Source of the DNA: Nanobdellota archaeon
GTDB taxonomy: Archaea > Nanobdellota > Nanobdellia > Woesearchaeales > GW2011-AR9
DNA length: 58,865 bases
Assembly (NCBI GenBank): GCA_038046465.1
Contig: JBBSWB010000041.1
Coordinates: forward strand, 1 to 58,865
Direction: 5' to 3'
Under the pieces are notes generated by a model that worked only from the letters and a program-made list of their open reading frames with translations, had not been told where the DNA came from and did not search any database. The position numbers and the translations under genes are program-made. Positions within the stretch are counted from its first letter, which is position 1. Each line of letters begins with the position of its first letter. Of this stretch, positions 1 to 58,865 are shown one piece after another.

Positions 1-98
1 GATTTCTGTACTCGAGAATATAGATTAAATCACTTCAGAATACTGAAGTATTACTTAAATGCAAAAACTTTATAAAGACTTAATTGACAAAAGCAAGA

Positions 99-785
99 AT
101 GGCTGAAAAAATTAAATTACATGATTTTGTAGAAGTAGACTATACTGGAAAGCTTCCAGAAGGGCTGGTATTTGACACCACTATAGAAAAAGTGGCTAAA
201 GAAAATGATATGTATTCTGCACAGATGAAATTTTCTCCCGCTACAGTTTGTGTGGGGGAAAGACAAATTCTGCCTGGATTAGACCAAGAATTAGAAGGAA
301 AAGAAATTGGAATAGAATATACGATTACTTTACCTCCTGAAAAGGCCTTTGGTAAAAGAGATATTAAGAGAATGAAAATTATTCCGGCAGGAACTTTTAA
401 AGAACATAAAATAAACCCTCAGCCTGGACTGCAAGTAGATATTGACGGAGAGATGGGCATCATAACCCATATTTCCGGAGGAAGAATCATTGTTAATTTT
501 AATCATCCTTTAGCTGGAAAAGAAGTTATTTACACTTTCAAAATAAATCGAAAAATTGAAGACGATCAGGAAAAAGTAATCGCTTTCTTGTCTACTTTGC
601 TAGGTCTTCCAAAAGAAAAAACAGAAGTGAAAGTAGTTGAAAACAAAGCAACGGTAATTTTGCCAATAGAACTTCCTGCGCCAGTAACGGATCTGCTTAA
701 GAAAAGACTGGTAGAAGTAACTTCCTTAACCGAAGTAGTATTCGAGAAAAAAGAAGCTACTAAAGAAACAAAAGCTAAGAAATAA
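99..785 (+). CDS. FKBP-type peptidyl-prolyl cis-trans isomerase (archaeal long FKBP/SlyD-like)
   Basis: ORF 84..785 with FKBP-like motifs (VDYTGKL..G.VFDTT, ILPGLDQEL.GK, NFNHPLAGK). A TATA-like TTTATAAA at 69-76 favours the ATG at 99 over the TTG at 84. Confidence 0.85.
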   Translation: MAEKIKLHDFVEVDYTGKLPEGLVFDTTIEKVAKENDMYSAQMKFSPATVCVGERQILPGLDQELEGKEIGIEYTITLPPEKAFGKRDIKRMKIIPAGTFKEHKINPQPGLQVDIDGEMGIITHISGGRIIVNFNHPLAGKEVIYTFKINRKIEDDQEKVIAFLSTLLGLPKEKTEVKVVENKATVILPIELPAPVTDLLKKRLVEVTSLTEVVFEKKEATKETKAKK

Positions 786-880
786 AAAATAACCTTATGA
801 ATTAAAGTTATTTCTGTTTTTATTATTCCGTTGGTATTGTTTAGTTAATTTAATAAACTTCTTAAATTTACTTATTCTTA

Positions 881-2449
881 ATGTCAGAAAAAAGAGAACT
901 AAAGAGATTAAGCGAAGATTTAGTTCTAGCTTTAAATTGGGCTGCTGCGGAATATTATTATTTTAAGGAATTACAAAAGGAATTTGAAATTATAGGAAAA
1001 AAACGCGATGAAGCGCCTTATGCTAAAGAAGCTCGTCGAGTAGCAAAAATTGTTAAGTATATTTGCTCAGCAGAAAGGAGAACAGACCAATTTGAAGAAA
1101 AAGCAAGAAAAAAAAATGAAGATTTTGCTGAAGAATTAAGTAAACGTCTTGGAGAAAATATTGCTTTAATGGATTTAATTAAGGGATTTAGAGCAATCGC
1201 TAAAGAACTGAATGTAGAACATGCACATTTAGCAGCGTTCGCAAGCAGATATGACGGGTTTGTGAATGAATATATCGGTAAACTCGGCGGATATTCAGCA
1301 GCTCATTCTAAACTATATACATATATCAAGAGGTCTCCGGATTTAAAATCAGAAGAGCAGGAGAAAGTTAGTATCGCTGTTTCCAAATTTATAGAGCAAA
1401 CAAAAGAACAAGTTCAAGATGCTCAAAGATGGATCGCCGCTTTAGAAGCGAGCCTGAGGAAAGCTTACAATTATACGTCGGGATTCAAATTGACTGAAAA
1501 GAAAGAAGCCAGGTTAACCGAAAAAGAAGAAAACTTGAAAATCTTGCATGAACAACGCTGGCCCTTTCCAGATAGAGACGAAAGAACAAATTTTCTTGTC
1601 CAACAACCTACGGAAGATTTGCGCCAATTGATTAAAAAAATGGCTCGATATAGGTATGCGCACGGAATCCTTCAAACATCTTATTTTTTTACTGAAGGCA
1701 TGCTTCTTGCAATAGATCCATTAATGAAAAAGCAAATAACTTGGAAAGAAATTGTGGAAGATTTACCAATGGCGGATTTGACAGAAGAAGGCCGTTCTAA
1801 TTTACAGCATTACGCTAAATTGTTTATTTATGGATACCTTAGGGTTTATTTAAAATTAAACAAGGCCGGATATTTCAAGTATTTTCCAAATCACGAAGAA
1901 ACCTGCAAGCTTTATGAATTTATGCGCCAGCTCGTGCATGAAGTGGAAAGAAGCAACGTCGACTTTGTTTATGCAATTGACCGCAGCGGCAGGATTCTAG
2001 GTTTCTTACTTTACCAAGTCTTAAAAAAGCTCGGGAAACTGGGAAAAACAAAATTTTATTTTATGTACGCTACTAAGGAAATGGACGTTGCTCTTTATTC
2101 CGAAAAGCAGAAAAAAGAAATTCGTGGCAAGAAAGTTTTATTGATTGATGATTTTTCTTCAGTAGGTAACACTATGACTTCAACTCTTTCTTATCTTCGA
2201 GCATTCGGACCTGAAAAAGTTATTCCTTATGTATTTGCAAGCTTCGGCTACCGTCCTTTGCGTGGAAGAGAAGATTACCATATTGTTTACGACCAAGAGC
2301 CCAGTTGGTTCTGGAAAAAAGAATATTCCGGTCTAAATGAAAAACCGCACGGAGGAGTAGAAGTCAATAAAGGTGCTAAAGAAATTTCTCGAAAGGTTAG
2401 AAAAGTCTTAATTACCTTTGCCGAAGTCATTGCTGAATATTATTACTGA
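881..2449 (+). CDS. Hypothetical protein: N-terminal helical/coiled-coil region plus C-terminal phosphoribosyltransferase-like domain (paralog of 6891..8402)
   Basis: 522-aa ORF. The C-terminal KKVLLIDDFSSVGNTMTS resembles the PRPP-binding loop of type I PRTases. The N-terminus aligns with 6891..8402 (W.AAE..Y..ELQ, AERR, W..AL.A.L.KA). Confidence 0.6.
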   Translation: MSEKRELKRLSEDLVLALNWAAAEYYYFKELQKEFEIIGKKRDEAPYAKEARRVAKIVKYICSAERRTDQFEEKARKKNEDFAEELSKRLGENIALMDLIKGFRAIAKELNVEHAHLAAFASRYDGFVNEYIGKLGGYSAAHSKLYTYIKRSPDLKSEEQEKVSIAVSKFIEQTKEQVQDAQRWIAALEASLRKAYNYTSGFKLTEKKEARLTEKEENLKILHEQRWPFPDRDERTNFLVQQPTEDLRQLIKKMARYRYAHGILQTSYFFTEGMLLAIDPLMKKQITWKEIVEDLPMADLTEEGRSNLQHYAKLFIYGYLRVYLKLNKAGYFKYFPNHEETCKLYEFMRQLVHEVERSNVDFVYAIDRSGRILGFLLYQVLKKLGKLGKTKFYFMYATKEMDVALYSEKQKKEIRGKKVLLIDDFSSVGNTMTSTLSYLRAFGPEKVIPYVFASFGYRPLRGREDYHIVYDQEPSWFWKKEYSGLNEKPHGGVEVNKGAKEISRKVRKVLITFAEVIAEYYY

Positions 2450-2478
2450 TTTGATTAAGAAATTAAAAAAATTAAAAT

Positions 2479-2622
2479 TTATTTCATTCTTCTTTTTAAT
2501 TTGGCTAAAGCTTCATAATCTGCTTTGGTGCCGCTGCCGCCTTGACATTTGGTTTCTAAATTTTTAAGTTCGTCTTTCAAAACCGAATACCTTCTTTCCA
2601 AATCGCGTTTGCTTATAGTCAT
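2479..2622 (-). CDS. Small coiled-coil protein (47 aa), not in the ORF track
   Basis: My translation: MTISKRDLERRYSVLKDELKNLETKCQGGSGTKADYEALAKLKRRMK. A GGTGA Shine-Dalgarno-like motif lies 6-7 nt upstream of the ATG at 2622, and the stop TAA is at 2479-2481. Confidence 0.4.
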   Translation of the reverse strand: MTISKRDLERRYSVLKDELKNLETKCQGGSGTKADYEALAKLKRRMK

Positions 2623-2783
2623 GTTTTCACCTTTGCTTAGATTAATATTGGATTAAATTTGTTTAATATTAATAAACGAGATTAATAAACTAATACGGAT
2701 TAAGTTAATCTCTTAATCCCCTAAATGATTAAACCTATAAAAAGTTAACTGTTTTTGGAGAATATGTAAAAAGAGATTTATTT

Positions 2784-3059
2784 CTAATCTCCCAAAATTT
2801 TATAGGCAACTAGTGCCCCATAAGGAAGAATCACTTGATCTGGCGATGCAAAACTAAAACTAAAACCCGCAATCAAATCTACAGCAACGGCATAATCTGC
2901 TTTTGCTTTCAGTATTTTAAAATCATTTTTATGGTGGGTTAAATCAACTACAAAAATCTTCTTTTCTTCAAACTTTTTAAAAGCATCTTTAAGCGTGGGC
3001 GCATCTTTAAGTAGATCGACTAGCGAAGGATTCAATGTTTGTTTTTCTGTTGCGGTCAT
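2784..3059 (-). CDS. Hypothetical protein (91 aa)
   Basis: Intact ORF in an otherwise gene-free gap, with no recognisable motif. Confidence 0.4.
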   Translation of the reverse strand: MTATEKQTLNPSLVDLLKDAPTLKDAFKKFEEKKIFVVDLTHHKNDFKILKAKADYAVAVDLIAGFSFSFASPDQVILPYGALVAYKILGD

Positions 3060-3109
3060 AAATTAGTGGAGACTTTATTGGAATTATAAGCTTTTTGGGT
3101 TTGGAGAAT

Positions 3110-3541
3110 TCATTTAAAATTGGTTCTCAAAAAATTATAAATTTCTTCTAAACAATTACAAACTTCTGGGAATTTTAATAATTTCTTCGCTTCCCCAAAT
3201 CTAAACCAAGCAAATCCCTGGTGTTCAGAAGAAATAATCGGGTTTTTACTACATAGGCCCGCAAACAGCACAATTTTACGCAAAGAACCGGAAGGAGCTG
3301 TATACTCATAAGTAAATTCTTTTGATTGTTTATTTTCTTTTATAATAATCATATCTTTATCGGTATTTAAGTTCACTTCTTCCATTAGTTCTCGTGTTGC
3401 TGTTTCATAACAGGTTTCAGAGTTTTCTTGATGTCCCTTTGGAAAATCCCATTCCCCTTGATTGGGGTGTTTTAGTAATAAAAATAAGATTTCTGGTGAT
3501 TTGCGGTATAATACAAACCCGCAAGAAATTTCCTTTTTCAT
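3110..3541 (-). CDS. NUDIX hydrolase
   Basis: Nudix box G.....E.......REL.EE..L is present as GHQENSETCYETATRELMEEVNL. Confidence 0.85.
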   Translation of the reverse strand: MKKEISCGFVLYRKSPEILFLLLKHPNQGEWDFPKGHQENSETCYETATRELMEEVNLNTDKDMIIIKENKQSKEFTYEYTAPSGSLRKIVLFAGLCSKNPIISSEHQGFAWFRFGEAKKLLKFPEVCNCLEEIYNFLRTNFK

Positions 3542-3739
3542 ACTTAGTTTATTTTTAAATTTTATTTATATACTTTTCTAAATAATATTTCTAAATAGTA
3601 TGCTCCTTTTAACTTCTTTTAACTCATTTTAACCCGCGTTGAGAAGATAGGTTTCAGTGCAATAATCTTTATATATCCTTTCTTTTTTTAATTAAGCAAG
3701 GGATTAGTTGAGGGTAGTTAAAAAAAGGTGGTTTTTAAG

Positions 3740-4945
3740 ATGGATAATTATAACGATAATACTTATAAAGAAAATTTTGCTGAAAAAAAAATAGTTAGCC
3801 CGCTGGAAAAAACTTCACGGGAAGTCCGAACTTCTAAAGAAGCAGAGTATTATAAAGAACCGGTTCGCGCTGAACAAATTTCTCATAAGAAAGCTAATGC
3901 TGATATTGACGCGGAATTAGAACAATTAATTGCTGCCCAAAAAACAAAGATAAAAGTTATTGGTTGTGGGGGAGCAGGTAATAATACGATTAACCGCATT
4001 TCTGAAGTAGGAATAAAAGGTATTGAAACCGTTGCTATAAATACGGATGCTCAAGACTTGTTATATACTTCTGCGGATAAAAAGATTCTGATTGGAAAAG
4101 AATTAACCCAAGGATTGGGAGCAGGTTCAAATCCGCGTATAGGAGAAGAAGCGGCTAAAGAAAACGAACACGAACTTAAAAAGATGCTGGAAGGAGCAGA
4201 TATGATTTTTATTACCTGCGGTTTAGGCGGAGGAACGGGAACGGGTAGTGCTCCTTTTGTAGCCCAATTAGCTAAAAAAGTAGGAATCCTTAGTGTAGGT
4301 ATTGTAACTATTCCTTTTTCCATGGAAGGTTCACACCGCTTTGAAAATGCCATGATGGGATTAGAAAAGTTAGAACAGAATATTAATACTTTAATTGTTA
4401 TTCCTAATGAAAAATTATTGGAGATAGCTCCTAATTTACCGTTGCAAACTGCATTTAAGATTGCTGATGAAATTTTAACCAACGCCGTTAAAGGGATTGC
4501 TGAATTAGTTACTAAAGCCGGATTAGTCAACCTTGATTTTGCTGACGTAAAAGCAATTATGGGTGAAGGCGGAGTAGCGTTGATTGGCGTAGGAGAATCT
4601 GATTCGGAAAATCGCGCCGAAGAATCCGTGCACAAAGCTTTAGAAAATCCTTTGATTGATGTAGATATATCCAATGCTACTGGCGCTTTAATCAATATTT
4701 GCGGCGGAGAAAGCCTTTCTCTGGACGAATCCCGAAAAATTGTGGAAACAGTAGCCCGAAGTCTTGACCCTAAAGCAAAAATAATTTGGGGAGCACAGAT
4801 CTCTAAAGATTTAGAAAGAACTATCCGGACTATGCTAATCATTACGGGAGTAAGTTCGGAACAGATTTTCGGAGAAGACAATACTTATTTCCAACGAAAA
4901 AAAGAGCAAACTGAAGACGATTTGGGAATAGAATTTGTGAGTTGA
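3740..4945 (+). CDS. ftsZ: Cell division GTPase FtsZ
   Basis: GCGGAGNNTINR and GGGTGTGSAP tubulin/FtsZ signatures. AAGGTGG lies 9 nt upstream of the ATG at 3740; the ORF track opens at the GTG at 3728. There is an N-terminal extension of about 70 aa. Confidence 0.95.
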   Translation: MDNYNDNTYKENFAEKKIVSPLEKTSREVRTSKEAEYYKEPVRAEQISHKKANADIDAELEQLIAAQKTKIKVIGCGGAGNNTINRISEVGIKGIETVAINTDAQDLLYTSADKKILIGKELTQGLGAGSNPRIGEEAAKENEHELKKMLEGADMIFITCGLGGGTGTGSAPFVAQLAKKVGILSVGIVTIPFSMEGSHRFENAMMGLEKLEQNINTLIVIPNEKLLEIAPNLPLQTAFKIADEILTNAVKGIAELVTKAGLVNLDFADVKAIMGEGGVALIGVGESDSENRAEESVHKALENPLIDVDISNATGALINICGGESLSLDESRKIVETVARSLDPKAKIIWGAQISKDLERTIRTMLIITGVSSEQIFGEDNTYFQRKKEQTEDDLGIEFVS

Positions 4946-4995
4946 GATTTTTTATAATTTTAAAAGTCTAAAAAAATAATCTAAAAAATAAAAAA

Positions 4996-5475
4996 TTATA
5001 TTTCCTGTTTCATGTCTAATTCTATGACCGAGTCAATTTTCCGGATCTCGTACTTGTCTTCTGCTAATGCAGTCATTAAGCCTTCTACATTTAAAAGCTT
5101 ACGAGAGAGCATGGCTAGTTGCGTATGGTAATGCCTGACTTCATCTCTATTCATTAATTCACCAGTGCTCCACCATTTCCATTGTTCCCGGACAGGATTC
5201 TGTCTAACTTGCTCTACTTCTCGACGTACGTGGTCCCTTAAATCAACTAAATTCATTAAGGTTTCGTCTATGCACCTTAAATGGGATTCCATTCTTTGGT
5301 CTTCGAAGTGGGTTCTGCAATCGTTCCCTGTTGGCTCGGATTGCACTAAGTGCACCGCTGAGCTGAACCTATTTTCAATCACGGCGTATAAACCGTCTCT
5401 CTGTAAGAGATTAGTGTTTTCGTCTACTAAAGCCAGGTATTCTGGCCGATTTGCGTCTTTACATGTTTTTTTCAT
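4996..5475 (-). CDS. Hypothetical protein (159 aa), compositionally atypical
   Basis: Intact ORF with a strong GGAGGAG Shine-Dalgarno about 8 nt upstream. It is visibly more GC-rich and more R/H/W-rich than its neighbours. Confidence 0.55.
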   Translation of the reverse strand: MKKTCKDANRPEYLALVDENTNLLQRDGLYAVIENRFSSAVHLVQSEPTGNDCRTHFEDQRMESHLRCIDETLMNLVDLRDHVRREVEQVRQNPVREQWKWWSTGELMNRDEVRHYHTQLAMLSRKLLNVEGLMTALAEDKYEIRKIDSVIELDMKQEI

Positions 5476-5601
5476 TTTTGTTCTCCTCCCCGTTTATCTC
5501 CCGTAGGATGTTGTCAAAGGACTGGTCCTTTGAGCAAAGCCCGGTCGGCTTTTTTATAGCTTGGTCTGTTTAGTTATGGTAACTAAAGCAGAATTCCAAT
5601 G

Positions 5602-5663
5602 GTTTGAATTTAGAGTAAGATTATAAGACAAGATTTACAGTCTTAGAAAATCTAAATTCAAAC
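5602..5663. repeat. Long inverted repeat/hairpin (13-bp arms GTTTGAATTTAGA / TCTAAATTCAAAC with a nested TAAGAC/GTCTTA)
   Basis: Read directly from the sequence. It lies inside the 435-bp gap between the divergent genes 4996..5475 and 5911..6840. Confidence 0.6.
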
Positions 5664-5855
5664 GTAACTAAAATAAATAAAAGTAGAACTAACTAAAAGA
5701 ACTTTACCCGATCCTTTGCTAGTTTTTTGTTTCATGTTAGTTGAAAATAACACCAAATATATAAACCTTTTGGTTATTTTGTCACAATTGAGTAGTTACG
5801 AGTACAAGAAGAGGCACTTTAAATTGTTCTTAAATAAAGTAACTACTATTTAGTA

Positions 5856-5870
5856 GCGAAAGATTTATAA
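5856..5870 (+). promoter_or_regulatory. BRE/TATA-like promoter motif GCGAAAGATTTATAA
   Basis: The identical 15-mer recurs at 47762-47776. It lies about 40 nt upstream of the ATG at 5911, with AAGGGGG Shine-Dalgarno-like sequence in between. Confidence 0.5.
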
Positions 5871-5910
5871 AGATAGGCTATTTTTAGTCATTGAATAAGG
5901 GGGTATTAAA

Positions 5911-6840
5911 ATGGATATTAAAAAAATAAGAGCAGAACTGGAAACACTTGTTATAGATAACCCGGAAAATAGATTCTATCAACGAACAGGTTTACCAATG
6001 CCAAGCAATAGGGATAAGAGCTGGGATTATAACCGGGGCGTTATTAATTTAAACGCTTATGGTATGGGTATTCTTTTTGGTCGAGAAGCATATTTAGAAC
6101 AACTTTTACAAACCTTGCCAGCACAAGATGAAACTTCAGAAGAAGCACAACAAGAAGTTAAAAAAATGCTAGCTCTGGAAGTATATGACAATATTGCAAA
6201 AAGACTAGAAAAATTAGCTATATCTTTACAATCTTCTTGGGAATATAAAGAAAGGGCCAGGCAACTTTGGGATGACGTCCGCGAATACGGTAGAAAATCT
6301 CAGTCCTGCAAAAAAGAAATAACTCATCCAACAGTTTTGCAGTCTCTGCGCTATCAAGAGGCCCTAACTTATGAACAAGACAATCGAACAAAATTGGATA
6401 TGGGTGACGAACATAACCGTGATCGATTTTGTGTTGAAACAGCGGGGCGCTTATGGGCTATTGCTGGGGAAACAGAAAAAGCAGTAAATTATTTTAACCA
6501 AGGCGGGCCATATAGTTATCCCGTTGCTGCTGCTACTTTTGAACGGGTAGGAGATCGGAAAAACGCCCGGGCTTTTTGGATAAAAGCTGCAGAAGACCCT
6601 CAAGGTTACAGCGATCAGCAAGATGTTGATGCTGCGGAATATTGGTTAAAAGTTGGAAATCTTGAGAACGCATTAGCACGTTATGAACGAGCAATGAACT
6701 ATTGGATTTCACAAGATGGGAGTATTGACCTGCATGGTGAAGAAAAACCAGGAAGAGCTGAAGCTGAATCATTAAGAAAACAGGTTGTAGAACCACTAAA
6801 ACAACGGCTTAAACGGAAACAAAAGAAAGCTCGAAAATAA
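5911..6840 (+). CDS. Hypothetical protein (309 aa) with TPR-like C-terminal helices and a basic tail
   Basis: Intact ORF with promoter motif and Shine-Dalgarno upstream. No catalytic motif recognised. Confidence 0.55.
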   Translation: MDIKKIRAELETLVIDNPENRFYQRTGLPMPSNRDKSWDYNRGVINLNAYGMGILFGREAYLEQLLQTLPAQDETSEEAQQEVKKMLALEVYDNIAKRLEKLAISLQSSWEYKERARQLWDDVREYGRKSQSCKKEITHPTVLQSLRYQEALTYEQDNRTKLDMGDEHNRDRFCVETAGRLWAIAGETEKAVNYFNQGGPYSYPVAAATFERVGDRKNARAFWIKAAEDPQGYSDQQDVDAAEYWLKVGNLENALARYERAMNYWISQDGSIDLHGEEKPGRAEAESLRKQVVEPLKQRLKRKQKKARK

Positions 6841-6890
6841 ATTTATTTATTTTTTAATTATAATTTCTTAGTTTATTATCATCAACTTTT

Positions 6891-8402
6891 TTATTCCGTC
6901 GCTTCGCCTAAATAGTAATATACTCTGCCAAAAGCGATTAGAAGTTCTTTAATGAAGCTGATTCTGGCAGTTTGTTCTGGAGCTTCTCCGCTGGGAAATA
7001 CAGTACTATATAATTTTGGTTTTTCCTGCATTTCCTGAAGATGTGAAAGCGGAATAATTTTGCCGCGCCTAGTTCTTACAAATAAAGATGTTGGACGGAT
7101 TCGGTATTTTTTGCATCTATCTATTTCGGTCTGAATTTCAATTTCTAATTTATAATCCTTAGCAATAAAAGCTTCATGGCGAAGATCATCAAGCTGCTCC
7201 AGCCTTTTTTTTAAGTTGTTTCTTTCAGCGGCAGGAGTTAAATTTATTTCTTGATGTTCTTTAGGATCATCGTATCCCCGGTAATGAATCCCTTCTCTTT
7301 GAAAAGCTCGACTAATTCGGTCAATGGTTCCGCCGCGGCTGCTAAAATCTAAAATAGTAAAAGTATCAGCTTTATTCTTTTTTAAAATAAGTTTTACCTG
7401 CTCATTTAAATAGATTATAGCCTCTTTCGATGATTTTTCTTCATCATCATAAGCTGCAGGAGGGGGTTGGATAGTTAACAGTTTTAAACCTTTTCCTAAT
7501 CCTCCCCTTAACATCTCTTGATGGATTCCTTTAGCAACATAATAATTAAACAGGCTACCTAGTAAAGGAAATAAAACTAAGTGATCTGGTGGAGATGCAT
7601 ATTTCAGTAAATGTTTTTTTATAACTCCTGCCGACCAACCCAATTGCAGCAGTAAATCATTATATACCAAATGAAAATTTTTAAAAAAATAAATATCGGC
7701 AGTTTCCCTTCTTATTTTTTTACTGCCTTTCAATCCTAAGGTTCGGAGCTGTCTTCTTCGGAAAAGTTCTGCTAACGTTTTTTTCTGTTTCTTTTCGGGT
7801 TGACTTAAAACCGCAACCACATCGTCCACAGATTTTACTTTATGCAAGATATTCTGTTCAGTTTCAATTTCTTCAAAAATATCTTTGGCTTTAATTAGAG
7901 CTGCATCTAAAGCAGAAACCCACAAAACTAACTGTTTTATTTCGGTTTTCAAATGGGTAAGTTCTTGCTCAACTTTAGTTAACTGGGGTGTCCGATCATG
8001 AAAAGTATTACCCCATCTAACTGGAGCATATTTTTGTTTTCTTTGGACAGCAGTACGCAGCCCATTTAACTCTTCTCTTAATTTACCAACATAAAAAGAA
8101 CCGTATTTTATTAACATCCCGGCAGGGATTTCTATTTGCTTAAGGGTTTCTTCGATTTCTTTCCTAGGTATTTCTTCTTTTCGGGCTGCTTTTAGTTCAG
8201 TAAGAATTTTAGTTACGTCTTTCTCCGCTCTCCGTTCAGCTTTTCCGATGTAATTAATACAAGCAAGGGTTTGCCTCTCATCAAAATATTGCTCCATATC
8301 TAGAAGCTGCTGCAACTCTTGTAGATATTTAAATTCAGCCGCTAGCCATTTAATGGCATGAACCACATCTTTAGTCGGTTTGGTAGACACGTTAATAAGC
8401 AA
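6891..8402 (-). CDS. Hypothetical protein: paralog of 881..2449 with a degenerate PRTase-like C-terminal domain
   Basis: 503-aa ORF with N-terminal motifs shared with 881..2449. The PRPP-loop equivalent FTILDFSSRGGTIDRI has lost the acidic pair. Confidence 0.6.
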   Translation of the reverse strand: MLINVSTKPTKDVVHAIKWLAAEFKYLQELQQLLDMEQYFDERQTLACINYIGKAERRAEKDVTKILTELKAARKEEIPRKEIEETLKQIEIPAGMLIKYGSFYVGKLREELNGLRTAVQRKQKYAPVRWGNTFHDRTPQLTKVEQELTHLKTEIKQLVLWVSALDAALIKAKDIFEEIETEQNILHKVKSVDDVVAVLSQPEKKQKKTLAELFRRRQLRTLGLKGSKKIRRETADIYFFKNFHLVYNDLLLQLGWSAGVIKKHLLKYASPPDHLVLFPLLGSLFNYYVAKGIHQEMLRGGLGKGLKLLTIQPPPAAYDDEEKSSKEAIIYLNEQVKLILKKNKADTFTILDFSSRGGTIDRISRAFQREGIHYRGYDDPKEHQEINLTPAAERNNLKKRLEQLDDLRHEAFIAKDYKLEIEIQTEIDRCKKYRIRPTSLFVRTRRGKIIPLSHLQEMQEKPKLYSTVFPSGEAPEQTARISFIKELLIAFGRVYYYLGEATE

Positions 8403-8571
8403 GAAATTTAACTTTATATATGTTTTGTCAACTCATACAGATTACAAAAGTCGCCTTAGAAATCAAAATTTACCCGTAACCATACAAAAGCATTTTAGCT
8501 TTTGGGGTTTTAAAAAATTGAAAATGATTTTTTAGAAACCTTTATAAATCAAGCCACGTCTTTTAGCATTT

Positions 8572-8760
8572 ATGGACTTTGAAGAAACTAAAACGACTAA
8601 AGTCAAAAGATTTATAAAGGAAACCATTCGGGTTTTGCGTATAACTAAGAAACCCAATAAAGAAGAATACAAAAGTATTGTTAAAGTTACTGGTTTAGGA
8701 ATATGCATCATTGGAGCAATTGGGTTCATCATATTCCTGTTAAAACAACTATTATTTTAA
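8572..8760 (+). CDS. secE: Preprotein translocase subunit SecE/Sec61-gamma
   Basis: 62 aa with a single C-terminal TM helix and basic N-terminus. It sits immediately upstream of spt5, the conserved archaeal order. Confidence 0.85.
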   Translation: MDFEETKTTKVKRFIKETIRVLRITKKPNKEEYKSIVKVTGLGICIIGAIGFIIFLLKQLLF

Positions 8761-8776
8761 AAAAGCAGAAATACAA

Positions 8777-9259
8777 ATGGCAGAAACACAGATATTTGGA
8801 TTAAGAACTGCAGCTAATCGAGAAGATCAGGTAGTAGACTATTTAATTTCTAAATTACAAAAACATCCTAAAGGCATTTTAACCGTAATCCGACCACATG
8901 GAATGAGAGGATATATTTTTATTGAAGCTGAGTCAAAAACTGAAGCAGAAGCAGTTCTGCAAGGTGTTCCTTATGCCCGTGGATTATTACCTCACGAAAT
9001 TCCTTACCCGGAAATAGAACATATGCTGGAACAGGTTAAAGTAGAAATGAATATCCGTAAGAATGATATCGTAGAAATTATTTCTGGTCCGTTCAAGCGG
9101 GAAAATGCAAAAGTCATCCGAATCAATAAGCAGAAAGAAGAAATTGTCGTAGAATTATTGGAAGCTGCTGTACCTATTCCTATTACTATTAAAATGGACG
9201 CAGTAAAAGTAGTCAGAAGAGATGAAGATTCTAAAGACGACGACGAAGAAACTGCTTAA
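8777..9259 (+). CDS. spt5: Transcription elongation factor Spt5 (NusG homolog)
   Basis: NGN domain followed by a KOW motif (DIVEIISGPFKRENAKVIRI), downstream of secE. Confidence 0.9.
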   Translation: MAETQIFGLRTAANREDQVVDYLISKLQKHPKGILTVIRPHGMRGYIFIEAESKTEAEAVLQGVPYARGLLPHEIPYPEIEHMLEQVKVEMNIRKNDIVEIISGPFKRENAKVIRINKQKEEIVVELLEAAVPIPITIKMDAVKVVRRDEDSKDDDEETA

Positions 9260-9329
9260 GTAATTATTTTTTAATATTATTCTTTTCCAGTTCAATAATT
9301 CTTATAAACTGATAAAACTAAAATAGATT

Positions 9330-9614
9330 ATGGTAAAATATTGTGGCCCCTTAGAACACCCAGATTATTATTGCCCCATAGACGGAAGAAAATTACGTTC
9401 TGAAGCAATTATGGATGGGGAATTTACTAGGGGGGAAAGATTCAAGTGTTATAATTGCGGTGCTGATTATTCTACTAATCCAGAAAAACACCCTCAAGAA
9501 GCACGCCTATATTTACGTGAAATAGCCGCAAAAATAAAGAAAATAAAAACAAAAGAGCTTCAACCATTAGAGAAAATTATTGAAGCAGCAGGAGAAAACG
9601 GACTTCTTAAATAA
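9330..9614 (+). CDS. Zinc-ribbon-like small protein (94 aa)
   Basis: Cys pairs YCGP..YYCPIDG and CYNCG. Function unknown. Confidence 0.45.
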   Translation: MVKYCGPLEHPDYYCPIDGRKLRSEAIMDGEFTRGERFKCYNCGADYSTNPEKHPQEARLYLREIAAKIKKIKTKELQPLEKIIEAAGENGLLK

Positions 9615-9631
9615 ATAAAGATTAATACTTT

Positions 9632-9907
9632 CTAATGTTTTGGAGAACCATAATATCTTTTTTTAACTTTATTGTATGGAAGATTGATGTATATTTTTGA
9701 ATCTTTCTCATAAATGGCTTTGCAAGCTTCGGCAAGTCTAAGCCAATCATAAATCTGGTCCCGGCTTAAATCTCCAAACTGACGCGATAGGCGATTAACA
9801 AAAAAAGTTTTCTCTAATCCCCCACTCTTATCATAATTCTCGTGCATCCAACCATGTGCTGTAACAATGGTGCCAATATTTAGGTGTGCCATTATAGATT
9901 TACACAA
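9632..9907 (-). CDS. Hypothetical protein (91 aa)
   Basis: Intact ORF with no motif. The start could instead be the internal Met of MAHLNIG. Confidence 0.4.
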   Translation of the reverse strand: MCKSIMAHLNIGTIVTAHGWMHENYDKSGGLEKTFFVNRLSRQFGDLSRDQIYDWLRLAEACKAIYEKDSKIYINLPYNKVKKRYYGSPKH

Positions 9908-9941
9908 CTAATTTCTTTTTAAAGATTTCTGTCCTAAAAGA

Positions 9942-10082
9942 TGGACTTGGCGGGACTTTCGTGCAGCAAAATCTTTTTTGCTTGGTGGGCTTCAGCCCGC
10001 CGTACTTGCCTAGATTGCTGGCATTCGAACCCGCAGCCTTTCACATGCGAAGCGAACGCGATAGCCGTTTCGCCACAAGCCC
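9942..10082 (-). tRNA. tRNA-Ala (anticodon CGC) with a 68-nt intron in the T-loop (intron 9956..10023, position 59/60)
   Basis: Manual fold of the minus strand: GGGCTTG TG GCGA AACGGCTA TCGC G TTCGC TTCGCAT GTGAA AGGCT GCGGG TTCGAA [68 nt] T CCCGC CAAGTCC A. G3:U70 is present, and a helix-bulge-helix-bulge-helix motif sits at the junction. Confidence 0.85.
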
Positions 10083-10144
10083 AACAGAAGCTAAGAAGTA
10101 ATAAACAATATTTAAAGATAGTTGTGTTATAAGAATAATAAAAC

Positions 10145-10459
10145 CTAAATCTCAACCATCTCAATCTCAATATTCAATCCTTCGGGGATAGGAACTCTCA
10201 TCACTAATCTTAAAGTTCGTTCATCAGCAGAAAGATCAATTAAGCGCTTATGTACCCGCATTTCATATCTCTCCCAGGTAGCTTTACCTTCTCCACAAGG
10301 GGATTTACGAGTAGTAACTTTTAATTTTTTAGTAGGCAAAGGAATAGGTCCATGAAGTTTTACACCAGTCTTATCGGCAATATCTTTAATATCAGAACAA
10401 ATTTTATTGATCTTATCAATTTCCGTACTGGCTAATTTTATTCTTGCTCTTTGCGTCAT
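10145..10459 (-). CDS. rps10: 30S ribosomal protein S10
   Basis: Typical S10 sequence (RIKL.S.....L......I.....G....GPIPLPTK), downstream of EF-1alpha as in other archaea. Confidence 0.95.
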
Positions 10460-10540
10460 GATAACCTATGTATACACAGTAATTCTTTTTGGTTACTGTG
10501 CGTTTATTTTTTTAAATATTAAATAAAAAAAATGTAAAAA

Positions 10541-11833
10541 TTACATTTCTTTTTTAACTATTTCCATACACATGCCTGCAGCAACGGTAACTCCTGAGTC
10601 CCTAATTGCAAACCTAGACATCTGAGGAATTTTACTGTTCGGTTCGATAACAACTGGCTGCATTGGTTTTAATCTAATAACTGCAGCTTCGCCGTTTCTT
10701 AAGATGTCTTTGTTTTCTTTGATTTCCTCACCAGTTGCTGGATTGATCTTTTTAAGGATCTCAACAAACTGACAGGCAACCTGAGCAGTGTGGATGTGGA
10801 ATACTGGCGTATAACCCACCGTAACAACACTAGGGTGCTGCATAATTACAACTTGAGCGGTAAATTCAGTAGCAACTGTTGGAACGTTATCAGAGTGTCC
10901 AAGAACGTCTCCTCTGGCAATGTCTTTCTTACCGATTCCTCGTACGTTGAATCCAACGTTATCACCAGGTTCAGCAGAATTCATAGCTTCGTGGTGCATC
11001 TCAATAGTCTTAACTTCACCACTAATACCTTTTCCTTCTCTTCCTGGAACAACGGTAACTTTGTCGCCAACTTTCATTATCCCGGTTTCGATTCTTCCAA
11101 CTGGAACTACTCCGATACCGGTGATGTTATAAACATCCTGAATAGGCAATCTTAAAGGTAAGTTAGTTGGTTTCTGTGGAGCATCAAATTTATTGATTGC
11201 TTCTAATAAACAATCTCCAGTCCACCAAGGCATATGTGCTGGTTTCTTAAGAATATTTTCACCAGGTAAGGAAGCCAAAGGAATAAATCTAACTTTGTCA
11301 ACTTTCCATCCTGCTTGAGTGGCGTGTTTCTTAACTTCTTCAACAACTTCTTTGTATCGTGCTTCAGAATAAGCAACACCAGAAATGTCCATTTTGTTAA
11401 CAGCAACAACTAATTGTCCTACTCCAAAGATTTTACTTAAGCGTAAGTGTTCAATAGTTTGAGCGTTAACGCCGTCGTTAGCAGCTACTACTAGAACTGC
11501 GCAATCAGCCTGAGATGCACCAGTAATCATGTTCTTAATGAAATCTCGGTGCCCAGGAGCGTCGATGATAGTGAAGTAATATTTGTCGGTGTGGAATTCT
11601 TTGTGAGCTAGGTCGATGGTAACCCCTCTTTCCTGCTCTTCTTTTAAATTATCCATGACGAAAGCGAATTCGAAACCAGCTTTACCAAGTTGCTGTGCTC
11701 GTTCTTTCAATTTTCGCATAGCTTGTTCGTCGATATTACCTGAATCGTACAATAATCTACCTACAGTCGTAGATTTACCATGATCTACGTGACCGATGAA
11801 TACTAAGTTGATATGTTCTTTTGCTTTTGCCAT
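10541..11833 (-). CDS. tuf: Translation elongation factor 1-alpha
   Basis: [17 protein letters not shown] and NKMD GTPase motifs; 430 aa. Confidence 0.98.
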
Positions 11834-11968
11834 TATTTATTTCCTCCGTTTTTCTCCAATAATTAGGATTATAAATTTACTTTTCTTTTGTTTTATATTT
11901 ATTTATAAAGCTTTCGGTGATAAATTAGTTAAAATAAAAAATAAAAATAAGAAATTAAAACAAATTGC

Positions 11969-14164
11969 CTAAGCACCTAATTCTCCAGACGACAATCCTT
12001 TCCTTTGGACAATCTGAGTTCGCACTCTTTCTTGTAATTCCGCCGGCAGTTTCTCAAACATCTGGTCGACCAGAGTGGAATTACCTCGTCCTTCAGTCGC
12101 TGAACGCAAGTCGCTGCTCCATCCAATCAATTCGGCAACGGGAAGTTTGGCTTTGACAATTACCTGATCTTCTTCCTGATTCATGTCTAGTAATTGACCT
12201 CGCTTAGAAGAAACAATTTTAGAAATTTCTCCAGTGTATTCAGTAGGCGCTTCTATTCGCATGATCTGCAAGGGCTCAAACATTACTGGTCCAGCCTGCA
12301 TCATTGCTCCTCGAATACCTTCACGAACTGCTGGATACATTTGTGCCGGTCCTCGGTGAATAGCATCTTCGTGTAAGTTACAGTCCATTAAGCTAACTTT
12401 TACACCCATACAAGGTTCTTTAGCTAATGGTCCTGCTTTCATTACATCTTCAAACATGTCTAACACTAGCTCGATGATTTCATTAATGTAAACTATACCT
12501 CGAGTTTGGTCCATAAACATATTGCCGTTGCAAGTAGCTTTAACCATCCCAGCAGTTTTAGTATCCCAGCCGCATTCTTCCCGAAGGAAAGTGATGGTCT
12601 GTTCGTCTCTTTTCCGTAATCTTCCATTGGTAACTTTTCCTTCTTTAATTCCTTGGGCAATTACTGGATCTAAAGGCTCGACGACAAAGTAAAGTTTGTT
12701 GTGCTTGTTAGGAGATTTACCTTCTACTTCTGGGCTTTTCTTAGTAACCGTTTCACGGTATACTACAATTGGCGGAGAAGTTTTAACTTCTACATTTTTT
12801 TCAGTAGTGATCCTGTTTTCAATAATCTCTAAATGCAATTCTCCCATTCCGCTGATTAAGTTTTGTCCGGTTTCTTCATTGATTTCAATTTTGATGGAAG
12901 GATCTTCCCGACCAACTTTTCGCAGAACTTCAATTAACTTAGGCAAATCGGCAGATTTCTTAGCTTCGATAGCTTTAGTAATTACTGGTTCAAAGATATG
13001 TTTTATCTCTTCAAAGGGATGCTCGGGTACAACCGTTACGGTTTCTCCTGCAAATCCCAATACGCCAGAGATAGCTAAAACGTTTCCTGCCGGCAAAGAT
13101 TCGATGATTTCCGGTTTAACTCCGTTATAAATGTAAACGTTTTGAATCCGCTGCTTTTGCTTAGCGTTATTAAGATAGACTTCCATTCCGCTTTTAATTG
13201 TTCCACTAAACAACCGTCCGGCAGAAATGTCTTTTCCTGACCGAGGATCAACTACAATCCTAGTAATAATAAAAGCGATTTGCCCATCAGGGTTACAATT
13301 AACTAAATCTTTTCCCATCTCTGATTCTGGATCGCCACGCCAAATCTTAGGAATTCGATATTTTTGTGCGCTAATCGGATCAGGATGGTGTTTAATAACC
13401 ATGTCTAAGATAACTTCGTGTAAAGGTGCATTATCCCAAACCCAGTTTTTTCGTTCTTCTCCTTCCAGTTCATAAATTTTTAAGATATCAGAGAATTTAA
13501 CATTTTTTTTCTGCATGTACGGAAAGGACAAGGCCCAGTTTTCTCGTGCACTACCAAAAGCAACGCTTCCTTCCTGAACTTTAACTTTCCATAAGTCTTT
13601 ATATTCAGGTTCAGCAATACGTTCAATTAAATTATTAAATTGGCTAACTAAAGTCATAACTCGTTCTGCAATTTTATCCGGAGAAAGTTTTAATTCTTTT
13701 ACCAATCGGTCTACTTTATTAATAAACAGCACCGGTTTAACTCTTTCTCTAAGAGCCTGTCTAACTACAGTTTCCGTCTGCGGCATGATTCCTTCAACTG
13801 CACAGATTAAAACTACTGTACCATCAACTGCTCGCATAGCCCGAGTTACGTTTCCGCCAAAGTCAACGTGACCAGGAGTATCAATAAGATTAATTAAAAA
13901 TTCTTTTTCATCATAATTGTGAACCATGGAAACATTTGCTGCATCAACGGTCATTAAACGTTCCTGCTCGTCTTTGTGCAGCCAAGTAGCCATACCTCCT
14001 TCTAACTGCCCGGCAAATTTTTCTGCCATCATTCCTGCTGCAGCCAGTAAGTTATCAGTAAACGCGGTTTTACCGTGGTGAATGTGTGCACTGGTACAAA
14101 TATTTCTGATTTGCCTAGGGTTCTGCGTAATCCGCATAACCTTATCGACCATTTTTTCTGCCAT
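11969..14164 (-). CDS. fusA: Translation elongation factor 2
   Basis: AHIHHGKT, DTPGHVDF and NKVD motifs; 731 aa. The diphthamide-region sequence HEDAIHRG is present. Confidence 0.98.
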   Translation of the reverse strand: MAEKMVDKVMRITQNPRQIRNICTSAHIHHGKTAFTDNLLAAAGMMAEKFAGQLEGGMATWLHKDEQERLMTVDAANVSMVHNYDEKEFLINLIDTPGHVDFGGNVTRAMRAVDGTVVLICAVEGIMPQTETVVRQALRERVKPVLFINKVDRLVKELKLSPDKIAERVMTLVSQFNNLIERIAEPEYKDLWKVKVQEGSVAFGSARENWALSFPYMQKKNVKFSDILKIYELEGEERKNWVWDNAPLHEVILDMVIKHHPDPISAQKYRIPKIWRGDPESEMGKDLVNCNPDGQIAFIITRIVVDPRSGKDISAGRLFSGTIKSGMEVYLNNAKQKQRIQNVYIYNGVKPEIIESLPAGNVLAISGVLGFAGETVTVVPEHPFEEIKHIFEPVITKAIEAKKSADLPKLIEVLRKVGREDPSIKIEINEETGQNLISGMGELHLEIIENRITTEKNVEVKTSPPIVVYRETVTKKSPEVEGKSPNKHNKLYFVVEPLDPVIAQGIKEGKVTNGRLRKRDEQTITFLREECGWDTKTAGMVKATCNGNMFMDQTRGIVYINEIIELVLDMFEDVMKAGPLAKEPCMGVKVSLMDCNLHEDAIHRGPAQMYPAVREGIRGAMMQAGPVMFEPLQIMRIEAPTEYTGEISKIVSSKRGQLLDMNQEEDQVIVKAKLPVAELIGWSSDLRSATEGRGNSTLVDQMFEKLPAELQERVRTQIVQRKGLSSGELGA

Positions 14165-14278
14165 TGTAAGTTACCTCATTGAAAGATTTGTTAACTTTTT
14201 ATTTTTAAATATTTTATTTTAAATGTTTTATAATCATGTAACTTTATATTTTTCCTATTTATAATTTCATATTAAGTC

Positions 14279-14767
14279 TTAAAACGCATGCGCTTCATGC
14301 ACGGTCTTATAGCTATGTAATTCTTTGGAATTAAACCATAATTTAATCTCTACTTCTGCTTCGGCAACATTACCAGAAGCATGAACTAAATTTTCAATTG
14401 CTTTATTTTGCTCGTCAGTGTATTTAAAAGAATGATGTGCAAAATCCCCGCGGATAGTTCCGGGTAAAGCAGATTTTGGTTCAGTGCCGCCAACAATCTT
14501 TCTTACATTTTCAACGGCATTAATTCCTTCAATACATAAAGCCAGTATTGGTCCAGTAGTCATGAATTTCAGCAAAACTTTCAGCACTTTTTCTCCTCGG
14601 CGCTGGGCAACATCGGCGTAATGTTTTTTTCCAAAATCTTCGTCTATCCAGACCATTTTAGCGCCAATAATTTTTAATCCCGCATCTTCAAAACGGGAAA
14701 TTATCCGCCCCATCAGTCCGCGCTTTACTGCATCAGGTTTTAACAACACCAAAGTTTGTTCTTTCAT
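14279..14767 (-). CDS. ndk: Nucleoside diphosphate kinase
   Basis: TLVLLKPDAV, GTIRGDF and NLVHASG (active-site His) motifs. Confidence 0.93.
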   Translation of the reverse strand: MKEQTLVLLKPDAVKRGLMGRIISRFEDAGLKIIGAKMVWIDEDFGKKHYADVAQRRGEKVLKVLLKFMTTGPILALCIEGINAVENVRKIVGGTEPKSALPGTIRGDFAHHSFKYTDEQNKAIENLVHASGNVAEAEVEIKLWFNSKELHSYKTVHEAHAF

Positions 14768-14772
14768 GATTC

Positions 14773-14958
14773 TCAGCTCTTCCCTCTTTCTTTCCGGGAT
14801 GCTTCAGTCCAGCGTACCCGCAAAGGCTTTCGGTTTAGTTTCAAACAATTTTTTTCGCATTTAGTTGAACAAAAGTAGGAAATTTTTCCGCTGACATAAA
14901 CATACATTTTTCCAGTTCCTTTTTCAATCTGTACTCCACAAAATGTGCATTTAGACAT
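14773..14958 (-). CDS. rpl24e: 50S ribosomal protein L24e
   Basis: C.FCG......G......G....FCS.KC zinc motif; 61 aa. Confidence 0.92.
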
Positions 14959-14963
14959 TTTTC

Positions 14964-15257
14964 CTACCTCCTGCCGCCGCGTCGGGCACCGCCTAGACGC
15001 TGAGCTTCAATTTCTGTTTCCAAGAGCATTAAAATATCACCAGTACGAACTGGGCCTTTAACATTTCTTCGAATGGCTTTGTTCTTATCCCGTCCGTCTA
15101 AAATCTGGCACATCACTTGGGTCAATTCACCACGCGTGCCGGTTCTGCCGACGATTTCTTTAACTTCTGCGGGAATGCCGGGAGAAAATCTAATTTCGCC
15201 TTCAACTTTTACTTCCTCGACTTTCTCGGTTTCTTTTGAAATTATCTTTTTTGCCAT
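14964..15257 (-). CDS. rps28e: 30S ribosomal protein S28e (with N-terminal extension)
   Basis: [49 protein letters not shown] is the S28e core. Confidence 0.9.
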
Positions 15258-15267
15258 GAAAATTCAC

Positions 15268-15591
15268 CTATTTAGATAATTTTGCTAATTGTTCAATTGC
15301 AGATTTGGCTTCGCCTTCTTTAACGACAGCAACTGCAGCCGTAGAAACAGCTAACCCAGCAGCTGCGCCAAGATCATCTTTTTTAGAAACGCCAAAACAA
15401 GGAATATTTTTTTCTTTGCACAATAAAGGCAAATGCATAATAATTTCCTTAGGACTGACATCTTCGGCATACACAACCAATTTTGCTGTTCCTTTCTCAA
15501 TAGCTTTAGTTGTTTCATTCGCGCCTTTGCTTATTTTTCCAGTAGTTCTAGCTACTTCCACTGCTTCCAATACTTTTGCTTCATCAGACAT
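15268..15591 (-). CDS. rpl7ae: 50S ribosomal protein L7Ae (K-turn binding protein)
   Basis: GANETTKAIEKG.AKLV..AEDV.P.EI..HLP.LC.EK.IP is typical of L7Ae. Confidence 0.95.
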   Translation of the reverse strand: MSDEAKVLEAVEVARTTGKISKGANETTKAIEKGTAKLVVYAEDVSPKEIIMHLPLLCKEKNIPCFGVSKKDDLGAAAGLAVSTAAVAVVKEGEAKSAIEQLAKLSK

Positions 15592-15641
15592 TTTATTTAC
15601 CCTCCGTAAATCATAAACATTTTGGTAACAAATAAAGAATT

Positions 15642-15674
15642 GCTACCTCGTTGGATACCAACTCATTGGTAATG
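15642..15674 (-). promoter_or_regulatory. K-turn hairpin in the rpl7ae 5' leader (candidate L7Ae autoregulatory site)
   Basis: Minus strand reads CATTACC AAT GA G TTGG TAT CCAA C GA GGTAGC. This gives a C-stem TTACC/GGTAG, a 3-nt bulge AAT, tandem GA/GA, then the stem TTGG/CCAA. TTTATAAA at 15695-15702 puts the predicted transcription start at the hairpin. Confidence 0.6.
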
Positions 15675-15836
15675 TTCATTAAAAAAGGGGCTTGTTTATA
15701 AAGATTTCTGGAAGAAACTTCAAAAACAAAATATTTTTGTATGATTTCTACTCGTTTCGCTTTATTTTATTCTTAGATTAACCTTTGAGCCATAATTCAC
15801 AACTTACTTAAATTGGTTTTTAATTCTAAAGGGGGC

Positions 15837-17588
15837 ATGTGTGGAATTATTGGGTATATCGGTGAAAAAGAGGCAAATAATATTCTACTTGCCGGCTTAG
15901 AAAGATTAGAATATCGAGGATATGACTCGGCCGGAATGGCTATAATCAGTGAAAATAAAATCAGTATTAATAAAGTTCAGGGAAGAGTTGAAAATTTAAA
16001 AAAAACTTTTTTGCTGGGAAACACCGGTATAGCCCATACTCGCTGGGCCACACATGGAAAACCATCTGAAAGTAATGCTCACCCTTTTACCGATCAGAAT
16101 AATTCTTTTTCAGTTGTCCATAACGGCATTATTGAAAATTACTTAGAATTAAAAGAAGAATTGCGAGGCGCAGGTATAACTTTTTCTTCCGAAACAGATT
16201 CAGAAGTTATCGTCCATTTAATTGCTCAGAATTATGCTGGAAGTCTTAAAGACGCAGTATTAAAAACGGTAAAAAAGCTGCAAGGAGCCTATGCTTTTTG
16301 CGCCATCAAGAATGATGCTCAGGAAATTATTGGAGCTAGAAACGGCAGCCCCTTGGTTATCGGTCTGGGAAATCGGGAAAATTTTCTCGCTTCCGACGTA
16401 TCTGCGTTGATAGAACATACTAAAAAAGTTATCTACTTGAATGATTTTCAGATTGCTGAAATCAAGAAAGACGATTTTAAAATATATGATTTTAATGACG
16501 ATCTACAGAACTACCACGTCAAAGAAATCAATTGGAATTTAGAAAAAGCACAAAAACAAGGGCATAAGCATTTCATGCTCAAGGAAATATTTGAACAGCC
16601 GGAAATCGTCGAAGAATCGTTAAAAGTTCCGATTAATATCCAACCAATAATTCAAAAAGATTTTTCTAAGATTTCCCGAATCATATTTGTCGCCTGCGGT
16701 ACTGCTAGCTATGCCGGATTAGTTGGAAAATATTTGATTGAAACTGTAGCCAAAATCCCAGTGATTAATGAAATTGCTTCTGAGTTTAGATATAAAGAAC
16801 CATTGATTTCTGAGAACGATTTGGTCATCGCCATTTCTCAAAGCGGGGAAACTGCGGACACCTTGGCAGCGATACGTTTAGCTAAGGAAAAAAAAGCTAA
16901 AACCTTAGGAATAATTAATGTCGTCGACAGCACCCTCGCCCGGGAAGTTGATGAAGTTATTTACAGCCGTGCCGGCCCCGAGATTGGTGTGGCTTCCACT
17001 AAAGCATTTATTTCTCAATTAATTATTATCTATAAATTGGCGTTTAAGCTGATAGGTAAAGAATTTCCCTCTGACAATATTGCTCAAAAAATTAAAGAAG
17101 TTCTGGCTTTAAATGAACCCATCAGACAATTAGCAGAAAAATATTATTTATATCAAAATATTCTATATATCGGCAGAAATATCAATTTTCCTCTAGCTTT
17201 AGAAGGAGCGTTAAAATTAAAAGAGATTTCTTACATTCATGCCGAAGCTTATCCGGCAGGAGAACTTAAACACGGCCCGATTGCTTTAGTTTCGGAAGAC
17301 ATGCCGACGGTAGCCATTTGTCCTAACGATCACGTTTATGCTAAAACTATCAGCAATATTGAAGAGATTAAAGCCCGCAGCGGCAAAGTGATTGCAATTG
17401 CCACCGAAGGCGATGAAAAAATAAAAATGATCAGCGACGATGTGATTTACATTCCCAAAGTAGATGAATTATTGTATCCTTTAATAATCGCTATTCCTTT
17501 GCAGTTATTTGCTTATCATGTTGCCGATCTGAAAGAATGTGATATTGATAAGCCTAGGAATCTGGCGAAGAGTGTGACGGTAGAATGA
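15837..17588 (+). CDS. glmS: Glutamine--fructose-6-phosphate aminotransferase
   Basis: MCGIIGY N-terminal nucleophile plus two SIS domains. The start is placed at the ATG at 15837 (Cys2), preceded by AAAGGGGG; the ORF track opens at 15813. Confidence 0.95.
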   Translation: MCGIIGYIGEKEANNILLAGLERLEYRGYDSAGMAIISENKISINKVQGRVENLKKTFLLGNTGIAHTRWATHGKPSESNAHPFTDQNNSFSVVHNGIIENYLELKEELRGAGITFSSETDSEVIVHLIAQNYAGSLKDAVLKTVKKLQGAYAFCAIKNDAQEIIGARNGSPLVIGLGNRENFLASDVSALIEHTKKVIYLNDFQIAEIKKDDFKIYDFNDDLQNYHVKEINWNLEKAQKQGHKHFMLKEIFEQPEIVEESLKVPINIQPIIQKDFSKISRIIFVACGTASYAGLVGKYLIETVAKIPVINEIASEFRYKEPLISENDLVIAISQSGETADTLAAIRLAKEKKAKTLGIINVVDSTLAREVDEVIYSRAGPEIGVASTKAFISQLIIIYKLAFKLIGKEFPSDNIAQKIKEVLALNEPIRQLAEKYYLYQNILYIGRNINFPLALEGALKLKEISYIHAEAYPAGELKHGPIALVSEDMPTVAICPNDHVYAKTISNIEEIKARSGKVIAIATEGDEKIKMISDDVIYIPKVDELLYPLIIAIPLQLFAYHVADLKECDIDKPRNLAKSVTVE

Positions 17589-18811
17589 AATACGCTCATT
17601 TAGCAGACCTGCATCTTGGCTCCTGGCGTGATCAAAAAATGCGCGACTTGTCCGTCAATGCTTTTCTCAGTGCGATCGACCAGTGCATAGAAAAAAAAGT
17701 AGATTTTATCCTCTTTGCTGGAGATCTGTTTAACACTTCTCTGCCGTCTTTAGACACGCTTAAAATAGTTACCAAAAAATTGAAAGAATTAAAAGACCAA
17801 AATATTCCTTTGTATGCGATTGCGGGTTCCCATGATTTCTCACCGAGTGGAAAAACTATGCTAGATGTGTTAGAAAATGCCGGCCTGCTAAAAAATGTCT
17901 GTAAAGGCAGAATCGATCCGGAGACTAAAGAGCTGCTGCTCAATTTTACTATCGACCACAACACAGGAGCAAAAATTACCGGTATGTTGGGAAGAAAAGG
18001 GCTGCTCGATAAAAAGTATTATCAAAATCTTTCTCAGGGATCCCTGGAAGCAGAATCGGGCTATAAGATTTTTATGTTCCATACTACTTTAAGCGAATTA
18101 AAACCCAAACATTTGGAAATGCTTGATTCCCAACCCGCGTCTTTTCTGCCCAAACACTTTAATTATTATGCCGGAGGACATATTCACCACCCCACTAAAA
18201 TCGAACTTCCTGAATATGGAACTTTAACTTATCCAGGAGCTTTATTTCCAAATAATTTTGCGGAGGTAGAAAAATACAGTATTGGAGGTTATTACTTGAT
18301 CACCGCAGAAAATAATCAGCAAGTTATCGAATGGGTTCCGTTAGAAATAATCAAACACCATCATCTCTCCCTCGACAGCAAACATCAATCTCCAGAAGCT
18401 CTTTTTTCTCAAATTCAAGACCAGTTCAGCAATAAAAATTTAACTGGTGTATTGGTTACTATCCGCCTTTCCGGCACCTTGGAACAGGGCAGAGTTTCGG
18501 ATATCGACTTTAAACAAATATTTACTGACTTGTATGCCCAAGGAGCTTATTTTGTAATGAAAAATACAGCAAAATTAGATTCAAAAGAATTTGAGAACAT
18601 CAAAATTACCACAACAAATCCAGAAACTGCCGAAGAAGAGATCATTAAAGAACATCTGCAGCAAATAAAACTGTTCAACCCAGAAACGGAACTGCAATTA
18701 ACCCAATCCTTGCTGAAAGCTTTGAATACGGTAAAGAAAGAAGGCGAAACGGTTACTGATTTTCAAAACAGAGTAGAAAGCGAAGTAGATAAATTGTTGA
18801 ATTTAAATTAA
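17585..18811 (+). CDS. mre11: Mre11/SbcD-family DNA repair exonuclease
   Basis: Calcineurin-like phosphoesterase motifs ADLHLG, GDLFN, GSHD and GGHIHH. It overlaps the glmS stop by 4 nt (ATGA). Confidence 0.8.
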   Translation: MKYAHLADLHLGSWRDQKMRDLSVNAFLSAIDQCIEKKVDFILFAGDLFNTSLPSLDTLKIVTKKLKELKDQNIPLYAIAGSHDFSPSGKTMLDVLENAGLLKNVCKGRIDPETKELLLNFTIDHNTGAKITGMLGRKGLLDKKYYQNLSQGSLEAESGYKIFMFHTTLSELKPKHLEMLDSQPASFLPKHFNYYAGGHIHHPTKIELPEYGTLTYPGALFPNNFAEVEKYSIGGYYLITAENNQQVIEWVPLEIIKHHHLSLDSKHQSPEALFSQIQDQFSNKNLTGVLVTIRLSGTLEQGRVSDIDFKQIFTDLYAQGAYFVMKNTAKLDSKEFENIKITTTNPETAEEEIIKEHLQQIKLFNPETELQLTQSLLKALNTVKKEGETVTDFQNRVESEVDKLLNLN

Positions 18812-18893
18812 AAATTAAAAAACAATTCTAAAAAATTAATTTAAACAAAATAAGAATAATAGAATAAAAAAGAAAAAAATAAAATAAAAATAT

Positions 18894-21701
18894 TTACCTT
18901 CTTCTTTTAAGGTAAATGATTACAAAGGCAGCAATAATCACAACTAAAGCGATTGCTACTACCCAAGGCCAAGTTATTTTCTGTGCAGCTTCTCCGGCAA
19001 CTTCGCCAGCAGGTACTTCACCGGCAACTTCTCCGGCAGGTACTTCACCAGCAGGTACTTCACCAGCAGGTACTTCTGCAGCTGCGCCAACGCCTTTCTC
19101 ACCAATGATAAAGTAGCTAAATCCTGGCGTGGTTGCGGTATAATGGACATAAGTTCCATCATCCTTGACAAAAGTAGTTCCCAATTCAGTCCATTTACTA
19201 TCAACATAGCGGTAGATAGCAACTTGGTTTTGAGTTAATCCTTTTGCAGTTAACCAGGTTTTTTCAACCTTAAAGTCGATTACTGCATCTTTAATGTTAT
19301 CCTCTTTTAAAGCAACCCCTTTAGTAATCTCTATATTTTTGTAGACTGCGCCGCTGAAGCTTGCCATAGAGCTTGGTAAACCATCTACTTTAGCAACTTT
19401 CACCCAGGCACCATAAACCGTGCTAGGGGCTACGAAAGATACCTCAGTAACACCAACTACACCATTATCAACTTCGACTGTTGCGGTTTCACCAGCATTG
19501 ATGGATGCCCATACTTCTTTACCGAATTGGCCCGTAATTCCAGCAGATGAACCTCCGCCAGATCCGCTTGTACCTGAACCGCTGGTAGTATCGGAATCTG
19601 TTGCAAAAGTAACCGACTCAGTAACATTATTGGACAATTCATCAACACACCGCATATTAAAAGTATAACTAGTCCCAGCAGTTAAACCGGTATAAGTTAA
19701 AGTGTAAGATGAACCGGAGCCCGTAATACTGCCTTGCCCTTTAGTGTCTTCACAATAGATTACATCAGTAGCCGTAGCAACATCCAGCACTAATTTGCTG
19801 GTAGTTGAACTGCTTGATCTGGTCACAGTCGTAGCAGGAGCAGTATAATCTGTATAAAACGTAATGGTTTCTGTTGCATTTTGGTTATTGCCATGTGATC
19901 CGCCGACCCCCCCAGCACTATCATTGACAAAGATAGTAACGGTGTTGTTACCTTCTGCAAGTCTGGACACATTGTAAGAAAATACCCAACTTGTGTATTT
20001 ACCGTAAGCATTTGCAAGGGTATTTGGTCGTTGAGCAAAGACGGTTACATTAAAGTCTGCACCACTAGCATTATTAAACATTAAAATTACTGCCGATATG
20101 TTAGTCAGGTTTAAGTTAGCGGTAACGTTAAAGGTGGCGTTATCTGAATGCAGGTTAAACGGTCTTCCATTACTAGTTGAAGGGTGAGTAACATTTATCC
20201 AGGAATTAAGGTTAAAAGTAAGCGTCTCTGTAGCATTTCGGTTATCCAAACTATCATTAACCCAAATGGTTACGCTGTTAGTCCCTGGATGTAAGGTTGA
20301 AATATTATAGCTAGGAGACCACCAAGTAAAACCATTGTTAGTTACGCCTTTTCCTCCCTGTTCATCAACAACATCAAGCGTATAGTTGAAATCCTTTCCG
20401 CTGGCATTATCAAACTGTAAAATGACATATTTAATTTCAGCGCTTCTTGTACCAGTAAAGTTTCCAGCAACGGAAAGATTAAATGTCTTGTTGCCAGTAC
20501 TGTAGTTGTAAATCACTCCCGATGTATTTATAGAAAGTTTAGTCGTACTTAAATTCAACCAAGTAACATTTAACTGCCTATTTACTTCAAAAGAGGCTGT
20601 TTGTGATTGGTTTATGTTGCCTTTGGAATCATTTACCCACAATCTAACCGTTCGCGTTCCTGGACGCAGCATGGAAAGATTATAACTAAGATTTGCAAGT
20701 ATAGTTGCAGTATCCCCATGAGCAACAGGTATACTAATATTAAAACTACCGACAGTTGCATCAGTATTGTTATTAAACATCAAATAAATAGTATCAATCC
20801 AAGTAATGTTACCATTTATGGAAACATTGATAGAGAAATTACTCATACCATTATTATATGGTCTTCCAGTACCCCACCCAAATAATTTGCCATCGGGGCT
20901 ACCTACAATAGTGGTATTAAATGGTGTATTAAGGGTGAATGTAAAAGTTTCAGTACTATTCAGAAGGCCAAAGTTATCGTAAGCAAATATCCTTACGGTG
21001 TGTGTTCCAGCATGAAGTGCAGAAACGTTATAACTTACATTCCAATCAGTAAGGGAATTATTTCTAGCTATTGTTGAGTTAAACCCAAACTCCAATGCAT
21101 AAGTTCCATTGGAAAAGCTAAATGTCATGTTACGGGCTACTCTTGCCGGATAATCTTTAATTGTTGCGTGAAAAGTTATATTACCCGTAGTAATAGTATA
21201 AGCGGGAGTCCCCGTTGGTGATACAATTGTAACGTTAGGTGGAGAATTATCTACTGACACGTGTTCATTATGTCGACTAGTAACGTTATTGCATGCCCAT
21301 TCAAAAGACATATTTTGAGCGCAAAAAGTTAAGTTATAAACGCCATTACGCAGAGCTGATGAAATAAACCCTTTTGTTGCATTTAAAGTCCAGGTAGTAT
21401 TCCAATTAGTTTGGTTGCCAGTGGTGTTGGTAACGGTGACGTTTAACTCTAAGCTATTAGTTGCCATCAAATACCATAAAAATGAGACATTAGTTACATT
21501 ATCAGCATTTGTATATACGCTTAAGTTTGAATAGTTACCGGTAACATTCACGTTCGGACCGGGAGACCTGCCCTCAAACATCTCCGGGGAAAATAAAGTT
21601 ATATCTGCCCTGCTATTTAAAATAATTAAACCACTTGAATAAACCATAACAGCAAAAGCTAATATTAAAACCAACCAAATAATAAATGATTTCGTTTTCA
21701 T
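18894..21701 (-). CDS. Large N-glycosylation-rich cell-surface protein (signal peptide, repeated Ig-like modules, PGF-type C-terminal region, TM anchor)
   Basis: 935 aa with an N-terminal hydrophobic signal. Dozens of N-x-S/T sequons are present. Modules recur, ending in ..GT.TV.I.VNDS.GN.N.TET.TF.LN. The C-terminus carries TTPGFSYFIIGEK, a VPAGE repeat and a TM helix followed by KRRR. Confidence 0.8.
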   Translation of the reverse strand: MKTKSFIIWLVLILAFAVMVYSSGLIILNSRADITLFSPEMFEGRSPGPNVNVTGNYSNLSVYTNADNVTNVSFLWYLMATNSLELNVTVTNTTGNQTNWNTTWTLNATKGFISSALRNGVYNLTFCAQNMSFEWACNNVTSRHNEHVSVDNSPPNVTIVSPTGTPAYTITTGNITFHATIKDYPARVARNMTFSFSNGTYALEFGFNSTIARNNSLTDWNVSYNVSALHAGTHTVRIFAYDNFGLLNSTETFTFTLNTPFNTTIVGSPDGKLFGWGTGRPYNNGMSNFSINVSINGNITWIDTIYLMFNNNTDATVGSFNISIPVAHGDTATILANLSYNLSMLRPGTRTVRLWVNDSKGNINQSQTASFEVNRQLNVTWLNLSTTKLSINTSGVIYNYSTGNKTFNLSVAGNFTGTRSAEIKYVILQFDNASGKDFNYTLDVVDEQGGKGVTNNGFTWWSPSYNISTLHPGTNSVTIWVNDSLDNRNATETLTFNLNSWINVTHPSTSNGRPFNLHSDNATFNVTANLNLTNISAVILMFNNASGADFNVTVFAQRPNTLANAYGKYTSWVFSYNVSRLAEGNNTVTIFVNDSAGGVGGSHGNNQNATETITFYTDYTAPATTVTRSSSSTTSKLVLDVATATDVIYCEDTKGQGSITGSGSSYTLTYTGLTAGTSYTFNMRCVDELSNNVTESVTFATDSDTTSGSGTSGSGGGSSAGITGQFGKEVWASINAGETATVEVDNGVVGVTEVSFVAPSTVYGAWVKVAKVDGLPSSMASFSGAVYKNIEITKGVALKEDNIKDAVIDFKVEKTWLTAKGLTQNQVAIYRYVDSKWTELGTTFVKDDGTYVHYTATTPGFSYFIIGEKGVGAAAEVPAGEVPAGEVPAGEVAGEVPAGEVAGEAAQKITWPWVVAIALVVIIAAFVIIYLKRRR
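18989..19077. repeat. In-frame tandem repeat (about 15-nt units) encoding (E)VPAGE x about 6 near the C-terminal anchor
   Basis: ccagcaggtacttca-type units, read directly from the sequence. Confidence 0.8.
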
Positions 21702-21916
21702 CTAACAACACCTTCTTTTTTTTAATTTTATTATACTCTTAATTTATTTAACACTCATTAACACATCTATCGATTAAATATACGTAATTGGAACTATCTT
21801 CTAGAATATAACTTAATGGATTTATAAACATTTATTTTCATTTTAAAATAGTAACTGTGTTAGTTGGGGCGGAGGTGCAAACACTTTTATATACTAAAAA
21901 AGTCTTTCTAACCAGA

Positions 21917-23134
21917 ATGAAACGATTTACTTTAGAAAATTTCCCTCTGGAAAATAAAACAGTTTTCTTAAGAGTCGATTATAATGTCCCTCTAGAAAAA
22001 GAGAAAGTTGTCGACGATAACAAGATAAGATCATCTTTGCCGACGATTAGGTATCTTCTTCAAAAAAATTGTAAAATTGTCCTGGCAACACATCTGGGAA
22101 ATCCGGCCGGAAAAGTAGATGCGAAATTGAAAGTAAACCCTTTATTTAGTAGACTACAAGAATTGCTGTCTAAAGAGAAAAAATGGAACATTATCCAATT
22201 TATTAAACTGAATGACTGTATTGGGAAAGAAATCAAAGCAAAAATAGCGGAAAGCAAACCAAAAACGATTTTTATGCTGGAAAATCTGCGCTTTTACCGA
22301 GAAGAAGAAACAAATGATGTTTTCTTCGCTCATTCCTTGGCTCAGCTTGCCGAAGTATATGTGAATGATGCTTTTGCTGTTTCCCATCGGAAACATGCTT
22401 CTGTAGACGCTATTACTAAATATTTACCTTCCTTGCCGGGCCTTTTATTAGAAACTGAAATACAGCAATTAAGTTTAGCTTTAAATCCAAAAAAACCAGC
22501 TATCTGGATTATGGGCGGCGCAAAATTAAACAAAATTGATCTGATTAAACAAGCCCTGAAAAAAGCAGATTATTTGTTAATTGGAGGAGCATTAGCCTTT
22601 TCTTTTTTGCGGGCTAAAGGAATTAACATGGGCTTGTCTAAACTGGATCCGGAATCAGTCAAAATAGCCGCAAAAATACTTAAATCCGAAGCGGCAAAAA
22701 AAATAATCTTGCCAGTTGATTTTGTTGCTGCAGCTGATTTTTCTCCGCATGCACAAACTGAAATAGTAAAGTATAATCATCTTCAGGACCAACAAACTGC
22801 TTTAGATCTTGGACCAGAAACCGTCAGTTTATTTAAGCAATATCTGCGCAAAGCGCACACTATTGTATGGAATGGACCATTAGGTTATTTTGAATGGGCT
22901 AAATTTGCCCATTCGACTAAAGAAATCGGCCGTTTCTTAGGTAAATTGACGGCAACAGCTATCTGCGGAGGAGGCGAAACCGTAGAAGCAGTTAGGAAAT
23001 TTCGTTTGGAACACTATTTTACCCATGTATCTACCGGCGGAGGAGCAGCGTTAATGTTTTTATCCGGCCAAGAATTGCCGGGAATAACCGCTTTGGAAAA
23101 TAATTATCAGAAATTTAAAAGAAAGTTTAGATAG
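21917..23134 (+). CDS. pgk: Phosphoglycerate kinase
   Basis: RVDYNVPL, THLGNP, VNDAF..SHR and GGGE / STGGGA motifs. The ATG at 21917 (MKRFTL) fits the family N-terminus better than the track start at 21857. Confidence 0.93.
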   Translation: MKRFTLENFPLENKTVFLRVDYNVPLEKEKVVDDNKIRSSLPTIRYLLQKNCKIVLATHLGNPAGKVDAKLKVNPLFSRLQELLSKEKKWNIIQFIKLNDCIGKEIKAKIAESKPKTIFMLENLRFYREEETNDVFFAHSLAQLAEVYVNDAFAVSHRKHASVDAITKYLPSLPGLLLETEIQQLSLALNPKKPAIWIMGGAKLNKIDLIKQALKKADYLLIGGALAFSFLRAKGINMGLSKLDPESVKIAAKILKSEAAKKIILPVDFVAAADFSPHAQTEIVKYNHLQDQQTALDLGPETVSLFKQYLRKAHTIVWNGPLGYFEWAKFAHSTKEIGRFLGKLTATAICGGGETVEAVRKFRLEHYFTHVSTGGGAALMFLSGQELPGITALENNYQKFKRKFR

Positions 23135-23193
23135 ATAAATTAAACTAGAACGTTAAAATAAACTAGAAAAAAGTTAAATAAATAAAGTTGAGA

Positions 23194-24627
23194 TCAAAAC
23201 CCGATAATTACTTTTTTATGCAATTCTGCATCAACCATATTTTGGAATAAATTTTGCTCTCCGGCTAATTGTTCGATCAGCTTAATTTTCTTATCTTCTA
23301 ACAATAAAATTTCGCCGGATAAAGCTTCAATTTGCCTAGAGAAATGTTCCAACCGGTATTCTAAATCTTCCACTTTAGAAATGAAATCGTTATTGGCAGG
23401 AATCCAGCCAAGCGAATGTAATTCTTCAGTCAATCTGCTTTGGTTCTGCTGCAGTTGATTCAAATAAGTTCCTTCTACTTTATCCAAAAATTCTAACAGG
23501 AAATTAGTTTCTTTTGAACTTAATGAAAATCGTTCCTCATTCAAAACTGCTTTAAGTTGTTTTAAAATCGGTTTGATAGATAAATTCTGGTCGTTGATAA
23601 AGGCAGCAACGGAATCTTTTAGATAGGTATCAATCAATTGGCCATTGTTAAAAGAATTATTTAAATTACTTCCAGGTAAATTGCTTCCCGGATTAATGCC
23701 TGCCGAAATTAATTCTTTTTCAAAATCTTTATAGCGGATTAATAGCGGCCTTATTTTAGAAAAGAAAATAAAAATAGAATCTTTGTTTCCTTCGATCTTT
23801 TTTAGAATCTCGGCCCTTTTTTGTTTGAGGCTGCTTAAGGAAACATATCCGGGTTCTTGTTTTAATTCAGCAATTTGAATTTCTTTTTCTTTTTTCTTGC
23901 TGTCGGCAATATTCTGTCTTTCCCGTTTGCTCAGTAATTCTTTTTCCAGCATTTCTAACTGGGAAACATGACTGTTCAATAAAACTGTTTTTTGGGTTAA
24001 AAATTTAATTGCACTATAACCGCAGGAAGTTAATTTCTGCTCAAAATCTCTTTTAATGTTTTCAAGCTCAAGTAGTTCGGTTAGTAAATGATTAGTTATT
24101 TGGTTGTTAGAATTGTTGGCTGAATCATTTGCGGCTTCGCTTTGGTTAGTATCCGCTTTAATAGGGTCTTTAACAGAATCGTCATTAAAAATTAGGTTAA
24201 AACTGGTAACAAAATCTGTTCCGTCTGCTTTTTGTAGTAGGTATTTTATTTTAGGTTCCAGGGATAAATTAAGACCAAGAACCGTTTCTACAGTAATATT
24301 TTCCGGGAAAGTTAATACTCCTAACGCAGTTCTGGTTTCTTGAAATAAATTTTTAATTTCTTCCAAATCATAATCGATCCAATCGGCACCAAAAGGTTTT
24401 AATTTACTTTCCCATTCATCCAACTGGCGTTCTAACATCCAGCGTTTATCTTTAAGAACATTAACGTAATTAACTAGTTCCCCATTTAATCCGGAAGTAG
24501 TCAGCAGCTGTTGGGTCTGTAATTTTAACCAAGCATCTAGATCAGTTAACTGAACGTTTTCAATCTGGTCATTAGCTTCTGTTGATCCTTTTTTGAAAAA
24601 ATTTAATGCTTTAAACAACCACGACAC
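23194..24627 (-). CDS. Hypothetical coiled-coil protein (477 aa)
   Basis: Long ORF with heptad-like, low-complexity Q/E/L/K composition. No catalytic motif. Confidence 0.55.
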   Translation of the reverse strand: MSWLFKALNFFKKGSTEANDQIENVQLTDLDAWLKLQTQQLLTTSGLNGELVNYVNVLKDKRWMLERQLDEWESKLKPFGADWIDYDLEEIKNLFQETRTALGVLTFPENITVETVLGLNLSLEPKIKYLLQKADGTDFVTSFNLIFNDDSVKDPIKADTNQSEAANDSANNSNNQITNHLLTELLELENIKRDFEQKLTSCGYSAIKFLTQKTVLLNSHVSQLEMLEKELLSKRERQNIADSKKKEKEIQIAELKQEPGYVSLSSLKQKRAEILKKIEGNKDSIFIFFSKIRPLLIRYKDFEKELISAGINPGSNLPGSNLNNSFNNGQLIDTYLKDSVAAFINDQNLSIKPILKQLKAVLNEERFSLSSKETNFLLEFLDKVEGTYLNQLQQNQSRLTEELHSLGWIPANNDFISKVEDLEYRLEHFSRQIEALSGEILLLEDKKIKLIEQLAGEQNLFQNMVDAELHKKVIIGF

Positions 24628-24739
24628 GTTTTACACCCCTTAAACTACCTTTTTGCTAAAGAAGGGGGTGGCGAGGGCTTTTTAAGAATTTCTGTATGGG
24701 AAAATACAGGAAAAACCAGTAATCAAAACGAAATTGGGT

Positions 24740-25939
24740 TTATTTCCCAGAAACAATCTCAACTACATCTAAATTCTTCAACAGATAATCTTTGCCAACT
24801 GTTCTTTTAGTGCGGACATCTTTGGCACAGATAAAGTTTTTTCCAAAATCAGTATGTAACTTATAGGCAAAATCTAACGCCGTGCTTTTAGGAGGCATTA
24901 AAAAACAATCGGGCAGAACCCGGCCTTCTTTATCTTCTAATTTAGCTACTCCTCCCGGGAAGATAGCAATATATTGCAGTAAATTAAATACCGCTTGGTC
25001 TAAAACTTCCTGCACGCCGGTAGAAGAAAATTTATCTAAAACATTGGTTTGAATAAACTCCAATGCTTTCTTTTGCCGTTCAGTTAATTTTTCTTCATTA
25101 GTGAGCGTAAACTTATTTTCTCCAGGTACATATTTAATTAACCCAGCTTTACCTGCTTCCCTTAAAGCCAATTCTGATTCAGCAGAACAGCCAATAAATA
25201 GATAACTAGTAAACTGTTTTTTTAATCTATTAAAATTAGCTTCTGCACCGGGAACATCAATTTTGTTGCAAGCAATAATCATGGGTTTCGTTTTCTTCCT
25301 TAACGTGGTTGCTAAATTATGTAAATCCTCTTCCGCCCATCCATTGGGCTTATCTTTATCTAAACCCAACTGAGCTATAACTTCTTCAACCATTTTATCA
25401 GTAACTTTTAACCCTGACAGCTGCTTACCTAGAGCAAGATGGACCTCTAATTTTTCTTGCATGACCGTCCGAGCAAATTTTTCCCAGCCCTTCTTAATAA
25501 TACCTAAATACCACATATCCAATTCTACTTCTAAAAATTTAACGTCTTCAGCAGGATCATAACTGCCTGCTTCTACTACTTCGCCTTTTTCATTAGTTGA
25601 ACCAGAAACATCGATAACGTGAACCAAAACATCGGCCTGTCTTAAATCGTCTAAGAATTGGTTGCCCATACCTAAGCCTTCGTGCGCACCGGGAACTAAG
25701 CCGGCTACATCGAGCATCTGCACCGGAACAAACCGAGACTTATCTATTACATATCCATTGCGGGGATTAGAAATTTTTCCAAAATCTCTGGCTGGGTCAT
25801 TAACTTTTACATACCCGACCCCAGAATTGGGTTTAATAGTAACGAAGGGATAATTAGCAATTTCTACTTCTGCCAAGGTTGCTGCCTTAAAAAAGGTGCT
25901 TTTTCCAACATTAGGTTTTCCTACGATTCCGATGAGCAT
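24740..25939 (-). CDS. ychF: Obg-like ATPase/GTPase of the YchF/OLA1 family with C-terminal TGS-like domain
   Basis: GIVGKPNVGKSTFF P-loop, DVAGLV.GA and NK.D motifs. Confidence 0.88.
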   Translation of the reverse strand: MLIGIVGKPNVGKSTFFKAATLAEVEIANYPFVTIKPNSGVGYVKVNDPARDFGKISNPRNGYVIDKSRFVPVQMLDVAGLVPGAHEGLGMGNQFLDDLRQADVLVHVIDVSGSTNEKGEVVEAGSYDPAEDVKFLEVELDMWYLGIIKKGWEKFARTVMQEKLEVHLALGKQLSGLKVTDKMVEEVIAQLGLDKDKPNGWAEEDLHNLATTLRKKTKPMIIACNKIDVPGAEANFNRLKKQFTSYLFIGCSAESELALREAGKAGLIKYVPGENKFTLTNEEKLTERQKKALEFIQTNVLDKFSSTGVQEVLDQAVFNLLQYIAIFPGGVAKLEDKEGRVLPDCFLMPPKSTALDFAYKLHTDFGKNFICAKDVRTKRTVGKDYLLKNLDVVEIVSGK

Positions 25940-25996
25940 TTTTAGGTTTCAAAATTCATTAGATATATAAACATTTACTTAAAAAAATAAAATGAT

Positions 25997-26118
25997 AAAA
26001 ATCACCTTGGCCGCTCGTTCGGCCTATCCTAGCCAATAACTTTCGAAGGGATAGGACTTAATTTATTACTAAAGTATACATTCCCTCACTCGCCTCTTGG
26101 CCTAGGCGGTGATTTTTT
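25997..26118 (-). repeat. Structured hairpin repeat, copy A (family A/B/C; strand given relative to copy C)
   Basis: The reverse complement aligns along its whole length with 44606..44726. Stems are AAAAAATCACC/GGTGATTTTT, CCTAGGCC/GGCCAAGG and CCTATCC/GGATAGG. Confidence 0.7.
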
Positions 26119-26137
26119 ATGAAAATGAGATCAACTT

Positions 26138-26659
26138 ATGACTTTTGCTTTTGGACACCTGACTGGTGCTTGGCTGTTTGGAAAGATGACAGAATGGTTC
26201 AGCCGCAAAAAGATTCCTCTTTCGGCGTGGTTATATCTGCTCCTGGGGGGAATAATCTCTGATATTGATTTCTTATTAGACTGGACTTTCAAAACAGAAG
26301 CGCATCGGACCTTTACCCATAGTTTAATTTTTTTAATGGTCTCCTGCTTCCTTGTTTATGTGGTTTTGTTTTTATTGAACAAATCTAAAGAAGCTAAATT
26401 ATTTTCGTTGATGTTTGGTTCCGGAATAGTTGTTCATATTGTATTAGACATGCTGTTTTCCCAGGGAGTGCCTTTATTTTGGCCTAATTTATTACATTTC
26501 TCGTTTCAAGGACTTAGTTATTTTGACCCGGCCACCCCTTCTTGTTTAAACGGCTCTTACGAAACAATAAAACATTCTTTAAGATTAGCAGTGGTAGATA
26601 TGGCCCTAGGAACCGCTTGGGTGTTTTATTTTGCCCTTAGAAAACGAATTAAGTTTTGA
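26138..26659 (+). CDS. Membrane-bound metal-dependent hydrolase-like protein (YdjM/DUF457-like)
   Basis: Multi-TM protein, 173 aa, with conserved His positions (FGHLTG, HRTFTHS). Confidence 0.5.
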   Translation: MTFAFGHLTGAWLFGKMTEWFSRKKIPLSAWLYLLLGGIISDIDFLLDWTFKTEAHRTFTHSLIFLMVSCFLVYVVLFLLNKSKEAKLFSLMFGSGIVVHIVLDMLFSQGVPLFWPNLLHFSFQGLSYFDPATPSCLNGSYETIKHSLRLAVVDMALGTAWVFYFALRKRIKF

Positions 26660-26680
26660 GTTTATTAAATCGGCGGCTCT

Positions 26681-26828
26681 GTAGAAAAAGTCTAGGCCTT
26701 TCACTCGTTCAGTTCTAAAAAGCGTAACCGTTAAGAAAAAGAATAATTTAAAGATGGAACTGAACCTGTGTTAAATCTTACGAATTAAAATTACTCGTTC
26801 AAATCTTGGCCTAGACGACTTTTTCTAC
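26681..26828 (-). repeat. Structured hairpin repeat, copy B (divergent, longer member of family A/B/C)
   Basis: Stems are GTAGAAAAAG/CTTTTTCTAC, TCTAGGCC/GGCCTAGA and GGTTCAGTTC/GAACTGAAC. It shares TCTTGGCCTAG.CG and CTCGTTC motifs with copy A. Confidence 0.6.
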
Positions 26829-26879
26829 TAAACTAATTTAGACTAAACATTTATATACATAAATTTCTTCACTAACCTT

Positions 26880-27497
26880 GTGCCAGCAAAAAAAATTCCT
26901 TCGGACCGATTGATCCAAATTGTTAGCCCTATGCGGGTTAAGTATAAAGACGTCTTCAGCATAAAAGCATTCTATGAAGCTTTACACGAATGGTTATTAG
27001 AATACGAATGGAAAGATTTGGAAGAGGGATCAGATAAATATGAACGCTTTTATGGAGAGAGAGTCCGGCAAGACCGCTCCAAAGAAATTTGGATTAGGTG
27101 GCGTACTTGTAAAAAAGCTCCGGACGCAGATTATCTAACTTATTATTTGGATTTTGATTTTCACAGCCCAGCCATCGTAACGATGGAAGTGATTAAAGAA
27201 GGTAAAAAATTAAAGACTAATAAAGGAGAACTTGAACTCACTATAAGAGCCTTCATCGAAGAGAATTATAAAGAAACTATGGAAGGGCATCCATTTCTAA
27301 AACATTTTAAAGATTTATTTTCAAAAAGAATCTACAACAAAACTATTGTAGAACGAAAGAAAGAATTATACCGGGAAGTTTATGCCCTGCAGACCTTTAT
27401 CAAACAATGGTTCAAGTTGAAGAGATACCAGCCTTACGAAGATACAAAAACGCTGTTTGCCAGTGAAGCTTATCCTTCGCATTTGAAAGAGAAATAG
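26880..27497 (+). CDS. Hypothetical protein (205 aa)
   Basis: Intact ORF starting at a GTG about 25 nt downstream of a TATA-like ATTTATATA. An alternative ATG lies at 26931. Confidence 0.5.
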   Translation: MPAKKIPSDRLIQIVSPMRVKYKDVFSIKAFYEALHEWLLEYEWKDLEEGSDKYERFYGERVRQDRSKEIWIRWRTCKKAPDADYLTYYLDFDFHSPAIVTMEVIKEGKKLKTNKGELELTIRAFIEENYKETMEGHPFLKHFKDLFSKRIYNKTIVERKKELYREVYALQTFIKQWFKLKRYQPYEDTKTLFASEAYPSHLKEK

Positions 27498-27552
27498 ATA
27501 TTAAAAAACACAACAACAACAAAGTTTTTAAAGTTATAAAGTCAAGATAAAA

Positions 27553-28116
27553 TTGCCCATGGAAAGAGAAGTAAAAAATTTAAATATTCTCAGTCAGTTT
27601 TGCGAAGATTTCTGCACGATTATTAACAAACATTGCAAATATATTGTGGTGTCAGGATTTGTTGCTATTGCTTCAGGAAGAACCAGAGGCACAGAAGATA
27701 TCGATTTAATCATGGAAAGAGTTGATTTTAACAGATTTAAAACAATCTTTGCAGACCTGAAACGGAGCGGATTTGTTTGCATGCAATCAGCTGACGTGAA
27801 AGAGATTTATGATTATTTAACAGAAAACCTCTCGGTAAGATTTACTCGAAAAAATAAACCTTTACCGGAGATGGAAGTAAAATTTGCCAAGGACGAATTA
27901 GACAATTACCAATTAAATACTAAAGTAAAATTAGAACTTACCGGCTTAGGAGTATGGTTCAGTAATATCAACGTGAACCTCGCTTTCAAAGAAGAACTTT
28001 TAAAAAGCCCAAAAGATTTAGAAGATGCTAAACATTTAAGAATTGTTTACTCTGAATTGGTTAACGAAAAAGAAATTAATGAAATAAAAAAAATGATTAA
28101 ACGGTTAAGATTATGA
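27553..28116 (+). CDS. Minimal nucleotidyltransferase-fold protein (AbiEii/DUF-type NTase-like)
   Basis: GFVAIASGRTRGTEDIDLIM fits the G[SG]-x(9-13)-D.D polymerase-beta-like NTase signature. Confidence 0.5.
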   Translation: MPMEREVKNLNILSQFCEDFCTIINKHCKYIVVSGFVAIASGRTRGTEDIDLIMERVDFNRFKTIFADLKRSGFVCMQSADVKEIYDYLTENLSVRFTRKNKPLPEMEVKFAKDELDNYQLNTKVKLELTGLGVWFSNINVNLAFKEELLKSPKDLEDAKHLRIVYSELVNEKEINEIKKMIKRLRL

Positions 28117-28349
28117 GAGAATCCCATTTAGGTCAAATAACAAGATGGGCTAATTTTGTTAGAAGCAATCCGGAATGGAGAGAGGCCCACAATGAGTTTA
28201 TTAATGCTCTTTTTGATAGCCACGAAAAGATTATTAAAACATTGCTTAAAACTAAGCATGGAAAAAAGAAAATAATCAAACTATACGGGATTAAAAACAC
28301 CAAGGGATATGATTGGTTAAATCACAAAAAAACTAAAAAAATGCATTAA
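28113..28349 (+). CDS. Hypothetical small basic protein (78 aa), translationally coupled to 27553..28116
   Basis: 4-nt ATGA overlap with the upstream gene. Confidence 0.45.
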   Translation: MRESHLGQITRWANFVRSNPEWREAHNEFINALFDSHEKIIKTLLKTKHGKKKIIKLYGIKNTKGYDWLNHKKTKKMH

Positions 28350-28411
28350 TAATTTAAAAAATCAAAAGAAGTTTAAAAAAAGAAATTAAAAAATAAAAAA
28401 AAGTTTTTTCT

Positions 28412-29152
28412 TTATTCTACGTCAAGGAAGAAATAGTAGGTTTCCGTACCACCTACTCCCGTCGTATTTACTGGCACTATTAACTCATAATCAACCAGAG
28501 TTAAGTTCCTAAAATCCCTTTCGTCGGCATCAACAGCTACCCCAAAGGCAAAATCAATTTCCTGTGCTGGCGAAGCTGTATCAGTAAAAACGCCACTTTT
28601 GTAAATGCTGGTATTCAGAACGCACCCCGCACATTGCGCCGTGCCGGTATCCTCGTATGCTCTTAAACCTACTGCGGGCACACTAGTTACTGTCGCAATG
28701 GTGGCAGTACCAGTAAATACCGACGTTGCTGAATCAACATCCGCTGTTGAAAATCCCCAAGCGCTGTCAGCGTTTCCTGCAGATGCTGCAAGAAGATTGC
28801 TAAAATCAAAAGCTGAATCGGGCGCGGCAAAAACACTCTTGATCTGGCTATTCGTTACAGAGCCAAAGTCATAGAGGACATCAGAACCGAATCCTAATTT
28901 TAAAGCACTGGTTACCTGACCAAAATAACCCGCCCACTTACCTGTGCTCTTTGTTGCAGTCACGTTTAGCTGGGTTACGTTGCCTGCCCGGGCATTATGC
29001 GAACCGGCGCCCGTATTGGTTAAACGACCGTTAGCATACGCCGTTACAGAACCCCCAGAAACTGCATCGCTTTTATCAACTGCAACAGCCATAAAAGCTA
29101 ACATTAAAAAAACTATCGTAGTCAAAACTAATCCCGCCATCTTTTTTTCCAT
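28412..29152 (-). CDS. Secreted protein carrying the module shared with 33110..34123 and 35007..36599
   Basis: Signal peptide (..LMLAFMAVAV/DKS), G/S/T/A-rich composition, and a C-terminal ..DYELIVPVN....TYYFFLDVE motif. Visibly more GC-rich than neighbours. Confidence 0.65.
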   Translation of the reverse strand: MEKKMAGLVLTTIVFLMLAFMAVAVDKSDAVSGGSVTAYANGRLTNTGAGSHNARAGNVTQLNVTATKSTGKWAGYFGQVTSALKLGFGSDVLYDFGSVTNSQIKSVFAAPDSAFDFSNLLAASAGNADSAWGFSTADVDSATSVFTGTATIATVTSVPAVGLRAYEDTGTAQCAGCVLNTSIYKSGVFTDTASPAQEIDFAFGVAVDADERDFRNLTLVDYELIVPVNTTGVGGTETYYFFLDVE

Positions 29153-29627
29153 ACTCTCACCCTCTCCTTATTTTTTATATTTTTATTTACTCGCCTTACT
29201 TTTTACTTTTAGTTTGTTTTTTATTTTGTGTTCAGTTTAGTAAGGTAAGTTAGCGTAAAACAGAAGAGCAATATAAACATTTATTTGATGAGTTATATTC
29301 TTTAAAAAACCGCTAATCGGTCCTATTTTTTACAAATCAATTTACCCATTATATATATTAAAATTTAATGAATGCGTTGTCTATTTTAATGATGATTTGA
29401 ATTGATTATTTAATTATTAATTATTTTAAGAATATACTTTTAACATAAAAAAACATTTTTATCATTTAACTATTTTTGTCATTTTTATTAGTTAAAATAC
29501 TTTTATAATAAATAACACAAAACAACTTTTGTTATAGAAATACTAAAGAGTAGAAAAGGTTATAATCACCTTACTTTCAAACAGTAGTTGCCCCATAGTT
29601 GCTCTATAAAAATATTAATGGTTAAAA

Positions 29628-29852
29628 ATGAAAAGAGTTAATATCAGTTTAAGAAAAGATGTGCATTCCCAGGCAAAAATAATTTGTATTCTAAAAAATG
29701 TTCATCTAAATAAATATCTTGAACTATGCATTGAAAAAGCAATAAAAGAAGATCAAAAAATTTTACAGGTGCTTAAGATAGAAAACAACTTCTTTAAAAT
29801 AGAAAAAAACCCGATCGAGATTGAAAAGAGCTCAAATAAAGAAGAAGGATAA
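29628..29852 (+). CDS. Ribbon-helix-helix (CopG-like) small protein
   Basis: N-terminal MKRVNISLRKDVHSQAK has a beta-strand-plus-helices pattern typical of RHH regulators. Confidence 0.4.
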   Translation: MKRVNISLRKDVHSQAKIICILKNVHLNKYLELCIEKAIKEDQKILQVLKIENNFFKIEKNPIEIEKSSNKEEG

Positions 29853-29918
29853 GCGAGTACTTTAATTTTAGTTTAATAAAATCAAATGGTGATGGGATGT
29901 TAAAACTGTGGCAAGTAC

Positions 29919-32858
<2,940 letters not shown>

Positions 32859-32867
32859 AAAATACTA

Positions 32868-33039
32868 AGAGCCTATCCCGTTAGGGCGTTCAGCAGCATA
32901 AGGTCGAACGTCTTAAATTTACACAGCAAGGGCGTCACGGGGGGTTGTCCCATACGGGGACGCAGCCCTAGCAAATTCACAATGCGATGCGTTCGAATCT
33001 GCTGAACGCCTCTACTTTTTACCTATTGGGATAGGCTCT
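32868..33039 (+). ncRNA. Rod-like GC-rich structured element D (candidate ncRNA, strand uncertain)
   Basis: Nested perfect stems AGAGCCTATCCC/GGGATAGGCTCT (12 bp), GGCGTTCAGCAG/CTGCTGAACGCC (12 bp), TCGAACG/CGTTCGA and GGGCGTC/GACGC. The core is far more GC-rich than the flanks. Confidence 0.4.
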
Positions 33040-33109
33040 AAACAAATAACTACAAATAACTAAAGCGATAAATAATAAAAGCAATAATATTAAAATGATT
33101 TATGTTTAA

Positions 33110-34123
33110 ATGATTTTTTCCAATAATCCTAAAATTCCGAGAAAAAAAATATTTACAGCAACTGCATTACTTATATTTTTATTATTATTGTTACTATCTG
33201 CGTTCTCAGTTATTAGTTTTATTGACTTAGCCGTAAGTTCAACCAGTATTACTTTTAGCAACAACAACCCCATAGAAGGAGAACTGGTAAATATCAGCGC
33301 AATGATTAGCAACCTTGGCAATGAAACTGCAACAAACGCAACCCTTCAATATTTAGATGATAAAAAAGAAATAAGTAATGTTACCATTAATGTACCTAAT
33401 TTCTCTTCAGTTGCTGCCTCCCTGTTTTGGCCCGCAGAAATCGGCCCTAACAATATTAGCATTATAATCGACCCCGATAATAGTATAGCCGAATCTGACG
33501 AAACAAACAACTATGCTTCCAAGAAAATAGCTATAAATGGATATCATACTTATTTTGGAAAAGCTGCAGGTTATCTTGCTTTAGGAATAAACTCAAAATT
33601 TTTGTTTCAGGCAAAACTACCAGCATGTAATATTCTCATGGCAGATACGGACAGCAACGTTGATTTTAGTTCTCTTCAGGCCATAGGAAAGAAAAAAAAT
33701 GCAGGAAACTCCAACAGGGATTTTGAAGAAATAGATACACTATTAGGAATGGCTACTTTTTCTGATTCTGTTACTAATCTTTTTAGCGTGAAGCATGGGG
33801 GAAAAATGGTTCCAAAACAAGTAGAAACATTTACTATTTTTGGCACAACCATTCCTGATGTTCCGGTTATAAACAGTACAAATAGTTCTGCTTTTCTAAC
33901 AGGAATATTGTGGGACATTTCCGATGATACTGTGGGAAAGAACGGAGAGTTTGATATAATTAATCGTGAAGATTTAATCTTTGTTACAAAAATAAACCCT
34001 TCACAACAGGGGCAGTATGGCGTTTATGATTACGAAATTAAAATTCCTGCTCTCTTGCGGGAATATAAGCCCGGCAACCCAACGGTTGATTTTTTTATTG
34101 ATATTGATTCTTGTCTTTCATAA
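33110..34123 (+). CDS. Membrane-anchored surface protein with CARDB-like domain and the shared C-terminal module
   Basis: N-terminal TM helix, then a CARDB-like segment (P.EGE.V.ISA.ISN.GN..A....L..... ..E.DE.NN). The C-terminal YDYEIKIPA......VDFFIDIDSC resembles 28412..29152 and 35007..36599. Confidence 0.65.
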   Translation: MIFSNNPKIPRKKIFTATALLIFLLLLLLSAFSVISFIDLAVSSTSITFSNNNPIEGELVNISAMISNLGNETATNATLQYLDDKKEISNVTINVPNFSSVAASLFWPAEIGPNNISIIIDPDNSIAESDETNNYASKKIAINGYHTYFGKAAGYLALGINSKFLFQAKLPACNILMADTDSNVDFSSLQAIGKKKNAGNSNRDFEEIDTLLGMATFSDSVTNLFSVKHGGKMVPKQVETFTIFGTTIPDVPVINSTNSSAFLTGILWDISDDTVGKNGEFDIINREDLIFVTKINPSQQGQYGVYDYEIKIPALLREYKPGNPTVDFFIDIDSCLS

Positions 34124-34286
34124 AAATTAGTTCAAGCACCACTAATTTTTTTCTTGTAAAAAGTTTTTAATTTCTTTCTTTTTATTAAGACATGCTCGGG
34201 GCATGAGTTTCAGCGGTGATTTAATTAATTTAAAGTAGAACTAATTCAAAACAAGAGCATAAATTTAAAGAATAAATTTCTTAACT

Positions 34287-34508
34287 TCACTTTCTTCTTT
34301 TAACTTTCTTAGATTTAACTCTAGACTTAGCTAATTTAATTAATTTTTTAACTTTAGAATGCTTTCCTTTACCAGAAGCTTTTCTGCTCTTCTTCCTTAA
34401 ACTATTGCTGCGAGTTGATTTCTTTTTAATAGATTTCTTTTTAACTGCTTTCTTTTTAGTAGCTTTTCTCTTAACTACTTTTCTTCGAATACTCTTTTTT
34501 TTAGCCAT
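34287..34508 (-). CDS. Lysine/arginine-rich small basic protein (73 aa)
   Basis: Uninterrupted ORF, more than half K/R. No Shine-Dalgarno is visible, so it could be a low-complexity artefact. Confidence 0.35.
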   Translation of the reverse strand: MAKKKSIRRKVVKRKATKKKAVKKKSIKKKSTRSNSLRKKSRKASGKGKHSKVKKLIKLAKSRVKSKKVKRRK

Positions 34509-34540
34509 CTAGTTTTAACTCTTTTATTTTTTAACGTTTT

Positions 34541-34790
34541 AAAGACTGGACTCGGTGACATAGTGCCTTAAACAACTCCCTTCATCAACTTAACCTTTAG
34601 GGTTATTTTAAAGGTGATCTACGTCGCTTCACAGACAAGCTTAACAAGCACAGGTTTCGTGCAGTGAGTTATAGTCCAGACACCGCATTAATGGCGAGCA
34701 CTTGTAAGAGGCTGCTATGATGGCATCCTTTTCAGGACAACCGAAATGTCCGCTTTTCTACTAACACCAGGAAAGTAGATTAAGTTAAAA
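34541..34790. ncRNA. GC-enriched intergenic block, candidate structured RNA of unknown class
   Basis: About 250 nt with clearly higher GC than the flanks and no ORF. Local helices include CTGGACT/AGTCCAG, GGACA/TGTCC, GCAC/GTGC and GCTT/AAGC. Confidence 0.3.
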
Positions 34791-35006
34791 GAAGTCTTTC
34801 TTTAAATATTTGTCGTATCATCAAAATAATGATTACAATAATCGCAATAAAGTAGTTCTTCCTTTCTTGCGCAAAGTTGTTTTGTCTTGGTTGATTTTTT
34901 AAATTTAACACTTTGTATGTAATAGGTTAACATGCCCGGCTTTTAAATGAAATGTTATTTTTGCCCAATCGGAGCAAAAAACGAGCCCCGTTCCAGAGCT
35001 GACCTA

Positions 35007-36599
35007 TTACATACGCTTTTTTAATTTTACACTTTTTCTAAATTTTCCTACCCTGAGCCCGATTAAAAATAAAATTAGGAATATGGTAATTACCAATAAT
35101 AATAGCAATACTGGGATTCCAAAAAGGTAGAATGTTCTTTTATCCATCAGCGCAGCCATGCCGACAAGAGCTTCTGAAAGCGGCGGACCGGGTTCAACGA
35201 CAGTAAAAGATTCAGTTGCAGTCGTAAAGGAGCTGCCATAAATTACCTTTAATGCGTATAGGTATTGCCCAACAGTAATATTTTGACTAAGTGGAATGAT
35301 TTTGGAGAAAGAGACTTGATTCCACATGGTGATTCTTTCTTCTTCGTCGTAGATTATGTTGTTGTTCATGTCCATAATTAAGTGAATTAAGGTTACATCT
35401 GCAGGATAAGTTTTTTTAAGATTAAGCAAGGTAATAATTGCCTTAAGCTCTTCTCCGGGAAAATAGGTTTTCTTCGGCAAGTCCAGGCTGGCATCAAAAA
35501 TAACTTCTTTAGGTTCGACTTCCAATATGATATATGCGGCTTTACTTATGCTTCTTAAATCATTTTCAGCAAAGAATACCATTGCTCCAGTATAAATTCC
35601 GGGCTTAATATTTAAGTAAGGATTAAAAATAAAAGTAATTTCTTTTTCTCGTCCCTGTGGCAAATAAAAGGCATTGGGAGAAACTGTGAGTAAAGCCGAT
35701 AAAGCAGTAGTTGTTTTAATTAACAGGTCTGCTTTCCCAGTATTTAGCACCCGGATTTTTTTTTCTAAACGTTCTCCTTCAGTTAAGGCAACTTTAATTA
35801 ACTCTTCGCTTAATTCAAACGACATTTCTAGACGCGCTTCTTTTTTAATCTCGCCCGCTCCGCCAACAGAAATATAAACTGGCACTGGAACGGATACGGC
35901 AGCCTCGCAATCGCTAAAAAAATAATAAGTAACAAAACTTCCATTGACGGGCACCAGCATTTGATAATCATGGGTTTTATTATCAAAACCTTTTGTGTCC
36001 AAGGAAATATGGCTTACAAAAACTAAAGAATTGGAAATATTCAACAAGCCAAGATCAAAGGTAGTATTGCCCGGAGAACCGAATACTTTAGTATATGACG
36101 TAGGAATATTAGCAATGGCAGAAGAACCAACCGTAAATGTTTTTGTATTTGCAAAAATCTGCGACCCTGATTCTAAATGGCTGGCATTAAGCTGGAGATA
36201 ATGATCAATAGCTTCCTTGCGGCCAGCAGAAATATCCTTAAAAGCAATATTGCCATTAGTGCTTGCGTAAATCTCTTCGCCCACGCAGGGAAAAGTGACA
36301 TTAAGTTCAGTTATATTCCCTTTCCGGGCGAGGCTGGAAGGAGTTTGATTAAACGAGGAATCCTCAAAAATTTCTCCGTAGAAGCCCTGCCAGTAGCCGG
36401 ATTCTTCCGTTAGGGAAAGATTAACTTCTTCCACCGCCCCAGCGTTTGAAACCCTAGATGTTGCTCCTCCAGTGACATTGCTAACGGGCGTGAAGGAAAT
36501 AAGAAAAAAAATTAGCAGGAAGAAAACAAGCAGAAGAAACAAGATAATATAATTTATGTTTCTTGATATTACCTTTTTTAATATTGTTTTTTTTAACAA
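35007..36599 (-). CDS. Surface protein: N-terminal TM/signal, shared module, beta-rich domain, C-terminal TM anchor
   Basis: 530 aa. Contains ..SGYWQGFYGEIF.. and ..YQMLVPVNGSFVTYYFFSDCE motifs paralogous to 28412..29152. The C-terminal TM helix is followed by basic residues. Confidence 0.7.
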   Translation of the reverse strand: MLKKTILKKVISRNINYIILFLLLVFFLLIFFLISFTPVSNVTGGATSRVSNAGAVEEVNLSLTEESGYWQGFYGEIFEDSSFNQTPSSLARKGNITELNVTFPCVGEEIYASTNGNIAFKDISAGRKEAIDHYLQLNASHLESGSQIFANTKTFTVGSSAIANIPTSYTKVFGSPGNTTFDLGLLNISNSLVFVSHISLDTKGFDNKTHDYQMLVPVNGSFVTYYFFSDCEAAVSVPVPVYISVGGAGEIKKEARLEMSFELSEELIKVALTEGERLEKKIRVLNTGKADLLIKTTTALSALLTVSPNAFYLPQGREKEITFIFNPYLNIKPGIYTGAMVFFAENDLRSISKAAYIILEVEPKEVIFDASLDLPKKTYFPGEELKAIITLLNLKKTYPADVTLIHLIMDMNNNIIYDEEERITMWNQVSFSKIIPLSQNITVGQYLYALKVIYGSSFTTATESFTVVEPGPPLSEALVGMAALMDKRTFYLFGIPVLLLLLVITIFLILFLIGLRVGKFRKSVKLKKRM

Positions 36600-36606
36600 T
36601 TCCTCT

Positions 36607-38256
36607 TTACCTCTTCTTTCTTATTGATAGTATTAGTTTTATTACAATTAAAATAATGATAACTAACACTAACAGCTTATAATTAAATGTTTTAAACGCA
36701 AAATCAAATTCCCGAGTCATCGACTTTAACAGGATGTTTTCTCTTTCTCCATATCTAACCCGCGCCGTTACAGTTGGATTGTCTTCAATATCCATTTCCT
36801 CCAGAAGCGCTTTAATCTTAAACAAATTCTTCTGCCCGGGCTTAATTTTTTGCTGTTCAGCGCCCAAAGTCACTTTCTCGCTGGCAATAATTAAATCAAC
36901 AATCTCAGCATCAGCATAGACATCTTTCTCGCCTTCATTTTTTACGATTAATTCAAATCGTTTCGTCCCTTTATTGTAAACCAGGCTTTGAATGGATATT
37001 TTTGACGAATCCTCAACGGCAACAACATCCAAATTCAAGGTCTTCGCCAATAGTTTAGTTAAGGAATTAGCGCTTTCTCCGAAGATAATTTTGCTCTCAA
37101 CTATTAGATTTTTATCAAGATAAGGCGTTAAGTCAAGGCTATAAACTTTAGTCAAAGTATCGCCTTCGTTAAGAAAGAAGGCTTTTTCATCACCAACTTC
37201 CGCAATGGCAGTCCCGTCTGCTTTAATTTGATGAGACAATGCCTGAGCATAAGTATAAACCGCGCCTTTATTTTTATAACTGACTTCCAGCTGCCTTGAA
37301 AGAGTATTGTAATGAACTGCTTCAATATCAATTTCCGAGTCATATTCCGGCAGAGGAAAGACATCAAGAGCGTAGATCTGCGAATTTCTTCCTTGCCCAT
37401 ACTTAAGAAGAATTTTTATTCCCGTATCTTCTCGTATTCTTTTGGCGTTGGCAAATAGGTCGTACCCAATAACAATCCCAGCTCTTACATCGGTATCCCG
37501 GATAAAATCTATAACTGGTTGGGGAACGTTGCTTGTTCCAATAAACAGGGCCGGGAATTCATTATTAAAAAAACCCAGTTCCAGAGTTTCTCCATCTGTA
37601 AGCAAGACCTGTTTTGTTGGCTTTTTATTAATAAATTTCTTTACAATCTCAATATTGTCTTGGTATCGGTCGCCTTTATTTATAATTAAAGGATTTAGAA
37701 CGCCGAGTTCTTCCTTAACTGCCCTGTTAAGATGACCATAAAAGAGAATATTATCTGCCGAAGCAGACAAAAAAGAAAAGAGGACATCAACATTTTCAGC
37801 ATCTGCAAAAAGAACAAAAGAATTTGTAAGCAAGGCATAAGGAGCTACTGAAATAGCATCATAGCCCAAACTGCCGTCAATCACTATAAAATTAGCAATG
37901 CCCTTCTCATCAGCTGCCTTCTTAGCAAACTCTAAATTGGTCTTTTGCGCATCTAAAGAGAGAAATTTTTCTACTTTAAAGCCCTGTTTTTCTAGCTGAA
38001 GCTGATAACCAAAAATAAGAGGTTCTTTAGATTCAATGAGCAAAATATCAACAGCCCCTCTGTTAAGAACCTCTTCGATCAACTGCAGACCTTGCGTTTC
38101 TTTAGCAACATAATGCGCATCTAAACCGTTCAACTTGGCATAAAGAATTCCTGTATATATATCCCGCCAGTCTTTTGAATTAATTACGACTTGATCCGCA
38201 GCACTGACAATAGGAAGAAGCAATAAGAATAATAACAATAAAAAATACCTTTTCAT
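36607..38256 (-). CDS. Surface protein with three alpha/beta repeats (cell-wall-binding-repeat-2-like), beta-rich domains and C-terminal TM anchor
   Basis: 549 aa with signal peptide LLLLPIVSA. Three similar segments of about 100 aa (VVINSKDW.., FIVIDGSLGYDAI.., VLLTDGETL..). Terminal TM helix plus KKR. Confidence 0.65.
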   Translation of the reverse strand: MKRYFLLLLFLLLLPIVSAADQVVINSKDWRDIYTGILYAKLNGLDAHYVAKETQGLQLIEEVLNRGAVDILLIESKEPLIFGYQLQLEKQGFKVEKFLSLDAQKTNLEFAKKAADEKGIANFIVIDGSLGYDAISVAPYALLTNSFVLFADAENVDVLFSFLSASADNILFYGHLNRAVKEELGVLNPLIINKGDRYQDNIEIVKKFINKKPTKQVLLTDGETLELGFFNNEFPALFIGTSNVPQPVIDFIRDTDVRAGIVIGYDLFANAKRIREDTGIKILLKYGQGRNSQIYALDVFPLPEYDSEIDIEAVHYNTLSRQLEVSYKNKGAVYTYAQALSHQIKADGTAIAEVGDEKAFFLNEGDTLTKVYSLDLTPYLDKNLIVESKIIFGESANSLTKLLAKTLNLDVVAVEDSSKISIQSLVYNKGTKRFELIVKNEGEKDVYADAEIVDLIIASEKVTLGAEQQKIKPGQKNLFKIKALLEEMDIEDNPTVTARVRYGERENILLKSMTREFDFAFKTFNYKLLVLVIIILIVIKLILSIRKKR

Positions 38257-38367
38257 AATCTTTCTTTTAAGTGTTTGTTTTATAATAATTTGTTGCTTTC
38301 ATTATATAAAATATAAGCCATAAATCCAAAACTTTAATAAACAAACCCTCCACTTTCTAATTAATTT

Positions 38368-38486
38368 GCCCCAGTAGCTTAGTGGCTATAGCACCTGACT
38401 TGTAGCCAACTATCTGCTATGTTTCCAACGAAATATAAGCATAGTAAGATATCAGGAGATCGGGAGTTCAACTCTCCCCTGGGGCT
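38368..38486 (+). tRNA. tRNA-Thr (anticodon TGT) with a canonical 46-nt intron at 37/38 (38405..38450)
   Basis: GCCCCAG TA GCTT AGTGGCTA TAGC A CCTGA CTTGTA [46 nt] A TCAGG AGATC GGGAG TTCAACT CTCCC CTGGGGC T. Central BHB helix CTTG/TAAG with 3-nt bulges. Confidence 0.9.
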
Positions 38487-38513
38487 TCCTTTTTTAATTT
38501 GTTTTTCTTTCAT

Positions 38514-38633
38514 GGCTTGTCCAGAATGAAAAACATTTGTATACTGGGGCACGGCGCGATTATAAATTTACTTCGTAAATTTATGCGCCTCCATTGGCAC
38601 CAGTATACAAATTAAGGGTATTCTAGACAAGCC
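38514..38633. other. 120-nt rod-like imperfect palindrome E immediately downstream of tRNA-Thr
   Basis: Nested arms are GGCTTGTC/GACAAGCC, AGAAT/ATTCT, TTTGTATACTGG/CCAGTATACAAA, GGCGC/GCGCC and ATAAATTTAC/GTAAATTTAT. Confidence 0.5.
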
Positions 38634-38732
38634 TTTCTTTCAGAAATTATTATAAACACCAAAACTACCATAATCAATAAAAAGATTAAAAGTAAACAAA
38701 ATTTAAAAAAGGAATAAAAAGAGGTTAAAAAG

Positions 38733-39485
38733 ATGAGACTTAAAAACAAGATTGCAATTATTACCGGTTCCCAACGGGGCATTGGCTTGGGCATTGCTGA
38801 AGAGATGGCCAAGGAAGGCGCTAATGTAGTTATCTCTGATCTCGATCAAAAAGATTGCGAAAAAGTCTGCCAGAGTTTAGAGAAAAAATATAAAATAAAA
38901 ACTTTAGCAGTAAAATGCGATGTTTCCAAGAAAAGTGAAATTGATGATTTAATAGAACAAACCATAACTAAATTCAAGCGCATTGATATTTTAGTCAATA
39001 ATGCCGGTATCGTCCGCTTTGGATCATTGCTGCAAAAGACGGAAAAAGAATGGGATGCCACTTTAGACATTAATTTGAAAAGTGTGTTCCTGTGCACCCA
39101 AGCTGCGGCCAAATATATGGTTAAACAAAAAAGCGGAAAAATAATTTCCTTGGCCAGTATTGCTGGCATGGTTGGTTTTGAAAATGTTGCTGATTATTGC
39201 GCATCGAAAGGAGGGATCATTAACCTCACTAAAGAATTAGCCTTAGAGTTAGCAAAATATAATATCAATGTTAATGCTATTGCTCCGGGAATTATTGAAA
39301 CCAAGATGACTGAAGGCATGCTTAAAGACGCAAAAAGCCGGGAAAATTTACTGGCGCAAACTCCGTTAAGAAGATTTGGCCAGCCGCAAGATATTGGTAA
39401 AGCCGCCGTATTTTTAGCGTCGGAAGAAGCTAATTTTATTACCGGACACACTTTAGTAATCGACGGGGGCTGGTTAGCCCGCTGA
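38733..39485 (+). CDS. Short-chain dehydrogenase/reductase (3-oxoacyl-ACP reductase FabG-like)
   Basis: TGS.RGIG cofactor motif, NNAG, and the S...Y...K catalytic triad (YCASK). Confidence 0.9.
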   Translation: MRLKNKIAIITGSQRGIGLGIAEEMAKEGANVVISDLDQKDCEKVCQSLEKKYKIKTLAVKCDVSKKSEIDDLIEQTITKFKRIDILVNNAGIVRFGSLLQKTEKEWDATLDINLKSVFLCTQAAAKYMVKQKSGKIISLASIAGMVGFENVADYCASKGGIINLTKELALELAKYNINVNAIAPGIIETKMTEGMLKDAKSRENLLAQTPLRRFGQPQDIGKAAVFLASEEANFITGHTLVIDGGWLAR

Positions 39486-39517
39486 ACGAAGAACAGAACA
39501 GACATTCATGAACACAA

Positions 39518-41116
39518 ATGAGATTAAATTTACTTATCGGAGGGAAAGCTGGACAGGGGATTAATAAGTTAGCAGAAATAATCTCTTCGTCATTAGTGCG
39601 TGCCGGCTGGTATGTATTTAATTACAAAGATTACCAAAGCGCAATCAAAGGCGGGCATAATTTTAATTTAATCAGTATCTCCGACCAAAATCTAGCTGCT
39701 TATGAAGAAGATTTAGATCTGCTGTTTGCGTTTGATGCACAGACTTATGACGAACATAAAAAAAATATCAGTAAAAAAACTATTCTAGCAACTGCAGATT
39801 CAGAATTAAATAAAAAAGTAGGCGGATTTTTTTTAGATTTATCCCAACTGGGTAAATTTGGCAACATGGCTTTTGCTGGATTTTTATTTAAGTGTTTAGG
39901 ATTAGATAAAAAATTTCTGCTGGAAGAAATAGAAAAAGAATTCAAACAAAAAGAGATTGTTATCGAGAATAAAAAAATTATTGAACAGTTTTATGCTCCT
40001 GAATACTCAGTGGATTTAAAACTGCCGGAACCACAGCAAAATGAACCACAACACCAACAAAAAAAAGAACTGCCGGGATACTCTCACTTATCCGGATCAG
40101 AAGCAATTTCTCAAGCAGCAGTGGAAGCAGGTTTAGAAATTTATTTTGGTTATCCCATGACTCCCTCTACCGGCGTATTGTCTTCCTTAGCTTTGAAACA
40201 AAAAGAAAACAAAGATTTATTTGTGTTTACCCCTGAAAATGAAATTGCTGTAATCAATTCCGCTTTAGGAGCTAGTTTTGCAGGAAGAAAAGTAATGGTC
40301 GGTACTTCTGGCGGAGGATTTGATTTGATGAGTGAAGCCATGAGTTTACAGGGGATGGTTGAGTTGCCTTTAGTGATTCATTTATCTCAACGGGCCGGAC
40401 CAGGAACGGGAGTTCCAACTTATTCTGGACAAGGTGATTTAAATGCGGCTATCTATGCCGGGCATGGTGAATTTCCTCGGTTAGTGGTTGCTCCAGGAGA
40501 TGCACAAGAAGCTTATGAAAAAACAATTGAAGCATTTTATCTTGCAGAAAAATTTAAGCTCCTGTCGATAATTTTAACGGATAAACATCTTGCTGAATCT
40601 GGTTATACCGACCAAATAAAAAAATCTTCCGTGGTTGTTCCTAAACGAGAAGATCTACTTAGCCAAGGCGTGGTTAAGAAAAATAGTTATGAACACGATT
40701 TATTTGGAAACACTACCGAAATCGCCGCAGAAATTAAAGAGAATACCGACCGAAGAATTGCTAAAACCAAACTAGTGGAAAAAGAAACTCAAAAATTTAC
40801 GCGCTACAAATTTTACGGAACAGGAAAAAATTTATTGATTGGCTTTGGCTCTACCAAAGGAGGCATTCTTGATGCTCTCCCTAATCTTCCTGAGTTTAGT
40901 TATTTACATTTAATTTATCTTGAACCTTTCCCTTCCGAAATTATTGCTTACCTACAGAAAGCAAAAAAAATATTGGTTATTGAACAAAATTCCACTGGAC
41001 AATTAGCCGATCTGCTCAGTAAACAATTAGCAGTTACTATTCCTGAACATAATAGAATCCTAAAGTATGATGGGCGCCCGTTCACGGCAAAAGATTTGTT
41101 AGGGAGAATAAAATAA
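39518..41116 (+). CDS. 2-oxoacid:ferredoxin oxidoreductase alpha subunit (gamma-alpha fusion, two-subunit type)
   Basis: N-terminal gamma-like GGKAGQGI domain followed by an alpha domain (GYPMTPST...), with the beta subunit directly downstream. Confidence 0.85.
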   Translation: MRLNLLIGGKAGQGINKLAEIISSSLVRAGWYVFNYKDYQSAIKGGHNFNLISISDQNLAAYEEDLDLLFAFDAQTYDEHKKNISKKTILATADSELNKKVGGFFLDLSQLGKFGNMAFAGFLFKCLGLDKKFLLEEIEKEFKQKEIVIENKKIIEQFYAPEYSVDLKLPEPQQNEPQHQQKKELPGYSHLSGSEAISQAAVEAGLEIYFGYPMTPSTGVLSSLALKQKENKDLFVFTPENEIAVINSALGASFAGRKVMVGTSGGGFDLMSEAMSLQGMVELPLVIHLSQRAGPGTGVPTYSGQGDLNAAIYAGHGEFPRLVVAPGDAQEAYEKTIEAFYLAEKFKLLSIILTDKHLAESGYTDQIKKSSVVVPKREDLLSQGVVKKNSYEHDLFGNTTEIAAEIKENTDRRIAKTKLVEKETQKFTRYKFYGTGKNLLIGFGSTKGGILDALPNLPEFSYLHLIYLEPFPSEIIAYLQKAKKILVIEQNSTGQLADLLSKQLAVTIPEHNRILKYDGRPFTAKDLLGRIK

Positions 41117-41139
41117 AGACCAACCTGAGTGAAATAAAA

Positions 41140-41937
41140 ATGTTAGAAACTAAAAATAAAATTACCTGGTGCCCAGGATGTCCCAATTATCTGATTAAGC
41201 AGGCCATCCAAACGGCCATAACTAATCTAATTCAACAAGGTTACCCTAAGGAAAGTTTTGTAGTAGTTACTGATATTGGCTGCAGCAGTAAAATCTATGA
41301 TTATTTAGACCTCTCTGCTTTTTATGGTCTGCATGGGCGGGCGATTCCCACTGGATTTGGAATTAAAGTCGGTAATCCTAAATTAAATGTGCTGGTTATT
41401 GCCGGAGATGGAGGCACCTATAATGAAGGGCTTGATCATTTTATTCACGCCTGTAGATATAATATTAATCTGACTCTGTTAGTCCACAACAATGGTGCGT
41501 TTTCTTTAACTACCGGACAAGCTTCAGCAACCACTAAAAAAGGTTTTATAGAAAAAACCCATCCGTTTGGCGTGCAAGAAGATGCTCTTAACCCGTTAAG
41601 TTTAGCCTTAGAATCGGGGGCTAGTTTTGTAGCCAGAACTTCGGCTTTAGATTTAAATCAAATGGCTGCTATCATTGAGCAAGGCATAAAACATCCGGGC
41701 TTTTCATTTATAGACATTTTACAGCCGTGTTTAATTTACAATAATTTTTCAGAAGTTTTGAAAAAAAATAGTTATATACTAAAAAACCCTTTACCGTTAG
41801 AAAAAGCACTGGTTGAAGCTAGAAAAAGCGCGTTTGCTTTGGAAAATCCGGCTAAAGAAAAAATAGCTCTGGGCGTTTTCTTTCAAGAAAAAAAGCCAAC
41901 TTTTGAAGAGAAATATTTTCAAAACCGAAATATTTAA
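41140..41937 (+). CDS. 2-oxoacid:ferredoxin oxidoreductase beta subunit (TPP-binding)
   Basis: WCPGCPNY and GDGG..NEG thiamine-diphosphate motifs. Confidence 0.88.
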   Translation: MLETKNKITWCPGCPNYLIKQAIQTAITNLIQQGYPKESFVVVTDIGCSSKIYDYLDLSAFYGLHGRAIPTGFGIKVGNPKLNVLVIAGDGGTYNEGLDHFIHACRYNINLTLLVHNNGAFSLTTGQASATTKKGFIEKTHPFGVQEDALNPLSLALESGASFVARTSALDLNQMAAIIEQGIKHPGFSFIDILQPCLIYNNFSEVLKKNSYILKNPLPLEKALVEARKSAFALENPAKEKIALGVFFQEKKPTFEEKYFQNRNI

Positions 41938-42000
41938 AAACAAAAAGCCTTTTTAACCAATAAGATAAATGATAGGTGTTAATCATTCTGGGTGTTAATT

Positions 42001-42630
42001 ATGGAAGAAAGCTTAAAAACTGGTACAACCACTGTTGGTTTAGTTTGTAAAGATGGAATCGTCTTAGCTGCTGATAAAAGAGCAACAGCTGGAGATATGA
42101 TCGTTGATAAAAGAGCAGAAAAAGTGCATATCATTTCTGATGATTTTGCTTTGACTATTGCCGGAGGAGTTTCTGACGCACAATTGCTGATCAAATTAAT
42201 CCGCGCAGAACTTAAGTTAAAAGAAGTATACACGGGTAAAAGACCAACTGCAAAAGAAGCAGCAAATTTATTGGGCGGATTAGTGTATAATGCTATCCGC
42301 AGACCTTCCATGCTGCCGGGAATCGTTCATTTTCTGTTAGCAGGTAAAGATATTCAAGGACTACACTTATACGATTTATTCCCTGACGGAAGTATTACTC
42401 ATATAAGAGATTACATTTCTTCCGGTTCAGGATCCGTTTTCGCTTACGGAGTATTAGAAACCCATTATAAAAAAGATATGACTGTAACTGAAGCAGTTGA
42501 GGTAGCTGTAAAAGCTATTAATACTGCCTTGCAAAGAGATTGCAATACGGGCAATGGAATAGATGTAATGGTTATTAATGAGAAGGAAATCAAGCGGGTG
42601 ATGCACAAAGAATTAGTGTATAATCTGTAA
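42001..42630 (+). CDS. psmB: Proteasome beta subunit
   Basis: Short propeptide, then TGTTTVGLVCKDGIVLAADKRAT with the Thr1 nucleophile. ATG at 42001 is preceded by GGTG; the track start is a GTG at 41992. Confidence 0.93.
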   Translation: MEESLKTGTTTVGLVCKDGIVLAADKRATAGDMIVDKRAEKVHIISDDFALTIAGGVSDAQLLIKLIRAELKLKEVYTGKRPTAKEAANLLGGLVYNAIRRPSMLPGIVHFLLAGKDIQGLHLYDLFPDGSITHIRDYISSGSGSVFAYGVLETHYKKDMTVTEAVEVAVKAINTALQRDCNTGNGIDVMVINEKEIKRVMHKELVYNL

Positions 42631-42711
42631 GAATGAATAAATTCTAAACAATTAATCTTCTTTATTATTACCAATAATGTACAGTAAATTATCACGAGGA
42701 AATACTTAACT

Positions 42712-44601
42712 ATGCCAGACATATTAAAAGAAATAATAAAAATCCTTCCTAAAGGCAAAATCTCTGATGCTGCTTTTGAAGGAGCAAACATTGTACTTTA
42801 TACTAAAGACCCAGAATATTTCATGGATAATAATGGCACCATTAGGGATGCCGTAAAAGAATTTAGAAAAAGAATTGAACTGCGTTCTGATCCGGCTTTG
42901 TGTTTAGAAGTCGAGAAAGCAGAAAAACTGTTAAAAGAACTTATTCCCGAAGAAGCGGGAGCTCAAGAATTTATCTTTGACCCGCCGCGCTCACAGGTTA
43001 TTATTCATGCCGATAAACCCGGATTAGTTATTGGAAAACAGGGAGAAATCTTAAGAGAAATACGTGCTAAAACTTTTTGGGTGCCGTTAATAAAACGCTT
43101 GCCTCCGATCAGATCAAAATTAATTGAAAGTATCCGTTCCGTTCTGTATGAACATGCTGATGAAAGAAAAAAGTTCCTGGATAAAACCGGACACCGGATT
43201 TATGACGGCTGGATTAGATCAAAAAAACACGAATGGGTTAGATTATCCTGTTTAGGTGCATCCCGGCAAGTTGGAAGAACCTGTTTCTTAATTCAAACTC
43301 CTGAATCACGAGTGTTAATTGATTGCGGTATTGACGCTAGCCAGGAAGGCACGGAAGCTTATCCTTTTTTAGATGCCCCTGAATTTAACATCAGCGAATT
43401 AGATGCAGTTATCGTTACTCACTCCCACTTAGATCATTCTGGTTTGATTCCTTACTTGTTTAAATTTGGATATACTGGACCAGTATATTGTACTCTTCCT
43501 ACTCGGGATGTTATGGCCCTGTTGCAATTAGATATGGTTAAAATTCAGCGCAGTGAAGGTAAAGAACCAATTTATACTAGTGAAGAAGTTCGACAAATGG
43601 TTTTACATACCATCTGCTTAGAGTATGAAGAAGTGACTGATATCACTCCTGATGTCCGCTTAACTTTTTATGGTGCGGGACACGTCATTGGAAGTTCCAT
43701 TGTGCATTTAAACATTGGAAATGGATTACATAATTTTGCTTATACTGGTGATTTAAAATATGCTCGAACTAATGTCTTAGAACCAGGTAATACTCAATTT
43801 CCCCGTCTGGAAACTTTAATGATTGAATCTACTTATGGTGGAAAAGAAAATGTTATGGCTGAAAAAGAAGCCGATGATTACATGATTAAAGTTATCCAAG
43901 AAACTTTTGCGCGGGGCGGGAAAGTATTGATGCCTGTATTAGGCTCAGGAAGAGCCCAGGAAGTAATGATTATTGTAGAAAGACTGATGCGGGAAAAATT
44001 AATCCCTGATGCGCCCGTATACCTTGATGGGATGTTATGGGACGTTACGGCTATTCATACCGCTTATCCAGAATATTTAAATCGAAACATTCGCGAACAG
44101 ATTTTCCATAAAGAAAATAATCCTTTCTTATCCGGAATATTCAAACAAGTTGGCTCTCCTAAAGAAAGAAAACAGATCATGTTAGAAGAAGGGTCTTGTT
44201 TAATCTTGGCAACTTCAGGAATGCTTACCGGCGGACCTTCCGTCGAATACCTTAAAGGATTGGGAGAAGGAAAAAAACATTCTTTGATCTTTAGCTGTTA
44301 TCAACCTCCCGGAAGTATGGGTTACCGCATTAGAAACGGAGAAAAAGAGATTATGGTCCGAGAAGAAGGTAAAAACCAGGTGCTTAAAATAAATATGGAA
44401 GTGCACAAAGTAGAAATTACCAACCACTCTGACCGAAAACAATTGATGAATTATGTAAAAAGATGTAATCCTCAGCCTAAAAAAGTCATTGTAGTGCACG
44501 GAGAAAGTTCAAGATGCTTAGATTTAGCTTCTTCGATACATAAGGTATACCGCATTGAAACGGTTGCTCCTAAAAACCTGGAAGTTATCAGGATTAAATA
44601 G
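42712..44601 (+). CDS. aCPSF1: KH-domain beta-CASP metallo-beta-lactamase ribonuclease
   Basis: N-terminal KH-like region, HSHLDHSG metallo-beta-lactamase motif and beta-CASP motifs; 629 aa, typical of archaeal CPSF1. Confidence 0.93.
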   Translation: MPDILKEIIKILPKGKISDAAFEGANIVLYTKDPEYFMDNNGTIRDAVKEFRKRIELRSDPALCLEVEKAEKLLKELIPEEAGAQEFIFDPPRSQVIIHADKPGLVIGKQGEILREIRAKTFWVPLIKRLPPIRSKLIESIRSVLYEHADERKKFLDKTGHRIYDGWIRSKKHEWVRLSCLGASRQVGRTCFLIQTPESRVLIDCGIDASQEGTEAYPFLDAPEFNISELDAVIVTHSHLDHSGLIPYLFKFGYTGPVYCTLPTRDVMALLQLDMVKIQRSEGKEPIYTSEEVRQMVLHTICLEYEEVTDITPDVRLTFYGAGHVIGSSIVHLNIGNGLHNFAYTGDLKYARTNVLEPGNTQFPRLETLMIESTYGGKENVMAEKEADDYMIKVIQETFARGGKVLMPVLGSGRAQEVMIIVERLMREKLIPDAPVYLDGMLWDVTAIHTAYPEYLNRNIREQIFHKENNPFLSGIFKQVGSPKERKQIMLEEGSCLILATSGMLTGGPSVEYLKGLGEGKKHSLIFSCYQPPGSMGYRIRNGEKEIMVREEGKNQVLKINMEVHKVEITNHSDRKQLMNYVKRCNPQPKKVIVVHGESSRCLDLASSIHKVYRIETVAPKNLEVIRIK

Positions 44602-44605
44602 TTCT

Positions 44606-44726
44606 AAAAGCCACCCGCCTGGCCAAGATGAGCGCGAGAGAATGTTTATTTTAATCAAAAATTAATTCCTATCCCTTTAAATTTTAATTGCAAGGATAGG
44701 TCGAGCGCTCGGCCAGGGTGGCTTTT
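44606..44726 (+). repeat. Structured hairpin repeat, copy C (family A/B/C)
   Basis: Stems are AAAAGCCACCC/GGGTGGCTTTT, CCTGGCC/GGCCAGG, GAGCGC/GCGCTC and CCTATCC/GGATAGG. Homologous to the reverse complement of 25997..26118. Confidence 0.7.
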
Positions 44727-44819
44727 GCGACCAGCTTAGACAGACTAATTCTACCTAAATATTTATAAAACCGATTAGGATTTTAATGACGTTAGTGCCA
44801 GTTGTTCACTCACGTTCAC

Positions 44820-44964
44820 GCCAGCGTCGCATAATTCGGTACTTTGCATAAGCAAAGGTTTACGCGAAGCGAAAAATTGCGCAGGTCTTGAAAACCTGTT
44901 CCTTCGGGAATTCTCGGTTCAAAGCCAGCAATCTAAATTGCTGATGAAATTCCGAGCGCTGGCG
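44820..44964 (+). tRNA. tRNA-Ser (anticodon TGA) with two introns: about 35 nt in the D-loop (about 44842..44876) and 27 nt in the T-loop at 59/60 (44924..44950)
   Basis: GCCAGCG TC GCA TAATTCGGTA [35] T TGC G CAGGT CTTGAAA ACCTG, long variable arm TTCC-TTCG-GGAA, then CTCGG TTCAAA [27] T CCGAG CGCTGGC G. Perfect hBHBh' at the T-loop junction. Confidence 0.8.
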
Positions 44965-44984
44965 CTTTTTATTTTCTAAAAGAA

Positions 44985-45689
44985 TTATTTCTTGGCTATT
45001 CCCCATAATAAATTAAAATAATTTTTAAAAGCATTCATTATGTTTTTGTTATTTATGAGTATGGCGGCAGGTTCAATCCCCCAAACAATAATTGCTACTT
45101 TGTCGTCATAGATATTTAGAGATACTGGAGAATCGTACTGCTTAGGAAGAGTTCTCACCAAGGCGAAAGGTGCAGTTTTGCCTTTCTGTCCACCAGTATA
45201 AATTATTTTAAGTTTTATCTGTTTTGCAACTCTTTTGGCCGTATAGCGCCCAACATAATAAGACAATGCTTTTTTAGCATAATCGGCTGGACCAAGAACT
45301 AGAATCTCCCCTTTAGATTGTAATTGGTCCTCAAATATGAACCTAACCCCTTCCAGCCCTTTATAAAATTGAGTTTCCTGCTTATTTTTGACTTCATTAA
45401 ATTTTGCTTCTAGAAAAGGCAGTACCTCGAGAAAGGCATCTTTTTTTGCATCTATGGAATTGAGAACATTCTGAGGATCCAAAGCCATATACAATCTTTT
45501 ATTATTCTCACGTATGAAGCTAACCTGCCCTTTTTTAATCATCCTTTCCAGAGCATCATAAACATTTCGGCGGTGAATACCCGTCTTTCGCGATAAAGCT
45601 CCTGCCTGCGCTTTGCCTAATTCAACCAGAGCAACATAAATCTTAGCCTCACAAAGCGTTAAGCCTGCTCCCATTAGTTCTTCATACAT
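44985..45689 (-). CDS. TrmB-family transcriptional regulator
   Basis: N-terminal wHTH L...EAK.Y.AL...G...A..L......I.R..VY..L..L..KG, plus a TrmB-like C-terminal domain. Confidence 0.75.
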   Translation of the reverse strand: MYEELMGAGLTLCEAKIYVALVELGKAQAGALSRKTGIHRRNVYDALERMIKKGQVSFIRENNKRLYMALDPQNVLNSIDAKKDAFLEVLPFLEAKFNEVKNKQETQFYKGLEGVRFIFEDQLQSKGEILVLGPADYAKKALSYYVGRYTAKRVAKQIKLKIIYTGGQKGKTAPFALVRTLPKQYDSPVSLNIYDDKVAIIVWGIEPAAILINNKNIMNAFKNYFNLLWGIAKK

Positions 45690-45800
45690 AAGTTTACAGA
45701 AATAGCCTATATTTTTATATCTTGCGGTGAATTTTACATTTTGTGGTAATGTCCATCACCCCAATCTTATTTATACTTCCTGCCTTTTTAAGCTTCTTAG

Positions 45801-46898
45801 GTGAAAAAAATGAAAGAAAAAATGAAATTATTAGAACCAATTGAACCAATGCTGGCAGTTTATGCCGGCGGAGAAAATGTATATGAAGATATATTAAACC
45901 GACACGGCCAGCTTACTTTTGCTGAACTTAAATACGACGGCTACCGCTTGCAGCTGCATAAGAAAGGAAGCACGGTTAAAGGATATACTAGAAATCTTAA
46001 TGATGTGCCTTTGGATATTTATCCTGAACTGTCCTCTTCGTTAAGCAACTTGCCAAACTGTATCTTAGATTGTGAACTTAATGGAGGTATTGGACATACT
46101 GGATTTAAGACGGTAAAAAACCGATTTAGGAGTAAGAAAACTGACTTAACTGCTTACGAGAAGAAAGCAGACTTGAGTAAACCTGTAGAATTAAGAGTTT
46201 TTGACGTTCTTTACTACGGAAAAAAATGGTTGATGGAACTTCCTTTACTTGAACGAAGGAATTATACTGAAAGGATCGAAGAGTCCAAGATTAGGCCTGG
46301 ACAGCAGTGGAGAGTAAATAGTGCAGAAACCTTAGAAGCTTTATTTGAAACGCTGATAGAAAGCAAGCATGAAGGGCTGGTTTGCAAAGACCCTTCTTCA
46401 TTATATTTGCCAGGAGATAAAAGCGGTAAATGGACTAAGATCAAAAAATTTGAAACTTTAGATTTAGTGGTGTTGGGAGTTTACCTCAACAATGAAGAGA
46501 TAAGCCAAATCCTTTGCGGCGCTTACAATGAAGAATCAAAATGTTTTGAAACGCTGGCAAAAATAAATGCCAAACGGGAAGGAACTAATCAAGTATTAGC
46601 TGATTTGCTTACAGGCAAGTTTCAAGCAGAAATACCTGCATCGGTAATCATTCACCCTAAGGCTAAAAGCGAAGATCTGCCCCAGCTTTATGTTGAACCG
46701 AGAGTATCAGTAGTTGTAGAAATAAAAGCTATGAACCTTAATTATGGCAAGAATGAATATAGCTGCGGCTTTGACGGAAACAAATCTTATTCGCTGCGGA
46801 TAGCCTGGGCAAAGCAGATTCGAGAAGACAAAAAACCAAGTCAAGCCACGACTACAACAACGGTGGCAGAATTGTATAAAATTCAGGAGGGATTATAA
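45801..46898 (+). CDS. ATP-dependent DNA ligase, minimal form (adenylation plus OB domains, no N-terminal DNA-binding domain)
   Basis: Motif I ELKYDGYR (KxDG), with motifs EGLV.K and KIK further on. At 365 aa it is well below the roughly 550-600 aa typical of archaeal replicative ligases (recalled from general knowledge). Confidence 0.85.
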   Translation: MKKMKEKMKLLEPIEPMLAVYAGGENVYEDILNRHGQLTFAELKYDGYRLQLHKKGSTVKGYTRNLNDVPLDIYPELSSSLSNLPNCILDCELNGGIGHTGFKTVKNRFRSKKTDLTAYEKKADLSKPVELRVFDVLYYGKKWLMELPLLERRNYTERIEESKIRPGQQWRVNSAETLEALFETLIESKHEGLVCKDPSSLYLPGDKSGKWTKIKKFETLDLVVLGVYLNNEEISQILCGAYNEESKCFETLAKINAKREGTNQVLADLLTGKFQAEIPASVIIHPKAKSEDLPQLYVEPRVSVVVEIKAMNLNYGKNEYSCGFDGNKSYSLRIAWAKQIREDKKPSQATTTTTVAELYKIQEGL

Positions 46899-46899
46899 A

Positions 46900-47058
46900 A
46901 TGATAAATACCAAAACGATGCTTAATGAAGTAAAAAAAAGAGAATTTTCAGAGGCAATGATAGAAGAAGTCGGCACTATCCGTTTTATGAGTGATACATT
47001 TCTCAAATCACTCACTTTTTTCTTAGTTCTATTTTTGGACTTACAAGAAATGCAGTAG
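46900..47058 (+). CDS. Small hypothetical protein (52 aa), not in the ORF track
   Basis: My translation: MINTKTMLNEVKKREFSEAMIEEVGTIRFMSDTFLKSLTFFLVLFLDLQEMQ. AGGAGGG lies 9-15 nt upstream, inside the ligase 3' end. Confidence 0.35.
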   Translation: MINTKTMLNEVKKREFSEAMIEEVGTIRFMSDTFLKSLTFFLVLFLDLQEMQ

Positions 47059-47139
47059 AGAGGAGCTTAAAACAAGAATATTTCTTAACTACTCGCCAAA
47101 GCTAATTACAAAAACGAGCAAAATCACTCACTTTTCGAA

Positions 47140-47682
47140 TTGTGCCAAGAAGTCAGAAAAGAGATAATCAAAGAACTATCGGCAGTTCAGAGGGAAGGTA
47201 TTGACCAGTTGATAAATCACTTGGAAGGAAATAATTTTTTCACTTCCCCCGCTTCAACTAAATTTCATGGTAATTATGTTGGCGGCCTGGCTGCTCACAG
47301 TTTGATGGTCTATAAAGAGTTTGACTTTTTGCTGAAAAGATATTCTGGAACCTTGGAACAGGATAGTCGGCGAATTGCTGGCATTTGTCATGACTTCTGT
47401 AAAATAGGAGTTTACCAGAAAAATGAATTAAAAAATGGGCGAATTCCGGCGAACCCGTATCATTTTGATGACCCTCTTCCAATCGGGCATGGAGAAAAAT
47501 CAATGTATCTGGTTTCGCAATATGTAAAATTAACGCCAAAAGAAGCTTTGCTGATCAGGTGGCATATGGGCAGCTATGACCCCAATTATGAAATCAATCA
47601 AGATAAACTAAAAAAAATATGTCCAGAATTATGCCTGCTTCATTGTGCGGATCAGCTGGTTTCCGGCGGATTGGGCTTATAG
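47140..47682 (+). CDS. HD-domain phosphohydrolase
   Basis: KFHG..VGGLAAHSL and GICHDFCK (H...HD) motifs. Only a TTG start is available in this frame. Confidence 0.7.
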   Translation: MCQEVRKEIIKELSAVQREGIDQLINHLEGNNFFTSPASTKFHGNYVGGLAAHSLMVYKEFDFLLKRYSGTLEQDSRRIAGICHDFCKIGVYQKNELKNGRIPANPYHFDDPLPIGHGEKSMYLVSQYVKLTPKEALLIRWHMGSYDPNYEINQDKLKKICPELCLLHCADQLVSGGLGL

Positions 47683-47761
47683 AACAGAACGACCTTTTTG
47701 GATGCAGTACTTTTTTTATTATATTTTATTTTTATTATATTCTAAGATAGGTAATTTAAAA

Positions 47762-47776
47762 GCGAAAGATTTATAA
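47762..47776 (+). promoter_or_regulatory. Second copy of the BRE/TATA-like 15-mer GCGAAAGATTTATAA
   Basis: Identical to 5856-5870. About 100 nt upstream of the ATG at 47874. Confidence 0.45.
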
Positions 47777-47873
47777 TAAATTAAAATTAACTGTTAGTTA
47801 GAAAAAATTAAATGTGAAAAAAGAGGTGTTAAATAATGGTGGAAAAAAAACCTGTTTGAGGTGAAGATGTTAT

Positions 47874-48143
47874 ATGAATAAAGCATTAAAATCTATTTTA
47901 TTTACAATGTTAAGTAAGAAATGTATCGGTGGGAAGCACACTCCCGAAGAAAAGTTGATTAAATCTAAAATAAAATGGCTCGAATCTGATGAAAAAAAAG
48001 AATTCGAGAAAGAATATAAACGAATAGTAAATAATGGTGTTATCCTTCGCTCAAAGAAAATGACTGGGAAAGGATCGGATTGGCATGTAAGCTTGAATCC
48101 AAGAATGTTAAAAGAATTATATGAAAAGTTGAGAACGCAATGA
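47874..48143 (+). CDS. Hypothetical small protein (89 aa)
   Basis: GAGGTG Shine-Dalgarno 11 nt upstream, and a 4-nt overlap with the next gene. Confidence 0.5.
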   Translation: MNKALKSILFTMLSKKCIGGKHTPEEKLIKSKIKWLESDEKKEFEKEYKRIVNNGVILRSKKMTGKGSDWHVSLNPRMLKELYEKLRTQ

Positions 48144-48523
48144 ATGAAAAGGTGTTAAAAATGAAAAACAAAGGCGCATTTTGTGAAACTTATGGTATCA
48201 CTATAGAAAATTGTATCCTCGAATATTTGTTAGAAAATCAGGATTTAGATATTGCTATCGGCGATATGGCGAAAGAACTAGATGTAAGCAAACCAAAAGC
48301 ATACGAAGTAATCAAAGAGTTTGAAGAAAAGGAATATATTATTAAATCTAGAGTTGTTGGAAAAACCCAACTGTACAAATTGAATAAAACAAATATTAGA
48401 GTAAAAATCTTTTTGAGAAACTTTGATGAATGTTTGCAGCTAGTGATTGAAGAACATAGTAATAAAAGTTCTACCATCAGTGCTCCAATGAGTATCGGAG
48501 TGGCATCGGCAAGATCATTTTGA
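48140..48523 (+). CDS. Winged-helix DNA-binding protein (127 aa)
   Basis: IGDMAKELDVSKPKAYEVIKEFEEKEYIIKSRVVGKTQLYKLN is a wHTH pattern. Confidence 0.55.
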   Translation: MNEKVLKMKNKGAFCETYGITIENCILEYLLENQDLDIAIGDMAKELDVSKPKAYEVIKEFEEKEYIIKSRVVGKTQLYKLNKTNIRVKIFLRNFDECLQLVIEEHSNKSSTISAPMSIGVASARSF

Positions 48524-48530
48524 TTTCACA

Positions 48531-48548
48531 TTCACGCCAGCGTCGCAT
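48531..48548 (+). pseudogene. Orphan fragment of the tRNA-Ser 5' end (5-nt leader plus first 13 nt)
   Basis: TTCAC GCCAGCGTCGCAT is identical to 44815-44832 and 48595-48612, but no tRNA body follows. Confidence 0.6.
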
Positions 48549-48599
48549 CCACAGAGAAATAATTTCCCTGGGCGCGACTCAGCATTCACTCACGTTCAC

Positions 48600-48749
48600 G
48601 CCAGCGTCGCATAATCCGGTATTGCGGCAGTCTCGAACAGATCTTTACAATCGAAAGAAAACTGCTCCCTCTGGGATTCTCGGTTCAAACGAGAAACTGC
48701 GTTTCTTACCCAGAAAAACGCAGTTTTTCTGAATGTCCGAGCGCTGGCG
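48600..48749 (+). tRNA. tRNA-Ser (anticodon CGA) with two introns: 22 nt in the anticodon loop (about 48638..48659) and 46 nt in the T-loop at 59/60 (48690..48735)
   Basis: GCCAGCG TC GCA TAATCCGGTAT TGC G GCAGT CTCGAA [22] A ACTGC, variable arm TCCC-TCT-GGGA, then CTCGG TTCAAA [46] T CCGAG CGCTGGC G. A T-run follows. Confidence 0.8.
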
Positions 48750-48789
48750 CTTTTTATTTTTAAAAAAAAGCTAACCTTTCAAAATAAAG

Positions 48790-49860
48790 TTAAGAACACT
48801 TAAACCCTTCTCCTTCTAATAATCGTTTCTGCCAATTCCGTAAGCAGCTGCAGTCGTTGTTGAAAACGATTTGATTCATCTGCTCTTTATTGATGATCAA
48901 ATGGCCTTTTATTTTTAGTTTACCAGCAAGTTTGGCCTGCAATTCATACAATTTTTCAAATTGCTCTTTCTCTTCTACGGTGCTGTATTTTCTTTTGATT
49001 TTAACTAACTGAACTGGTTCTTGTTTTCCTTTTTCCACGGCTTCCTGAAATAATTTTGCTTTAATTCTAACAATAGGATGGACGCTGCGCACGAAACTCC
49101 AATTTATTGCCGGATTAACGGCAAATTCTTTTAATTTTTGCGTACTGATAACAAAATGAACGGGGCGGTCTACTTCTTGGGCTAACTGTTTGCGCAGAAA
49201 AAATAATTGCTTAAAGATACCTAATTGCTGTTCGGATAAGTCCCTTACTCCGCGGACATCCATAAATTCCTGTTCAGTATAAGTAAATTCAATATTCTCA
49301 ATCATCGCAAATTCTTCTATTGCCCAGGACAGGCGATCTTTTTCTTGCAATTCTTTCTTTAAAATTTCCCGCAGGGGCAATAAGTATAAAATATCCGTTA
49401 CCGCATAAGCTAACATGGCCGGAGAAATGGGGCGCTTGGTCCAATCAGCCATCTGAAATTTCTTTTCTTTGTGGATACTTAGATATTCTTCCAATAATGC
49501 GCCCAAGCCGATATTTTCTTTTCCTAATAATAAAGCAGCAATCTGGGTGTCAAAAATGTTTTTAGGGCGGCAGGAAAATTGTTCATACAAAATTCTGAAA
49601 TCAAAACCGACATCATGGAAGACTTTTTGAATACTTTTATTTTCCAAAACTTCAATAAGAGGCTTAATTTCTTTTAGAGTCAGCACATCCACAACCCAAT
49701 TTTCTATGCCGTTAGAAATCTGGATTAAAGTAATATAGGCTCCGTAATGATGTAAGTTGTTTTCACACTCTAAATCGACTGCTAAATCAGCAGAAAGCCC
49801 CCACTGTTTAGCTGCTTCCTCTAACTCAGTTGGAGTATTAATGTACGTAAAATGAGACAT
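48790..49860 (-). CDS. rnd: RNase D-like 3'-5' exoribonuclease (DEDDy domain plus HRDC-like domain)
   Basis: DLECEN, HDVGFDFRIL and ADWTKRP......YAVTDILYL exonuclease motifs. Confidence 0.8.
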   Translation of the reverse strand: MSHFTYINTPTELEEAAKQWGLSADLAVDLECENNLHHYGAYITLIQISNGIENWVVDVLTLKEIKPLIEVLENKSIQKVFHDVGFDFRILYEQFSCRPKNIFDTQIAALLLGKENIGLGALLEEYLSIHKEKKFQMADWTKRPISPAMLAYAVTDILYLLPLREILKKELQEKDRLSWAIEEFAMIENIEFTYTEQEFMDVRGVRDLSEQQLGIFKQLFFLRKQLAQEVDRPVHFVISTQKLKEFAVNPAINWSFVRSVHPIVRIKAKLFQEAVEKGKQEPVQLVKIKRKYSTVEEKEQFEKLYELQAKLAGKLKIKGHLIINKEQMNQIVFNNDCSCLRNWQKRLLEGEGFKCS

Positions 49861-49889
49861 AAATTGAATATTTAAAAGTAATATATAAA

Positions 49890-50276
49890 TTGTTTTGTTT
49901 TTTTGGTTTGAATATTTTAAGAATTAAGAAAAATAAACCTGATTTTTTGTTAGTAGTTAATTTTTATTCATTACAATCGTTACTATATAGCCACGGTTCA
50001 TTTTCCTCCGAGTTAAAAAACCTGCAAATTTTAGAAAAAAATAATGAATATATACTAACGGTTGCTAATGTTCCTGATATTTCTGGGCTTAAAGTTAGTT
50101 ATCCAAAATGTGTTGGTAAATATTATGTTCAAAAAAGGATTGATTGCTTAAAAACACCCCAATCAGAAGAAATAAGTAAAGAATATTATCAAGAAAAAGT
50201 TGGAGAACTAAAAGAAAAACAAGAAAGTCCGATTTTTTTAAGAATTTTTTCTTTCTTTAAAAGATTTTTTCCTTAA
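49890..50276 (+). CDS. Doubtful hypothetical ORF (128 aa, TTG start only)
   Basis: No ATG in frame and no Shine-Dalgarno. Kept only because nothing else occupies the gap. Confidence 0.2.
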   Translation: MFCFFGLNILRIKKNKPDFLLVVNFYSLQSLLYSHGSFSSELKNLQILEKNNEYILTVANVPDISGLKVSYPKCVGKYYVQKRIDCLKTPQSEEISKEYYQEKVGELKEKQESPIFLRIFSFFKRFFP

Positions 50277-50385
50277 GAAATTTAAAATTATATTTAATGC
50301 GTATATGTCCGCCCTTTTTTGATATCGATTAAATACACAATTTTTTAAAGCAAGGTTTTAATATCTGTGAACAATATCAGTTTAA

Positions 50386-51891
50386 ATGAAGCTAACTGCG
50401 CCATTATTGTCCGTTCTGGCTTTAGGCTGTGCTGGACTACCGGGCAATATTTCTTTACCAGAAGTTTATACTAATTTAGTTTGTTCTGAAGAAACCCGAA
50501 TGCTGGAAGAAGCAGTAAATCAAGAAGCAAAAAAGAATGAAAACATTTACGAATGTAAAGTCGATACTACTAATTTTTTTATCCCAGAAGTATTGGGCTG
50601 CTCGGTTAATGCGGGATTATATTTTTCTGGTGAAGAACCTTTTGTGGATCAAGAGCAACGGGAACGATATGGGATGTTTTATACTTTTGAACCTTATCCG
50701 GAACGGATAGATCATTACCAACAAGCAGTAGAAAGAAAAAATGGTGCAGAAACGCCTAAATTAGATTTTAAGTTGAGCATGGGTAGTTATTATACGACTT
50801 CAGCAAATTTAAAACAAATTGAAACCTTACAGAAAAAAGAAAAACGCAGTAAATACGAAGAGCAGCTGTTAAAAAGCTTAGCAGAAAAAGTGGCCCGGGT
50901 TAAGGAGATCCAAACTATTCTTAGCTGGGAAGGATTTTATCAAAAAGAAATTAACGGAGTTTATCCGCAGAAATCTGTCCGAGATTACCAACGCTTTCAC
51001 CATTTGCCTGCCCACGGATGGATGGATTTAGAAACTAAACAACAGATGATTATGCCTTTAGAACAACAGGTTTTTCCGGAGCGGCAGAATATCTTACATA
51101 TTTTAGAAGAACGGGTCTTTCATGCCCAATGCCGCATTAATGAACGTGAAGTTTATCCCTATGTAATTGAAGATGCTGCCTTGGATAAGCTAGTAAGTTC
51201 GGCTGCAGAACAATTAGGATTGGATTCGATTAAAGGAACGGCTGATTTTTTTAAAAATGATCCGGGAGAAGTTACCGTGCAGCTGAAGATTCCTGGACGT
51301 TATGTTCAAGAAACCATGAGTTTAGAAATGCAGGTGATTAAATCTAAAAAAGATCGCTCCAAAACTTCTTTCACTTTATATGCTTGGGAAGATGGGGAAG
51401 AGATTGAACTGTTTAAAAGAAGAGCAGTAGTGGGCGGTCCGCACAAAGTCTTTGGGGTAAAAAAAGAATTTGATACTCCCGCCGGAGAAGCTTATTTAAA
51501 ACGGGTAGTGGTGATGCCTCACTGGAATCCGCCTGCTTGGTCCAAAGAAAAGTATGGTGAAGTAAGCACTGTACCGGGCCCTTTAAACGCCTATGGTATG
51601 TTTATGACTGAATTATATTACAGCGATAAAATTCCTAAAGACCCTTATGTTTGGTATATGGACGGAGATTTAGGATTTCGATTACATTTAACCGCTAGTC
51701 CGGGAAGTGTGGAAGGCGGTTATGGTAAATCCCACGGATGTGTAAGATTACATCCTACGGACGGGAGCAGGGTGTTTTATTTTATGTTACGATATACGCC
51801 GCATTTACCGATGAAAGAACTGTTTAAGAAAGGCGAGATTATTCCGTTCGTACCCGGAGAAATGATTAAGGTCAGGATTAAGGAGAAGTGA
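50386..51891 (+). CDS. L,D-transpeptidase (YkuD) domain lipoprotein with peptidoglycan-binding-like domain
   Basis: Lipobox LSVLALGC. PG_binding_1-like segment GFYQKEINGVYPQKSVRDYQRFHHLPAHGWMDLETKQQM. Catalytic motif GKSHGCVRL. Confidence 0.8.
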   Translation: MKLTAPLLSVLALGCAGLPGNISLPEVYTNLVCSEETRMLEEAVNQEAKKNENIYECKVDTTNFFIPEVLGCSVNAGLYFSGEEPFVDQEQRERYGMFYTFEPYPERIDHYQQAVERKNGAETPKLDFKLSMGSYYTTSANLKQIETLQKKEKRSKYEEQLLKSLAEKVARVKEIQTILSWEGFYQKEINGVYPQKSVRDYQRFHHLPAHGWMDLETKQQMIMPLEQQVFPERQNILHILEERVFHAQCRINEREVYPYVIEDAALDKLVSSAAEQLGLDSIKGTADFFKNDPGEVTVQLKIPGRYVQETMSLEMQVIKSKKDRSKTSFTLYAWEDGEEIELFKRRAVVGGPHKVFGVKKEFDTPAGEAYLKRVVVMPHWNPPAWSKEKYGEVSTVPGPLNAYGMFMTELYYSDKIPKDPYVWYMDGDLGFRLHLTASPGSVEGGYGKSHGCVRLHPTDGSRVFYFMLRYTPHLPMKELFKKGEIIPFVPGEMIKVRIKEK

Positions 51892-51969
51892 TTTTAATTG
51901 TCGACAGAAAGTCGATGCCTGGCCAAAAAATAAATTTTCTGCCGAAATATTTATATACTATTATAAAAA

Positions 51970-51987
51970 TGTAATAGTTATATTACA
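51970..51987. promoter_or_regulatory. Palindromic operator-like site TGTAATA-GTTA-TATTACA upstream of the HTH-NTase gene
   Basis: Read directly from the sequence, adjacent to a TATA-like ATTTATATA. Confidence 0.4.
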
Positions 51988-52004
51988 AAAAGGTAATAAT
52001 ACTA

Positions 52005-52586
52005 ATGAATAATAATCTAAAGATACTAAAACTGTTTGTGGACAACAAAGACAAAACCTTCACCATAAAGAAGGCAGCCGAAGCACTAAAAATAAATTAT
52101 AAAATTGTTTACGAAGAGATAACAGAATTGGAAAAAGAAAAATTAATTTCAATAACCAGGCAGGGAAATGCTAAAGTCTGTGTTTTTAATTACCAATACC
52201 ACAGTAAGATTGTTGAAATTGAAGAAATCCGAAAGCAGGAATTATTTAAAAATAAAGATTTGAAATTGATTTATAACCGAATCAAAGAAGTTAAAAACCC
52301 TTTTTATTGCTTAGTTCTTTTCGGCTCTTATGCCAACAAAACTAATCAAAAAGGGTCTGATATTGATCTATGCTTAATTACTGACAACTCTAAAATTAAC
52401 CGCCAAGTTCAGTCGATTTTAAGTATAACTCCTTTGCCAATTCACCTGCAAGAATTTAGTTCGAAGCAGTTTTTGCTCATGCTCAAAAGCAAAGAAGTTA
52501 ATGTTGGCAACGAAATAGTTAAAAATAATGTCCTTTTATACGACATGGAAGCATTTTACGAATTGATAAACAATGTTAAGCAATGA
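52005..52586 (+). CDS. wHTH-fused minimal nucleotidyltransferase (MNT-type antitoxin-like)
   Basis: LFGSYANKTNQKGSDIDLCLI NTase signature, with an N-terminal wHTH. Confidence 0.75.
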   Translation: MNNNLKILKLFVDNKDKTFTIKKAAEALKINYKIVYEEITELEKEKLISITRQGNAKVCVFNYQYHSKIVEIEEIRKQELFKNKDLKLIYNRIKEVKNPFYCLVLFGSYANKTNQKGSDIDLCLITDNSKINRQVQSILSITPLPIHLQEFSSKQFLLMLKSKEVNVGNEIVKNNVLLYDMEAFYELINNVKQ

Positions 52587-53094
52587 ACGGATAAAAGAAG
52601 CACAACAGCAGGTTTCAACCTATCTTGCAGAAGGTTTGCTCAAAAAAGAAAAGGTTAAGAGAATAGTCTTGGAAACTTATCTTAAAAACCATCGGGAATC
52701 TTTGTTAGTGGCCAGGAAACTATTTGATGAAAAAATATCTAATCTTTGGGTGGTGGTCATCAGTTATTATTCTATGTTCTACCTAGCCAATGCTTTGTTG
52801 TATAAAATAGGATATAAAGTCGGCTCAAAAGTTGCACACAAAGTTACTTCAGATGCGCTGATTGTTTTAGTAAGGAATAAGCTGAAAGACCAGCTCATTG
52901 AAGATTATGAATTGGCCAGCAATGAAGCCTTAACCCTTTCTGATAATCTGTTGCAAAATTTTGATTTGGAAAGAGCAAAGCGTTCTGTCTTCCAGTACGA
53001 ATCGACGGAGGAAATAAAAGCTGCTAAAGCAAAAACTTCTTTAGATCGGGCGGAAGAATTCAGTGTTAAAATAGAAAAACTGCTCCTAGACTGA
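52573..53094 (+). CDS. HEPN-domain protein (partner of 52005..52586)
   Basis: All-helical, 173 aa. It overlaps the upstream NTase gene by 14 nt. It resembles 53798..54271 (YYSMFY/YYSMYH, conserved His). Confidence 0.6.
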   Translation: MLSNERIKEAQQQVSTYLAEGLLKKEKVKRIVLETYLKNHRESLLVARKLFDEKISNLWVVVISYYSMFYLANALLYKIGYKVGSKVAHKVTSDALIVLVRNKLKDQLIEDYELASNEALTLSDNLLQNFDLERAKRSVFQYESTEEIKAAKAKTSLDRAEEFSVKIEKLLLD

Positions 53095-53131
53095 AAGAAT
53101 GATTTAAATATTCTAAAATAATTCTAATCTT

Positions 53132-53794
53132 ATGATAAAAGCAGTGCTATTTGATTTGGATAATACTTTAATAGATTTTATGGTGATGAAAAGACGGTGC
53201 ACTGAAGCAGCCGTTTCGGCGATGATTGATGCTGGTTTAGGAATGAGTAAGAAAAAAGCGTATACTTTAATGTTTGAGCTGTATGAACGGCACGGCATTG
53301 AAGACAGCACCATTTATCAGAAATTTCTGCAGAAATATGTTCACAAAGTTGATTATAAAATATTATCTGCCGGAGTAGTGGCCTATAGAAAGGTTCGGGC
53401 GGCGCAGTTGGTTCCCTATCCGCAGGTGCGGGCGACGTTAATTGCTTTGAAAAGTAAAGGGTTAAAATTAGGAGTAGTTTCCGATGCGCCTAAGATGCAG
53501 GCCTGGTTAAGATTAACCGAAATGAGTTTAGTAGAATTCTTTGATGTGGTGTTGGGCTTTGAAGATACCGGCGAATTAAAACCATCTTCAGCTCCGTTTA
53601 AGAAAGCGTTGTTACGAATGAAAGTTAAAGCTTCTGAAGTAGTGTTTATTGGTGACAATCCGCATCGGGATATTGTTGGCGCAAAGAAAGTAGGCATGAA
53701 GACGGTGTTGGCTAAGTATGGCGGATGTAAGAGTAAGAGCGGAGCGGATTGGGAGATTAAGGGAATTGGAGAGTTATTGAAGATAGTGAAATAA
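53132..53794 (+). CDS. HAD-superfamily hydrolase (subfamily IA-like)
   Basis: DLDNTL motif I, S/T motif II (VVSDAP), and K...GDN..D motifs III/IV. Confidence 0.85.
   Translation: MIKAVLFDLDNTLIDFMVMKRRCTEAAVSAMIDAGLGMSKKKAYTLMFELYERHGIEDSTIYQKFLQKYVHKVDYKILSAGVVAYRKVRAAQLVPYPQVRATLIALKSKGLKLGVVSDAPKMQAWLRLTEMSLVEFFDVVLGFEDTGELKPSSAPFKKALLRMKVKASEVVFIGDNPHRDIVGAKKVGMKTVLAKYGGCKSKSGADWEIKGIGELLKIVK
53746..53790 (+). repeat. Direct repeat, copy 1 (functional 3' end of the HAD gene)
   Basis: GGATTGGGAGATTAAGGGAATTGGAGAGTTATTGAAGATAGTGAA recurs, decayed, at 54836-54886. Confidence 0.8.
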
Positions 53795-53797
53795 AAT

Positions 53798-54271
53798 CTA
53801 TTGTAATCTCTTTACAGTTTTAGAACGATATTCCTTAATTTTGTCTTCAGTTAGGTTTTCTGTAAAATTATTAATCTCAATAATAAACTCCTCTGCAATA
53901 TGTATTGATTTCATTACTTCTTCTTTGGTAATAGCAAAGTCAATGTAATACTGTTTATCAACCCTTTCGCTTTTTGCTTTAGAAATCACCGCATTATCCA
54001 AATTAAAAATTTCTTTAAGCAGTATTATGGCGGCAGTGTGGTTTTCGCATTTGATTCCGCTGCGGAAGAGCAGAGATAAAAGCGCGTGATACATAGAGTA
54101 ATAAGCTAAAGCAACAGAATCCTTTAGATTGCCAATCTTTAGAAGAGCCTTGGCTGAAGAAAGTGATTCCTGTGCGCGCTGTAGATAAGCTATCCTCATT
54201 TCTTCGCTTGGTTCAACTACCTGCAGCTTCTTTTCCTTGGCTAATTTATGCAAAAAATCTGTTTTTCTCAT
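53798..54271 (-). CDS. HEPN-domain protein
   Basis: Helical, 157 aa, with a YYSMYHA...ENHTAAI pattern. It overlaps the upstream NTase by 26 nt. Confidence 0.65.
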   Translation of the reverse strand: MRKTDFLHKLAKEKKLQVVEPSEEMRIAYLQRAQESLSSAKALLKIGNLKDSVALAYYSMYHALLSLLFRSGIKCENHTAAIILLKEIFNLDNAVISKAKSERVDKQYYIDFAITKEEVMKSIHIAEEFIIEINNFTENLTEDKIKEYRSKTVKRLQ

Positions 54272-54803
54272 AATATACTTCTATCCCTTTGATGAGGAGA
54301 TGGTTCTTTTCAATTTCTTTAATCAAAAGATTGCTTGGATCGTAAAGGCCGATTTTTACGCTGAGTTTGGAATCAAGCAGCTCTACTTCTTCTTTGAGTT
54401 TTTTATCTTTGGTTTCTAAGTAAAGATCTATATCGCTGTCTTTATGCGCAGTTCCTTTGGCATAAGAGCCAAAGATTAGGGCCAAAGTAATTTTAGGATT
54501 TTTTCTGATGTTTTCAGTAATTAAACGCAACCGAGGATATTTTTGCAGCGCTTCTTTAAGTTTGTGCAACTCTGCAATATAAGCATATTGTTTTGCCTCT
54601 AGGGTTTTTTTAAGATGAAAAACTTTGTTTTTACCTTCCATTTGGAAATCTGCAGCATTTTCTTGATATAATTCCTTGGTTTTTCTGGCAATAGTGGTCT
54701 GGTTGGTGTTGAGTTCTTTGGCCAGCCCTCTCACGTGGTTCTCTTTTTTTAACAGCGCTTCCACAATTTGTATTTTGTAATCTTTTTGTGACATATGTAA
54801 CAT
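54246..54803 (-). CDS. wHTH-fused minimal nucleotidyltransferase (MNT-type)
   Basis: IFGSYAKGTAHKDSDIDLYLE NTase signature, with an N-terminal wHTH. Confidence 0.75.
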   Translation of the reverse strand: MLHMSQKDYKIQIVEALLKKENHVRGLAKELNTNQTTIARKTKELYQENAADFQMEGKNKVFHLKKTLEAKQYAYIAELHKLKEALQKYPRLRLITENIRKNPKITLALIFGSYAKGTAHKDSDIDLYLETKDKKLKEEVELLDSKLSVKIGLYDPSNLLIKEIEKNHLLIKGIEVYYEKNRFFA

Positions 54804-54835
54804 AATTATGACAAAGTATATAAAGGTTTGGATAT

Positions 54836-54886
54836 GGATTGGCTGGGAGATTAAGGGAGTTGTGAAGAGTTATTGAAGATAGTGAA
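54836..54886 (+). repeat. Direct repeat, copy 2 (decayed relic of the HAD gene 3' end)
   Basis: GGATTGGCTGGGAGATTAAGGGAGTTGTGAAGAGTTATTGAAGATAGTGAAGAG. Indels break the HAD reading frame. Confidence 0.8.
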
Positions 54887-54945
54887 GAGTTAAGTAGGCA
54901 TACCTTTATAAATATCTATACCTTTTAGACATCAGTTGATATAAA

Positions 54946-55257
54946 ATGGGAACTCAAACAGCACAATACCAAGATACTGAACTTCAAATTGTAAAAAGCC
55001 ATAAAACTAAGCGTTATCCTAATTTGAATACTGTTCTGATGGTCGAAAATTTTCTTAAAGCAAAGAGAGATTTGCCGCTAAAACTTGCAGAAATTAAAAA
55101 ACAATTGCCTAAAAAAATAATGCATGAGACTTTAAAAATAATTTTAGAATACCTTTGGAAAAGCGGCAAAATAATTTATGGCCCGAAAGGAGTGCAATGG
55201 ATTTATGTTGAACCGGAACATTTAAGAAAGATGCTCGAAAACACCTTAGAAATATAA
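54946..55257 (+). CDS. Putative antitoxin/wHTH protein upstream of the RelE-like toxin
   Basis: 103 aa. Its stop lies 1 nt before the toxin start. Confidence 0.45.
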   Translation: MGTQTAQYQDTELQIVKSHKTKRYPNLNTVLMVENFLKAKRDLPLKLAEIKKQLPKKIMHETLKIILEYLWKSGKIIYGPKGVQWIYVEPEHLRKMLENTLEI

Positions 55258-55258
55258 A

Positions 55259-55600
55259 ATGTATTTGGGCAAAGATGTTCGGATTCTGTTAAAAGGTTCT
55301 GCTAAAGATAGTTTTTTAGAATTAAAGAAGCGCCAGGATAAAGAAGCACAGATCTTGATAAAATCTGTGGAAAGAATAATTCTTATTTTAAAAGATAACC
55401 CTCTTTATGGCGATCCTATTAATAAAACTTTAATTCCTGAAGTATTCCGGAAAGAAGGAATTAAAAACCTTTATCGAGTGGAATTATCTAATTATTGGAG
55501 AATGATTTATACCATTGAAGGGAGTAATGTAGAAATATTTTTATTTGTCTTAAGTCTGGTTGATCATAAAAAATATAATAAAATGTTTGGGTATAAATAA
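55259..55600 (+). CDS. RelE/ParE-superfamily toxin-like protein
   Basis: C-terminal LYRVELSNYWRMIYTIEGSNVEIFLFVLSLVDHKKY matches the RelE-fold pattern (..R...YR.IY.I......I.....H..Y). Confidence 0.6.
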   Translation: MYLGKDVRILLKGSAKDSFLELKKRQDKEAQILIKSVERIILILKDNPLYGDPINKTLIPEVFRKEGIKNLYRVELSNYWRMIYTIEGSNVEIFLFVLSLVDHKKYNKMFGYK

Positions 55601-55641
55601 ATTGTAATTAATTATATAAACTTCAACTTCTTTTCTAATAT

Positions 55642-56187
55642 ATGCTTCAATCTTTGGAAGAAAAACAGGAATTATTGCAAAAGTCAGAAGTTAGCCTGTG
55701 GATTGACCACTATGATGATATTTTTTCTGACTTTGATCCCCGCCCTTATTCCCAGCGCGGCCTTTCCGATGACTTTTTGATTGAAGCTAAAAAATTTATT
55801 AAAGAAAAGGCTTCGGGAAGCTTTGAATTAATTTTTTTAGTACCTGAACTGATGAGAAAACCTGAATCTGAAGGTATTATCAAGAAACGCCTGCGTGAGC
55901 ATTTTAAAAAACACCACCTGTTATTAAAACATGACATGGTTAAAATAAAAAAGAAAGGGATTGCTTTAGCTGCGGTGGGTATGCTGCTGATGTTTGCTGC
56001 TTATTTGGTAACTACGGTTGAACAGAATATGCTGATGAATTTAATTTTTATAATTCTTGAACCGAGCGGATGGTTTCTGGCTTTTATAGGGATGGAGCAT
56101 ATCTTCTATGAAACTAAAGGGAAAACACCTGATTTAGAATTCTACACCAAGATGAGTAGATGCGAGATTAAGTTCAGGAGTTATTGA
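55642..56187 (+). CDS. Membrane protein (two C-terminal TM helices)
   Basis: 181 aa with hydrophobic segments GIALAAVGMLLMFAAYLV and LIFIILEPSGWFLAFIGM. Confidence 0.55.
   Translation: MLQSLEEKQELLQKSEVSLWIDHYDDIFSDFDPRPYSQRGLSDDFLIEAKKFIKEKASGSFELIFLVPELMRKPESEGIIKKRLREHFKKHHLLLKHDMVKIKKKGIALAAVGMLLMFAAYLVTTVEQNMLMNLIFIILEPSGWFLAFIGMEHIFYETKGKTPDLEFYTKMSRCEIKFRSY
56121..56187 (+). repeat. Direct repeat, copy 1 (3' end of membrane protein gene)
   Basis: GAAAACACC.GATTTAGA...GATGAGTAGATGCGAGATTAAGTTCAGGAGTTATTGA recurs at 58061-58120 with a 7-nt indel. Confidence 0.85.
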
Positions 56188-56218
56188 TTTGAAAAGAAGG
56201 TTTGTATTTATAAGAGGT

Positions 56219-57058
56219 TTATTTCTTTTCTATTTTCTTCTTTTTAGTTAAATCCAAGTAATTTTCAGGAGACACTATTTTTATTCCAAAAGTGGTTTCC
56301 GCGTCTTTCCTGGCTCGTCCGGCTACTTCACCGCCTTCTTTTGCTGCATCTAAGTTTTCTGTAAATCCTTGTGCATCCTTCTTGCGTGTAGCCTCAGTAC
56401 TGAGCCTTTCTCCTAACATAGAAAAAATGAGCTCCAAATCATTCATATGGTCGCGTAGATTTTGATTCTTAAACTTTGGATCTAAACCTTTAATTTCTTT
56501 ATGCTCTTTTATAGGTATTCCGAAAGTTGCTTTACTAATTTCATTGGTAAGAATAGCAAATTCTCGCTGTTCTTCAACGCCTCTTTTTTTCCATTCATCA
56601 GTAAGCTCTTGCCGAATGGCAATTCCTCTAAGCCGTTTGTCAATCCAATCTTTAGGATAGCCTTTGAGTTCATAATATCCTTTGGCTCGGTCTTGGGCTA
56701 ATTCTGGATTTTCTATTTCTTGAATTCGTTCGTAGCCTACTTGGGCTAACCATTGCTTAAATGGTTCAGCTTTCTTAGAAGGGATGGATTGAATTATTCT
56801 AAACATATTTTTGGTGTTAGCACAATCTGTAAGATAGGATTTACCATCAGAAGCAAGTAATTTCAGTTGGTTACAATTTGTAACCACCTCGCTTCCTTCC
56901 TCAGTGAGGCGGTATTTAAGTACCTTCCAATAATTTCTAGGGTTATCACTATCACTTAATACTCTAATTACATCAACTACTGAAAACCACCACTCTTCGT
57001 TGCGCCAAACCCTGCGGATGCTTTTTCCTTCAAAAACAGCTAATGAATTATTTTCCAT
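56219..57058 (-). CDS. Bro-N domain / DinD-like (DNA-damage-inducible protein D-like) protein
   Basis: N-terminal FEGKSIRRVWRNEEWWFSVVDVIRVL is a Bro-N pattern common in viruses and prophages. Confidence 0.65.
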   Translation of the reverse strand: MENNSLAVFEGKSIRRVWRNEEWWFSVVDVIRVLSDSDNPRNYWKVLKYRLTEEGSEVVTNCNQLKLLASDGKSYLTDCANTKNMFRIIQSIPSKKAEPFKQWLAQVGYERIQEIENPELAQDRAKGYYELKGYPKDWIDKRLRGIAIRQELTDEWKKRGVEEQREFAILTNEISKATFGIPIKEHKEIKGLDPKFKNQNLRDHMNDLELIFSMLGERLSTEATRKKDAQGFTENLDAAKEGGEVAGRARKDAETTFGIKIVSPENYLDLTKKKKIEKK

Positions 57059-57168
57059 GTTATTTCTGCAACTTAGAAGCTATATAAACCTTACGTGCAC
57101 CTGTCCAGTGGGTGTGTGGTTTAGATTAGAACATAATGTTTCTGTTGGCATAATGGTTATTAAGATAA

Positions 57169-57399
57169 TTGATGTGCTCAGTAATTATGAAGAAAACACG
57201 AGAAAAATATCTTTCTTTGCCAAAAAAAGTAGAAATAAAACCAGAAACATTAGGTTTGCCGGCTAATTTGCGTGAAATTTTTGGAAGTAAAAACTGGGAT
57301 GAACTAAGTAAAAAGAACCAAACTTATTTTATTTTTGGGCAATTGCTTAAGGAAGGTAATTTCATTTTGACTGGAGAAGGGAAAGTGGTGAGAATTTGA
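57169..57399 (+). CDS. Hypothetical small protein (76 aa)
   Basis: Intact ORF overlapping the next ORF by 4 nt. Confidence 0.4.
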   Translation: MMCSVIMKKTREKYLSLPKKVEIKPETLGLPANLREIFGSKNWDELSKKNQTYFIFGQLLKEGNFILTGEGKVVRI

Positions 57400-58019
57400 G
57401 CATATGCTGGATTAATCATTTTCCGGATGAAGCGCCATTGATTCTGATTAACGATACTGGGCTTTATTTTGAAAAAATATTGGCATATGAAAAAAAGTTT
57501 ATAGAAAAAATATTTAAACTAGATTTAGAAAAAGATATCATAAAATATCCTGCTTACGAAGAAGCTTTGAAAATAATTCCAGAGATAATCAAAACTAAAA
57601 AGATGGTTATTTTAGGCCCAACCCAACATAAAGAAATTGGGTTTTTCTCTACTTATTTCCCAATAGTTAAATTCCCGGTTGTAATGGACTTTATTATTAA
57701 AGAGTTTGTTCATGACCAAATGGCAACTTATGATGAAGAAAAAATATTAGCTGCTGCAGAAAAATCAGATCGATACAAATGGCTGACTTTATTTGTTTTT
57801 GGAAGAATACATCAAGAGCTTAAGTTAAATCCTTCTTATTTATACACTAATGGTTCAATTGAAACGGTTTGGCAATATTATGATTTAAACGGATTGTCAT
57901 TGAAAGAAACAAAAAAATATCTTTTGTTAGCCAAAGAATTCGATAACAAAATATTTTTGGAGTTGGCAGCCAGCGAACTGCTGGGAAAGGAAACTCCTGC
58001 AGTTAAACTAATAAGATAA
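57396..58019 (+). CDS. Hypothetical protein (207 aa, TTG start)
   Basis: Intact ORF coupled to the upstream gene. No motif recognised. Confidence 0.45.
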   Translation: MSICWINHFPDEAPLILINDTGLYFEKILAYEKKFIEKIFKLDLEKDIIKYPAYEEALKIIPEIIKTKKMVILGPTQHKEIGFFSTYFPIVKFPVVMDFIIKEFVHDQMATYDEEKILAAAEKSDRYKWLTLFVFGRIHQELKLNPSYLYTNGSIETVWQYYDLNGLSLKETKKYLLLAKEFDNKIFLELAASELLGKETPAVKLIR

Positions 58020-58020
58020 T

Positions 58021-58058
58021 TTTATACAATAATTGTACCTATTTATACAATAATTGTA
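58021..58058. repeat. Tandem 17-mer TTTATACAATAATTGTA x2 (21-nt period), each containing the near-palindrome TACAATAATTGTA
   Basis: Read directly from the sequence, immediately left of direct-repeat copy 2. Confidence 0.8.
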
Positions 58059-58060
58059 TA

Positions 58061-58120
58061 GAAAACACCCGATTTAGAGTCGAGATGAGTAGATGCGAGA
58101 TTAAGTTCAGGAGTTATTGA
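58061..58120 (+). repeat. Direct repeat, copy 2 (relic of the membrane protein gene 3' end)
   Basis: See 56121..56187. Confidence 0.85.
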
Positions 58121-58228
58121 GTGAACCTGGAAGTAAACCAGATTGACCAGTCTAAAAAGAGTACGATAATAGGTGTGCGGGAGCTCTAATCTTCCAAAAC
58201 TTAATTTCCTCATCGCAACATTTATAAA

Positions 58229-58247
58229 CGTTACCAAATTGGTAACG
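58229..58247. promoter_or_regulatory. Perfect palindrome CGTTACCAA-A-TTGGTAACG abutting a TATA box (TTTATAAA 58221-58228)
   Basis: Read directly from the sequence, just upstream of the third HTH-NTase gene. Confidence 0.5.
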
Positions 58248-58259
58248 ATTGTTATTAAA

Positions 58260-58859
58260 ATGATGCCATTAATCAAAACGGGATATTGGAAAATTATGCA
58301 GCTCTTTTATACTAATAAGGTTACAAAGATGCATCTTAGGGAGATTTCCAGGAAAGCCAAGCTTCATGCGCCTAGCACGACCACTTTTTTAAAATCCCTG
58401 GAAAAAGATGGGGTATTGAAGTCAGAAAAAGATGGGAATCAGAAAAAATACTTCTTAAAACTAAATTATAAAACTTATGCTGTCTTTCAGCTCTTTGACT
58501 TAGAAAAACTTAATGCTCTCCCTAACATACGTAAGAATGCAATAAAATATTTCCTTGATTACCTCAAAGAAAAGCCTTTAATTGCTTTTGTTTTTGGTTC
58601 AACTGCAAAAGGAACCTTTAAAGAAGATTCCGATATAGATATCTTTATAATAACTAACTCTAAAATTAATACTGAAGAAGCTGAGAAGCATGCCGAAGCA
58701 TTGACTGGGATAAGGATCAGCACCTTCCAGATGAGGTTAGAACCTTTTTTGAAAGAAATAAAACTTAAAGAAGATCCAGTTATCCAGTCTGCCATAGCTT
58801 CCGGCTATCCGGTGCTGAATAATTTATATTATTACGAGATACTTTACAATGGACCTTAA
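58260..58859 (+). CDS. wHTH-fused minimal nucleotidyltransferase (third MNT-type gene)
   Basis: VFGSTAKGTFKEDSDIDIFIIT signature. The ATG at 58260 or 58296 is preferred over the track start at 58173, which would run through the promoter and palindrome. An overlapping ATG at 58850 opens a further ORF cut by the window edge, possibly the HEPN partner. Confidence 0.7.
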   Translation: MMPLIKTGYWKIMQLFYTNKVTKMHLREISRKAKLHAPSTTTFLKSLEKDGVLKSEKDGNQKKYFLKLNYKTYAVFQLFDLEKLNALPNIRKNAIKYFLDYLKEKPLIAFVFGSTAKGTFKEDSDIDIFIITNSKINTEEAEKHAEALTGIRISTFQMRLEPFLKEIKLKEDPVIQSAIASGYPVLNNLYYYEILYNGP

Positions 58860-58865
58860 ATACCT

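Follow-up and report, generated by a model that had tools for sequence, protein, structure and literature searches.

Little is settled about how DPANN archaea build their envelopes and make contact with other cells; the proteins involved are nearly all 'hypothetical'. A cluster of such genes lies in a contig of 58,865 nt, referred to here in its entirety as the window, from a 1.18-Mb DPANN (Woesearchaeales-type) groundwater MAG. A sequence-only reading had described six surface or secreted proteins plus an RHH gene and had proposed that they serve host recognition and attachment. What do these genes encode, and is attachment to a host what holds them together? All seven ORFs were recovered at the positions given by that reading; the tally was corrected to five envelope proteins (g1, g3, g4, g6 and g7) and one RHH protein (g2). 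The genes and their parts are as follows.

28412-29152, minus strand: g1, 246 aa
29628-29852, plus strand: g2, 74 aa
29919-32858, plus strand: g3, 979 aa
30960-31238, plus strand: FN3 domain of g3, about residues 348-440
31296-31793, plus strand: helical stalk of g3, about residues 460-625
32154-32237, plus strand: TM helix of g3, residues 746-773
32238-32855, plus strand: helical cytoplasmic tail of g3, 206 aa
33110-34123, plus strand: g4, 337 aa
33224-33520, plus strand: CARDB domain of g4, residues 39-137 (Pfam)
33533-34120, plus strand: C-terminal shared domain of g4, residues 142-337 (hhalign)
34287-34508, minus strand: g5, a Lys-rich ORF, 73 aa
35007-36599, minus strand: g6, 530 aa
35037-35138, minus strand: TM helix of g6, residues 488-521
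35904-36473, minus strand: shared domain of g6, membrane-distal head, residues 43-232
36607-38256, minus strand: g7, 549 aa
36613-36681, minus strand: TM anchor of g7, residues 526-548
36703-37344, minus strand: two beta-sandwich domains of g7, residues 305-518 (AF2 model and Foldseek)
37402-38193, minus strand: three CWB2-like repeats of g7, residues 22-285 (AF2 model)

Judged from their sequences, the five envelope proteins are predicted to be exported or membrane-anchored. Pfam-type family searches matched no enzyme family with any cluster protein, in keeping with the earlier remark that catalytic motifs are lacking, and PHROG and PADLOC searches returned nothing for the five envelope proteins. 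A viral or defence island was considered and rejected, the sole PHROG match being that of g2 to an Arc-like repressor (0.005). The locus is neither an enzyme pathway, a virus nor a defence system. In the window, the cluster is flanked by ordinary housekeeping genes.

Three of the proteins, g1, g4 (in its C-terminal half) and g6 (as its N-terminal head), have one domain of ~200 aa in common. The relationship is seen in a blastp comparison of g1 with g6 (E 2e-12), in the match of an HMM built from the g1 family alignment (A2, 56 sequences) to g6 (2.6e-25), and in an hhalign comparison of the g4-family C-terminus with the g1 family (probability 99%, E 2.7e-18). The domain has no Pfam family, comprises 1,758 clusters at 50% identity, and carries the signature 'WQGYYGN...YYFYVEL', ending in A2 with the invariant C-terminal beta-strand YYFYVEL. 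It stands alone in g1, a secreted protein with a Sec-type signal peptide (about residues 1-25) and no anchor. Signal peptides of the g1 family display a charged n-region, an h-region and an AxA-type site (e.g., AFA followed by EP) in the A2 alignment; an archaeal type IV pilin was rejected for g1 because this signal is Sec-type with an AxA site and not class III. Secreted g4 consists of a signal peptide, CARDB and then the shared domain; Pfam CARDB (PF07705; E 7e-12, 45.9 bits against a threshold of 22.7) bears out its earlier description as CARDB-like and is also matched by the g4 orthologues in loci L003 and L007. A hydropathy scan places a hydrophobic segment only at the N-terminus of g1 and g4 and at both ends of g6 (10-44 and 488-521) and g7 (1-26 and 519-548), as expected for the N-terminal signal and C-terminal anchor previously assigned to the latter two.

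As g6-type proteins have an anchor of their own, the shared domain must be more than a tag for anchoring: g6 is a type-I membrane protein that runs from the shared-domain head through two Ig-like stalk domains (weak Pfam Ig-like matches) and a TM helix to a short basic tail. The stalk and anchor of g6 recur in a paralogue (C1:107-1567) whose head differs, and a Pacearchaeota homologue (P0012) possesses an additional cytoplasmic HerA/DUF87 ATPase. Among 152 shared-domain matches in g7-centred loci, 108 are stand-alone, 22 are N-terminal fusions, 17 are C-terminal fusions and five are internal. An AF2 model of g1 (pLDDT 86.6, pTM 0.78) lacks regular secondary structure over residues ~24-72, at moderate to high pLDDT. 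Structure prediction with Foldseek, proposed as a check alongside the sequence-only reading, yielded a match for g7, described below, but none for the shared domain: the g1 model has no match in PDB or BFVD, the best PDB E-value being 2.2.

The genome encodes an AglB/STT3 oligosaccharyltransferase, and the shared-domain family is 2.5-fold enriched in sequons (3.55 per 100 aa versus 1.43 expected), three of which occupy conserved alignment columns. Sequons are 3-fold depleted in the g7 family (0.20 per 100 aa versus 0.62 expected), and 21 of its 40 members have none. The suggestion that several cluster proteins are rich in N-x-S/T holds for g1 (5 observed versus 2.1 expected), g4 (8 versus 4.9) and g6 (11 versus 4.4), but not for g3, which is average (11 versus 11.3), nor for g7, which contains none.

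The protein g7, encoded 7 bp upstream of g6, begins with a signal peptide, after which come three CWB2-like alpha/beta repeats, two beta-sandwich (Ig) domains and a TM anchor. In its AF2 model (pLDDT 90.9, pTM 0.83), three alpha/beta units of ~90 aa form one compact head. Foldseek retrieved Cwp6 (5j72_A; E 8.2e-7, probability 1.00), whose alignment has the highest TMq of the list (0.36 over 366 columns), while the tandem Ig domains matched transglutaminase C-terminal barrels, RbmA and FimC (E 1e-8 to 1e-7). By sequence, g7 scores below threshold against Pfam CW_binding_2 (PF04122; E 0.0064, 17.5 bits versus 24.9), that family is matched at E < 0.01 by 7/40 g7-family members (best 1.9e-6), and a search of PDB with the g7-family profile (A1) did not find CWB2 chains. 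The predicted g7 head is a CWB2-type fold, a membership that derives from the modelled fold and not from a sequence threshold. None of the 78 g7 homologues is annotated, and most carrier genomes have a single copy.

The remaining two genes form a pair in which g2, a small RHH-like protein, always lies immediately upstream of g3. Matches of g2 to RHH families are weak but consistent: the RHH part of HicB is matched by 15/19 family members (best 4.1e-6; alignment A4), ParG by 9/19 and ParD, CcdA or CopG by others; these matches, taken without comparison to curated thresholds, are all to RHH-fold families. The window protein by itself has no Pfam RHH match, and the PDB matches, to ParG and SSV 56B, are weak (E 0.012). 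The type-I membrane protein g3 (hydrophobic segments 5-29 and 746-773) is ordered as a signal peptide, variable N-domain, two Ig-like domains, FN3, helical stalk, conserved beta domain, TM helix and tail. Its previously noted FN3-like module, along with Ig, is supported at the family level: the A3 profile of the g3 family matches FN3-like PDB chain 3mpc (E 1e-8) and 8pn5 (5.8e-9), and Pfam fn3 and Big_13 are found in 4/14 and 9/14 members, respectively, with the window protein by itself matching only Big_12 (0.0024). The TM helix and cytoplasmic tail were likewise seen. The 'long coiled coil' corresponds to an E/K/L-rich, proline-poor helical stretch of ~165 aa, in which clear heptad periodicity is confined to residues 445-545. 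The pair occurs in about 20 loci, with three tandem copies in L086, and g2 is probably a regulator of g3-g4.

Conservation of these genes was surveyed in 151 high-quality genomes of the phylum. Both g7 and the shared domain occur in 47 of them, and 46 have both (Fisher p = 1.5e-36, a value uncorrected for phylogeny and inflated by shared ancestry). Full-length g3 occurs in 21/151, and 19 of these 21 have g7 (p = 1.5e-9), usually 0.4-25 kb away. The order g7-g6 > < g4-g3-g2 <> g1 is kept in relatives L003/L004, L007, L009 and L012, at 53-57% identity for g7 and 36-37% for g3. In relatives, the stops of g4 and g6 are 6-13 bp apart, g3 abuts g4, and in L003, L007, L009 and L012 the stop and start codons of g7 and a shared-domain gene overlap. 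Two stretches of the window, 32868-33039 (element D) and 34124-35006, account for the interruptions noted previously and are insertions confined to its lineage. The gene cluster lies beside DNA ligase in L003, L007 and L009 but in another genomic context in G000; it has been relocated as a unit. Locus-based counts are biased toward g7 neighborhoods because loci were gathered via g7, for which whole-genome searches provide a partial correction. In five DPANN-sized genomes, every listed shared-domain gene was on the contig of g7, and 19/39 lay within 12 kb of it versus ~2% expected; in a Methanoperedens genome, three of four lay within 6 kb. In 20/83 loci, the overlapping pairs among them, g7 has a shared-domain gene in the same orientation no more than 300 bp away, and in 63/83 none directly adjoins it. 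Across genomes, co-inheritance of g7 and the shared domain is almost perfect, and their genes lie close to one another. Scattering of the genes in relatives, which the sequence-only reading had named as a result that would refute it, was looked for and the opposite found, and the idea of a coherent, enzyme-free locus of extracellular or membrane-anchored proteins has stood.

The g7 and shared-domain module was not found in 15 sister genera of the window's family, nor in about two-thirds of the sampled phylum genomes. Methanoperedens, ANME-2 and Methanosarcinaceae genomes of 1.8-3.4 Mb do carry it. Patchy in the family and present in these distant genomes, it is therefore an accessory and probably transferable surface-coat or display module.

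With about even confidence, we favor a self-contained accessory cell-surface glycoprotein module, built from a hub protein, g7, and a glycosylated shared-domain coat. The shared-domain proteins would be N-glycosylated and make the outer coat layer, with g1 as the bulk subunit, g6 as the membrane-tethered subunit and g4 as a subunit carrying a CARDB passenger domain. Given stalks of equal length in g7 and g6, the unglycosylated CWB2 head would sit level with the shared-domain heads, where, by analogy, it may bind the shared domain or the glycans of the proteins that lack an anchor and so retain these proteins on the cell. This arrangement is modeled on the CWB2-bearing base and outer partner of C. 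difficile SlpA/Cwp proteins. The Ig/FN3 domains of g3 would be projected on its helical stalk; acting via the cytoplasmic tail, g3 could be a receptor or adhesin, and the RHH protein g2 would control its expression. Such a coat could mediate contact with whatever the cell touches, a host perhaps included, and the block would be gained and lost together. Because the glycoprotein fold has no match among solved structures, the cluster is probably an undescribed surface coat.

The locus might instead be a dedicated host-recognition apparatus of an episymbiont, with the heads and the Ig/FN3 domains of g3 binding the host surface and the CWB2 head of g7 its wall polymer. The proteins are extracellular, nonenzymatic and glycosylation-prone, with the CARDB, Ig and FN3 domains typical of adhesins; g3 is the fastest-evolving gene of the cluster (37% identity versus 62-72% for housekeeping genes); and the head swap between g6 and its paralogue reveals modularity. 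CWB2 modules of Firmicutes bind wall polysaccharides, and the g7 clade of the window is sister to a clade from Methanosarcinales, which are suggested partners of Woesearchaeota. However, a module of the same layout resides in the Methanoperedens, ANME-2 and Methanosarcinaceae genomes, which are not episymbionts, and the sister genera and other sampled genomes that lack it presumably have the lifestyle in common. Nor are the cluster genes more diverged than their flanks when compared with a 79%-identical relative (78-81% versus 77-90%). With these distributions and the CWB2 fold of g7, the specific tie to episymbiotic attachment proposed earlier is not supported; this explanation appears unlikely, a general accessory surface-coat or display module fits the evidence better, and cell-to-cell attachment is one conceivable use of the coat. 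That unrelated envelope genes lie together by chance, without acting jointly, would be conceivable in a dense small genome with numerous surface-protein genes and ordinary housekeeping flanks, but is scarcely credible for a block whose order is kept at 37-57% identity, that moved as a unit, that unites two families in 46 genomes and in which three genes have one domain in common.

Two further possibilities concern what the coat is made of. In one, g7 is the membrane-anchored lattice former of the principal S-layer, with shared-domain proteins decorating it; CWB2 triads reportedly tile the C. difficile SlpA lattice in this manner. A C-terminal TM anchor, Ig stalk and distal oligomerizable head resemble euryarchaeal S-layer glycoproteins, and g7 is mostly single-copy, but a protein missing from sister genera and from all but 47 of 151 genomes lacks the lineage-wide presence expected of a principal S-layer, archaeal S-layer proteins are typically glycosylated whereas g7 is strongly sequon-depleted, and another large Ig-rich anchored protein encoded in the window (18894-21701) could equally be the S-layer protein. 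This reading is accordingly quite improbable. The sequence-only reading had named homology to housekeeping S-layer proteins as a result that would count against attachment; the fold of g7, with its role in Firmicute S-layer and cell-wall anchoring, touches on that clause but does not establish a housekeeping S-layer. In the other, which we consider highly doubtful, stand-alone shared-domain proteins polymerize into a glycosylated fiber with g6/g7 as its membrane base and large C-terminally tagged proteins as tip or decoration; donor-strand exchange could proceed through the ~45-residue extended segment after the signal peptide. Tandem arrays of two to six paralogous secreted subunits of 240-260 aa recall cannulae, TasA/AbpA and thread loci, nine loci have an S26-type signal-peptidase-like gene (from an SGPSMQP motif) close by, and both the irregular yet well-modeled N-terminal segment of g1 and the invariant YYFYVEL strand would suit strand exchange. 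Against this, Foldseek at E below 2 gave no solved fiber subunit (TasA, AbpA, thread, CanA or pilins), the signal peptides are of the Sec type rather than class III, the g1 monomer is modeled complete and confidently without a partner strand, and the neighborhood shows neither a conserved assembly ATPase nor a conserved usher.

The preferred accessory coat module provides a bounded, testable parts list, consisting of a single-copy CWB2-type hub, an uncatalogued co-inherited domain family, and a stalked Ig/FN3 protein with its regulator. With it, the CWB2 fold, known from the walls of Firmicutes, would also occur on membrane-anchored proteins in peptidoglycan-free archaea, and its presence in both DPANN and methane-cycling Methanosarcinales bears on gene exchange between them. 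A bolder proposal, which we put forward as a long shot, is that CWB2-headed g7 and the shared domain together make up an unrecognized archaeal protein-display system, one serving as dock and the other as displayed unit, that has passed by horizontal transfer between Woesearchaeales and Methanosarcinales (Methanoperedens, ANME-2) and is used in symbiont-host surface contact. If true, the occurrence of the module in symbiont and candidate host would reflect that contact.

Several known systems resemble parts of this locus. The C. difficile CWB2 proteins (SlpA high-molecular-weight subunit, Cwp6, Cwp8; PF04122) resemble g7 in that their head is made of three tandem alpha/beta repeats, and they too are exported surface proteins associated with a second outward-facing partner. 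The differences are that g7 is archaeal, from an organism without peptidoglycan or PSII polymer; that its head is carried on two Ig domains and its own C-terminal TM anchor with no wall-polymer docking; that its sequence similarity is marginal, at the subthreshold score given above; and that its partner, the shared domain, has no relationship to the low-molecular-weight subunit of SlpA. Sulfolobales SlaB, with beta-sandwich domains, a coiled-coil stalk and a C-terminal TM helix, is similar in overall build to g3. In contrast to SlaA/SlaB, g3 comes with a 206-aa cytoplasmic tail and an RHH gene of its own upstream, its occurrence is patchy (21/151), and it has no detectable sequence relation to SlaB, the PDB matches of its profile being FN3 chains only. 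Donor-strand fiber subunits (TasA, AbpA bundling pili, Sulfolobus threads and CanA of Pyrodictium cannulae) resemble the g1 type in being ~25-kDa, beta-rich proteins that are exported by Sec, are prone to glycosylation and have their genes in tandem arrays of paralogues, but g1 lacks fold similarity to them in the PDB Foldseek search and has no Pfam Peptidase_M73/TasA match. SPEARE proteins of Nanohaloarchaeota are DPANN surface proteins for which host contact has been proposed, and each combines a large ectodomain with a single TM helix and a portion in the cytoplasm; they are giant (up to 8,553 aa), and their laminin-G, protease and restriction-endonuclease domains (Hamm et al. 2019, PMC6642349) are not found in the cluster proteins. 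The VARTIG module of Thermococcales is also archaeal, with large Ig-domain surface proteins at its center, variable partners and an unassigned function. Its defining features are a hypervariable C-terminal Ig domain and a polymorphic-toxin-like organization (Makarova et al. 2021, PMC8416519), whereas the present locus conserves a CWB2-type protein together with a non-Ig domain, in a stable order.

The window is the largest (C41) of the 87 contigs of a 1.18-Mb genome that is 93.6% complete and was grouped with ~1-Mb genomes of one archaeal order, and groundwater metagenomes (runs X1-X8) contain 0.99 of the words sampled from the locus. All open reading frames assigned to the 28412-38256 cluster by the sequence-only reading were recovered with the same coordinates; its count of six surface or secreted proteins was revised to five envelope proteins. 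The genes are listed below, where the shared domain denotes a ~200-aa domain (WQGYYGN...YYFYVEL) found in g1, g4, and g6.

Genes of the cluster (window coordinates, strand, length, and description)
g1, 28412-29152, minus strand, 246 aa, shared-domain protein
g2, 29628-29852, plus strand, 74 aa, putative ribbon-helix-helix protein
g3, 29919-32858, plus strand, 979 aa, FN3 protein with helical stretch and TM helix
g4, 33110-34123, plus strand, 337 aa, CARDB protein with shared domain in its C-terminal half
g5, 34287-34508, minus strand, 73 aa, Lys-rich ORF
g6, 35007-36599, minus strand, 530 aa, shared-domain head
g7, 36607-38256, minus strand, 549 aa, CWB2-headed hub protein

By predicted topology from a hydropathy scan, g1 and g4 display a hydrophobic segment at the N-terminus only and g6 and g7 at both the N- and C-termini, while g3 possesses one at the N-terminus and another at residues 746-773 followed by a 206-aa tail, as expected from the TM helix and cytoplasmic tail previously proposed for it. 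The cluster is flanked by ordinary genes encoding PGK, an Obg-like GTPase, YdjM, an SDR, and an oxoacid:ferredoxin oxidoreductase. A further Ig-rich protein of 935 aa (18894-21701, minus strand), encoded 7 kb away from the cluster, scored below threshold for Big_13 and Big_3_3; it may be the main envelope protein of the cell. Upstream of g1, a three-gene unit (26880-28349) includes a 187-aa NTase-like protein with a weak PADLOC match (PDC-M21B, E 0.0014); no family was found for its remaining two genes. Directly upstream of g7, Rfam matched a tRNA over 119 nt (38368-38486) that ARAGORN did not report, the length suggesting an intron.

The fold of g7 was recognized from structure. An AF2 model built with 40 homologues (pLDDT 90.9, pTM 0.83) places a signal peptide first, then three alpha/beta repeats over residues 22-285 and two beta-sandwiches over 305-518, with a TM helix last. 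The N-terminal part matched C. difficile Cwp6 (5j72) in Foldseek with an E of 8e-7 and the top query TM-score of the list, and the beta-sandwich pair retrieved generic tandem Ig-like domains. By sequence, CWB2 was marginal in g7 (17.5 bits vs 24.9 for Pfam), with 7 of 40 relatives matching, and a search of the PDB with the g7-family profile found designed Rossmann proteins only and no CWB2; the fold search was required.

The shared domain unites three of the cluster proteins: blastp aligns g1 with the N-terminal region of g6 (E 2e-12), and a profile-to-profile comparison relates the g1 family to the C-terminal half of the g4 family (99%, E 2.7e-18). An alignment of 56 g1-family sequences begins with a Sec-type signal peptide, continues through conserved AGNVTxL and WQGYYGNVTG motifs and two cysteine positions conserved in most members, and closes with an invariant C-terminal DFQMIV...TYYFYVEL. 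Pfam detected nothing in this family but DUF7096, in 2 of 56 members, and all 116 database relatives are annotated as hypothetical. An exhaustive profile search nevertheless collected 1,758 clusters at 50% identity. The AF2 model of the domain is confident (pLDDT 86.6, pTM 0.78), and Foldseek found no match for it in the PDB (best E 2.2) or among BFVD viral models (best E 0.19). Membership of g1 among the known fibre or pilin subunits was considered and rejected, the signal peptides being of Sec type and the structural comparison with both collections giving nothing below E 0.19.

Formats of the domain were counted over 152 hits within g7-centred loci.

Formats of the shared domain (hits of 152)
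Stand-alone, 108
N-terminal fusion (g6 type, with Ig domains and a TM anchor after the domain), 22
C-terminal fusion (g4 type and giant proteins), 17
Internal, 5

A paralogue (contig C1, 107-1567) combines the g6 stalk and anchor with a different, Ig-like head. In a partial 828-aa protein from Candidatus Pacearchaeota (P0012), a shared-domain head, stalk, and TM segment are followed by a HerA/DUF87-type ATPase on the cytoplasmic side; the window's genome encodes two unfused DUF87 genes on other contigs (C34 and C37).

The CARDB domain of g4 exceeds the Pfam threshold, and g2 with 18 aligned relatives matched ribbon-helix-helix families exclusively (the HicB RHH part in 15 of 19, also ParG, ParD, CcdA, and CopG), in line with its earlier description as RHH-like. 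Weak PDB matches to ParG and SSV 56B (E 0.012) and a PHROG match to an Arc-like repressor (E 0.005) were also obtained for g2. The g3 family (g3 and 13 relatives) contains Ig-like domains, with Big_13 in 9 of 14, and its FN3 domain, already suspected in g3, was retrieved by profile against the PDB (E 1e-8). Beyond FN3 follow an E/K/L-rich helical stretch of ~165 residues, a conserved beta domain, the TM helix, and a variable helical cytoplasmic tail; the supposed long coiled coil holds as a helical stretch, but heptad periodicity is clear only for residues 445-545. An (AAT)11/Asn11 tract in g3 (32001-32037) is unique to the window's genome among 14 aligned homologues, and contigs of all four metagenome runs compared show breaks or loose ends at this tract.

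Rather than being scattered, the genes stay together in relatives: the order g7-g6 > < g4-g3-g2 <> g1 is common to the window and the distant loci L003/L004, L007, L009, and L012, where g7 and g6 overlap by 4-14 nt and identities to the window are 53-57% for g7, 51-55% for g4, 53-61% for g1, and 36-37% for g3. The block follows a DNA ligase gene in L003, L007, and L009; the ligase of the window's genome lies on another contig with unrelated neighbours, which indicates that the block moved as a unit. Two stretches of the window depart from this layout. The ~250-bp g3-g4 spacer (32859-33109), which carries the GC-rich hairpin element D (32868-33039), is specific to the window's lineage, g3 stop and g4 start abutting or overlapping in L003, L007, L009, and L012; a 41-nt piece is 80% identical to contig C77. 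The 883 bp between the convergent g4 and g6 ends (34124-35006) are absent from all relatives, including a 79%-identical one (gap 6-13 bp), and carry g5, to which a paralogous region on contig C54 is 85% identical, and a GC-rich, ORF-free stretch (~34541-34790). Rfam gave nothing credible across both insertions (32800-35100), and the GC-rich stretch had no match. Metagenome contigs hold extra copies around 34300-34800, and in run X1 a diverged second copy accompanies about twice the flanking contig depth at 34454-34814. Depth of the metagenome contigs was low over 28420-31590, a suspected filtering effect.

Among 87 loci fetched through g7, shared-domain genes occur in 56 (one to six per locus), g4-type proteins in 31, and the g2-g3 pair in ~20; a domain gene is co-oriented with g7 within 300 bp in only 20 of 83. 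Clustering of neighbouring ORFs brought up neither an ATPase nor an usher or glycosyltransferase as a conserved partner. The only three recurrent neighbours, none in the window, were a 172-aa protein whose two halves are each HTH-like (27 loci, L062:47-565 among them; a 34% homologue is on contig C1), a 231-aa secreted protein (17 loci), and an S26 signal-peptidase-like gene with an SGPSMQP motif (nine loci, L072:1162-1665 among them). Since these loci had been chosen through g7, the search was extended to whole genomes. From five DPANN-sized genomes 39 domain genes were listed, every one on the same contig as g7, and 19 of the 39 fall within 12 kb of g7, vs ~2% expected; in a 2.6-Mb Methanoperedens genome, 3 of 4 lie within 6 kb.

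Across 151 evenly sampled high-quality genomes of the phylum, g7 and the shared domain were each found in 47 and both in 46 (Fisher p = 1.5e-36, not corrected for phylogeny). Full-length g3 occurs in 21, of which 19 also possess g7, in most cases at a distance of 0.4-25 kb. The single further genome of the window's genus carries g7 as well as the domain, neither is present in 15 other genera of the window's family, and the two again co-occur in Methanoperedens, ANME-2, and Methanosarcinaceae genomes (1.8-3.4 Mb). In a quick, midpoint-rooted g7 tree, the latter form one clade sister to that of the window, both apart from the main Woesearchaeales clade. The module is thus accessory and patchy, and probably transferable. 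Many records labelled [quoted passage not shown] carry organism names unreliable for taxonomy; one of 1.2 Mb (L008) was placed in the window's own genus by genome search.

Identity to L007 is mostly 62-72% for housekeeping proteins (DNA ligase 70, GatB 68, topoisomerase I 65) and lower for cluster proteins (g1 61, g7 57, g4 55, g6 50, g3 37), the g6 head alone aligning because the stalk was replaced or shortened. Relative to the 79%-identical genome, cluster genes have diverged no more than their neighbours. There, g4 is reduced to its last 54 codons beside an IS630-like HTH and DDE_3 transposase pair (L001:2714-3999), and full-length g3 was not seen in a same-genus genome (G025); the g2-g3-g4 arm may therefore have been lost or disrupted there while g7-g6 was kept.

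Glycosylation potential is divided unevenly. An AglB/STT3 gene is present in the genome, and the N-x-S/T richness earlier ascribed to several proteins holds for the shared-domain family (3.55 sequons per 100 aa vs 1.43 expected from shuffles, three positions being conserved in at least half of members). It does not hold for g3, which is neutral, or for the g7 family (0.20 vs 0.62 expected), in which 21 of 40 members, the window's g7 included, lack any sequon.

The best explanation of the locus, to which we give an even chance, is an accessory surface-coat or display module. Its proposed mechanism is based on a sequon-free extracellular g7 with a glycopolymer-binding fold being co-inherited with sequon-heavy partners. 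The shared-domain proteins would constitute a glycosylated outer coat, with g1 as a free subunit, g6 as a tethered one, and g4 as a subunit bearing a CARDB passenger. As the head of g7, like that of g6, is separated from a TM helix by two Ig-like domains, the two would sit at similar height, and the CWB2 head of g7 could retain the anchorless members via their glycans or the domain itself, in logic analogous to C. difficile SlpA with its CWB2-bearing base and outer partner. Reaching further on its helical stalk, and with a cytoplasmic tail, g3 may sense or adhere, and g2 probably regulates it.

Host attachment had been named as the obvious candidate role; the distribution argues against a purely symbiosis-specific one, and a dedicated attachment device is retained as an unlikely alternative. 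That this accessory, patchy module forms the cell's main S-layer appears improbable, and a donor-strand fibre quite improbable, given that Foldseek matched the g1 fold to nothing in the PDB or BFVD below E 0.19. Chance co-location deserves almost no credence against a gene order conserved at 37-57% identity and the 46-genome overlap of g7 and the domain. A provirus or defence island was dismissed, the envelope proteins having no PHROG or PADLOC matches. None of the RNA sequencing runs searched for g7 contained it.

The module has no description that we found in the literature on DUF7096, archaeal CWB2, DPANN cell-wall-binding repeats, or Woesearchaeota with Methanoperedens. It differs from the SPEARE surface proteins of Nanohaloarchaeota (PMC6642349) and from the VARTIG Ig-protein module of Thermococcales (PMC8416519). 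Surface-protein anchoring and display modules are a known kind of system, to which this locus is assigned; it combines a CWB2-type fold, here where it would not be expected, with a domain family that has no solved relative.

Follow-up and report, generated by a model that had tools for sequence, protein, structure and literature searches.

The window analysed here, a stretch of 58,865 nucleotides from a Nanobdellota archaeon, belongs to an assembly of 1.18 Mb in 87 contigs, in which intron-bearing archaeal tRNA genes were present; according to contig names in a public collection, it comes from Hainich groundwater. Element D occupied positions 32868-33039 of this window (172 nt) and was located between two surface-protein genes of the same strand, 10 nt past the stop codon of a 979-aa gene and 70 nt ahead of a 337-aa gene. 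It folded as a rod with nested helices of 12, 12, 7 and 4 + 3 bp. On the + strand, helix 1 was formed by AGAGCCTATCCC (32868-32879) and GGGATAGGCTCT (33028-33039), and helix 2 by GGCGTTCAGCAG (32885-32896) and CTGCTGAACGCC (32999-33010), each with 12 bp and no mismatch. Helix 3 comprised 7 bp between TCGAACG (32904-32910) and CGTTCGA (32990-32996), and helix 4 was composed of GGGC (32930-32933) with GCCC (32965-32968) and of GTC with GAC, with GCA bulged out on the 3' side. The core, GGGCGTCACGGGGGGTTGTCCCATACGGGGACGCAGCCC, covered 32930-32968. The GC content was 69% in the 39-nt stretch 32926-32964, which is offset 4 nt upstream of the core, compared with 36% in the window and 33% in the 500-nt flanks. 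A previous sequence-only reading of this DNA had described the four nested helices and a core richer in GC than its surroundings, and both were confirmed.

The + strand of element D folded with -76.1 kcal/mol, compared with -47.8 +/- 3.9 kcal/mol for shuffled sequences (z = -7.3; 0 of 200 shuffles equally stable), and the - strand folded with -73.5 kcal/mol (z = -6.1). The structure is real and of near-equal quality on either strand. The element, of 170-172 nt, contained no ORF of 60 aa or more and carried a 12-bp outer inverted repeat together with a perfect 12-bp inner one inside arms of 17 nt. The left arm of the outer terminal inverted repeat, GAGCCTATCCC (32869-32879, +), paired perfectly with the right arm, GGGATAGGCTC (33028-33038, +), and the addition of A32868 gave helix 1 of the sequence-only reading. 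This outer repeat was conserved in copies of G018, G002 and G112. Furthermore, a 203-nt contig of another groundwater sample had a match beginning exactly at 32869. Outside the outer repeat, the trinucleotide TAA was found at 32866-32868 and again at 33039-33041, a putative 3-bp target-site duplication that also appeared as a direct repeat on either side in sister copies. The same T(A/T)A flanked both sides, direct and not inverted, in five of the six full-length copies of the element D subtype, which is weak alone (about p = 0.1). A target duplication of 3 bp is a habit of some IS5-type elements.

The inner terminal repeat was of the IS66 type. Its left arm, GTTAGGGCGTTCAGCAG (32880-32896, +), included GGCGTTC-AGCAG and could be aligned to the canonical termini GTATTTGTTTAGCATC and GTATGTGCATAGCATC, and its right arm was CTGCTGAACGCCTCTAC (32999-33015, +), with the reverse complement GTAGAGGCGTTCAGCAG. 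A conserved asymmetric internal loop, CATAAGG (32897-32903, +), separated the left arm from the 5' strand of helix 3; the family consensus of this loop was YUAAGG opposite AG or AU. In the GC-rich core (32930-32968, +), the closing helix GGGC/GCCC plus GTC/GAC enclosed the apex motif GGGGGTTGTCCCATACGGGG, located at 32940-32959. The 3' strand of helix 3, CGTTCGA followed by AT (32990-32998, +), contained the word TTCGAAT that had been taken for a T-loop. Between the inner and outer right arms was the unpaired spacer TTTTTACCTATT (33016-33027, +) with a run of five T, which was not kept in sister copies.

Element D was a member of a dispersed family. A BLAST search against 60 relatives gave matches in 31 genomes, several of them with 6-16 each. 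For an alignment of 15 copies from seven genomes (A2), the RNAalifold consensus contained 33 pairs, 16 of which showed compensatory double changes. In 15 copies from seven genomes, T15, A17 and G19 of the internal loop and T20-C21 of the neighbouring helix were invariant, and G18 was nearly so. Among 114 genomes of the same taxonomic family, 57 gave matches to the covariance model R1, whose E-values are rough and to which alignment A3 was fitted. These genomes represented 32 of 58 genera, and the copy number ranged from 1 to at least 30 per genome. Element D matched R1 at 32885-33012 (+) with 115.1 bits and an E-value of about 1e-23, and the rest of the window gave no match at E <= 1e-5. Among 65 aligned copies, 95.1% of the cells were paired, compared with 77.9% for shuffled and about 44% for slid alignments, and double changes occurred in 22 of 32 pairs. 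It should be considered that the copies were gathered by means of a model of the inner module, so that the apparent conservation is biased. Moreover, alignment columns 1-14 covaried with columns 133-145, corresponding to the inner terminal repeats, and the core closing helix appeared as the covarying variants GGGC/GCCC, GAGC/GCTC, GCGC/GCGC and GCTC/GAGC. Conservation and covariation in related genomes, which the sequence-only reading had proposed as a check, were thus strongly in evidence.

Three copies were found in the own genome, namely element D (C41:32885-33012), C77:2705-2833 and one on C34 near 12,400-12,560. The closest copies, with 77-80% identity over 130-150 nt, occurred in other genera and adjoined unrelated genes; the flanking genes of the window were sought beside them at the DNA and protein level, with no match. 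The orientation relative to the upstream gene was random (17 same, 21 opposite). In other groundwater samples, contigs were 100% identical to 32869-33071 or 32878-33029 and did not contain the remaining window, and a deletion derivative of the element was found in different flanks. In G001, of the same genus, the orthologous locus fell on a contig break. Fragments of the subtype and internal deletion derivatives were dispersed in G018 and G002.

Several copies showed rearranged or additional parts. At L040 (G018:C32:22700-22880), the inner part lay in the opposite orientation to the outer shell and the GC core was deleted, an arrangement that suggests inversion and deletion between inverted repeats. 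Some copies, at L038 (G002:C4), L039 (G002:C33), L040 and L054, had the extra hairpins AGAAGGGATCGTTGTCCCTTCT and CAGACGGGAAAACTATCCCGTCTTG between helix 3 and the right terminal repeat. The rods look modular, because these hairpins recurred in other element types. At L100 (G117:C21:6201-6329), the copy apparently lay within a long open frame resembling a GTP-binding protein, with GAGAAGAA-like repeats at the flanks, and may be an in-gene insertion.

The sequence-only reading had offered, as one of three possibilities, that part of the rod is a tRNA-like acceptor/T-arm minihelix with a role in processing or recognition. RNase P, the CCA-adding enzyme or the splicing endonuclease would be examples of enzymes acting on such an element. 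The local string GGCGTTC-AGCAG...TTCGAAT-CTGCT-GAACGCC-T does look like an acceptor with a T-arm, and the genome has odd tRNA genes with non-canonical introns. The 3' half of the string was indeed located at 32992-33011, but its TTCGA was already consumed by the 7-bp helix 3 of the same reading, and it was paired with TCGAA in the minimum-free-energy fold as well as in the alignment fold. Among 63 distinct copies, one pair of helix 3 (alignment columns 23/129) was G-C in 33 and A-U in 24, resulting in TCAAAAC/GTTTTGA, a form that was present in the own-genome copy on C77 and in many copies of relatives. The 3' strand of helix 3 read GTTTTGAAG in the e2 and G004 copies. Accordingly, in about 40% of the copies the supposed T-loop string became TTTTGAAG, which loses the C56 of a T-loop. 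This covariation between G-C and A-U indicated that the T-loop word is a helix strand and not a conserved loop. In addition, the would-be 53-61 pair varied among G-C, U-A and C-G in different copies. The AGCA taken for the T-stem is the inner part of the IS66-type terminal repeat, since the ends of canonical copies equal those of IS66-type elements in relatives and ISDge4 has a similar terminus; the whole 7 + 5 bp stem is a transposon terminal repeat, beside which target duplications were found in relatives.

The searches for known RNAs were in agreement with this result. ARAGORN detected only a tRNA-Ala at 10011-10081 in the window and none at element D, and Rfam reported only an intron-bearing tRNA at 38368-38486. 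The Rfam scan, which had been suggested for element D, gave no family match there; in a permissive scan of 32700-33200 with Rfam 15 (E <= 10), the best hit had 18.3 bits against a gathering threshold of 51.5 bits (E = 3.8) and was spurious. The tRNA-like minihelix was therefore refuted by the lack of an ARAGORN or Rfam match, by the covarying strand that forms the loop word and by the homology of the 12-mer to the IS66-type terminal repeat, and a tRNA-like function is scarcely credible. Compared with true acceptor/T-arm minihelices, the likeness, a 7 + 5 bp stack beside TTCGAAT, was due to chance and limited to one copy, whereas element D had no local T-stem, and the word was paired elsewhere, was not conserved and matched no tRNA model. 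A split, permuted or multi-intron tRNA was also considered and rejected, as there was no D arm, no anticodon arm and no match to a tRNA model. SRP RNA, a 4.5S-like domain IV, a k-turn, hammerhead and HDV-like ribozymes and an integron attC site were likewise rejected; none fitted on reading the sequence, and Rfam was silent. As a separate observation, an SRP RNA of the canonical archaeal type, including the helix 8 motif CAGGTCAGATCCGGAAGGAAGCAGCC, was found at L108 500-760 (G018:C2) in a relative, where it adjoined a GTAATACTTCA-type MITE.

A stand-alone ncRNA had been proposed as well. This was unsupported, considering the target-site duplications, the copy number of 0 to at least 30 per genome, the random orientation and the unrelated neighbours. 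A cis-acting RNA of the surface-protein cluster, which would terminate or attenuate transcription or stabilise the mRNA between the genes of 979 and 337 aa, would fit the position 10 nt past a stop codon, with the following gene of this strand starting 70 nt further on, the very stable fold and the T5 run after helix 2. However, sister copies adjoined unrelated genes (among them those of a MinD-like ATPase and a proteasome subunit), were randomly oriented and had no T5 run, and any effect would be secondary to insertion. Such a role is thus an improbable reason for the presence of the element.

Canonical copies were about 135 bp long, started with GTAT(T/G)TG..TAGC and finished with its complement. 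Twelve distinct copies had intact GTA...TAC ends; a perfect 8-bp direct repeat flanked eight of them, and one further copy had 7 of 8 matching positions, compared with a score of at least 7/8 in 0.4% of cases when flanks were re-paired as a control. Composite copies of about 300-400 bp contained two convergent rods between GTAATACTTCA...TGAAG ends and were flanked by the 8-bp duplications TGACGAGC, TTTACTTA, GAAAGTGC and TCTCTACG. The possibility that GTAATACTTCA is a CRISPR-like repeat was rejected, because this sequence forms a terminal inverted repeat that is accompanied by 8-bp duplications. The own-genome copies e2 and e3 (C77:2690-2850 and C34 near 12,400-12,560, the latter being L158) had GGCTCTGT-type ends with the ISL3-like start GGCTCT, and their duplications were of 8-9 bp (ACAAAAAC-like and GCTGGAAAA). 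An ISL3 partner for the GGCTCTGT-type ends was also considered and rejected; a single ISL3 transposase was found (G117), and only GGCTCT was shared.

Elements of the IS66 family in ISfinder have GTAA ends and direct repeats of 8-9 bp. In our analysis, the canonical termini GTATGTGCATAGC and GTATTTGTTTAGC equalled the ends of IS66-family elements that carry one transposase of about 445 aa; in one case both kinds of element occurred in a single genome. PF03050 (DDE_Tnp_IS66) was found in open frames of 437-459 aa in G117, G118 and G027, and as partial matches in G119 and G022, so that PF03050 occurred in 5 of 14 MITE-rich genomes compared with 0 of 14 MITE-free genomes. The IS66-type element of G027 had the ends GTATGTGCATAGCT...AGCTATGCACATAC and that of G118 had GTATTTGTTTAGCT...AGCTAAACAAATAC; both were identical over 13-14 nt to MITE termini, including those of MITE copies in G027 itself. 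The word T(C/T)AGCA of the inner repeat was also common to the terminal inverted repeat of ISDge4, GTAACTGCTCAGCA. ISDge4 belongs to the ISBst12 group of the IS66 family and has a 449-aa transposase and an 8-bp direct repeat in addition to this terminus (PMC12898284). The marks of an IS66/ISBst12 derivative (GTA ends, an 8-bp repeat and DDE_Tnp_IS66) were all observed for the family, and for element D there was end similarity alone. No match to PF03050 was found in the own assembled genome, although 20 of its contig ends fell in an unassembled insertion sequence with GTAATACTTCAG ends, and no autonomous element with the exact inner or outer ends of element D was found. Similarly, no transposase was found beside the unpaired GTAATAC ends in G018, G022, G072 and G118, and no transposase partner was found for the outer GAGCCTATCCC repeat. 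TATA boxes upstream of the G004 copies were considered separately and rejected, since the distance pattern was explained by AT-rich target sites and element boundaries.

Element D differed from the canonical copies in several respects. Its inner ends were diverged (GTTAGGGCGTTCAGC... and ...GCTGAACGCCTCTAC, written also GTTAGGGCGTTCAGCA / GTAGAGGCGTTCAGCA), and no 8-bp duplication was present beside them (CCTATCCC versus TTTTTACC). The second inverted repeat, GAGCCTATCCC, surrounded these inner ends, with TAA on both outer sides. Element D is of a diverged subtype and is probably an old, immobile relic, because it had no 8-bp duplication and no IS66 transposase was present in the assembled genome.

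Taken together, element D is very probably a non-autonomous DNA transposon (MITE) of a rod-shaped family that has spread through one family of small-genome groundwater archaea. The observations behind this assignment were family membership, covariation, target-site duplications in relatives, ends in common with transposase-bearing IS and unrelated flanking genes. We infer that element D arrived by transposition, and it may have an effect on the neighbouring genes. In the proposed mechanism, an IS66-family (ISBst12-like) element with the same ends and a transposase of about 445 aa would mobilise the canonical copies in trans, and the insertion of a canonical copy would generate the 8-bp target-site duplication. 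The nested helices would then represent two terminal repeats, the repeats next to these and a palindromic core rich in GC. The apparent acceptor/T-stem would be a diverged IS66-type terminal repeat, and the apparent T-loop would be part of the next helix. If the element is transcribed with its neighbours, the RNA between the genes would contain a hairpin of great stability, which would be a side effect and not the reason for its presence.

The type of pairing was examined in the outer and inner parts of the rod. In the outer helices, 1253 of 1308 cells were Watson-Crick (95.8%), with 10 G.U and 9 A.C. With G.U as frequent as A.C, this looks like the pattern of DNA inverted repeats, which bind one protein or pair as DNA, and not that of wobble-rich RNA. 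In the core, G.U (54) exceeded A.C (32), which leaves room for a strand-specific function of the single strand. Another observation speaking against the MITE reading was that the internal kink and apex were better conserved family-wide than the terminal 7 bp, although the model was built on that internal module. A better-conserved interior is unusual for a MITE constrained by transposase binding only.

The apex motif GGGGG-NNG-YCCC-NTNC-GGGG and the conserved kink were common to MITEs with different ends. The YUAAGG/AG loop, the 3' GCA bulge and the 20-nt apex were conserved while the surrounding stems changed, and in several element types the apex capped helices of unrelated sequence. Among 401 genomes of the order, 119 contained the 20-nt apex pattern GGGGGNNGYCCCNTNCGGGG, with up to 73 per genome and 0 control matches; these 119 represented 91 of 257 genera. 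The apex probably folds as a 4-bp C/G mini-hairpin after the G5 tract, and copies of G018, G002 and G117 had a variant in which C-G was replaced by U-A in the CCCC/GGGG mini-hairpin. Transposase-bearing IS copies had no kink/apex module. A non-palindromic apex motif was retained across MITE types and across the order.

One tentative explanation, to which we attach a limited probability, is that the rod is a functional structured module of RNA or single-stranded DNA, with a protein recognising the kink and the G5/C4/G4 apex; MITEs of several end types would carry it as a cargo that helps them or the host, and element D would be one carrier. This explanation would account for the same interior within at least four end types (GTAT(T/G)TG..TAGC, GTAATACTTCA, GGCTCTGT and GAGCCTATCCC), for the apex in 119 of 401 genomes with 0 control matches atop unrelated helices, and for an asymmetric loop and 3' GCA bulge that are conserved while the stems covary. 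The C-G to U-A variant of the apex, the excess of G.U over A.C in the core and the absence of the module from transposase-bearing IS copies are in agreement with it. However, no RNA sequencing run contained the stretch, the orientation to genes was random, the G and C runs were near-invariant, so that covariation cannot settle the apex fold, and a neutral core could be spread when palindromic MITEs reshuffle their modules or insert into one another. The family was also gathered with a model of the same module, which inflates its apparent conservation. The wider proposal, that the kink and the G5-NNG-YCCC-NUNC-G4 apex constitute a selected hairpin module that is read by a protein, was repeatedly captured by MITEs of at least four end types with different transposases and spread over the whole DPANN order, is rather doubtful. 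If it were true, the rods would be carriers of a functional motif and more than transposon debris.

Other repeats were observed alongside element D. The 8-mer CCTATCCC occurred five times in the window compared with 0.89 expected, and two of these occurrences were in the hairpin elements A and C. The outermost helix had been said to share an 8-mer with the A/C hairpins, and this was correct; the word common to A, C and the outer repeat of element D was CCTATCC/GGATAGG. Remote membership in that hairpin family had been suggested. Element D did belong to a dispersed family with conserved pairing, but this family was not A/C, to which it could not be aligned over the whole element and with which it shared the word CCTATCC/GGATAGG only. 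Further structured intergenic repeats of the window were located at 25997-26117, 44606-44726, 44805-44965 and 48585-48750, comprising hairpins A and C together with two elements of about 160 nt that resemble each other.

In the own genome, 20 contig ends, one of them at window positions 1-53 (- strand), lay within a multi-copy insertion sequence with GTAATACTTCAG ends and an unassembled interior. Its two end types, GTAATACTTCAGTAACCTGAAGCAC... and GTAATACTTCAGTATTCTGAAGTGA..., were found ten times each, so that the number of copies is about ten. In 24 of 114 related genomes, numerous small MITEs were bordered by the same 22-nt end and flanked by 8-bp duplications. The interior of this insertion sequence was absent from the bin; all 11 exact metagenome matches were at most about 60 nt away from a contig end, and a collection of genome contigs gave none. 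A second multi-copy element of the own genome ended in ...TTGACATCCTCCCCAGCCATAAATGGCGGGGATTCCCTACGAGGGAAG with a covarying GC hairpin, and was found on C7 near 7,561 and at seven contig ends (C12, C19, C30, C31, C73, C79 and one more). In G017 (relative locus L143 1487-1975), the TTGACATCCTCCCCAGCCATAAATGGCGGGGATTCCCTACGAGGGAAG end adjoined a 163-aa transposase of the IS200/IS605 type (Y1), and thus the own genome carries an IS200/IS605-family element too.

The present MITE family and its IS66-type partner are undescribed, as no description of the family was found in the literature and none in Rfam, and MITEs as a class are well known. In a MITE census, a Woesearchaea genome was among the most MITE-dense archaeal genomes (PMC11602168). 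Our result removes a false lead, in that a supposed tRNA-like ncRNA is explained as a transposon relic. The family is now defined by a covariance model, about 60 aligned copies, the length of the target duplication and an IS66-type partner in streamlined DPANN genomes. Such elements break assemblies and mimic structured RNAs in scans for GC-rich islands of AT-rich genomes. Repeated mis-calls are prevented once they are recognised, and further hairpin elements of the window may be similar cases.

Compared with known systems, the canonical copies were most directly matched by the IS66 family, ISBst12 group (ISDge4 of Deinococcus geothermalis), and its derived MITEs, being alike in the GTA...(T/C)AGCA ends and the 8-bp target duplication; moreover, the elements of relatives with PF03050 of 437-459 aa had the 13-14 nt ends of the canonical copies. 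Element D was different from this group in having no transposase, diverged ends, an extra outer repeat and no 8-bp duplication, and its interior, with kink and GC apex, was missing from the IS copies seen. The REP/REPIN elements (RAYT, Y1) and the palindromic elements derived from IS200/IS605 are dispersed intergenic hairpins as well, but to our knowledge they have no target duplication and no terminal inverted repeats, whereas the rod family has both 8-bp duplications and terminal repeats. The Y1 transposase element in this lineage also had ends unlike those of the rod family. The Correia elements of Neisseria, the enterobacterial ERIC and the pneumococcal RUP are palindromic bacterial MITEs that form long hairpins when transcribed. 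Like these, the rods were small, non-coding and intergenic, with terminal inverted repeats, a target duplication, near full-length self-complementarity and a variable copy number. Unlike these, the present family is archaeal, unrelated in sequence and associated with an IS66-type partner, and it has a non-palindromic apex across MITE types.

Follow-up and report, generated by a model that had tools for sequence, protein, structure and literature searches.

A tRNA-Ser(UGA) gene with two putative BHB introns, in the D-loop and the T-loop, in a DPANN archaeon

The tRNA-Ser(UGA) gene and its neighbours

The window (the whole 58.9-kb stretch of DNA analysed here) is a fragment of an archaeal chromosome with a GC content of ~36%, which encodes aEF-1alpha, aEF-2, S10, L7Ae, S28e, FtsZ, Spt5, a proteasome subunit, FttA, PGK and POR. 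Its host is an uncultured, mesophilic, low-GC archaeon of the Woesearchaeota/Nanoarchaeota (DPANN). On the forward strand, positions 44820–44964 hold a class II tRNA-Ser(UGA) gene in which two inserts, both predicted introns, separate three exons. Read 5' to 3', the gene is GCCAGCG-TC-GCA-TAATTCGGT[35 nt]ATTGC-G-CAGGT-CTTGAAA-ACCTG-TTCCTTCGGGAATT-CTCGG-TTCAAA[27 nt]T-CCGAG-CGCTGGC-G. Exon 1 (44820–44840) spans tRNA nucleotides 1–20, that is, the 5' strands of the acceptor and D stems and the D-loop through U20, and is followed by intron 1 (44841–44875; 35 nt, ACTTTGCATAAGCAAAGGTTTACGCGAAGCGAAAA) at position 20/21 of the D-loop. Exon 2 (44876–44923; nucleotides 21–59) runs from the 3' strand of the D stem through the UGA anticodon arm, the long variable arm and the 5' strand of the T stem to A59 of the T-loop, where intron 2 (44924–44950; 27 nt, GCCAGCAATCTAAATTGCTGATGAAAT) occupies position 59/60. 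Exon 3 (44951–44964; nucleotides 60–73) contributes U60, the 3' strands of the T and acceptor stems and the discriminator G. The acceptor stem GCCAGCG/CGCTGGC and the discriminator lie at 44820–44826 and 44957–44964, the anticodon TGA is presented by the arm CAGGT-CTTGAAA-ACCTG, and the T stem is CTCGG/CCGAG; the variable arm TTCC-TTCG-GGAA was found as claimed in the earlier note, every listed sequence element of which is present where that note had placed it. No CCA is encoded, and the gene ends in a T-rich trailer (CTTTTTATTTT, 44965–44975, forward strand) that also occurs 3' of the sister tRNA-Ser(CGA) gene and is likely an archaeal oligo-T terminator. Since the three exons follow one another in order on a single strand, within 145 nt, a split or permuted tRNA gene was ruled out.

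Detection of the gene depends on the removal of both inserts. When the two were cut out in silico, ARAGORN called the remaining 83 nt as tRNA-Ser(tga), a call that is absent if neither or just one of them is removed; the raw window yielded no ARAGORN call for the unspliced gene, and the Rfam tRNA model also failed to match it, both with the gathering threshold and with E<=10. The spliced fold returned by ARAGORN has a 7-bp acceptor stem, a 3-bp D stem, G18 and G19, a long variable arm, the T-loop TTCAAAT and a discriminator G, so that the product combines intact stems, G18 G19, a UGA anticodon, a long variable arm, TTCAAAT and G73 as a class II tRNA-Ser does. The proposal from which we started, namely a class II tRNA-Ser(UGA) with two introns, neither of them at the canonical 37/38 position, is in this way borne out by splicing in silico, which gives a canonical tRNA-Ser. 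The uninterrupted tRNA-Ser(UGA) of another Woesearchaeote is identical to the spliced product at 74 of 83 positions, and all the differences are either compensated stem changes or located in the loop of the variable arm.

The other tRNA genes of the window carry introns as well (4/4 in total). The tRNA-Thr(UGU) gene (38368–38486) has one in the anticodon loop. The sister tRNA-Ser(CGA) gene (48600–48749, forward strand) has, as the earlier note had pointed out, an uninterrupted D-loop (TAATCCGGTAT), and it combines an anticodon-loop intron (about 48638–48659; 22 nt, its placement ambiguous within an A run) with a T-loop 59/60 intron (48690–48735; 46 nt) that forms a strict BHB; a scan for a strict BHB at the anticodon-loop intron found none, and the motif there appears to be a relaxed one. 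On the reverse strand, the tRNA-Ala(CGC) gene (9942–10082) contains a 68-nt T-loop 59/60 intron (9956–10023) of the same family as intron 2. Removing it leaves a perfect 73-nt tRNA-Ala with G3.U70; the coordinates that ARAGORN reports for this gene (10011–10081) are wrong.

The interval that separates the tRNA-Ser(UGA) gene from its sister has genes for a TrmB-family regulator, an HD-domain protein, small HTH proteins and an ATP-dependent DNA ligase. An integrated element between the two tRNA genes was considered and rejected: there is no integrase, and the interval is syntenic in the closest relative. Pfam scans of ~50 ORFs of the window, with two large and several short ORFs outside the scan, detected no EndA, no RtcB and no RNase P protein. 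The presence of EndA in the host is assumed from its lineage; a Woesearchaeote is among the DPANN lineages for which an alpha4-type enzyme with an L3 insertion has been reported (Kaneta et al. 2018, PMC5829648).

BHB motifs at the insert junctions and their conservation

The earlier note had described the D-loop insertion as about 35 nt long, with uncertain borders and no strict BHB. A scan for 3-4-3 motifs located a full hBHBh' structure, with an outer helix h (TAA/TTG), a central helix H (TTCG/CGAA) flanked by the bulges GTA and AAA, and an inner helix h' (CTTTGC/GCGAAG). In this arrangement, U16, U17, C17a and G18 of the D-loop pair with the CGAA at the end of the intron, and cleavage after the second bulge nucleotide delimits exactly 44841–44875. 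The estimated length is hence precisely 35 nt, and the borders, which are fixed both by the BHB and by the alignment with an intronless ortholog described below, place the splice site between U20 and A21 (at the sequence level, there is a one-base A/A sliding ambiguity). The unconstrained minimum free energy (MFE) fold of the 145-nt precursor (-53.7 kcal/mol, z = -4.56, with 0/200 shuffles as good) contains the acceptor stem, H, the 3-nt GUA bulge, h', the anticodon arm, the variable arm and the T stem. The hairpin CTTTGC-ATAA-GCAAAG, which had been proposed for this insert, is present in the sequence but represents a minority fold: its pairing probability is ~0.2, as opposed to ~0.78 for CTTTGC/GCGAAG, which is the relevant helix.

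The T-loop insert was described correctly from the outset. The 27-nt length, the 59/60 position, the outer helix CTCGG/CCGAG, the central helix TTCA/TGAA, the bulges AAG and ATT, and the inner hairpin CAGCAAT-CTAA-ATTGCTG are all found in the sequence; h' amounts to 7 bp (CAGCAAT/ATTGCTG) and follows a single C.A mismatch next to the bulge. Both inserts consequently show two 3-nt bulges with a 4-bp helix between them.

Such motifs are not rare. Allowing G.U pairs and requiring h>=3 and h'>=6, we counted 15 BHB-like motifs on the forward strand of the window and 23 on the reverse strand, and shuffled versions of the forward strand contained a mean of 12.1 under the same criteria. The frequency of BHBs was dropped as evidence since they are equally common in shuffled sequence, and the case rests instead on where exactly the motifs lie, on the tRNA that is restored when the inserts are removed and on conservation among relatives.

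To collect relatives, species-representative genomes were scanned with the first 21 nt of the gene, which gave 25 loci, nearly all of them in MAGs of Candidatus Woesearchaeota or Nanoarchaeota (some are labelled 'uncultured Methanosarcinales'). The 16-mer TCGCATAATYCGGTAC proved too unspecific as a query against genomes and metagenomes: most of its matches were chance ones in bacteria, and filtering added only ~15 true relatives. An intron at the D-loop site is present in the tRNA-Ser genes (UGA, CGA and GCU) of 16 distinct relatives, with a length of 20–46 nt. Throughout this set, H is paired (TTCG/CGAA, TCCG/CGGA, TTCG/CGGA or TCCG/CGGG), the first bulge is GTA, and the second bulge ends in A21, while h' comprises 3–12 bp of diverse sequence (for example CATTGC/GCAATG, CGCGC/GTGCG or CTTCT/AGAAG). 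Pairs were counted in an alignment anchored on the intron ends and not fitted to the structure. In this alignment 96.4% of the cells are paired, compared with 83.8% in column shuffles (a level reached by 0/500 of them) and with 35–46% in slid controls whose partners were moved by 1–3 columns. Five pairs are changed on both sides, and in the H pair of D-loop position 17 the exon and intron bases covary (CG, n=10; UA, n=4; UG, n=2). The D-loop intron accordingly keeps its helices through compensatory changes while its length and sequence drift. The BHBs at both junctions are conserved in relatives, and the D-loop motif covaries, in agreement with the two-intron reading.

One part of the D-loop motif is less convincing. 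The outer helix h is weak (A-U, A-U, U.G) and competes with the D stem, the MFE fold puts the 3' splice site in a 3x4 internal loop rather than in a clean 3-nt bulge, and h is entirely absent from the D-loop introns of three relatives. For these reasons, the motif may be a relaxed HBh' form, needing an EndA of broad specificity. The weak outer helix and the poorly formed 3' site could also be taken to mean that only the T-loop insert is an intron, and that the D-loop insert stays in place as an additional arm of the mature RNA, making the product an expanded tRNA or another RNA. We consider this highly improbable: the length of the insert varies widely among relatives and only its BHB elements are conserved, the intronless ortholog and many functional-looking paralogs do without it, a retained arm would break the region of tertiary contact between G18-G19 and the T-loop, and the intron at the equivalent site (20b/21) of Methanopyrus kandleri is cut by EndA in vitro (PMC5829648).

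Introns at 59/60 with the central helix TTCA/TGAA were found in 17 genes (15 relatives and both tRNA-Ser genes of the window). In all of them the first bulge is AAN and the second ends in U60, and they measure 27–88 nt. A further link connects intron 2 to the tRNA-Ala gene of the window, the T-loop intron of which starts with the same 11 nt. This 11-mer (GCCAGCAATCT) has two exact copies in the window, and they lie in the Ala and Ser(UGA) T-loop introns only. The two introns end in TTGCTGCACGAAAG (Ala) and TTGCTGATGAAAT (Ser), and the segment that pairs with the exon fits the T-loop of each host (TTCG/CGAA in tRNA-Ala and TTCA/TGAA in tRNA-Ser). Judged by these shared and adapted segments, intron 2 is a member of a family that is also found in the tRNA-Ala of the same genome, and the Ala and Ser 59/60 introns carry the signature of a translocatable intron family like that described for Thermoproteales.

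An intronless ortholog and the origin of the inserts

The closest relative (contig CAZKNU010000029.1, termed L262 hereafter) was found through FttA (aCPSF1), which is encoded just upstream of the tRNA gene (42712–44601) and shares 97% protein identity between the two genomes. The contigs are syntenic over ~11 kb, with 82–90% nucleotide identity. The L262 ortholog of the tRNA-Ser(UGA) gene has no introns, and its 83 nt agree with the in-silico spliced product at all positions but one (82/83). In the pairwise alignment, two clean indels, one of 35 nt at GGT|ATTGCG and one of 27 nt at TTCAAA|TCCGAG, coincide with the predicted borders and further strengthen the two-intron reading. The sole exon substitution is at position 16, where the window gene has T and L262 has C; the final A of the intron's CGAA is the partner of T16, which pairs with it better than C16 would. 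Closely related 35-nt introns exist in three other genomes of the set, L164 (30/35 identical in a manual comparison), L001 and L017, and the tRNA-Ser paralogs share identical acceptor and D-arm sequences. Taken together, these observations suggest that another tRNA-Ser paralog probably donated the D-arm along with the D-loop intron by gene conversion. Both introns are likely to be evolutionarily recent and mobile.

Because the closest relative has the same gene without the insertions, they must be recent, which is also what would be seen if the locus were a decaying tRNA-Ser pseudogene, with two insertions that are never removed and no functional tRNA made from it. The loss, in the window copy, of a leader hairpin that the ortholog has, and the failure of standard tRNA finders to detect the gene, point in the same direction. 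Against such decay, the exons are intact, nearly identical to those of the ortholog, and fold into a perfect cloverleaf, both insertions lie in BHB motifs whose predicted cleavage sites mark their ends to the nucleotide, and the single exon difference improves the pairing with the intron. Moreover, the same two sites hold conserved BHBs in many relatives (covarying in the D-loop set), which is not expected of random insertions, and we found no broken stems, no lost invariant bases and no inserts devoid of a signal. A pseudogene is on this evidence very unlikely.

Presence or absence of the inserts between close relatives might also be produced by miniature transposable elements removed at the DNA level, or by self-splicing group I/II introns, the former of these two groups having been reported in archaea (PMC6125680). 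We give these explanations almost no credence. At 27 and 35 nt, the inserts are far too short for a ribozyme core, which takes at least about 200 nt; an Rfam search of positions 36000–52000 at E<=10 returned only one tRNA and weak noise, with nothing at the inserts; neither terminal inverted repeats nor target-site duplications are present in them; and nothing is conserved in them beyond the features of BHB introns.

We conclude that 44820–44964 is very probably a functional tRNA-Ser(UGA) gene made of three colinear exons and two archaeal BHB introns, whose splicing we infer from sequence and from the established archaeal pathway. According to this model, the gene would be transcribed from a TATA promoter ~50 nt upstream of it. 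In the precursor, U16–G18 of the D-loop (UUCG) would pair with the CGAA at the 3' end of intron 1, and U54–A57 of the T-loop (UUCA) with the UGAA of intron 2, each 4-bp helix being bordered by two 3-nt bulges. Within the bulges, EndA would then cleave on the 3' side of U20 and A59 and on the 5' side of A21 and U60, which would produce 2',3'-cyclic phosphate and 5'-OH ends; an RtcB-type ligase would join the three exons, and the excised introns may circularise. Finally, the 5' leader and the 3' trailer would be trimmed, and CCA would have to be added, given that it is not encoded. Transcription, cleavage, ligation and the route by which the introns were gained are all presented here as predictions.

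Non-canonical and multiple BHB introns have been reported in DPANN archaea (PMC5829648, PMC3239211), and the closest parallels to the present gene come from three groups. The pre-tRNA-Glu(UUC) of M. kandleri also combines two introns, one of them of the BHB type and located in the D-loop at 20b/21, directly before nucleotide 21 (Kaneta et al. 2018, PMC5829648). There, however, a relaxed HBh' accompanies a second intron at the canonical 37/38, whereas the present gene allows a full hBHBh' to be drawn and has its second intron at 59/60; the tRNA and the host also differ (Glu in Euryarchaeota, class II Ser in DPANN). ARMAN-2 (Ca. Micrarchaeum), a DPANN archaeon like our host, has a pre-tRNA-Cys with a 59/60 intron and a pre-tRNA-Pro(GGG) whose introns lie at 53/54 and 59/60 (Fujishima et al. 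2011, PMC3239211), and it resembles the present case in its T-loop introns, in having two non-canonical introns per tRNA and in the strict or relaxed form of their BHBs. Its EndA is of the epsilon2 type with an L2 loop, in contrast to the alpha4-type enzyme with an L3 loop reported for Woesearchaeota (PMC5829648), and the combination of D-loop and T-loop introns in tRNA-Ser is not described for it (PMC3239211). Lastly, the tRNAs of Thermoproteales contain up to three BHB introns at non-canonical positions, termed 'translocatable', and homologous introns occur there at the same position in different tRNAs, implying transposition (Sugahara 2008 and Fujishima 2010, as cited in PMC4033280, PMC4390854 and PMC8450103). 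As far as these citing papers relate, a 59/60 intron family common to tRNA-Ala and tRNA-Ser is a comparable situation, although those hosts are hyperthermophilic Crenarchaeota, and an (alpha-beta)2 EndA with an L1 loop is not expected in a mesophilic low-GC DPANN archaeon. Unlike in the Thermoproteales as portrayed there, the intronless ortholog, from a genome with 97% protein identity, shows that the introns were gained or lost very recently.

Since multi-intron tRNAs, 59/60 introns and a D-loop 20b/21 intron have already been published, the two-intron tRNA-Ser(UGA) is solidly a further example of a known phenomenon, and it leaves the mechanism unchanged. In a literature search of incomplete coverage, we found no paper describing these introns in Woesearchaeota. 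The locus is of interest in two respects. First, it offers a clean snapshot of intron turnover, in which genomes with 97% identical FttA differ in both introns, one intron family is common to the D-loops of serine isoacceptors, and another is common to the T-loops of tRNA-Ala and tRNA-Ser, with a pairing segment adapted to the host; reviews have asked for such material on the gain of non-canonical introns (PMC4033280). Second, with the tRNA-Ser(UGA) gene and its sister missed by standard finders and the tRNA-Ala gene mis-called, woesearchaeal genomes will seem to be without serine tRNAs. An 'incomplete tRNA set' has indeed been noted for DPANN archaea, and manual curation has been urged (Kaneta et al., PMC5829648).

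Promoter and 5' leader of the tRNA-Ser genes

A predicted TATA box (TTTATAAA, 44762–44769, forward strand), preceded by a BRE-like element (CCTAAATA), would drive the tRNA-Ser(UGA) gene. The motif CCTAAA-TTTATAAA is also found 24–27 nt upstream of tRNA starts in relatives, and for tRNAs of many isotypes in the lineage the distance from the TATA box to +1 has a mode of 24–27 nt (n=25 genes), a spacing that predicts leaderless transcripts. This is reminiscent of Nanoarchaeum equitans, which has leaderless tRNA genes with the promoter 26–27 nt upstream and lacks RNase P (PMC10100707), as the TATA box is likewise 24–27 nt upstream of +1 in tRNA genes of the window and its relatives.

The tRNA-Ser genes of the lineage depart from this pattern. 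Their leaders are often 50–94 nt long and begin with a copy of tRNA nucleotides 1–13, and nothing of this kind has been reported for N. equitans. The copy is the first element of a module in which it is followed by a hairpin, a segment complementary to nucleotides 1–11, a spacer (4–17 nt, longer in a few genes) and the tRNA itself. We identified 22 distinct examples, all of them in tRNA-Ser genes, including the sister gene and both L262 orthologs; the isotypes with the spacing described above are those without the module. A TATA box was found for 13 of the leaders, and there it lies 24–28 nt upstream of the leader copy, which is an exact one and occupies the place normally taken by the start of the tRNA; the spacing matches that from TATA box to +1 in the tRNA genes without the module. 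The copy follows the acceptor variant of its own gene (GCCACTG, GCCACCG, GCCATCG or GCGTGGC) and the complementary segment tracks the copy, while the hairpin keeps its stem and varies in sequence between genomes. In the sister gene, for instance, attcacGCCAGCGTCGCAT, which comprises 6 nt of flank and tRNA nucleotides 1–13, has an exact copy 64 nt upstream (48530–48548), and the leader module extends over 48536–48599 on the forward strand, starting with the upstream copy at 48536; between the two copies are a small hairpin, GCGCGACtcaGC (complementary to nucleotides 1–11) and a spacer.

The module is truncated in front of the tRNA-Ser(UGA) gene. The predicted leader of 23 nt (44797–44819, forward strand) consists of GCCAG (44797–44801), a shortened copy of nucleotides 1–5 that begins 27 nt after the TATA box, and the spacer TTGTTCACTCACGTTCAC, and this promoter spacing places the predicted transcription start at 44797. 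Alignment with L262 revealed that the window gene is without 42 nt found there, namely the rest of the 5' copy, the hairpin and the segment complementary to the 5' strand. We had also considered GACGTTAG, upstream of the gene, as a remnant of that complementary segment, and discarded it: it is promoter-proximal flank, the hairpin and the complement being deleted in the L262 alignment. Because these 42 nt are missing here, either the module is dispensable or the 5' maturation of this tRNA is impaired.

A role of the upstream copy (48536 in the sister gene) as a 5' exon spliced by EndA was rejected, as no conserved BHB connects the copies in 17 leaders, and as nucleotides 1–13, inspected by hand, contain a single self-complementary 4-mer, GCGT, whose flanks do not pair. 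A literature search found nothing on RNase P in Woesearchaeota. With the promoters of other tRNAs in the lineage predicting leaderless transcripts, the module could be a previously undescribed device for an unusual, possibly RNase-P-independent, maturation of the 5' end or for the control of folding, or else the trace left by a small mobile element directed at tRNA-Ser and possibly related to whatever spreads the BHB introns, a pair of suggestions that we regard as speculative and rather doubtful. The leader module is nevertheless the part of the locus that might be new.

Promoter spacing and the leader module of tRNA-Ser genes

For many isotypes, the TATA box, whose consensus before tRNA genes is CCTAAA-N-TTTATAAA, ends 24-27 nt upstream of tRNA nucleotide +1, a spacing derived from window 10083-10120, 38330-38367 and 44762-44796 together with loci L003-L311 of relatives, which contribute some 25 tRNA genes. 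This distance predicts that the tRNA transcripts are leaderless or nearly so, a state similar to that of Nanoarchaeum equitans, in which tRNA transcripts are leaderless.

Many tRNA-Ser genes carry a conserved 5' leader module that was found at no other isotype. Within the window it occupies 48530-48599, upstream of tRNA-Ser(CGA), the sister gene of tRNA-Ser(UGA), and we also found it at loci L003, L004, L008, L009, L012, L014, L018, L023, L024, L025, L108, L262, L268, L269, L305, L309, L311 and L312. The module begins 24-28 nt past the TATA box with an exact copy of tRNA nucleotides 1-13, followed by a hairpin (the stem is retained while its sequence varies from genome to genome), a segment complementary to nucleotides 1-11, a spacer and finally the tRNA itself. 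At some loci (L309 and L311) the units appear to be arranged in tandem. No bulge-helix-bulge (BHB) motif joining the upstream copy with the tRNA copy was found in the leader modules.

Upstream of tRNA-Ser(UGA), comparison of window 44770-44819 with the syntenic closest relative (L262:6190-6254) reveals a 42-nt deletion within the module, which removed the hairpin, the segment complementary to the tRNA and all of the 5' copy apart from GCCAG. These five bases stand where transcription is predicted to start, and the leader that is left measures 23 nt.

Introns of tRNA-Ala and tRNA-Ser

The true extent of tRNA-Ala(CGC) is window 9942-10082 (-), the boundaries of the ARAGORN tRNA-Ala(cgc) call (10011-10081) being wrong; the gene contains a 68-nt BHB intron at T-loop position 59/60 (window 9956-10023, -). 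Since both the 5' 11-mer (GCCAGCAATCT) and the 3' end of this element match those of the T-loop intron of tRNA-Ser(UGA), the two represent a single intron family in two isotypes.

In the sister tRNA-Ser(CGA), the intron of the anticodon loop maps to window 48636-48659, its exact placement being ambiguous within an A run. A scan for a strict 3-4-3 BHB at this intron found none, and the related genes at L013 and L025 likewise have just a 3-bp CUC/GAG helix beside the anticodon stem.

At another relative's locus (L006:314-584), the region between the variable arm and the T stem of one tRNA-Ser-like gene holds a second gene, which resembles tRNA-Ser(CGA), is complete (GCTGCGA...TCGCAGCG) and has an anticodon-loop intron of its own. 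The anticodon stem of the outer gene has two mismatches. This arrangement could be a nested gene, a pseudogene-creating insertion or an assembly artefact.

Local rearrangement and neighboring features

Window 44965-50323 and L262:6339-11997 differ by a local rearrangement, L262 being the closest relative: the L262 segment 6915-7292, homologous to window 49966-50323, lies directly after the tRNA-Ser(UGA) ortholog and precedes a block encoding a TrmB regulator and a DNA ligase. Just downstream of tRNA-Thr, window 38534-38596 (-) matches the GA-cis RNA model of Rfam below threshold, scoring 27.6 bits where the gathering score is 34.7 (E = 0.03). At the window's right end, ORFs for MNT-like nucleotidyltransferase and HEPN-domain proteins (52005-52586, 53798-54271, 54246-54803 and 58173-58859) and for a Bro-N domain protein (56219-57058) may be clustered genes of toxin-antitoxin systems or mobile elements.

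Follow-up and report, generated by a model that had tools for sequence, protein, structure and literature searches.

A predicted tRNA-Ser(CGA) gene with two endonuclease-type introns, at 37/38 and 59/60, in a Woesearchaeota-type DPANN archaeon

The plus strand of the window (the whole 58,865-nucleotide stretch that was analysed) very probably carries, at 48600-48749, a functional gene for tRNA-Ser(CGA), interrupted by two endonuclease-type introns, in a DPANN host of the Woesearchaeota type. This two-intron reading follows from the anatomy of the sequence, its predicted fold, the comparative presence or absence of both introns and the covariation of the exons. The letters at 48600-48749, read directly from the window, match their earlier description exactly. 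Removal of 48638-48659 (22 nt) and 48690-48735 (46 nt) leaves an 82-nt cloverleaf that ARAGORN identifies as tRNA-Ser(cga), in which a 7-nt anticodon loop and a 7-nt T loop are restored and all stems are intact. When the T-loop insertion alone is deleted, ARAGORN calls tRNA-Ser(cga) and marks the remaining insertion as a canonical intron, i(37,22), while the raw, unspliced DNA at the locus has no match with ARAGORN or with Rfam RF00005 when the window is scanned. Identity, strand, boundaries and the positions and lengths of both introns, as given in the first-pass annotation, are thereby backed by ARAGORN and by the orthologues described below. The features of the locus are the following.

48520..48732 (+): 70-aa open reading frame with a TTG start, a mechanical call overlapping the leader and the tRNA
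48536..48583 (+): 5′ leader hairpin, opening with a copy (48536-48548) of tRNA nucleotides 1-13
48584..48599 (+): leader linker, unstructured and pyrimidine-rich, ...TTCACTCACGTTCAC, directly before tRNA +1
48600..48637 (+): exon 1, with the acceptor 5′ strand GCCAGCG, the D arm, the anticodon stem 5′ strand and loop bases CTCGAA
48638..48659 (+): intron 1 (anticodon loop), 22 nt, canonical 37/38 site, relaxed motif
48660..48689 (+): exon 2, with A38, the anticodon stem 3′ strand ACTGC and the variable arm TCCCTCTGGGATT, then the T stem 5′ strand CTCGG and T-loop bases TTCAAA (54-59)
48690..48735 (+): intron 2 (T loop), 46 nt, 59/60 site, strict hBHBh′ motif
48736..48749 (+): exon 3, with T60, the T stem 3′ strand CCGAG, the acceptor 3′ strand CGCTGGC and the discriminator G
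48750..48762 (+): T-rich tract CTTTTTATTTTTA, directly after the discriminator
48679-48683/48737-48741 (+): outer helix of the hBHBh′ motif of intron 2
48684-48687/48730-48733 (+): central helix of the same motif
48688-48690 and 48734-48736 (+): its bulges, 3 nt each
48691-48704/48716-48729 (+): its inner helix, 14 bp

The gene reads GCCAGCG TC GCAT AATCCGGTA TTGC G GCAGT CTCGAA (22 nt) A ACTGC TCCCTCTGGGATT CTCGG TTCAAA (46 nt) T CCGAG CGCTGGC G, followed downstream by CTTTTTATTTTT; no CCA is encoded at its 3′ end. Archaeal tRNA-Ser is recognized by a long variable arm with a stem of its own, a discriminator G73 and a serine anticodon. These class II features are all present, as a 13-nt variable region (stem CCC/GGG), a G at 48749 and the anticodon CGA at 48634-48636. 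The T-rich tract that follows the discriminator is also found in the orthologues and probably acts as an archaeal transcription stop.

The T-loop intron displays the clearer of the two motifs. The unconstrained minimum free energy fold of the 150-nt precursor is a cloverleaf whose T arm carries a textbook hBHBh′ motif, formed by the outer helix CUCGG/CCGAG, the central helix UUCA/UGAA, the bulges AAC and UGU and the 14-bp inner helix. The fold has an energy of -54 kcal/mol (z = -4.8) and none of 200 shuffled sequences folds as well, in agreement with the 46-nt T-loop intron, the TTCA/TGAA helix and the AAC/TGT bulges that had been proposed from the letters. If each bulge is cut past its second base, the exons join as exactly TTCAAA|T, a 7-nt T loop that places the intron at 59/60. 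When both strands of the window were scanned in full for strict BHB motifs, 3327 candidate introns resulted, of which intron 2 alone yields a new tRNA with ARAGORN; relaxed scans (79,394 and 289,299 candidates) added only an Ala gene and the already visible Thr gene.

The anticodon-loop intron is of a different type. The 22-nt deletion fits four registers, from 34/35 to 37/38 (48635-48656 to 48638-48659), all of them leading to the loop CTCGAAA, which bears out the ambiguous junction noted at the outset. The canonical 37/38 register alone keeps the anticodon stem as outer helix (5/5 pairs), with a 3′ bulge AA|A; the other registers give an identical mature RNA but lose the outer helix, and the canonical register was retained. 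In this register the central helix has 2/4 pairs and the inner helix is absent, and the local fold around the intron is no better than that of shuffled sequences (z = -1.3). Intron 1 is thus a relaxed, hBH/BHL-like form. The closest orthologues contain introns of 13, 16 and 17 nt at 37/38, with motifs of 2-3 of 4 central pairs and the same ...AG-NR|A 3′ junction, so that the relaxed form appears as the norm in this clade rather than a defect. The TCGA-14 nt-TCGA hairpin, which the first-pass annotation had offered in place of a strict BHB, does exist; it fails as a splice motif, its geometry leaving an 11-nt anticodon loop that is incompatible with correct splicing.

The gene neighbourhood is in line with an archaeal host. 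The window has a GC content of about 36%, and the neighbouring gene at 48790..49860 (-) encodes an RNase D-like protein whose homologues belong to MAGs named Nanoarchaeota, Woesearchaeota or Nanoarchaeia; FttA/aCPSF1, TrmB-type regulators and an ATP-dependent DNA ligase are encoded near the locus. An identical RNase D protein is found on contigs from Hainich groundwater (well H41, 0.1 µm fraction). Judged from these genes, the host is an archaeon of the DPANN (Woesearchaeota-like) from the Hainich groundwater. At L001 and L002/L003, syntenic loci whose RNase D is 92% and 83% identical, respectively, a tRNA-Ser(CGA) gene occupies the same place. Relative to the window, the acceptor pair G7-C66 of L001 is changed to A-T and the T stem CTCGG/CCGAG to CCCGG/CCGGG, both compensatory, and the introns of L001 and L002 occupy the same two sites with sequences unrelated to those of the window. 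Synteny is gone past approximately 83% RNase D identity, and L004 has no tRNA at this position.

A wider comparison was assembled by scanning GTDB species genomes with a degenerate 5′-exon pattern, which retrieved 119 DNA stretches, all from DPANN MAGs, some of them under placeholder labels; together all loci and the window provide 123 tRNA-Ser-like 5′ exons. ARAGORN finds 76 of the 123 directly, as intronless genes or genes with an anticodon-loop intron only, while 39 need an intron of 17-90 nt at 59/60. All 39 have 3-nt bulges and give a spliced product that ARAGORN accepts as a tRNA. Pairing counts in this set are biased upward by its selection through ARAGORN and T-stem pairing: the outer helix is complete (5/5) in 38 of the 39 introns, the central helix has 4/4 pairs in 25 and 3/4 in 13, and the cloverleaf reaches 99.1% pairing over 59 distinct spliced sequences, slid controls giving 33-41%. 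Changes on both sides of a pair occur at 14 of 24 cloverleaf pairs in these 59 spliced DPANN tRNA-Ser sequences, and the covariation found in 21 or more intronless genes is independent of in-silico splicing. The 34 resolved Ser(CGA) genes divide into 13 without introns, 6 with an anticodon-loop intron only, 4 with a T-loop intron only and 11 with both. The spliced exons of the window equal those of L061 except for one D-loop base. The BHB is conserved between the T-arm intron of the window and its homologues in L119, L061 and L007, which together are 95.7% paired and show three double changes. The Rfam tRNA model detects the intronless orthologue L024 (51.2 bits) and misses every intron-bearing orthologue; on the intronless L097, where the gene adjoins a run of N, it does not report the Ser gene. 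A family covariance model (R1), applied to the whole window, matches only 48604-48701 (42.2 bits) and the Ser(TGA) gene at 44864-44964 (40.3 bits), the former match being partly circular because the model includes the spliced sequence of the window itself.

Some loci of the comparison set show peculiarities of their own. On the minus strand of L074, from 6062 in reverse-complement coordinates, a truncated, intron-bearing 5′ part of tRNA-Ser(CGA) lies approximately 20 nt upstream of a complete intronless copy, an arrangement reminiscent of gene replacement or recombination, or of an att-like duplication. The anticodon region TCGGATCTCGAGACGAATCTCGAACTGGATTAAGAGCTAACCGA of Ser(CGA) in L002, L003 and L015, with the arm TCGGT CTCGAAA ACCGA, is mis-typed as Glu by ARAGORN; this arm seems to need two separate deletions, at about 30/31 and at 37/38, which would give the orthologue three introns. 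In Micrarchaeota, the anticodon-loop introns of tRNA-Ser(TGA), 40-42 nt long, share the core ATCAAGAGCTGATYAGTGATGC (L008, L035, L047, L071, L081, L090, L121 and others), where CUGA followed by GUGAUG resembles a D′/C′ (K-loop-like) box pair, which may point to introns that bind L7Ae or are related to C/D boxes.

Upstream of the tRNA the window contains a structured leader. The repeat unit 48526-48548 is 22/23 identical to 48590-48612, placing an exact 13-nt copy of the tRNA 5′ end 64 nt upstream of the gene, and the 3′ strand of the leader (GCGAC...) is complementary to this copy. A covariance model of the leader (R2) matches the window at 48536-48599 with 64.4 bits, and the 15-nt tail of the linker is common to the Ser(TGA) gene of the window. 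Among the 123 loci, 22 carry an upstream copy of their own tRNA nucleotides 1-13, located 45-75 nt upstream in 19; in most of the 22 a hairpin comes next, then a strand complementary to roughly nucleotides 3-11. Examples include window 48526-48599, L092 1819-1880, L017 6190-6254, L024 4871-4932, L082 6703-6764 and L027 4182-4244. In Woesearchaeal genomes the leaders, which open with a copy of 13-14 nt, measure roughly 50-70 nt, with a linker of 15-20 nt, and can precede tRNA-Ser genes of all three UCN isoacceptors (CGA, TGA and GGA). Both copy and complement track the acceptor and D-arm variant of the genome (GCCAGCG, GCCAGCA, GCCAGGG or GCCACCG; TCGCA or TGGCA), and the leader hairpin is 80% paired against 31-49% in slid controls, with double changes in 10 of 16 pairs. 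The leader model matches only sites directly 5′ of tRNA-Ser genes and led to a new Ser(GGA) gene; its acceptor has the unusual sequence GCCACCG, and the leader copy shows the same letters. A loose leader pattern, in a metagenome scan, returned at least 120 matches; among the matches listed two are real leaders (L134 and L224) and the others arise by chance.

The position of promoter-like elements differs between the two kinds of loci. Where a leader is present, a TATA-like box precedes the upstream copy by approximately 30 nt, and none occurs between copy and tRNA; in leaderless loci it lies approximately 30 nt before tRNA +1. These positions suggest that transcription probably starts at the upstream copy. 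Leaderless tRNA transcription is known for Nanoarchaeum, and a TATA-like box centred 26-35 nt before +1 in 47 of 104 leaderless tRNA-Ser loci among L005-L123 suggests (near-)leaderless transcription in many DPANN. On inspection the leader fitted neither a k-turn nor a C/D box RNA, nor a BHB through which an endonuclease would mature the 5′ end. It may act as a switch in folding or processing; alternatively it may be a decoy, since neutralised, that arose by 5′ duplication, or the trace of a small insertion at nucleotide 14, which could pair with and duplicate its target.

The upstream copy also invites the reading that the gene has three introns, its true 5′ exon being 48536-48548 and the remainder up to 48612 forming a third intron in the D arm. 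The exact 13-nt copy within the 23-nt repeat speaks for such an arrangement, as do the TATA-like boxes of related loci, which stand ahead of the upstream copy and in no case ahead of the tRNA itself. However, no BHB can be drawn, the two H segments being identical (TCGC/TCGC) rather than complementary, and the complement of the copy lies in the middle of the leader, separated from the presumed 3′ splice site by 17-25 nt and, in addition, the 13-nt copy. In L061 and L001, tRNA nucleotides 1-6 are missing from the upstream element, and in L107 the copy has G8 where the tRNA has U8, a near-universal tRNA base. A conserved unstructured linker precedes +1, moreover, as in ordinary RNase P substrates. 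A third intron is accordingly considered highly improbable. Less improbable, though still unlikely, is that the tRNA-Ser(CGA) gene is a decaying or non-functional pseudogene, in which the T-loop intron remains removable, the 22-nt insertion is mis-spliced and UCG is read by tRNA-Ser(UGA). The 2/4 pairs in the central helix of intron 1 are the lowest value among Woesearchaeal Ser(CGA) introns (tied with L027, L001 and L038), its shuffle-like local fold points the same way, and the TCGA-14-TCGA hairpin, if used, could trap the insertion with an 11-nt loop. A Ser(TGA) gene is present in the window and its product could read UCG by wobble, so that the tRNA-Ser(CGA) gene may be dispensable. In contrast, the spliced stems have all been kept and the exons are those of L061 save for the single D-loop base, the introns of the closest relatives are equally relaxed at 37/38 and end in the same 3′ junction, and the T-loop BHB is intact, as are terminator and leader.

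The remaining reading assigns 48520..48732 to a 70-aa protein and regards the tRNA-like fold as coincidental. The frame is indeed open, as are all three forward frames at the locus because the region is GC-richer. Against a protein, the product is not on record as a called gene, and the frame and its length are not kept in the orthologues, whose introns vary in length and whose only common peptide is the translation of exon 1; the RNA evidence from splicing in silico, fold and covariation is overwhelming, which leaves this reading next to no credibility. Judged by these comparisons the 70-aa ORF is spurious and not a gene, as the first look at the sequence had it. The two-intron, functional tRNA-Ser(CGA) gene is the reading followed hereafter.

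Three other tRNA genes were located in the window.

9942-10082 (-): tRNA-Ala(CGC), with a 68-nt 59/60 intron at 9956-10023 and a G3:U70 pair
44820-44964 (+): tRNA-Ser(TGA), with a 35-nt D-loop intron at 44842-44876 and a 27-nt 59/60 intron at 44924-44950
38368-38486: tRNA-Thr(TGT), with a 46-nt canonical intron only, at 38405-38450

The claim that three of the four tRNAs share a 59/60 intron therefore holds for Ala(CGC), Ser(TGA) and Ser(CGA), Thr(TGT) having only the canonical one. The motif of the tRNA-Ala intron comprises the central helix UUCG/CGAA and the bulges AAU and AGU; the ARAGORN call at 10011-10081 was rejected as a mis-fold that borrows the intron for its 3′ half, and Rfam scores it at 23.6 bits, below the gathering threshold. 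The tRNA-Ser(TGA) gene at 44820-44964 is missed by ARAGORN and Rfam, and surfaced in a two-deletion search after three BHB-guided scans had missed it owing to its two non-canonical introns. Its orthologue in a sister MAG (L017) is intronless, which argues for recent gain or loss. An FttA/aCPSF1-type termination factor (42712-44601, +) with KH, beta-CASP and RMMBL domains is encoded directly upstream of tRNA-Ser(TGA).

Several T-loop introns are related across different tRNA genes, an observation made on a handful of genes and not genome-wide. The T-loop intron of the window Ser(CGA) gene is identical at 45 of 46 positions to that of a Ser(GGA) gene in MAG GCA_964554235.1 (L119), while the Ser(CGA) gene of that MAG (L002) carries an unrelated 30-nt intron. 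The 'GCCAGCAATCTAGGCAAG...GGCGGGC...GCCCACC' family occupies 59/60 in the window Ala gene, in the Ser(CGA) genes of L001 and L099 and in a further tRNA upstream of L119, with a short form in the window Ser(TGA) gene; the same family, also written 'GCCAGCAAT...', spans Ala, Ser(TGA) and Ser(CGA) genes at that site. This sharing suggests intron transfer or gene conversion. A metagenome scan for the T-loop intron of the window Ser(CGA) gene gave 0 matches. The GGCGGGC/GCCCACC module also appears inside the anticodon-loop intron of L001, and L057 was counted with L001 and L099 among the T-loop introns compared to window 9956-10023 and 44924-44950.

Maturation of the tRNA-Ser(CGA) precursor can be envisaged along the archaeal pathway, which consists of endonuclease cleavage at the BHB bulges, exon joining by RtcB, 5′ trimming by RNase P and CCA addition (PMC4090602). 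The precursor would be transcribed with a structured leader of roughly 64 nt and end at the T tract. In both 3-nt bulges of the strict T-arm BHB, EndA would cut between the second and third nucleotides (AA|C and UG|U), releasing 46 nt at 59/60, and it would also cut the relaxed motif of the anticodon arm, releasing 22 nt at 37/38; the weak motif of intron 1 implies that its removal needs a broad-specificity endonuclease. An RtcB-type ligase would then join the three exons, RNase P would trim the leader and CCA would be added post-transcriptionally, the expected end product being a class II tRNA of 82 nt whose anticodon is CGA, whose variable arm has 13 nt and whose discriminator is G73. Transcription, cuts, ligation and leader removal are predicted steps, as are the enzymes presumed to perform them, none of which is encoded in the window; neither EndA nor RtcB was found among the ten ORFs scanned around the locus. 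RNP RNase P proteins have been reported from all archaeal genomes examined (PMC6380272), and DPANN alpha4 EndAs with an L3 insert are reported to go with disrupted tRNA genes (PMC5829648).

Three of the four tRNA genes of the window are missed or mis-called by ARAGORN or Rfam. With the Ser(CGA) gene invisible to both programs and the Ala gene mis-folded, tRNA complements of DPANN MAGs, and claims of completeness or of 'missing tRNA', will be wrong unless BHB-aware tools are used. Introns at 59/60 are common in DPANN tRNA-Ser genes (39/123 in the GTDB species genome sampling) and are gained and lost quickly, as illustrated by the two-intron Ser(TGA) gene of the window and its intronless sister-MAG orthologue; related introns in different tRNA genes bear on how archaeal tRNA introns spread. 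It is conceivable, though on balance doubtful, that the leader copying the tRNA 5′ end and the exchange of T-loop introns among different tRNA genes in closely related DPANN genomes are both new. The leader hairpin, if functional, would represent a new kind of pre-tRNA 5′ element, and the exchange, if true, would extend tRNA-intron transposition from Thermoproteales to mesophilic DPANN.

The two-intron layout itself is already known, 59/60 introns and multi-intron tRNAs having been published for DPANN (PMC3239211, PMC5829648) and for Thermoproteales. The 59/60 position is a listed non-canonical intron site (PMC4090602), and a survey of disrupted tRNA genes already took in one Woesearchaeota genome (PMC5829648). 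Relative to the canonical archaeal 37/38 BHB intron, represented in the window by tRNA-Thr(TGT), intron 1 is alike in its site and in the use of the anticodon stem as outer helix but has neither the inner helix nor the 4-bp central helix that belong to the canonical hBHBh′ form. In the Thermoproteales, up to three BHB introns per tRNA are described, at non-canonical sites including 59/60 (Sugahara 2008 and Fujishima 2010, as cited in PMC4033280 and PMC4090602), as is tRNA intron transposition, with similar introns across different tRNA genes (PMC4033280). Multi-intron tRNAs, the 59/60 site and intron sequences shared across tRNA genes are features in common, whereas the window host is a mesophilic, low-GC DPANN archaeon and not a hyperthermophilic crenarchaeon; its endonuclease is presumably not of the (alpha-beta)2 type. 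In ARMAN-2 (Micrarchaeota), pre-tRNA-Cys(GCA) has a 59/60 intron and pre-tRNA-Pro(GGG) has introns at 53/54 and 59/60, and the ARMAN-2 endonuclease cuts and splices the 59/60 intron of pre-tRNA-Cys(GCA) in vitro (Fujishima et al. 2011, PMC3239211). The epsilon2 endonuclease is known only from the ARMAN-2 group, other DPANN having alpha4 enzymes with an L3 loop (PMC5829648). The window gene resembles the ARMAN-2 genes in its DPANN host, in an intron at exactly 59/60, in several introns per tRNA and in the coexistence of strict and relaxed BHB motifs. In contrast, it belongs to a Woesearchaeota-type lineage, to another tRNA species and has other intron sequences; here it is the 59/60 intron that displays the strict hBHBh′ motif, and the intron at the canonical site that is relaxed.

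Follow-up and report, generated by a model that had tools for sequence, protein, structure and literature searches.

YcbB/LdtD enzymes, with solved structures from E. coli (YcbB, 6ntw), C. rodentium (7kgm) and V. cholerae (LdtA, 7aj9), combine a scaffold, a PG_binding_1 repeat and a YkuD catalytic domain with a capping loop. Csd6 (H. pylori), Pgp2 (C. jejuni) and Bd1075 lack PG_binding_1 and the scaffold, have an NTF2-like domain and act on the wall of their own cell. L,D-transpeptidase fold and chemistry are also used on foreign sacculi: Tlde1a of the Salmonella T6SS owes its toxicity to L,D-carboxypeptidase activity and the exchange of D-amino acids (bioRxiv 10.1101/2022.08.05.502956), and Bd0886 and Bd1176 of Bdellovibrio stabilise invaded prey (PMC10482364). 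In DPANN archaea, the GH23 transglycosylases (SLT) of Woesearchaeota and Pacearchaeota have been read as a means of attacking bacteria or attaching to them (PMC8204110, PMC9723730, PMC11537232), and two of these papers on the DPANN wall-enzyme toolkit make no mention of L,D-transpeptidases (PMC8204110, PMC9723730).

Here we describe a gene for an L,D-transpeptidase-family lipoprotein (hereafter LDT) on an archaeal contig, the whole of which (58,865 nucleotides) was analysed and is referred to as the window. Like the YcbB/LdtD enzymes, LDT has a scaffold, a PG_binding_1 repeat and a capped catalytic domain, a three-part build found in whole-length alignments to 6ntw, 7kgm and 7aj9. Residues 102-501 of the model matched these structures at VIA Z 13.1-14.0 with 212-255 residues aligned, the Foldseek alignment spanned about 450 columns, and the same His/Cys/Arg catalytic signature was present. 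In contrast, identity was only 15-21%, and LDT has its own N-terminal module (residues 51-101), a lipobox anchor and a murein-less host. Since the Pfam Scaffold domain PF20142 had no match in LDT (Pfam scan, E ≤ 0.01) and the family profile reached no solved L,D-transpeptidase catalytic domain or YcbB chain at E ≤ 0.01, matching the PG_binding_1 repeat only, we describe LDT as YcbB-like in build and do not file it in the YcbB/LdtD subfamily. The catalytic domains of Csd6, Pgp2 and Bd1075 matched at Z 10.8-12.2 (rmsd 3.3-3.5 Å). Likeness to Tlde1a, Bd0886 and Bd1176 is an analogy of use: these are bacterial enzymes that reach their target through a T6SS or by secretion into the periplasm of the prey, they showed no close sequence or structural relation to LDT, and they were absent among the structural matches listed. 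The SLT proteins are likewise extracellular bacterial-wall enzymes, widespread in murein-less DPANN, but have another fold and act on glycan instead of a peptide bond.

Gene structure, domains and fold

The first-pass annotation had reported a lipobox, a PG_binding_1-like repeat and the YkuD motif SHGCVRL in one open reading frame, and all of these were confirmed, the frame exactly as given there (Table 1). The A/T-rich block TTTTAATAT is centred at about -26, that is, some 26 nt upstream of the ATG; sequence inspection found no Shine-Dalgarno motif between the two, and the block is kept in the congener (G019), where the remaining intergenic sequence has diverged. It is a putative archaeal promoter, which would yield a leaderless or short-leader mRNA. 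An upstream open reading frame (49890-50276) was rejected as a gene on finding no conservation in the congener.

Table 1. Features of the LDT locus, in positions of the window
Feature	Position	Strand	Basis
RNase D-like gene (DNA_pol_A_exo1 + HRDC), left neighbour	48790-49860	-	Pfam; TIGR01388
Putative TATA-like element TTTTAATAT, A/T-rich	50356-50364	+	Sequence inspection
LDT gene, 501-aa L,D-transpeptidase-family lipoprotein	50386-51891	+	ORF list, Pfam, AF2 model, fold matches, dN/dS
Predicted signal peptide and lipobox L-A-L-G-C, Cys15	50386-50430	+	PROSITE-type pattern
N-terminal module and helical scaffold, residues ~51-169	50536-50892	+	Family conservation, superposition
PG_binding_1 repeat, residues 170-221	50893-51048	+	Pfam, SleB structural match
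Linker domain, residues ~232-325, family motif LEERVFHA	51079-51360	+	Conservation
YkuD catalytic domain, residues 326-471	51361-51798	+	Pfam, genome scan, structure
Catalytic residues H434 ... S449-H450-G451-C452-V453-R454-L455	51685-51750	+	Family alignment

Export and lipidation of LDT are predicted from its N terminus. LALGC (residues 11-15) fits the PROSITE-type lipobox pattern [LVI][ASTVI][GAS]C, as do 42 of the genome's 1084 ORFs of 100 aa or more, and a cysteine stands at the lipobox position in 18 of 25 LDT family members. Lipoproteins and AliA are reported to be prevalent across DPANN (PMC12462473). In the AF2 model (pLDDT 82.4, pTM 0.81), residues 1-50 are disordered. Residues ~51-169 had no match in the Pfam scan, and F65, P67, Y79, R92, G96 and F101 are invariant in the alignment of 25 family members; from about residue 102 onward the model superposes on the YcbB/LdtA scaffold, and residues 51-101 were barely covered by fold searches. 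The PG_binding_1 repeat (PF01471) scored 27.6 bits against a cut-off of 23 (E 3e-6) in the Pfam scan and 31.7 bits in the genome scan, which returned no other copy. Among solved-structure sequences the family profile matched the SleB N-terminal domain (6tci, E 2.6e-5), on which the modelled repeat, with its three-helix fold, superposes with Z 9.4 and an rmsd of 2.0 Å over 70 residues. The linker domain that follows is conserved in the family and, by hhalign, common to a 726-aa bacterial relative.

The YkuD domain (PF03734) scored 50.6 bits against a cut-off of 23.4 (E 4e-13) in Pfam and 52.4 bits in the genome scan, and holds a conserved inserted loop (residues ~377-425) with the motif PGPxNAxG. 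Its modelled beta-sandwich matched LdtMt1, LdtMt2 and Ldtfm at Z 12.4-13.3, with rmsd 2.5-3.0 Å over 122-129 residues. None of H434, S449, H450, C452 and R454 varies among the 25 family members, and H434 together with SHGCVRL (residues 449-455) makes up the HxT...SHGCxR signature of YkuD enzymes. LDT is under strong purifying selection: dN/dS against the congener was 0.13 over 381 codons and about 0.02 over the 137 catalytic codons.

Family distribution, ancestry and genomic setting

LDT family proteins are about 500 aa long, and every member of known origin is encoded by a DPANN archaeon, where known origin excludes P0041, P0056 and P0089 (the Atlas match of P0041 scored below 0.9 and is a lead only). 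With the family alignment as query, 16 matches were found among 185,579 GTDB species genomes, all 16 in Nanoarchaeota/Woesearchaeota records; a single-protein query gave none in genome contigs. A phmmer search of 1.84 billion representatives returned only 88 matches, the next-nearest forms (~290 aa) being likewise DPANN-encoded, and a profile search of a 5.8-billion-protein set recovered only the same 21 clusters. The family thus appears, from these searches, to be known only from DPANN archaea. Support for the core LDT clade was 99, and a long branch with support of 100 lies between the bacterial rows and all 22 DPANN rows. Identities of aEF-2 and of LDT between genomes seem to clash; support for the relevant branch was only 84-89 and different protein parts were compared, and we do not take the clash as a sign of transfer inside DPANN.

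The nearest bacterial relatives are PG_binding_1 + YkuD proteins of 570-760 aa, at about 28% identity, on contigs of 68-75% GC. Homology runs from PG_binding_1 through the linker to the catalytic site, with LEERVFHA-like, PGxxxAxGM and SHGCxR motifs held in common, whereas the bacterial proteins are longer and carry extra inserts. In their Atlas clusters the commonest listed assignment was Myxococcota, and one Atlas match (feature score 0.94, TM 0.60) serves as a lead only. The 726-aa relative is encoded on a 70%-GC contig that also carries EttA and EgtB, and aligned with the LDT family profile over 287 columns (hhalign 99.2%, E 1e-19), which supports a bacterial ancestry of the family.

LDT is a native gene of the archaeon, as indicated by archaeal markers on its contig (aEF-1a, aEF-2, archaeal/eukaryotic uS10, L7Ae, S28e, Spt5, aCPSF1 and proteasome beta), typical codon usage, junctions shared with a congener MAG and the conserved TATA-like element. 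That it instead arrived recently by horizontal transfer, or is a contaminant of the bin or an artefact of chimeric assembly, is highly improbable. Such an origin would suit the bacterial-typical domains, the adjoining toxin-antitoxin (TA) island and a GC content which, as had been noticed at first pass, exceeds that of its surroundings: at 39.6%, against 35.2 ± 2.6% for 1.5-kb windows of the genome, LDT lies about 4 points over the mean, at the 96th percentile. Its tetranucleotide distance, however, reaches only the 80th percentile and its codon-usage distance the 27th, and its GC3 (0.331) equals that of aEF-2. The 58.9-kb contig with these archaeal core genes ranks 2nd of 66 in closeness to the genome's tetranucleotide mean, the RNase D-LDT junction and downstream backbone recur in the independently assembled congener MAG, and all close relatives are from DPANN. 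Nor did a tblastn search of 72,556 plasmids with the catalytic domain give a match, and viral contigs yielded active-site matches of 55-67 residues only, with no family member. Of the binning checks proposed in the first-pass annotation, the tetranucleotide comparison gave no sign of a chimera, and neither did codon usage or the junctions found in the congener.

The neighbours are as first described, with an RNase D-like gene on the left (TIGR01388 174.5 bits, under the 299 cut-off) and NTase/HEPN pairs on the right; PADLOC returned nothing for LDT. The belief that RNase D-like genes are uncommon did not hold for this lineage, where about 26 of 151 sampled genomes have them, including 9 of 16 in the same family. 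A link of LDT to the TA island likewise found no support: the TA cassettes are the part of the locus that varies relative to the congener, and LDT is not variable. Horizontal acquisition from bacteria, as first put forward, is thus retained in part. Bacterial-type domains in a murein-less host favour it, and what found no support is an import that was simple or recent and linked with RNase D or the TA island. Phylogeny, named beforehand as the check on import, largely gave the result opposed to it, namely a clade of DPANN sequences only (among known origins) set apart from bacteria by the long branch. Sequence comparison best explains the family as the descendants of a bacterial gene with this architecture, acquired once and long ago. 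Native codon usage, the TATA-like element, low dN/dS, synteny with the congener and the long branch together indicate that the transfer was ancient. Synteny of the locus is also kept across 9 species in another subclade, of ~530-aa proteins, where LDT adjoins two PKD/Big_9/cadherin-like surface-protein genes at 9 of 9 loci.

Candidate substrates and roles

The host is a groundwater DPANN archaeon (Nanoarchaeota, Woesearchaeota-like) that, judged from its gene content, cannot make murein. No Mur_ligase_M, SEDS, PBP or D-Ala-D-Ala ligase (Ddl) was found in the 93.6%-complete genome, in which the search controls rang, and no pseudomurein synthesis genes (pMur ligases) were found there either; the sole alanine-racemase-domain match was a 204-aa ORF of YggS size. 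The suspicion at first pass that an archaeon of this type makes no murein is thereby upheld, and the suggested search for other murein or pseudomurein genes came back empty, as did that for SLT, Amidase_2 and Peptidase_S66. Across the phylum, 69 of 401 genomes (about one in six) encode YkuD domains and 209 of 401 encode SLT, and in at least one case, a single 1855-aa protein of G129, YkuD is fused with three other murein-acting domains, NlpC/P60, GDSL and SLT. True Mur ligases are present in at most three phylum genomes (G266, G317 and G019, the last with a candidate MurB-MurD/MurI contig), a count in which single-copy Mur-ligase matches were set aside, one representative being FolC and the others taken as FolC from their size.

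Because the archaeon apparently cannot make murein, LDT most likely acts on the peptidoglycan of bacteria with which the cell is in contact, be they its host, its prey or its neighbours. The fusion to PG_binding_1, the spread of YkuD where Mur ligases are rare, the G129 fusion protein and the frequency of SLT all point to murein as the target. We therefore favour, with a probability of about 0.55, a YcbB-like enzyme tethered to the cell surface, with bacterial murein as its substrate and a place in the known DPANN anti-wall toolkit; the wall of a bacterial partner, one of the targets suggested at first pass, is still our best guess. Substrate and chemistry we infer as follows. The lipid anchor would keep LDT on the archaeal surface and PG_binding_1 would dock onto the bacterial sacculus, where Cys452, with His434, would attack the bond between the residue-3 L-centre and D-Ala4 of a tetrapeptide stem, forming a thioester. 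Resolution by an amine would give a new 3-3 cross-link, protein attachment or D-amino-acid exchange, and resolution by water would amount to L,D-carboxypeptidase action; either may remodel the partner's wall at the contact site. Several points count against action on murein. The LDT genome lacks SLT, Amidase_2 and Peptidase_S66, and in the GTDB family of the host all five LDT-bearing genomes are without SLT, so LDT does not here belong to any evident lytic set. The Gram-negative sacculus lies beneath an outer membrane, beyond reach of a tethered enzyme, and some proteins with a PG_binding_1 domain, such as eukaryotic metalloproteases, do not bind murein. The PKD/Big_9 neighbours in the other subclade would suit a role at the archaeon's own surface too.

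It is unlikely that the target of LDT is instead the envelope of the archaeon itself, where the same thioester chemistry would serve to cross-link or anchor something other than murein, either surface proteins (S-layer or adhesin) or a wall polymer that bears peptides and has gone unrecognised. An old, conserved family under purifying selection in murein-less organisms would fit this well, as would the surface-protein genes beside LDT at every locus of the ~530-aa subclade and the lack of SLT in most genomes with the LDT family. The window's genome also retains PKD/Big_9 surface-protein genes (on C84), one with a lipobox, but these are not linked to LDT. With no Mur-type ligase or Ddl and a racemase match of YggS size, moreover, the genome shows nothing that would supply an L,D peptide bond, and both PG_binding_1 and the YkuD/SLT/NlpC/P60/GDSL fusion in a relative indicate true murein. 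Salvage is a less probable role, in which LDT would serve chiefly as an L,D-carboxypeptidase for free muropeptides and wall debris, trimming stems for amino-acid uptake by an auxotroph. The YkuD fold does include L,D-carboxypeptidases, and Csd6, Pgp2 and Bd1075 are among the matches to the model. Pacearchaeota carry a muramoyl-tetrapeptide carboxypeptidase, and the peptidoglycan of dead bacteria has been proposed as their amino-acid source (PMC11537232). Yet the best whole-length structural matches were cross-linking YcbB-type enzymes, a membrane tether and a polymer-binding domain suit a polymer better than soluble fragments, and neither Amidase_2, Peptidase_S66 nor Ddl accompanies LDT in the genome.

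Within action on bacterial murein, a more specific outcome may be imagined. In E. coli, LdtA-C attach Braun's lipoprotein covalently to murein; by analogy, LDT might take acyl groups from the tetrapeptide stems of a bacterial sacculus and pass them to a lysine on an archaeal surface protein, or itself stay thioester-bound, and so weld an episymbiont to its bacterial host. We consider such stapling across domains very improbable. If true, bacterial and archaeal cells would for the first time be seen joined covalently, and some Woesearchaeota-like DPANN would be directly shown to have bacterial hosts. Action at the archaeon's own surface, if that proved to be the role, would suggest an unrecognised cross-linked envelope in DPANN.

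The favoured role on bacterial murein bears on the hosts of the very abundant Woesearchaeota-like DPANN archaea. The LDT protein is a concrete, clonable probe: defined sacculi could reveal the wall type of the partner (DAP or Lys), and fluorescent D-amino acids would allow its activity to be followed in situ. So far, the argument that bacteria are hosts or prey of these archaea has been built mainly on lytic transglycosylases, to which YkuD would add a second, independent class of murein enzyme.

Gene architecture and predicted fold

The lipobox, the PG_binding_1-like repeat and the SHGCVRL motif from which the first-pass annotation had recognized an L,D-transpeptidase lipoprotein were all located in a single 501-codon frame (hereafter LDT; see table), and automatic annotation would already name its product 'L,D-transpeptidase family protein'. 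The PG_binding_1 repeat was the only one found in a genome-wide search. Residues H434, S449, H450, C452 and R454 were invariant in all 25 aligned family members, as was a PGPxNAxG motif in a loop inserted in the catalytic domain. An AlphaFold2 model built from the family alignment was confident (pLDDT 82.4, pTM 0.81), with residues 1-50 disordered, and its best whole-length structural matches were of the YcbB/LdtD class, with ~250 residues aligned across model positions 102-501 (Z 14.0 for V. cholerae LdtA, Z 13.1 for E. coli YcbB). The catalytic domain alone superposed on LdtMt1, LdtMt2 and Ldtfm (Z 12-13, rmsd 2.5-2.9 Å), and the PG-binding repeat on the N-terminal domain of SleB (Z 9.4). 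Solved L,D-transpeptidases were remote from the family in sequence, its profile reaching them through PG_binding_1 only, and a Pfam scan of LDT gave no match to the YcbB 'Scaffold' family. On its predicted structure, LDT is YcbB-like in build and not a demonstrable member of the YcbB family.

A TTTTAATAT element, centred 26 nt upstream of the LDT ATG, was kept between the source genome and its congener (G019, a MAG of the same genus) while the remaining spacer had diverged, and no Shine-Dalgarno sequence was found upstream of the gene. An archaeal TATA box serving a leaderless message would have this layout, which makes the element a putative promoter. Compared with the congener, LDT had a dN/dS of 0.13 in its N-terminal part (381 codons) and of about 0.02 in the catalytic part (137 codons, with dS saturated); that of the RNase D neighbour was 0.10. 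Since a lipobox was present in 42 of the 1084 ORFs of at least 100 aa in the source genome, and both lipoproteins and AliA, a candidate lipidation enzyme, are reported to be prevalent in DPANN archaea (PMC12462473), the predicted LDT lipobox is not a bacterial relic.

Coordinates of LDT and of associated features in the window, the source genome and related genomes
Feature	Position	Strand	Remarks
LDT gene	window 50386-51891	+	501 aa
Signal	residues to Cys15		short, basic and hydrophobic; terminates in L-A-L-G-C
PG_binding_1 repeat	residues 170-221		27.6 bits, cut-off 23
YkuD L,D-transpeptidase domain	residues 326-471		50.6 bits, cut-off 23.4
SHGCVRL	residues 449-455		within YkuD domain
tRNA	window 38368-38486	+	Rfam match, 119 nt for 71-position model, implying an intron of ~48 nt; missed by ARAGORN in bacterial mode
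44-nt block at RNase D start	window 49861-49904		almost identical in congener; may be RNase D promoter
128-aa ORF between RNase D and LDT	window 49890-50276	+	indels and heavy divergence in congener; unconserved, probably not a gene
NTase/HEPN and neighbouring cassettes	window 52005-53094, 53798-55600		absent from otherwise collinear region of congener; 52005/52573 pair matches PADLOC candidate families PDC-M05A and PDC-M05B
Five closely spaced ORFs, source genome	C15:24562-36718		canonical MKK...GC lipobox signals, among the 42
Surface-protein pair, source genome	C84:14631-18007		smaller one with lipobox; unlinked to LDT
Second YkuD gene, source genome	C68 (L002):1183-1977	+	264 aa; N-terminal signal and Cys; ...HGGG...TLGCI active-site region; weakly like LdtF/DpaA/YafK (38.9 bits, cut-off 365)
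ORF adjoining second YkuD gene	C68:29..1075	-	348 aa
Fused MurB-MurD, congener	C75 (L065, 3003 bp):1-2064	+	murD 352.9 bits (>212), murB 217 (>144.5)
Glutamate racemase, congener	C75:2064-2828	+	192 (>147)
Four-module fusion, G129	C8 (L068):4831-10398	-	1855 aa
Three tandem YkuD genes, G325	C4 (L069):2122-9066	-	584-1003 aa
Three tandem YkuD genes, G284	C20 (L070)		~280-295 aa; contig also encodes TFIIE-alpha and an undecaprenyl-diphosphate-synthase-type prenyltransferase

Genomic setting

LDT had been described as somewhat richer in GC than its surroundings, and at 39.6% it indeed ranked high among genome windows (96th percentile). In tetranucleotide composition it was unremarkable (80th percentile of distance), most genes lay farther from the average codon usage of the genome than LDT did (27th percentile of distance), and its GC3 equalled that of aEF-2. 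The source assembly comprised 1.18 Mb in 87 contigs (93.6% complete, 0.41% contaminated), and in tetranucleotides only one of 66 contigs lay nearer the genome mean than the window, which is the whole of contig C41. Encoded on C41 were aEF-1a, aEF-2, archaeal/eukaryal uS10, L7Ae, S28e, Spt5, aCPSF1 and proteasome beta, most of these archaeal markers scoring above NCBIfam equivalog cut-offs.

The neighbours were as first described, an RNase D-like gene on the left and nucleotidyltransferase/HEPN pairs on the right. In the congener, an independent MAG whose aEF-2 was 98% identical to that of the window, the RNase D-LDT junction was reproduced at 80-83% DNA identity, and downstream of LDT the match resumed at the HAD gene of the window and at 55606-55720, the toxin-antitoxin cassettes being absent. 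LDT therefore belongs to a stable backbone, and the toxin-antitoxin island is a variable insert. Composition and the junctions shared with the congener gave no evidence for a chimeric contig, a concern raised at first pass, nor did composition, codon usage and the congener junction give any for a recent import of LDT.

Distribution and origin of the family

A phmmer search of 1.84 billion cluster representatives returned 88 matches (eight below 1e-30), and an indexed set of 5.8 billion proteins held 21 full-length LDT clusters at 36-90% identity. Searching GTDB with the family alignment, at one genome per species (185,579 species), recovered 16 loci, all titled Nanoarchaeota, Nanoarchaeia, Woesearchaeota or 'uncultured Methanosarcinales'. 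The title 'uncultured Methanosarcinales archaeon' was borne by eight public MAG records with the family (L017, L018, L021, L022, L024, L025, L028, L031). Because three of them had the same sequence as loci that GTDB assigns to the family or genus of the window (L028 = G224, L025 = G068, L031 = G019), this NCBI label looks like a pipeline placeholder; L029, titled Nanoarchaeota, was G236, of the same family as the source genome. Among 401 sampled high-quality genomes of the phylum, full-length LDT occurred in 4 of the 41 other genomes of the window's family and in one genome of another order. The next-nearest sequences were ~290-aa YkuD proteins, also DPANN genes; three matched ORFs of G284, G012 and G254 at 100% identity, and the others were 35-48% identical to these. 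Within a ~530-aa subclade the neighbours of LDT were constant in all nine loci that extended far enough, which speaks for vertical descent there. In these loci (L016, L021-L028) two genes for PKD/Big_9/cadherin-like surface proteins, sharing 52-80% identity from locus to locus, came after LDT every time; on its other side, where a locus reached upstream, were ArsR, a methyltransferase, a heavy-metal P-type ATPase and a DsbD_2/HMA/cupredoxin protein. Of these genes, the source genome keeps the surface pair on C84 and the ATPase on C15, both unlinked to LDT.

In the catalytic-domain tree the ~500-aa family formed a clade (support 99) whose rows of known origin were all DPANN genomes. A metagenome-contig search with long outlying matches added 57 loci, nearly all at 59-75% GC. 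One of these, L126, is bacterial because its contig encodes EttA and EgtB; its 726-aa protein shared the archaeal family's own motifs and aligned with the family profile from PG_binding_1 through the active site (287 columns, 99.2% probability). With 23 bacterial rows in the tree, a long branch (support 100) parted 21 of them, plus protein rows P0097 and P0103, from the group containing all 22 DPANN-genome rows. As an exception, metagenome contig Ga0315336_1018775 (L094, 60% GC), holding two tandem YkuD ORFs of 449 and 397 aa, formed a long branch inside a clade of DPANN short forms, which could reflect transfer back to a bacterium or a long-branch artefact. Myxococcota was the commonest taxon of look-alike clusters in the Atlas, which is a lead only.

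The simplest history would be one old bacterial transfer of a complete PG_binding_1-YkuD gene into an ancestor within the archaeal lineage, after which the gene would have diversified and been lost many times. We infer the direction, from bacteria to archaea, from the bacterial nature of murein and of the two domains. Horizontal acquisition from bacteria, as originally proposed, thus kept its bacterial source, to which the tree and the L126 match point, and lost any recent date: the phylogeny suggested as a check placed LDT in an old archaeal clade, its bacterial relatives lying beyond the long branch.

Murein genes and possible function

A search of the source genome for murein or pseudomurein synthesis genes, also suggested at first pass, found none. 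Mur-ligase domains (a search that also covers pseudomurein pMur ligases), FtsW/RodA, PBP transpeptidase, D-Ala-D-Ala ligase, GH23 lytic transglycosylase (SLT), Amidase_2 and Peptidase_S66 all gave no match, with control genomes positive in each search. The single Ala_racemase_N match was a 204-aa ORF, a length that suggests a YggS-type PLP-binding protein, and the searches made found no other murein enzymes. The genome's second YkuD gene was unrelated to LDT. The MurB-MurD contig of the congener may be a bacterial contaminant in the MAG or may reflect a genuine transfer.

YkuD domains were common in the phylum sample: 69 of the 401 genomes, from 54 of its 281 genera, encoded them, and the proteins ranged from 153 to 1860 aa. 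True Mur ligases occurred in at most three genomes (G266, G317 and the congener); a representative single-copy ~400-aa Mur-ligase-domain match was FolC, and the remainder were assumed from their size to be FolC. Only 8 YkuD carriers had any Mur-ligase-domain match, fewer than the 15 expected by chance. Given this rarity and low overlap, the YkuD enzymes of the phylum do not work in a murein pathway of the archaea themselves. Unpublished genomes were included in the Mur-ligase tally (G244, G359) and in the SLT tally (G244), and no conclusion hinges on them. One archaeal protein, from G129, combined NlpC/P60, GDSL esterase, SLT and YkuD, four murein-acting modules whose predicted fusion makes sense only if their shared substrate is bacterial peptidoglycan.

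We favour, at a probability of roughly 0.55, a role for LDT at the cell surface, where the tethered enzyme would bind the murein of a bacterial partner and remodel it; it may cross-link, trim, exchange or anchor. GH23 proteins of Woese- and Pacearchaeota have already been read as tools to attach to or attack bacteria (PMC8204110, PMC9723730, PMC11537232); L,D-transpeptidases are mentioned neither there nor in a 2025 survey of archaeal peptidoglycan hydrolases (PMC12352652). Use of a YkuD-fold enzyme on a foreign wall has precedents in the T6SS effector Tlde1a (bioRxiv 10.1101/2022.08.05.502956) and in the Bdellovibrio L,D-transpeptidases Bd0886 and Bd1176, which stabilise invaded prey (PMC10482364).

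SLT domains were found in 209 of the 401 genomes, slightly more often in carriers of any YkuD (44/69 vs 165/332). Within the window's GTDB family, none of the five genomes with a ~500-aa LDT (G000, the source genome, with G019, G068, G224 and G236) had SLT, against 25 of 37 others (Fisher 0.007, the five being kin from three genera only and not independent). LDT could replace the transglycosylase route in these genomes. The pattern would equally suit a different role: action on surface proteins of the archaeon itself, which seems unlikely to us, or salvage of muropeptides, more improbable still. Remodelling of a partner's murein would make LDT, whose family is new, confined to archaea and of a well-known kind of enzyme, an addition to the already proposed DPANN toolkit against bacterial walls. 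New here are the phyletic distribution of the family, its ancient origin, the fusions and a testable link to bacterial partners.
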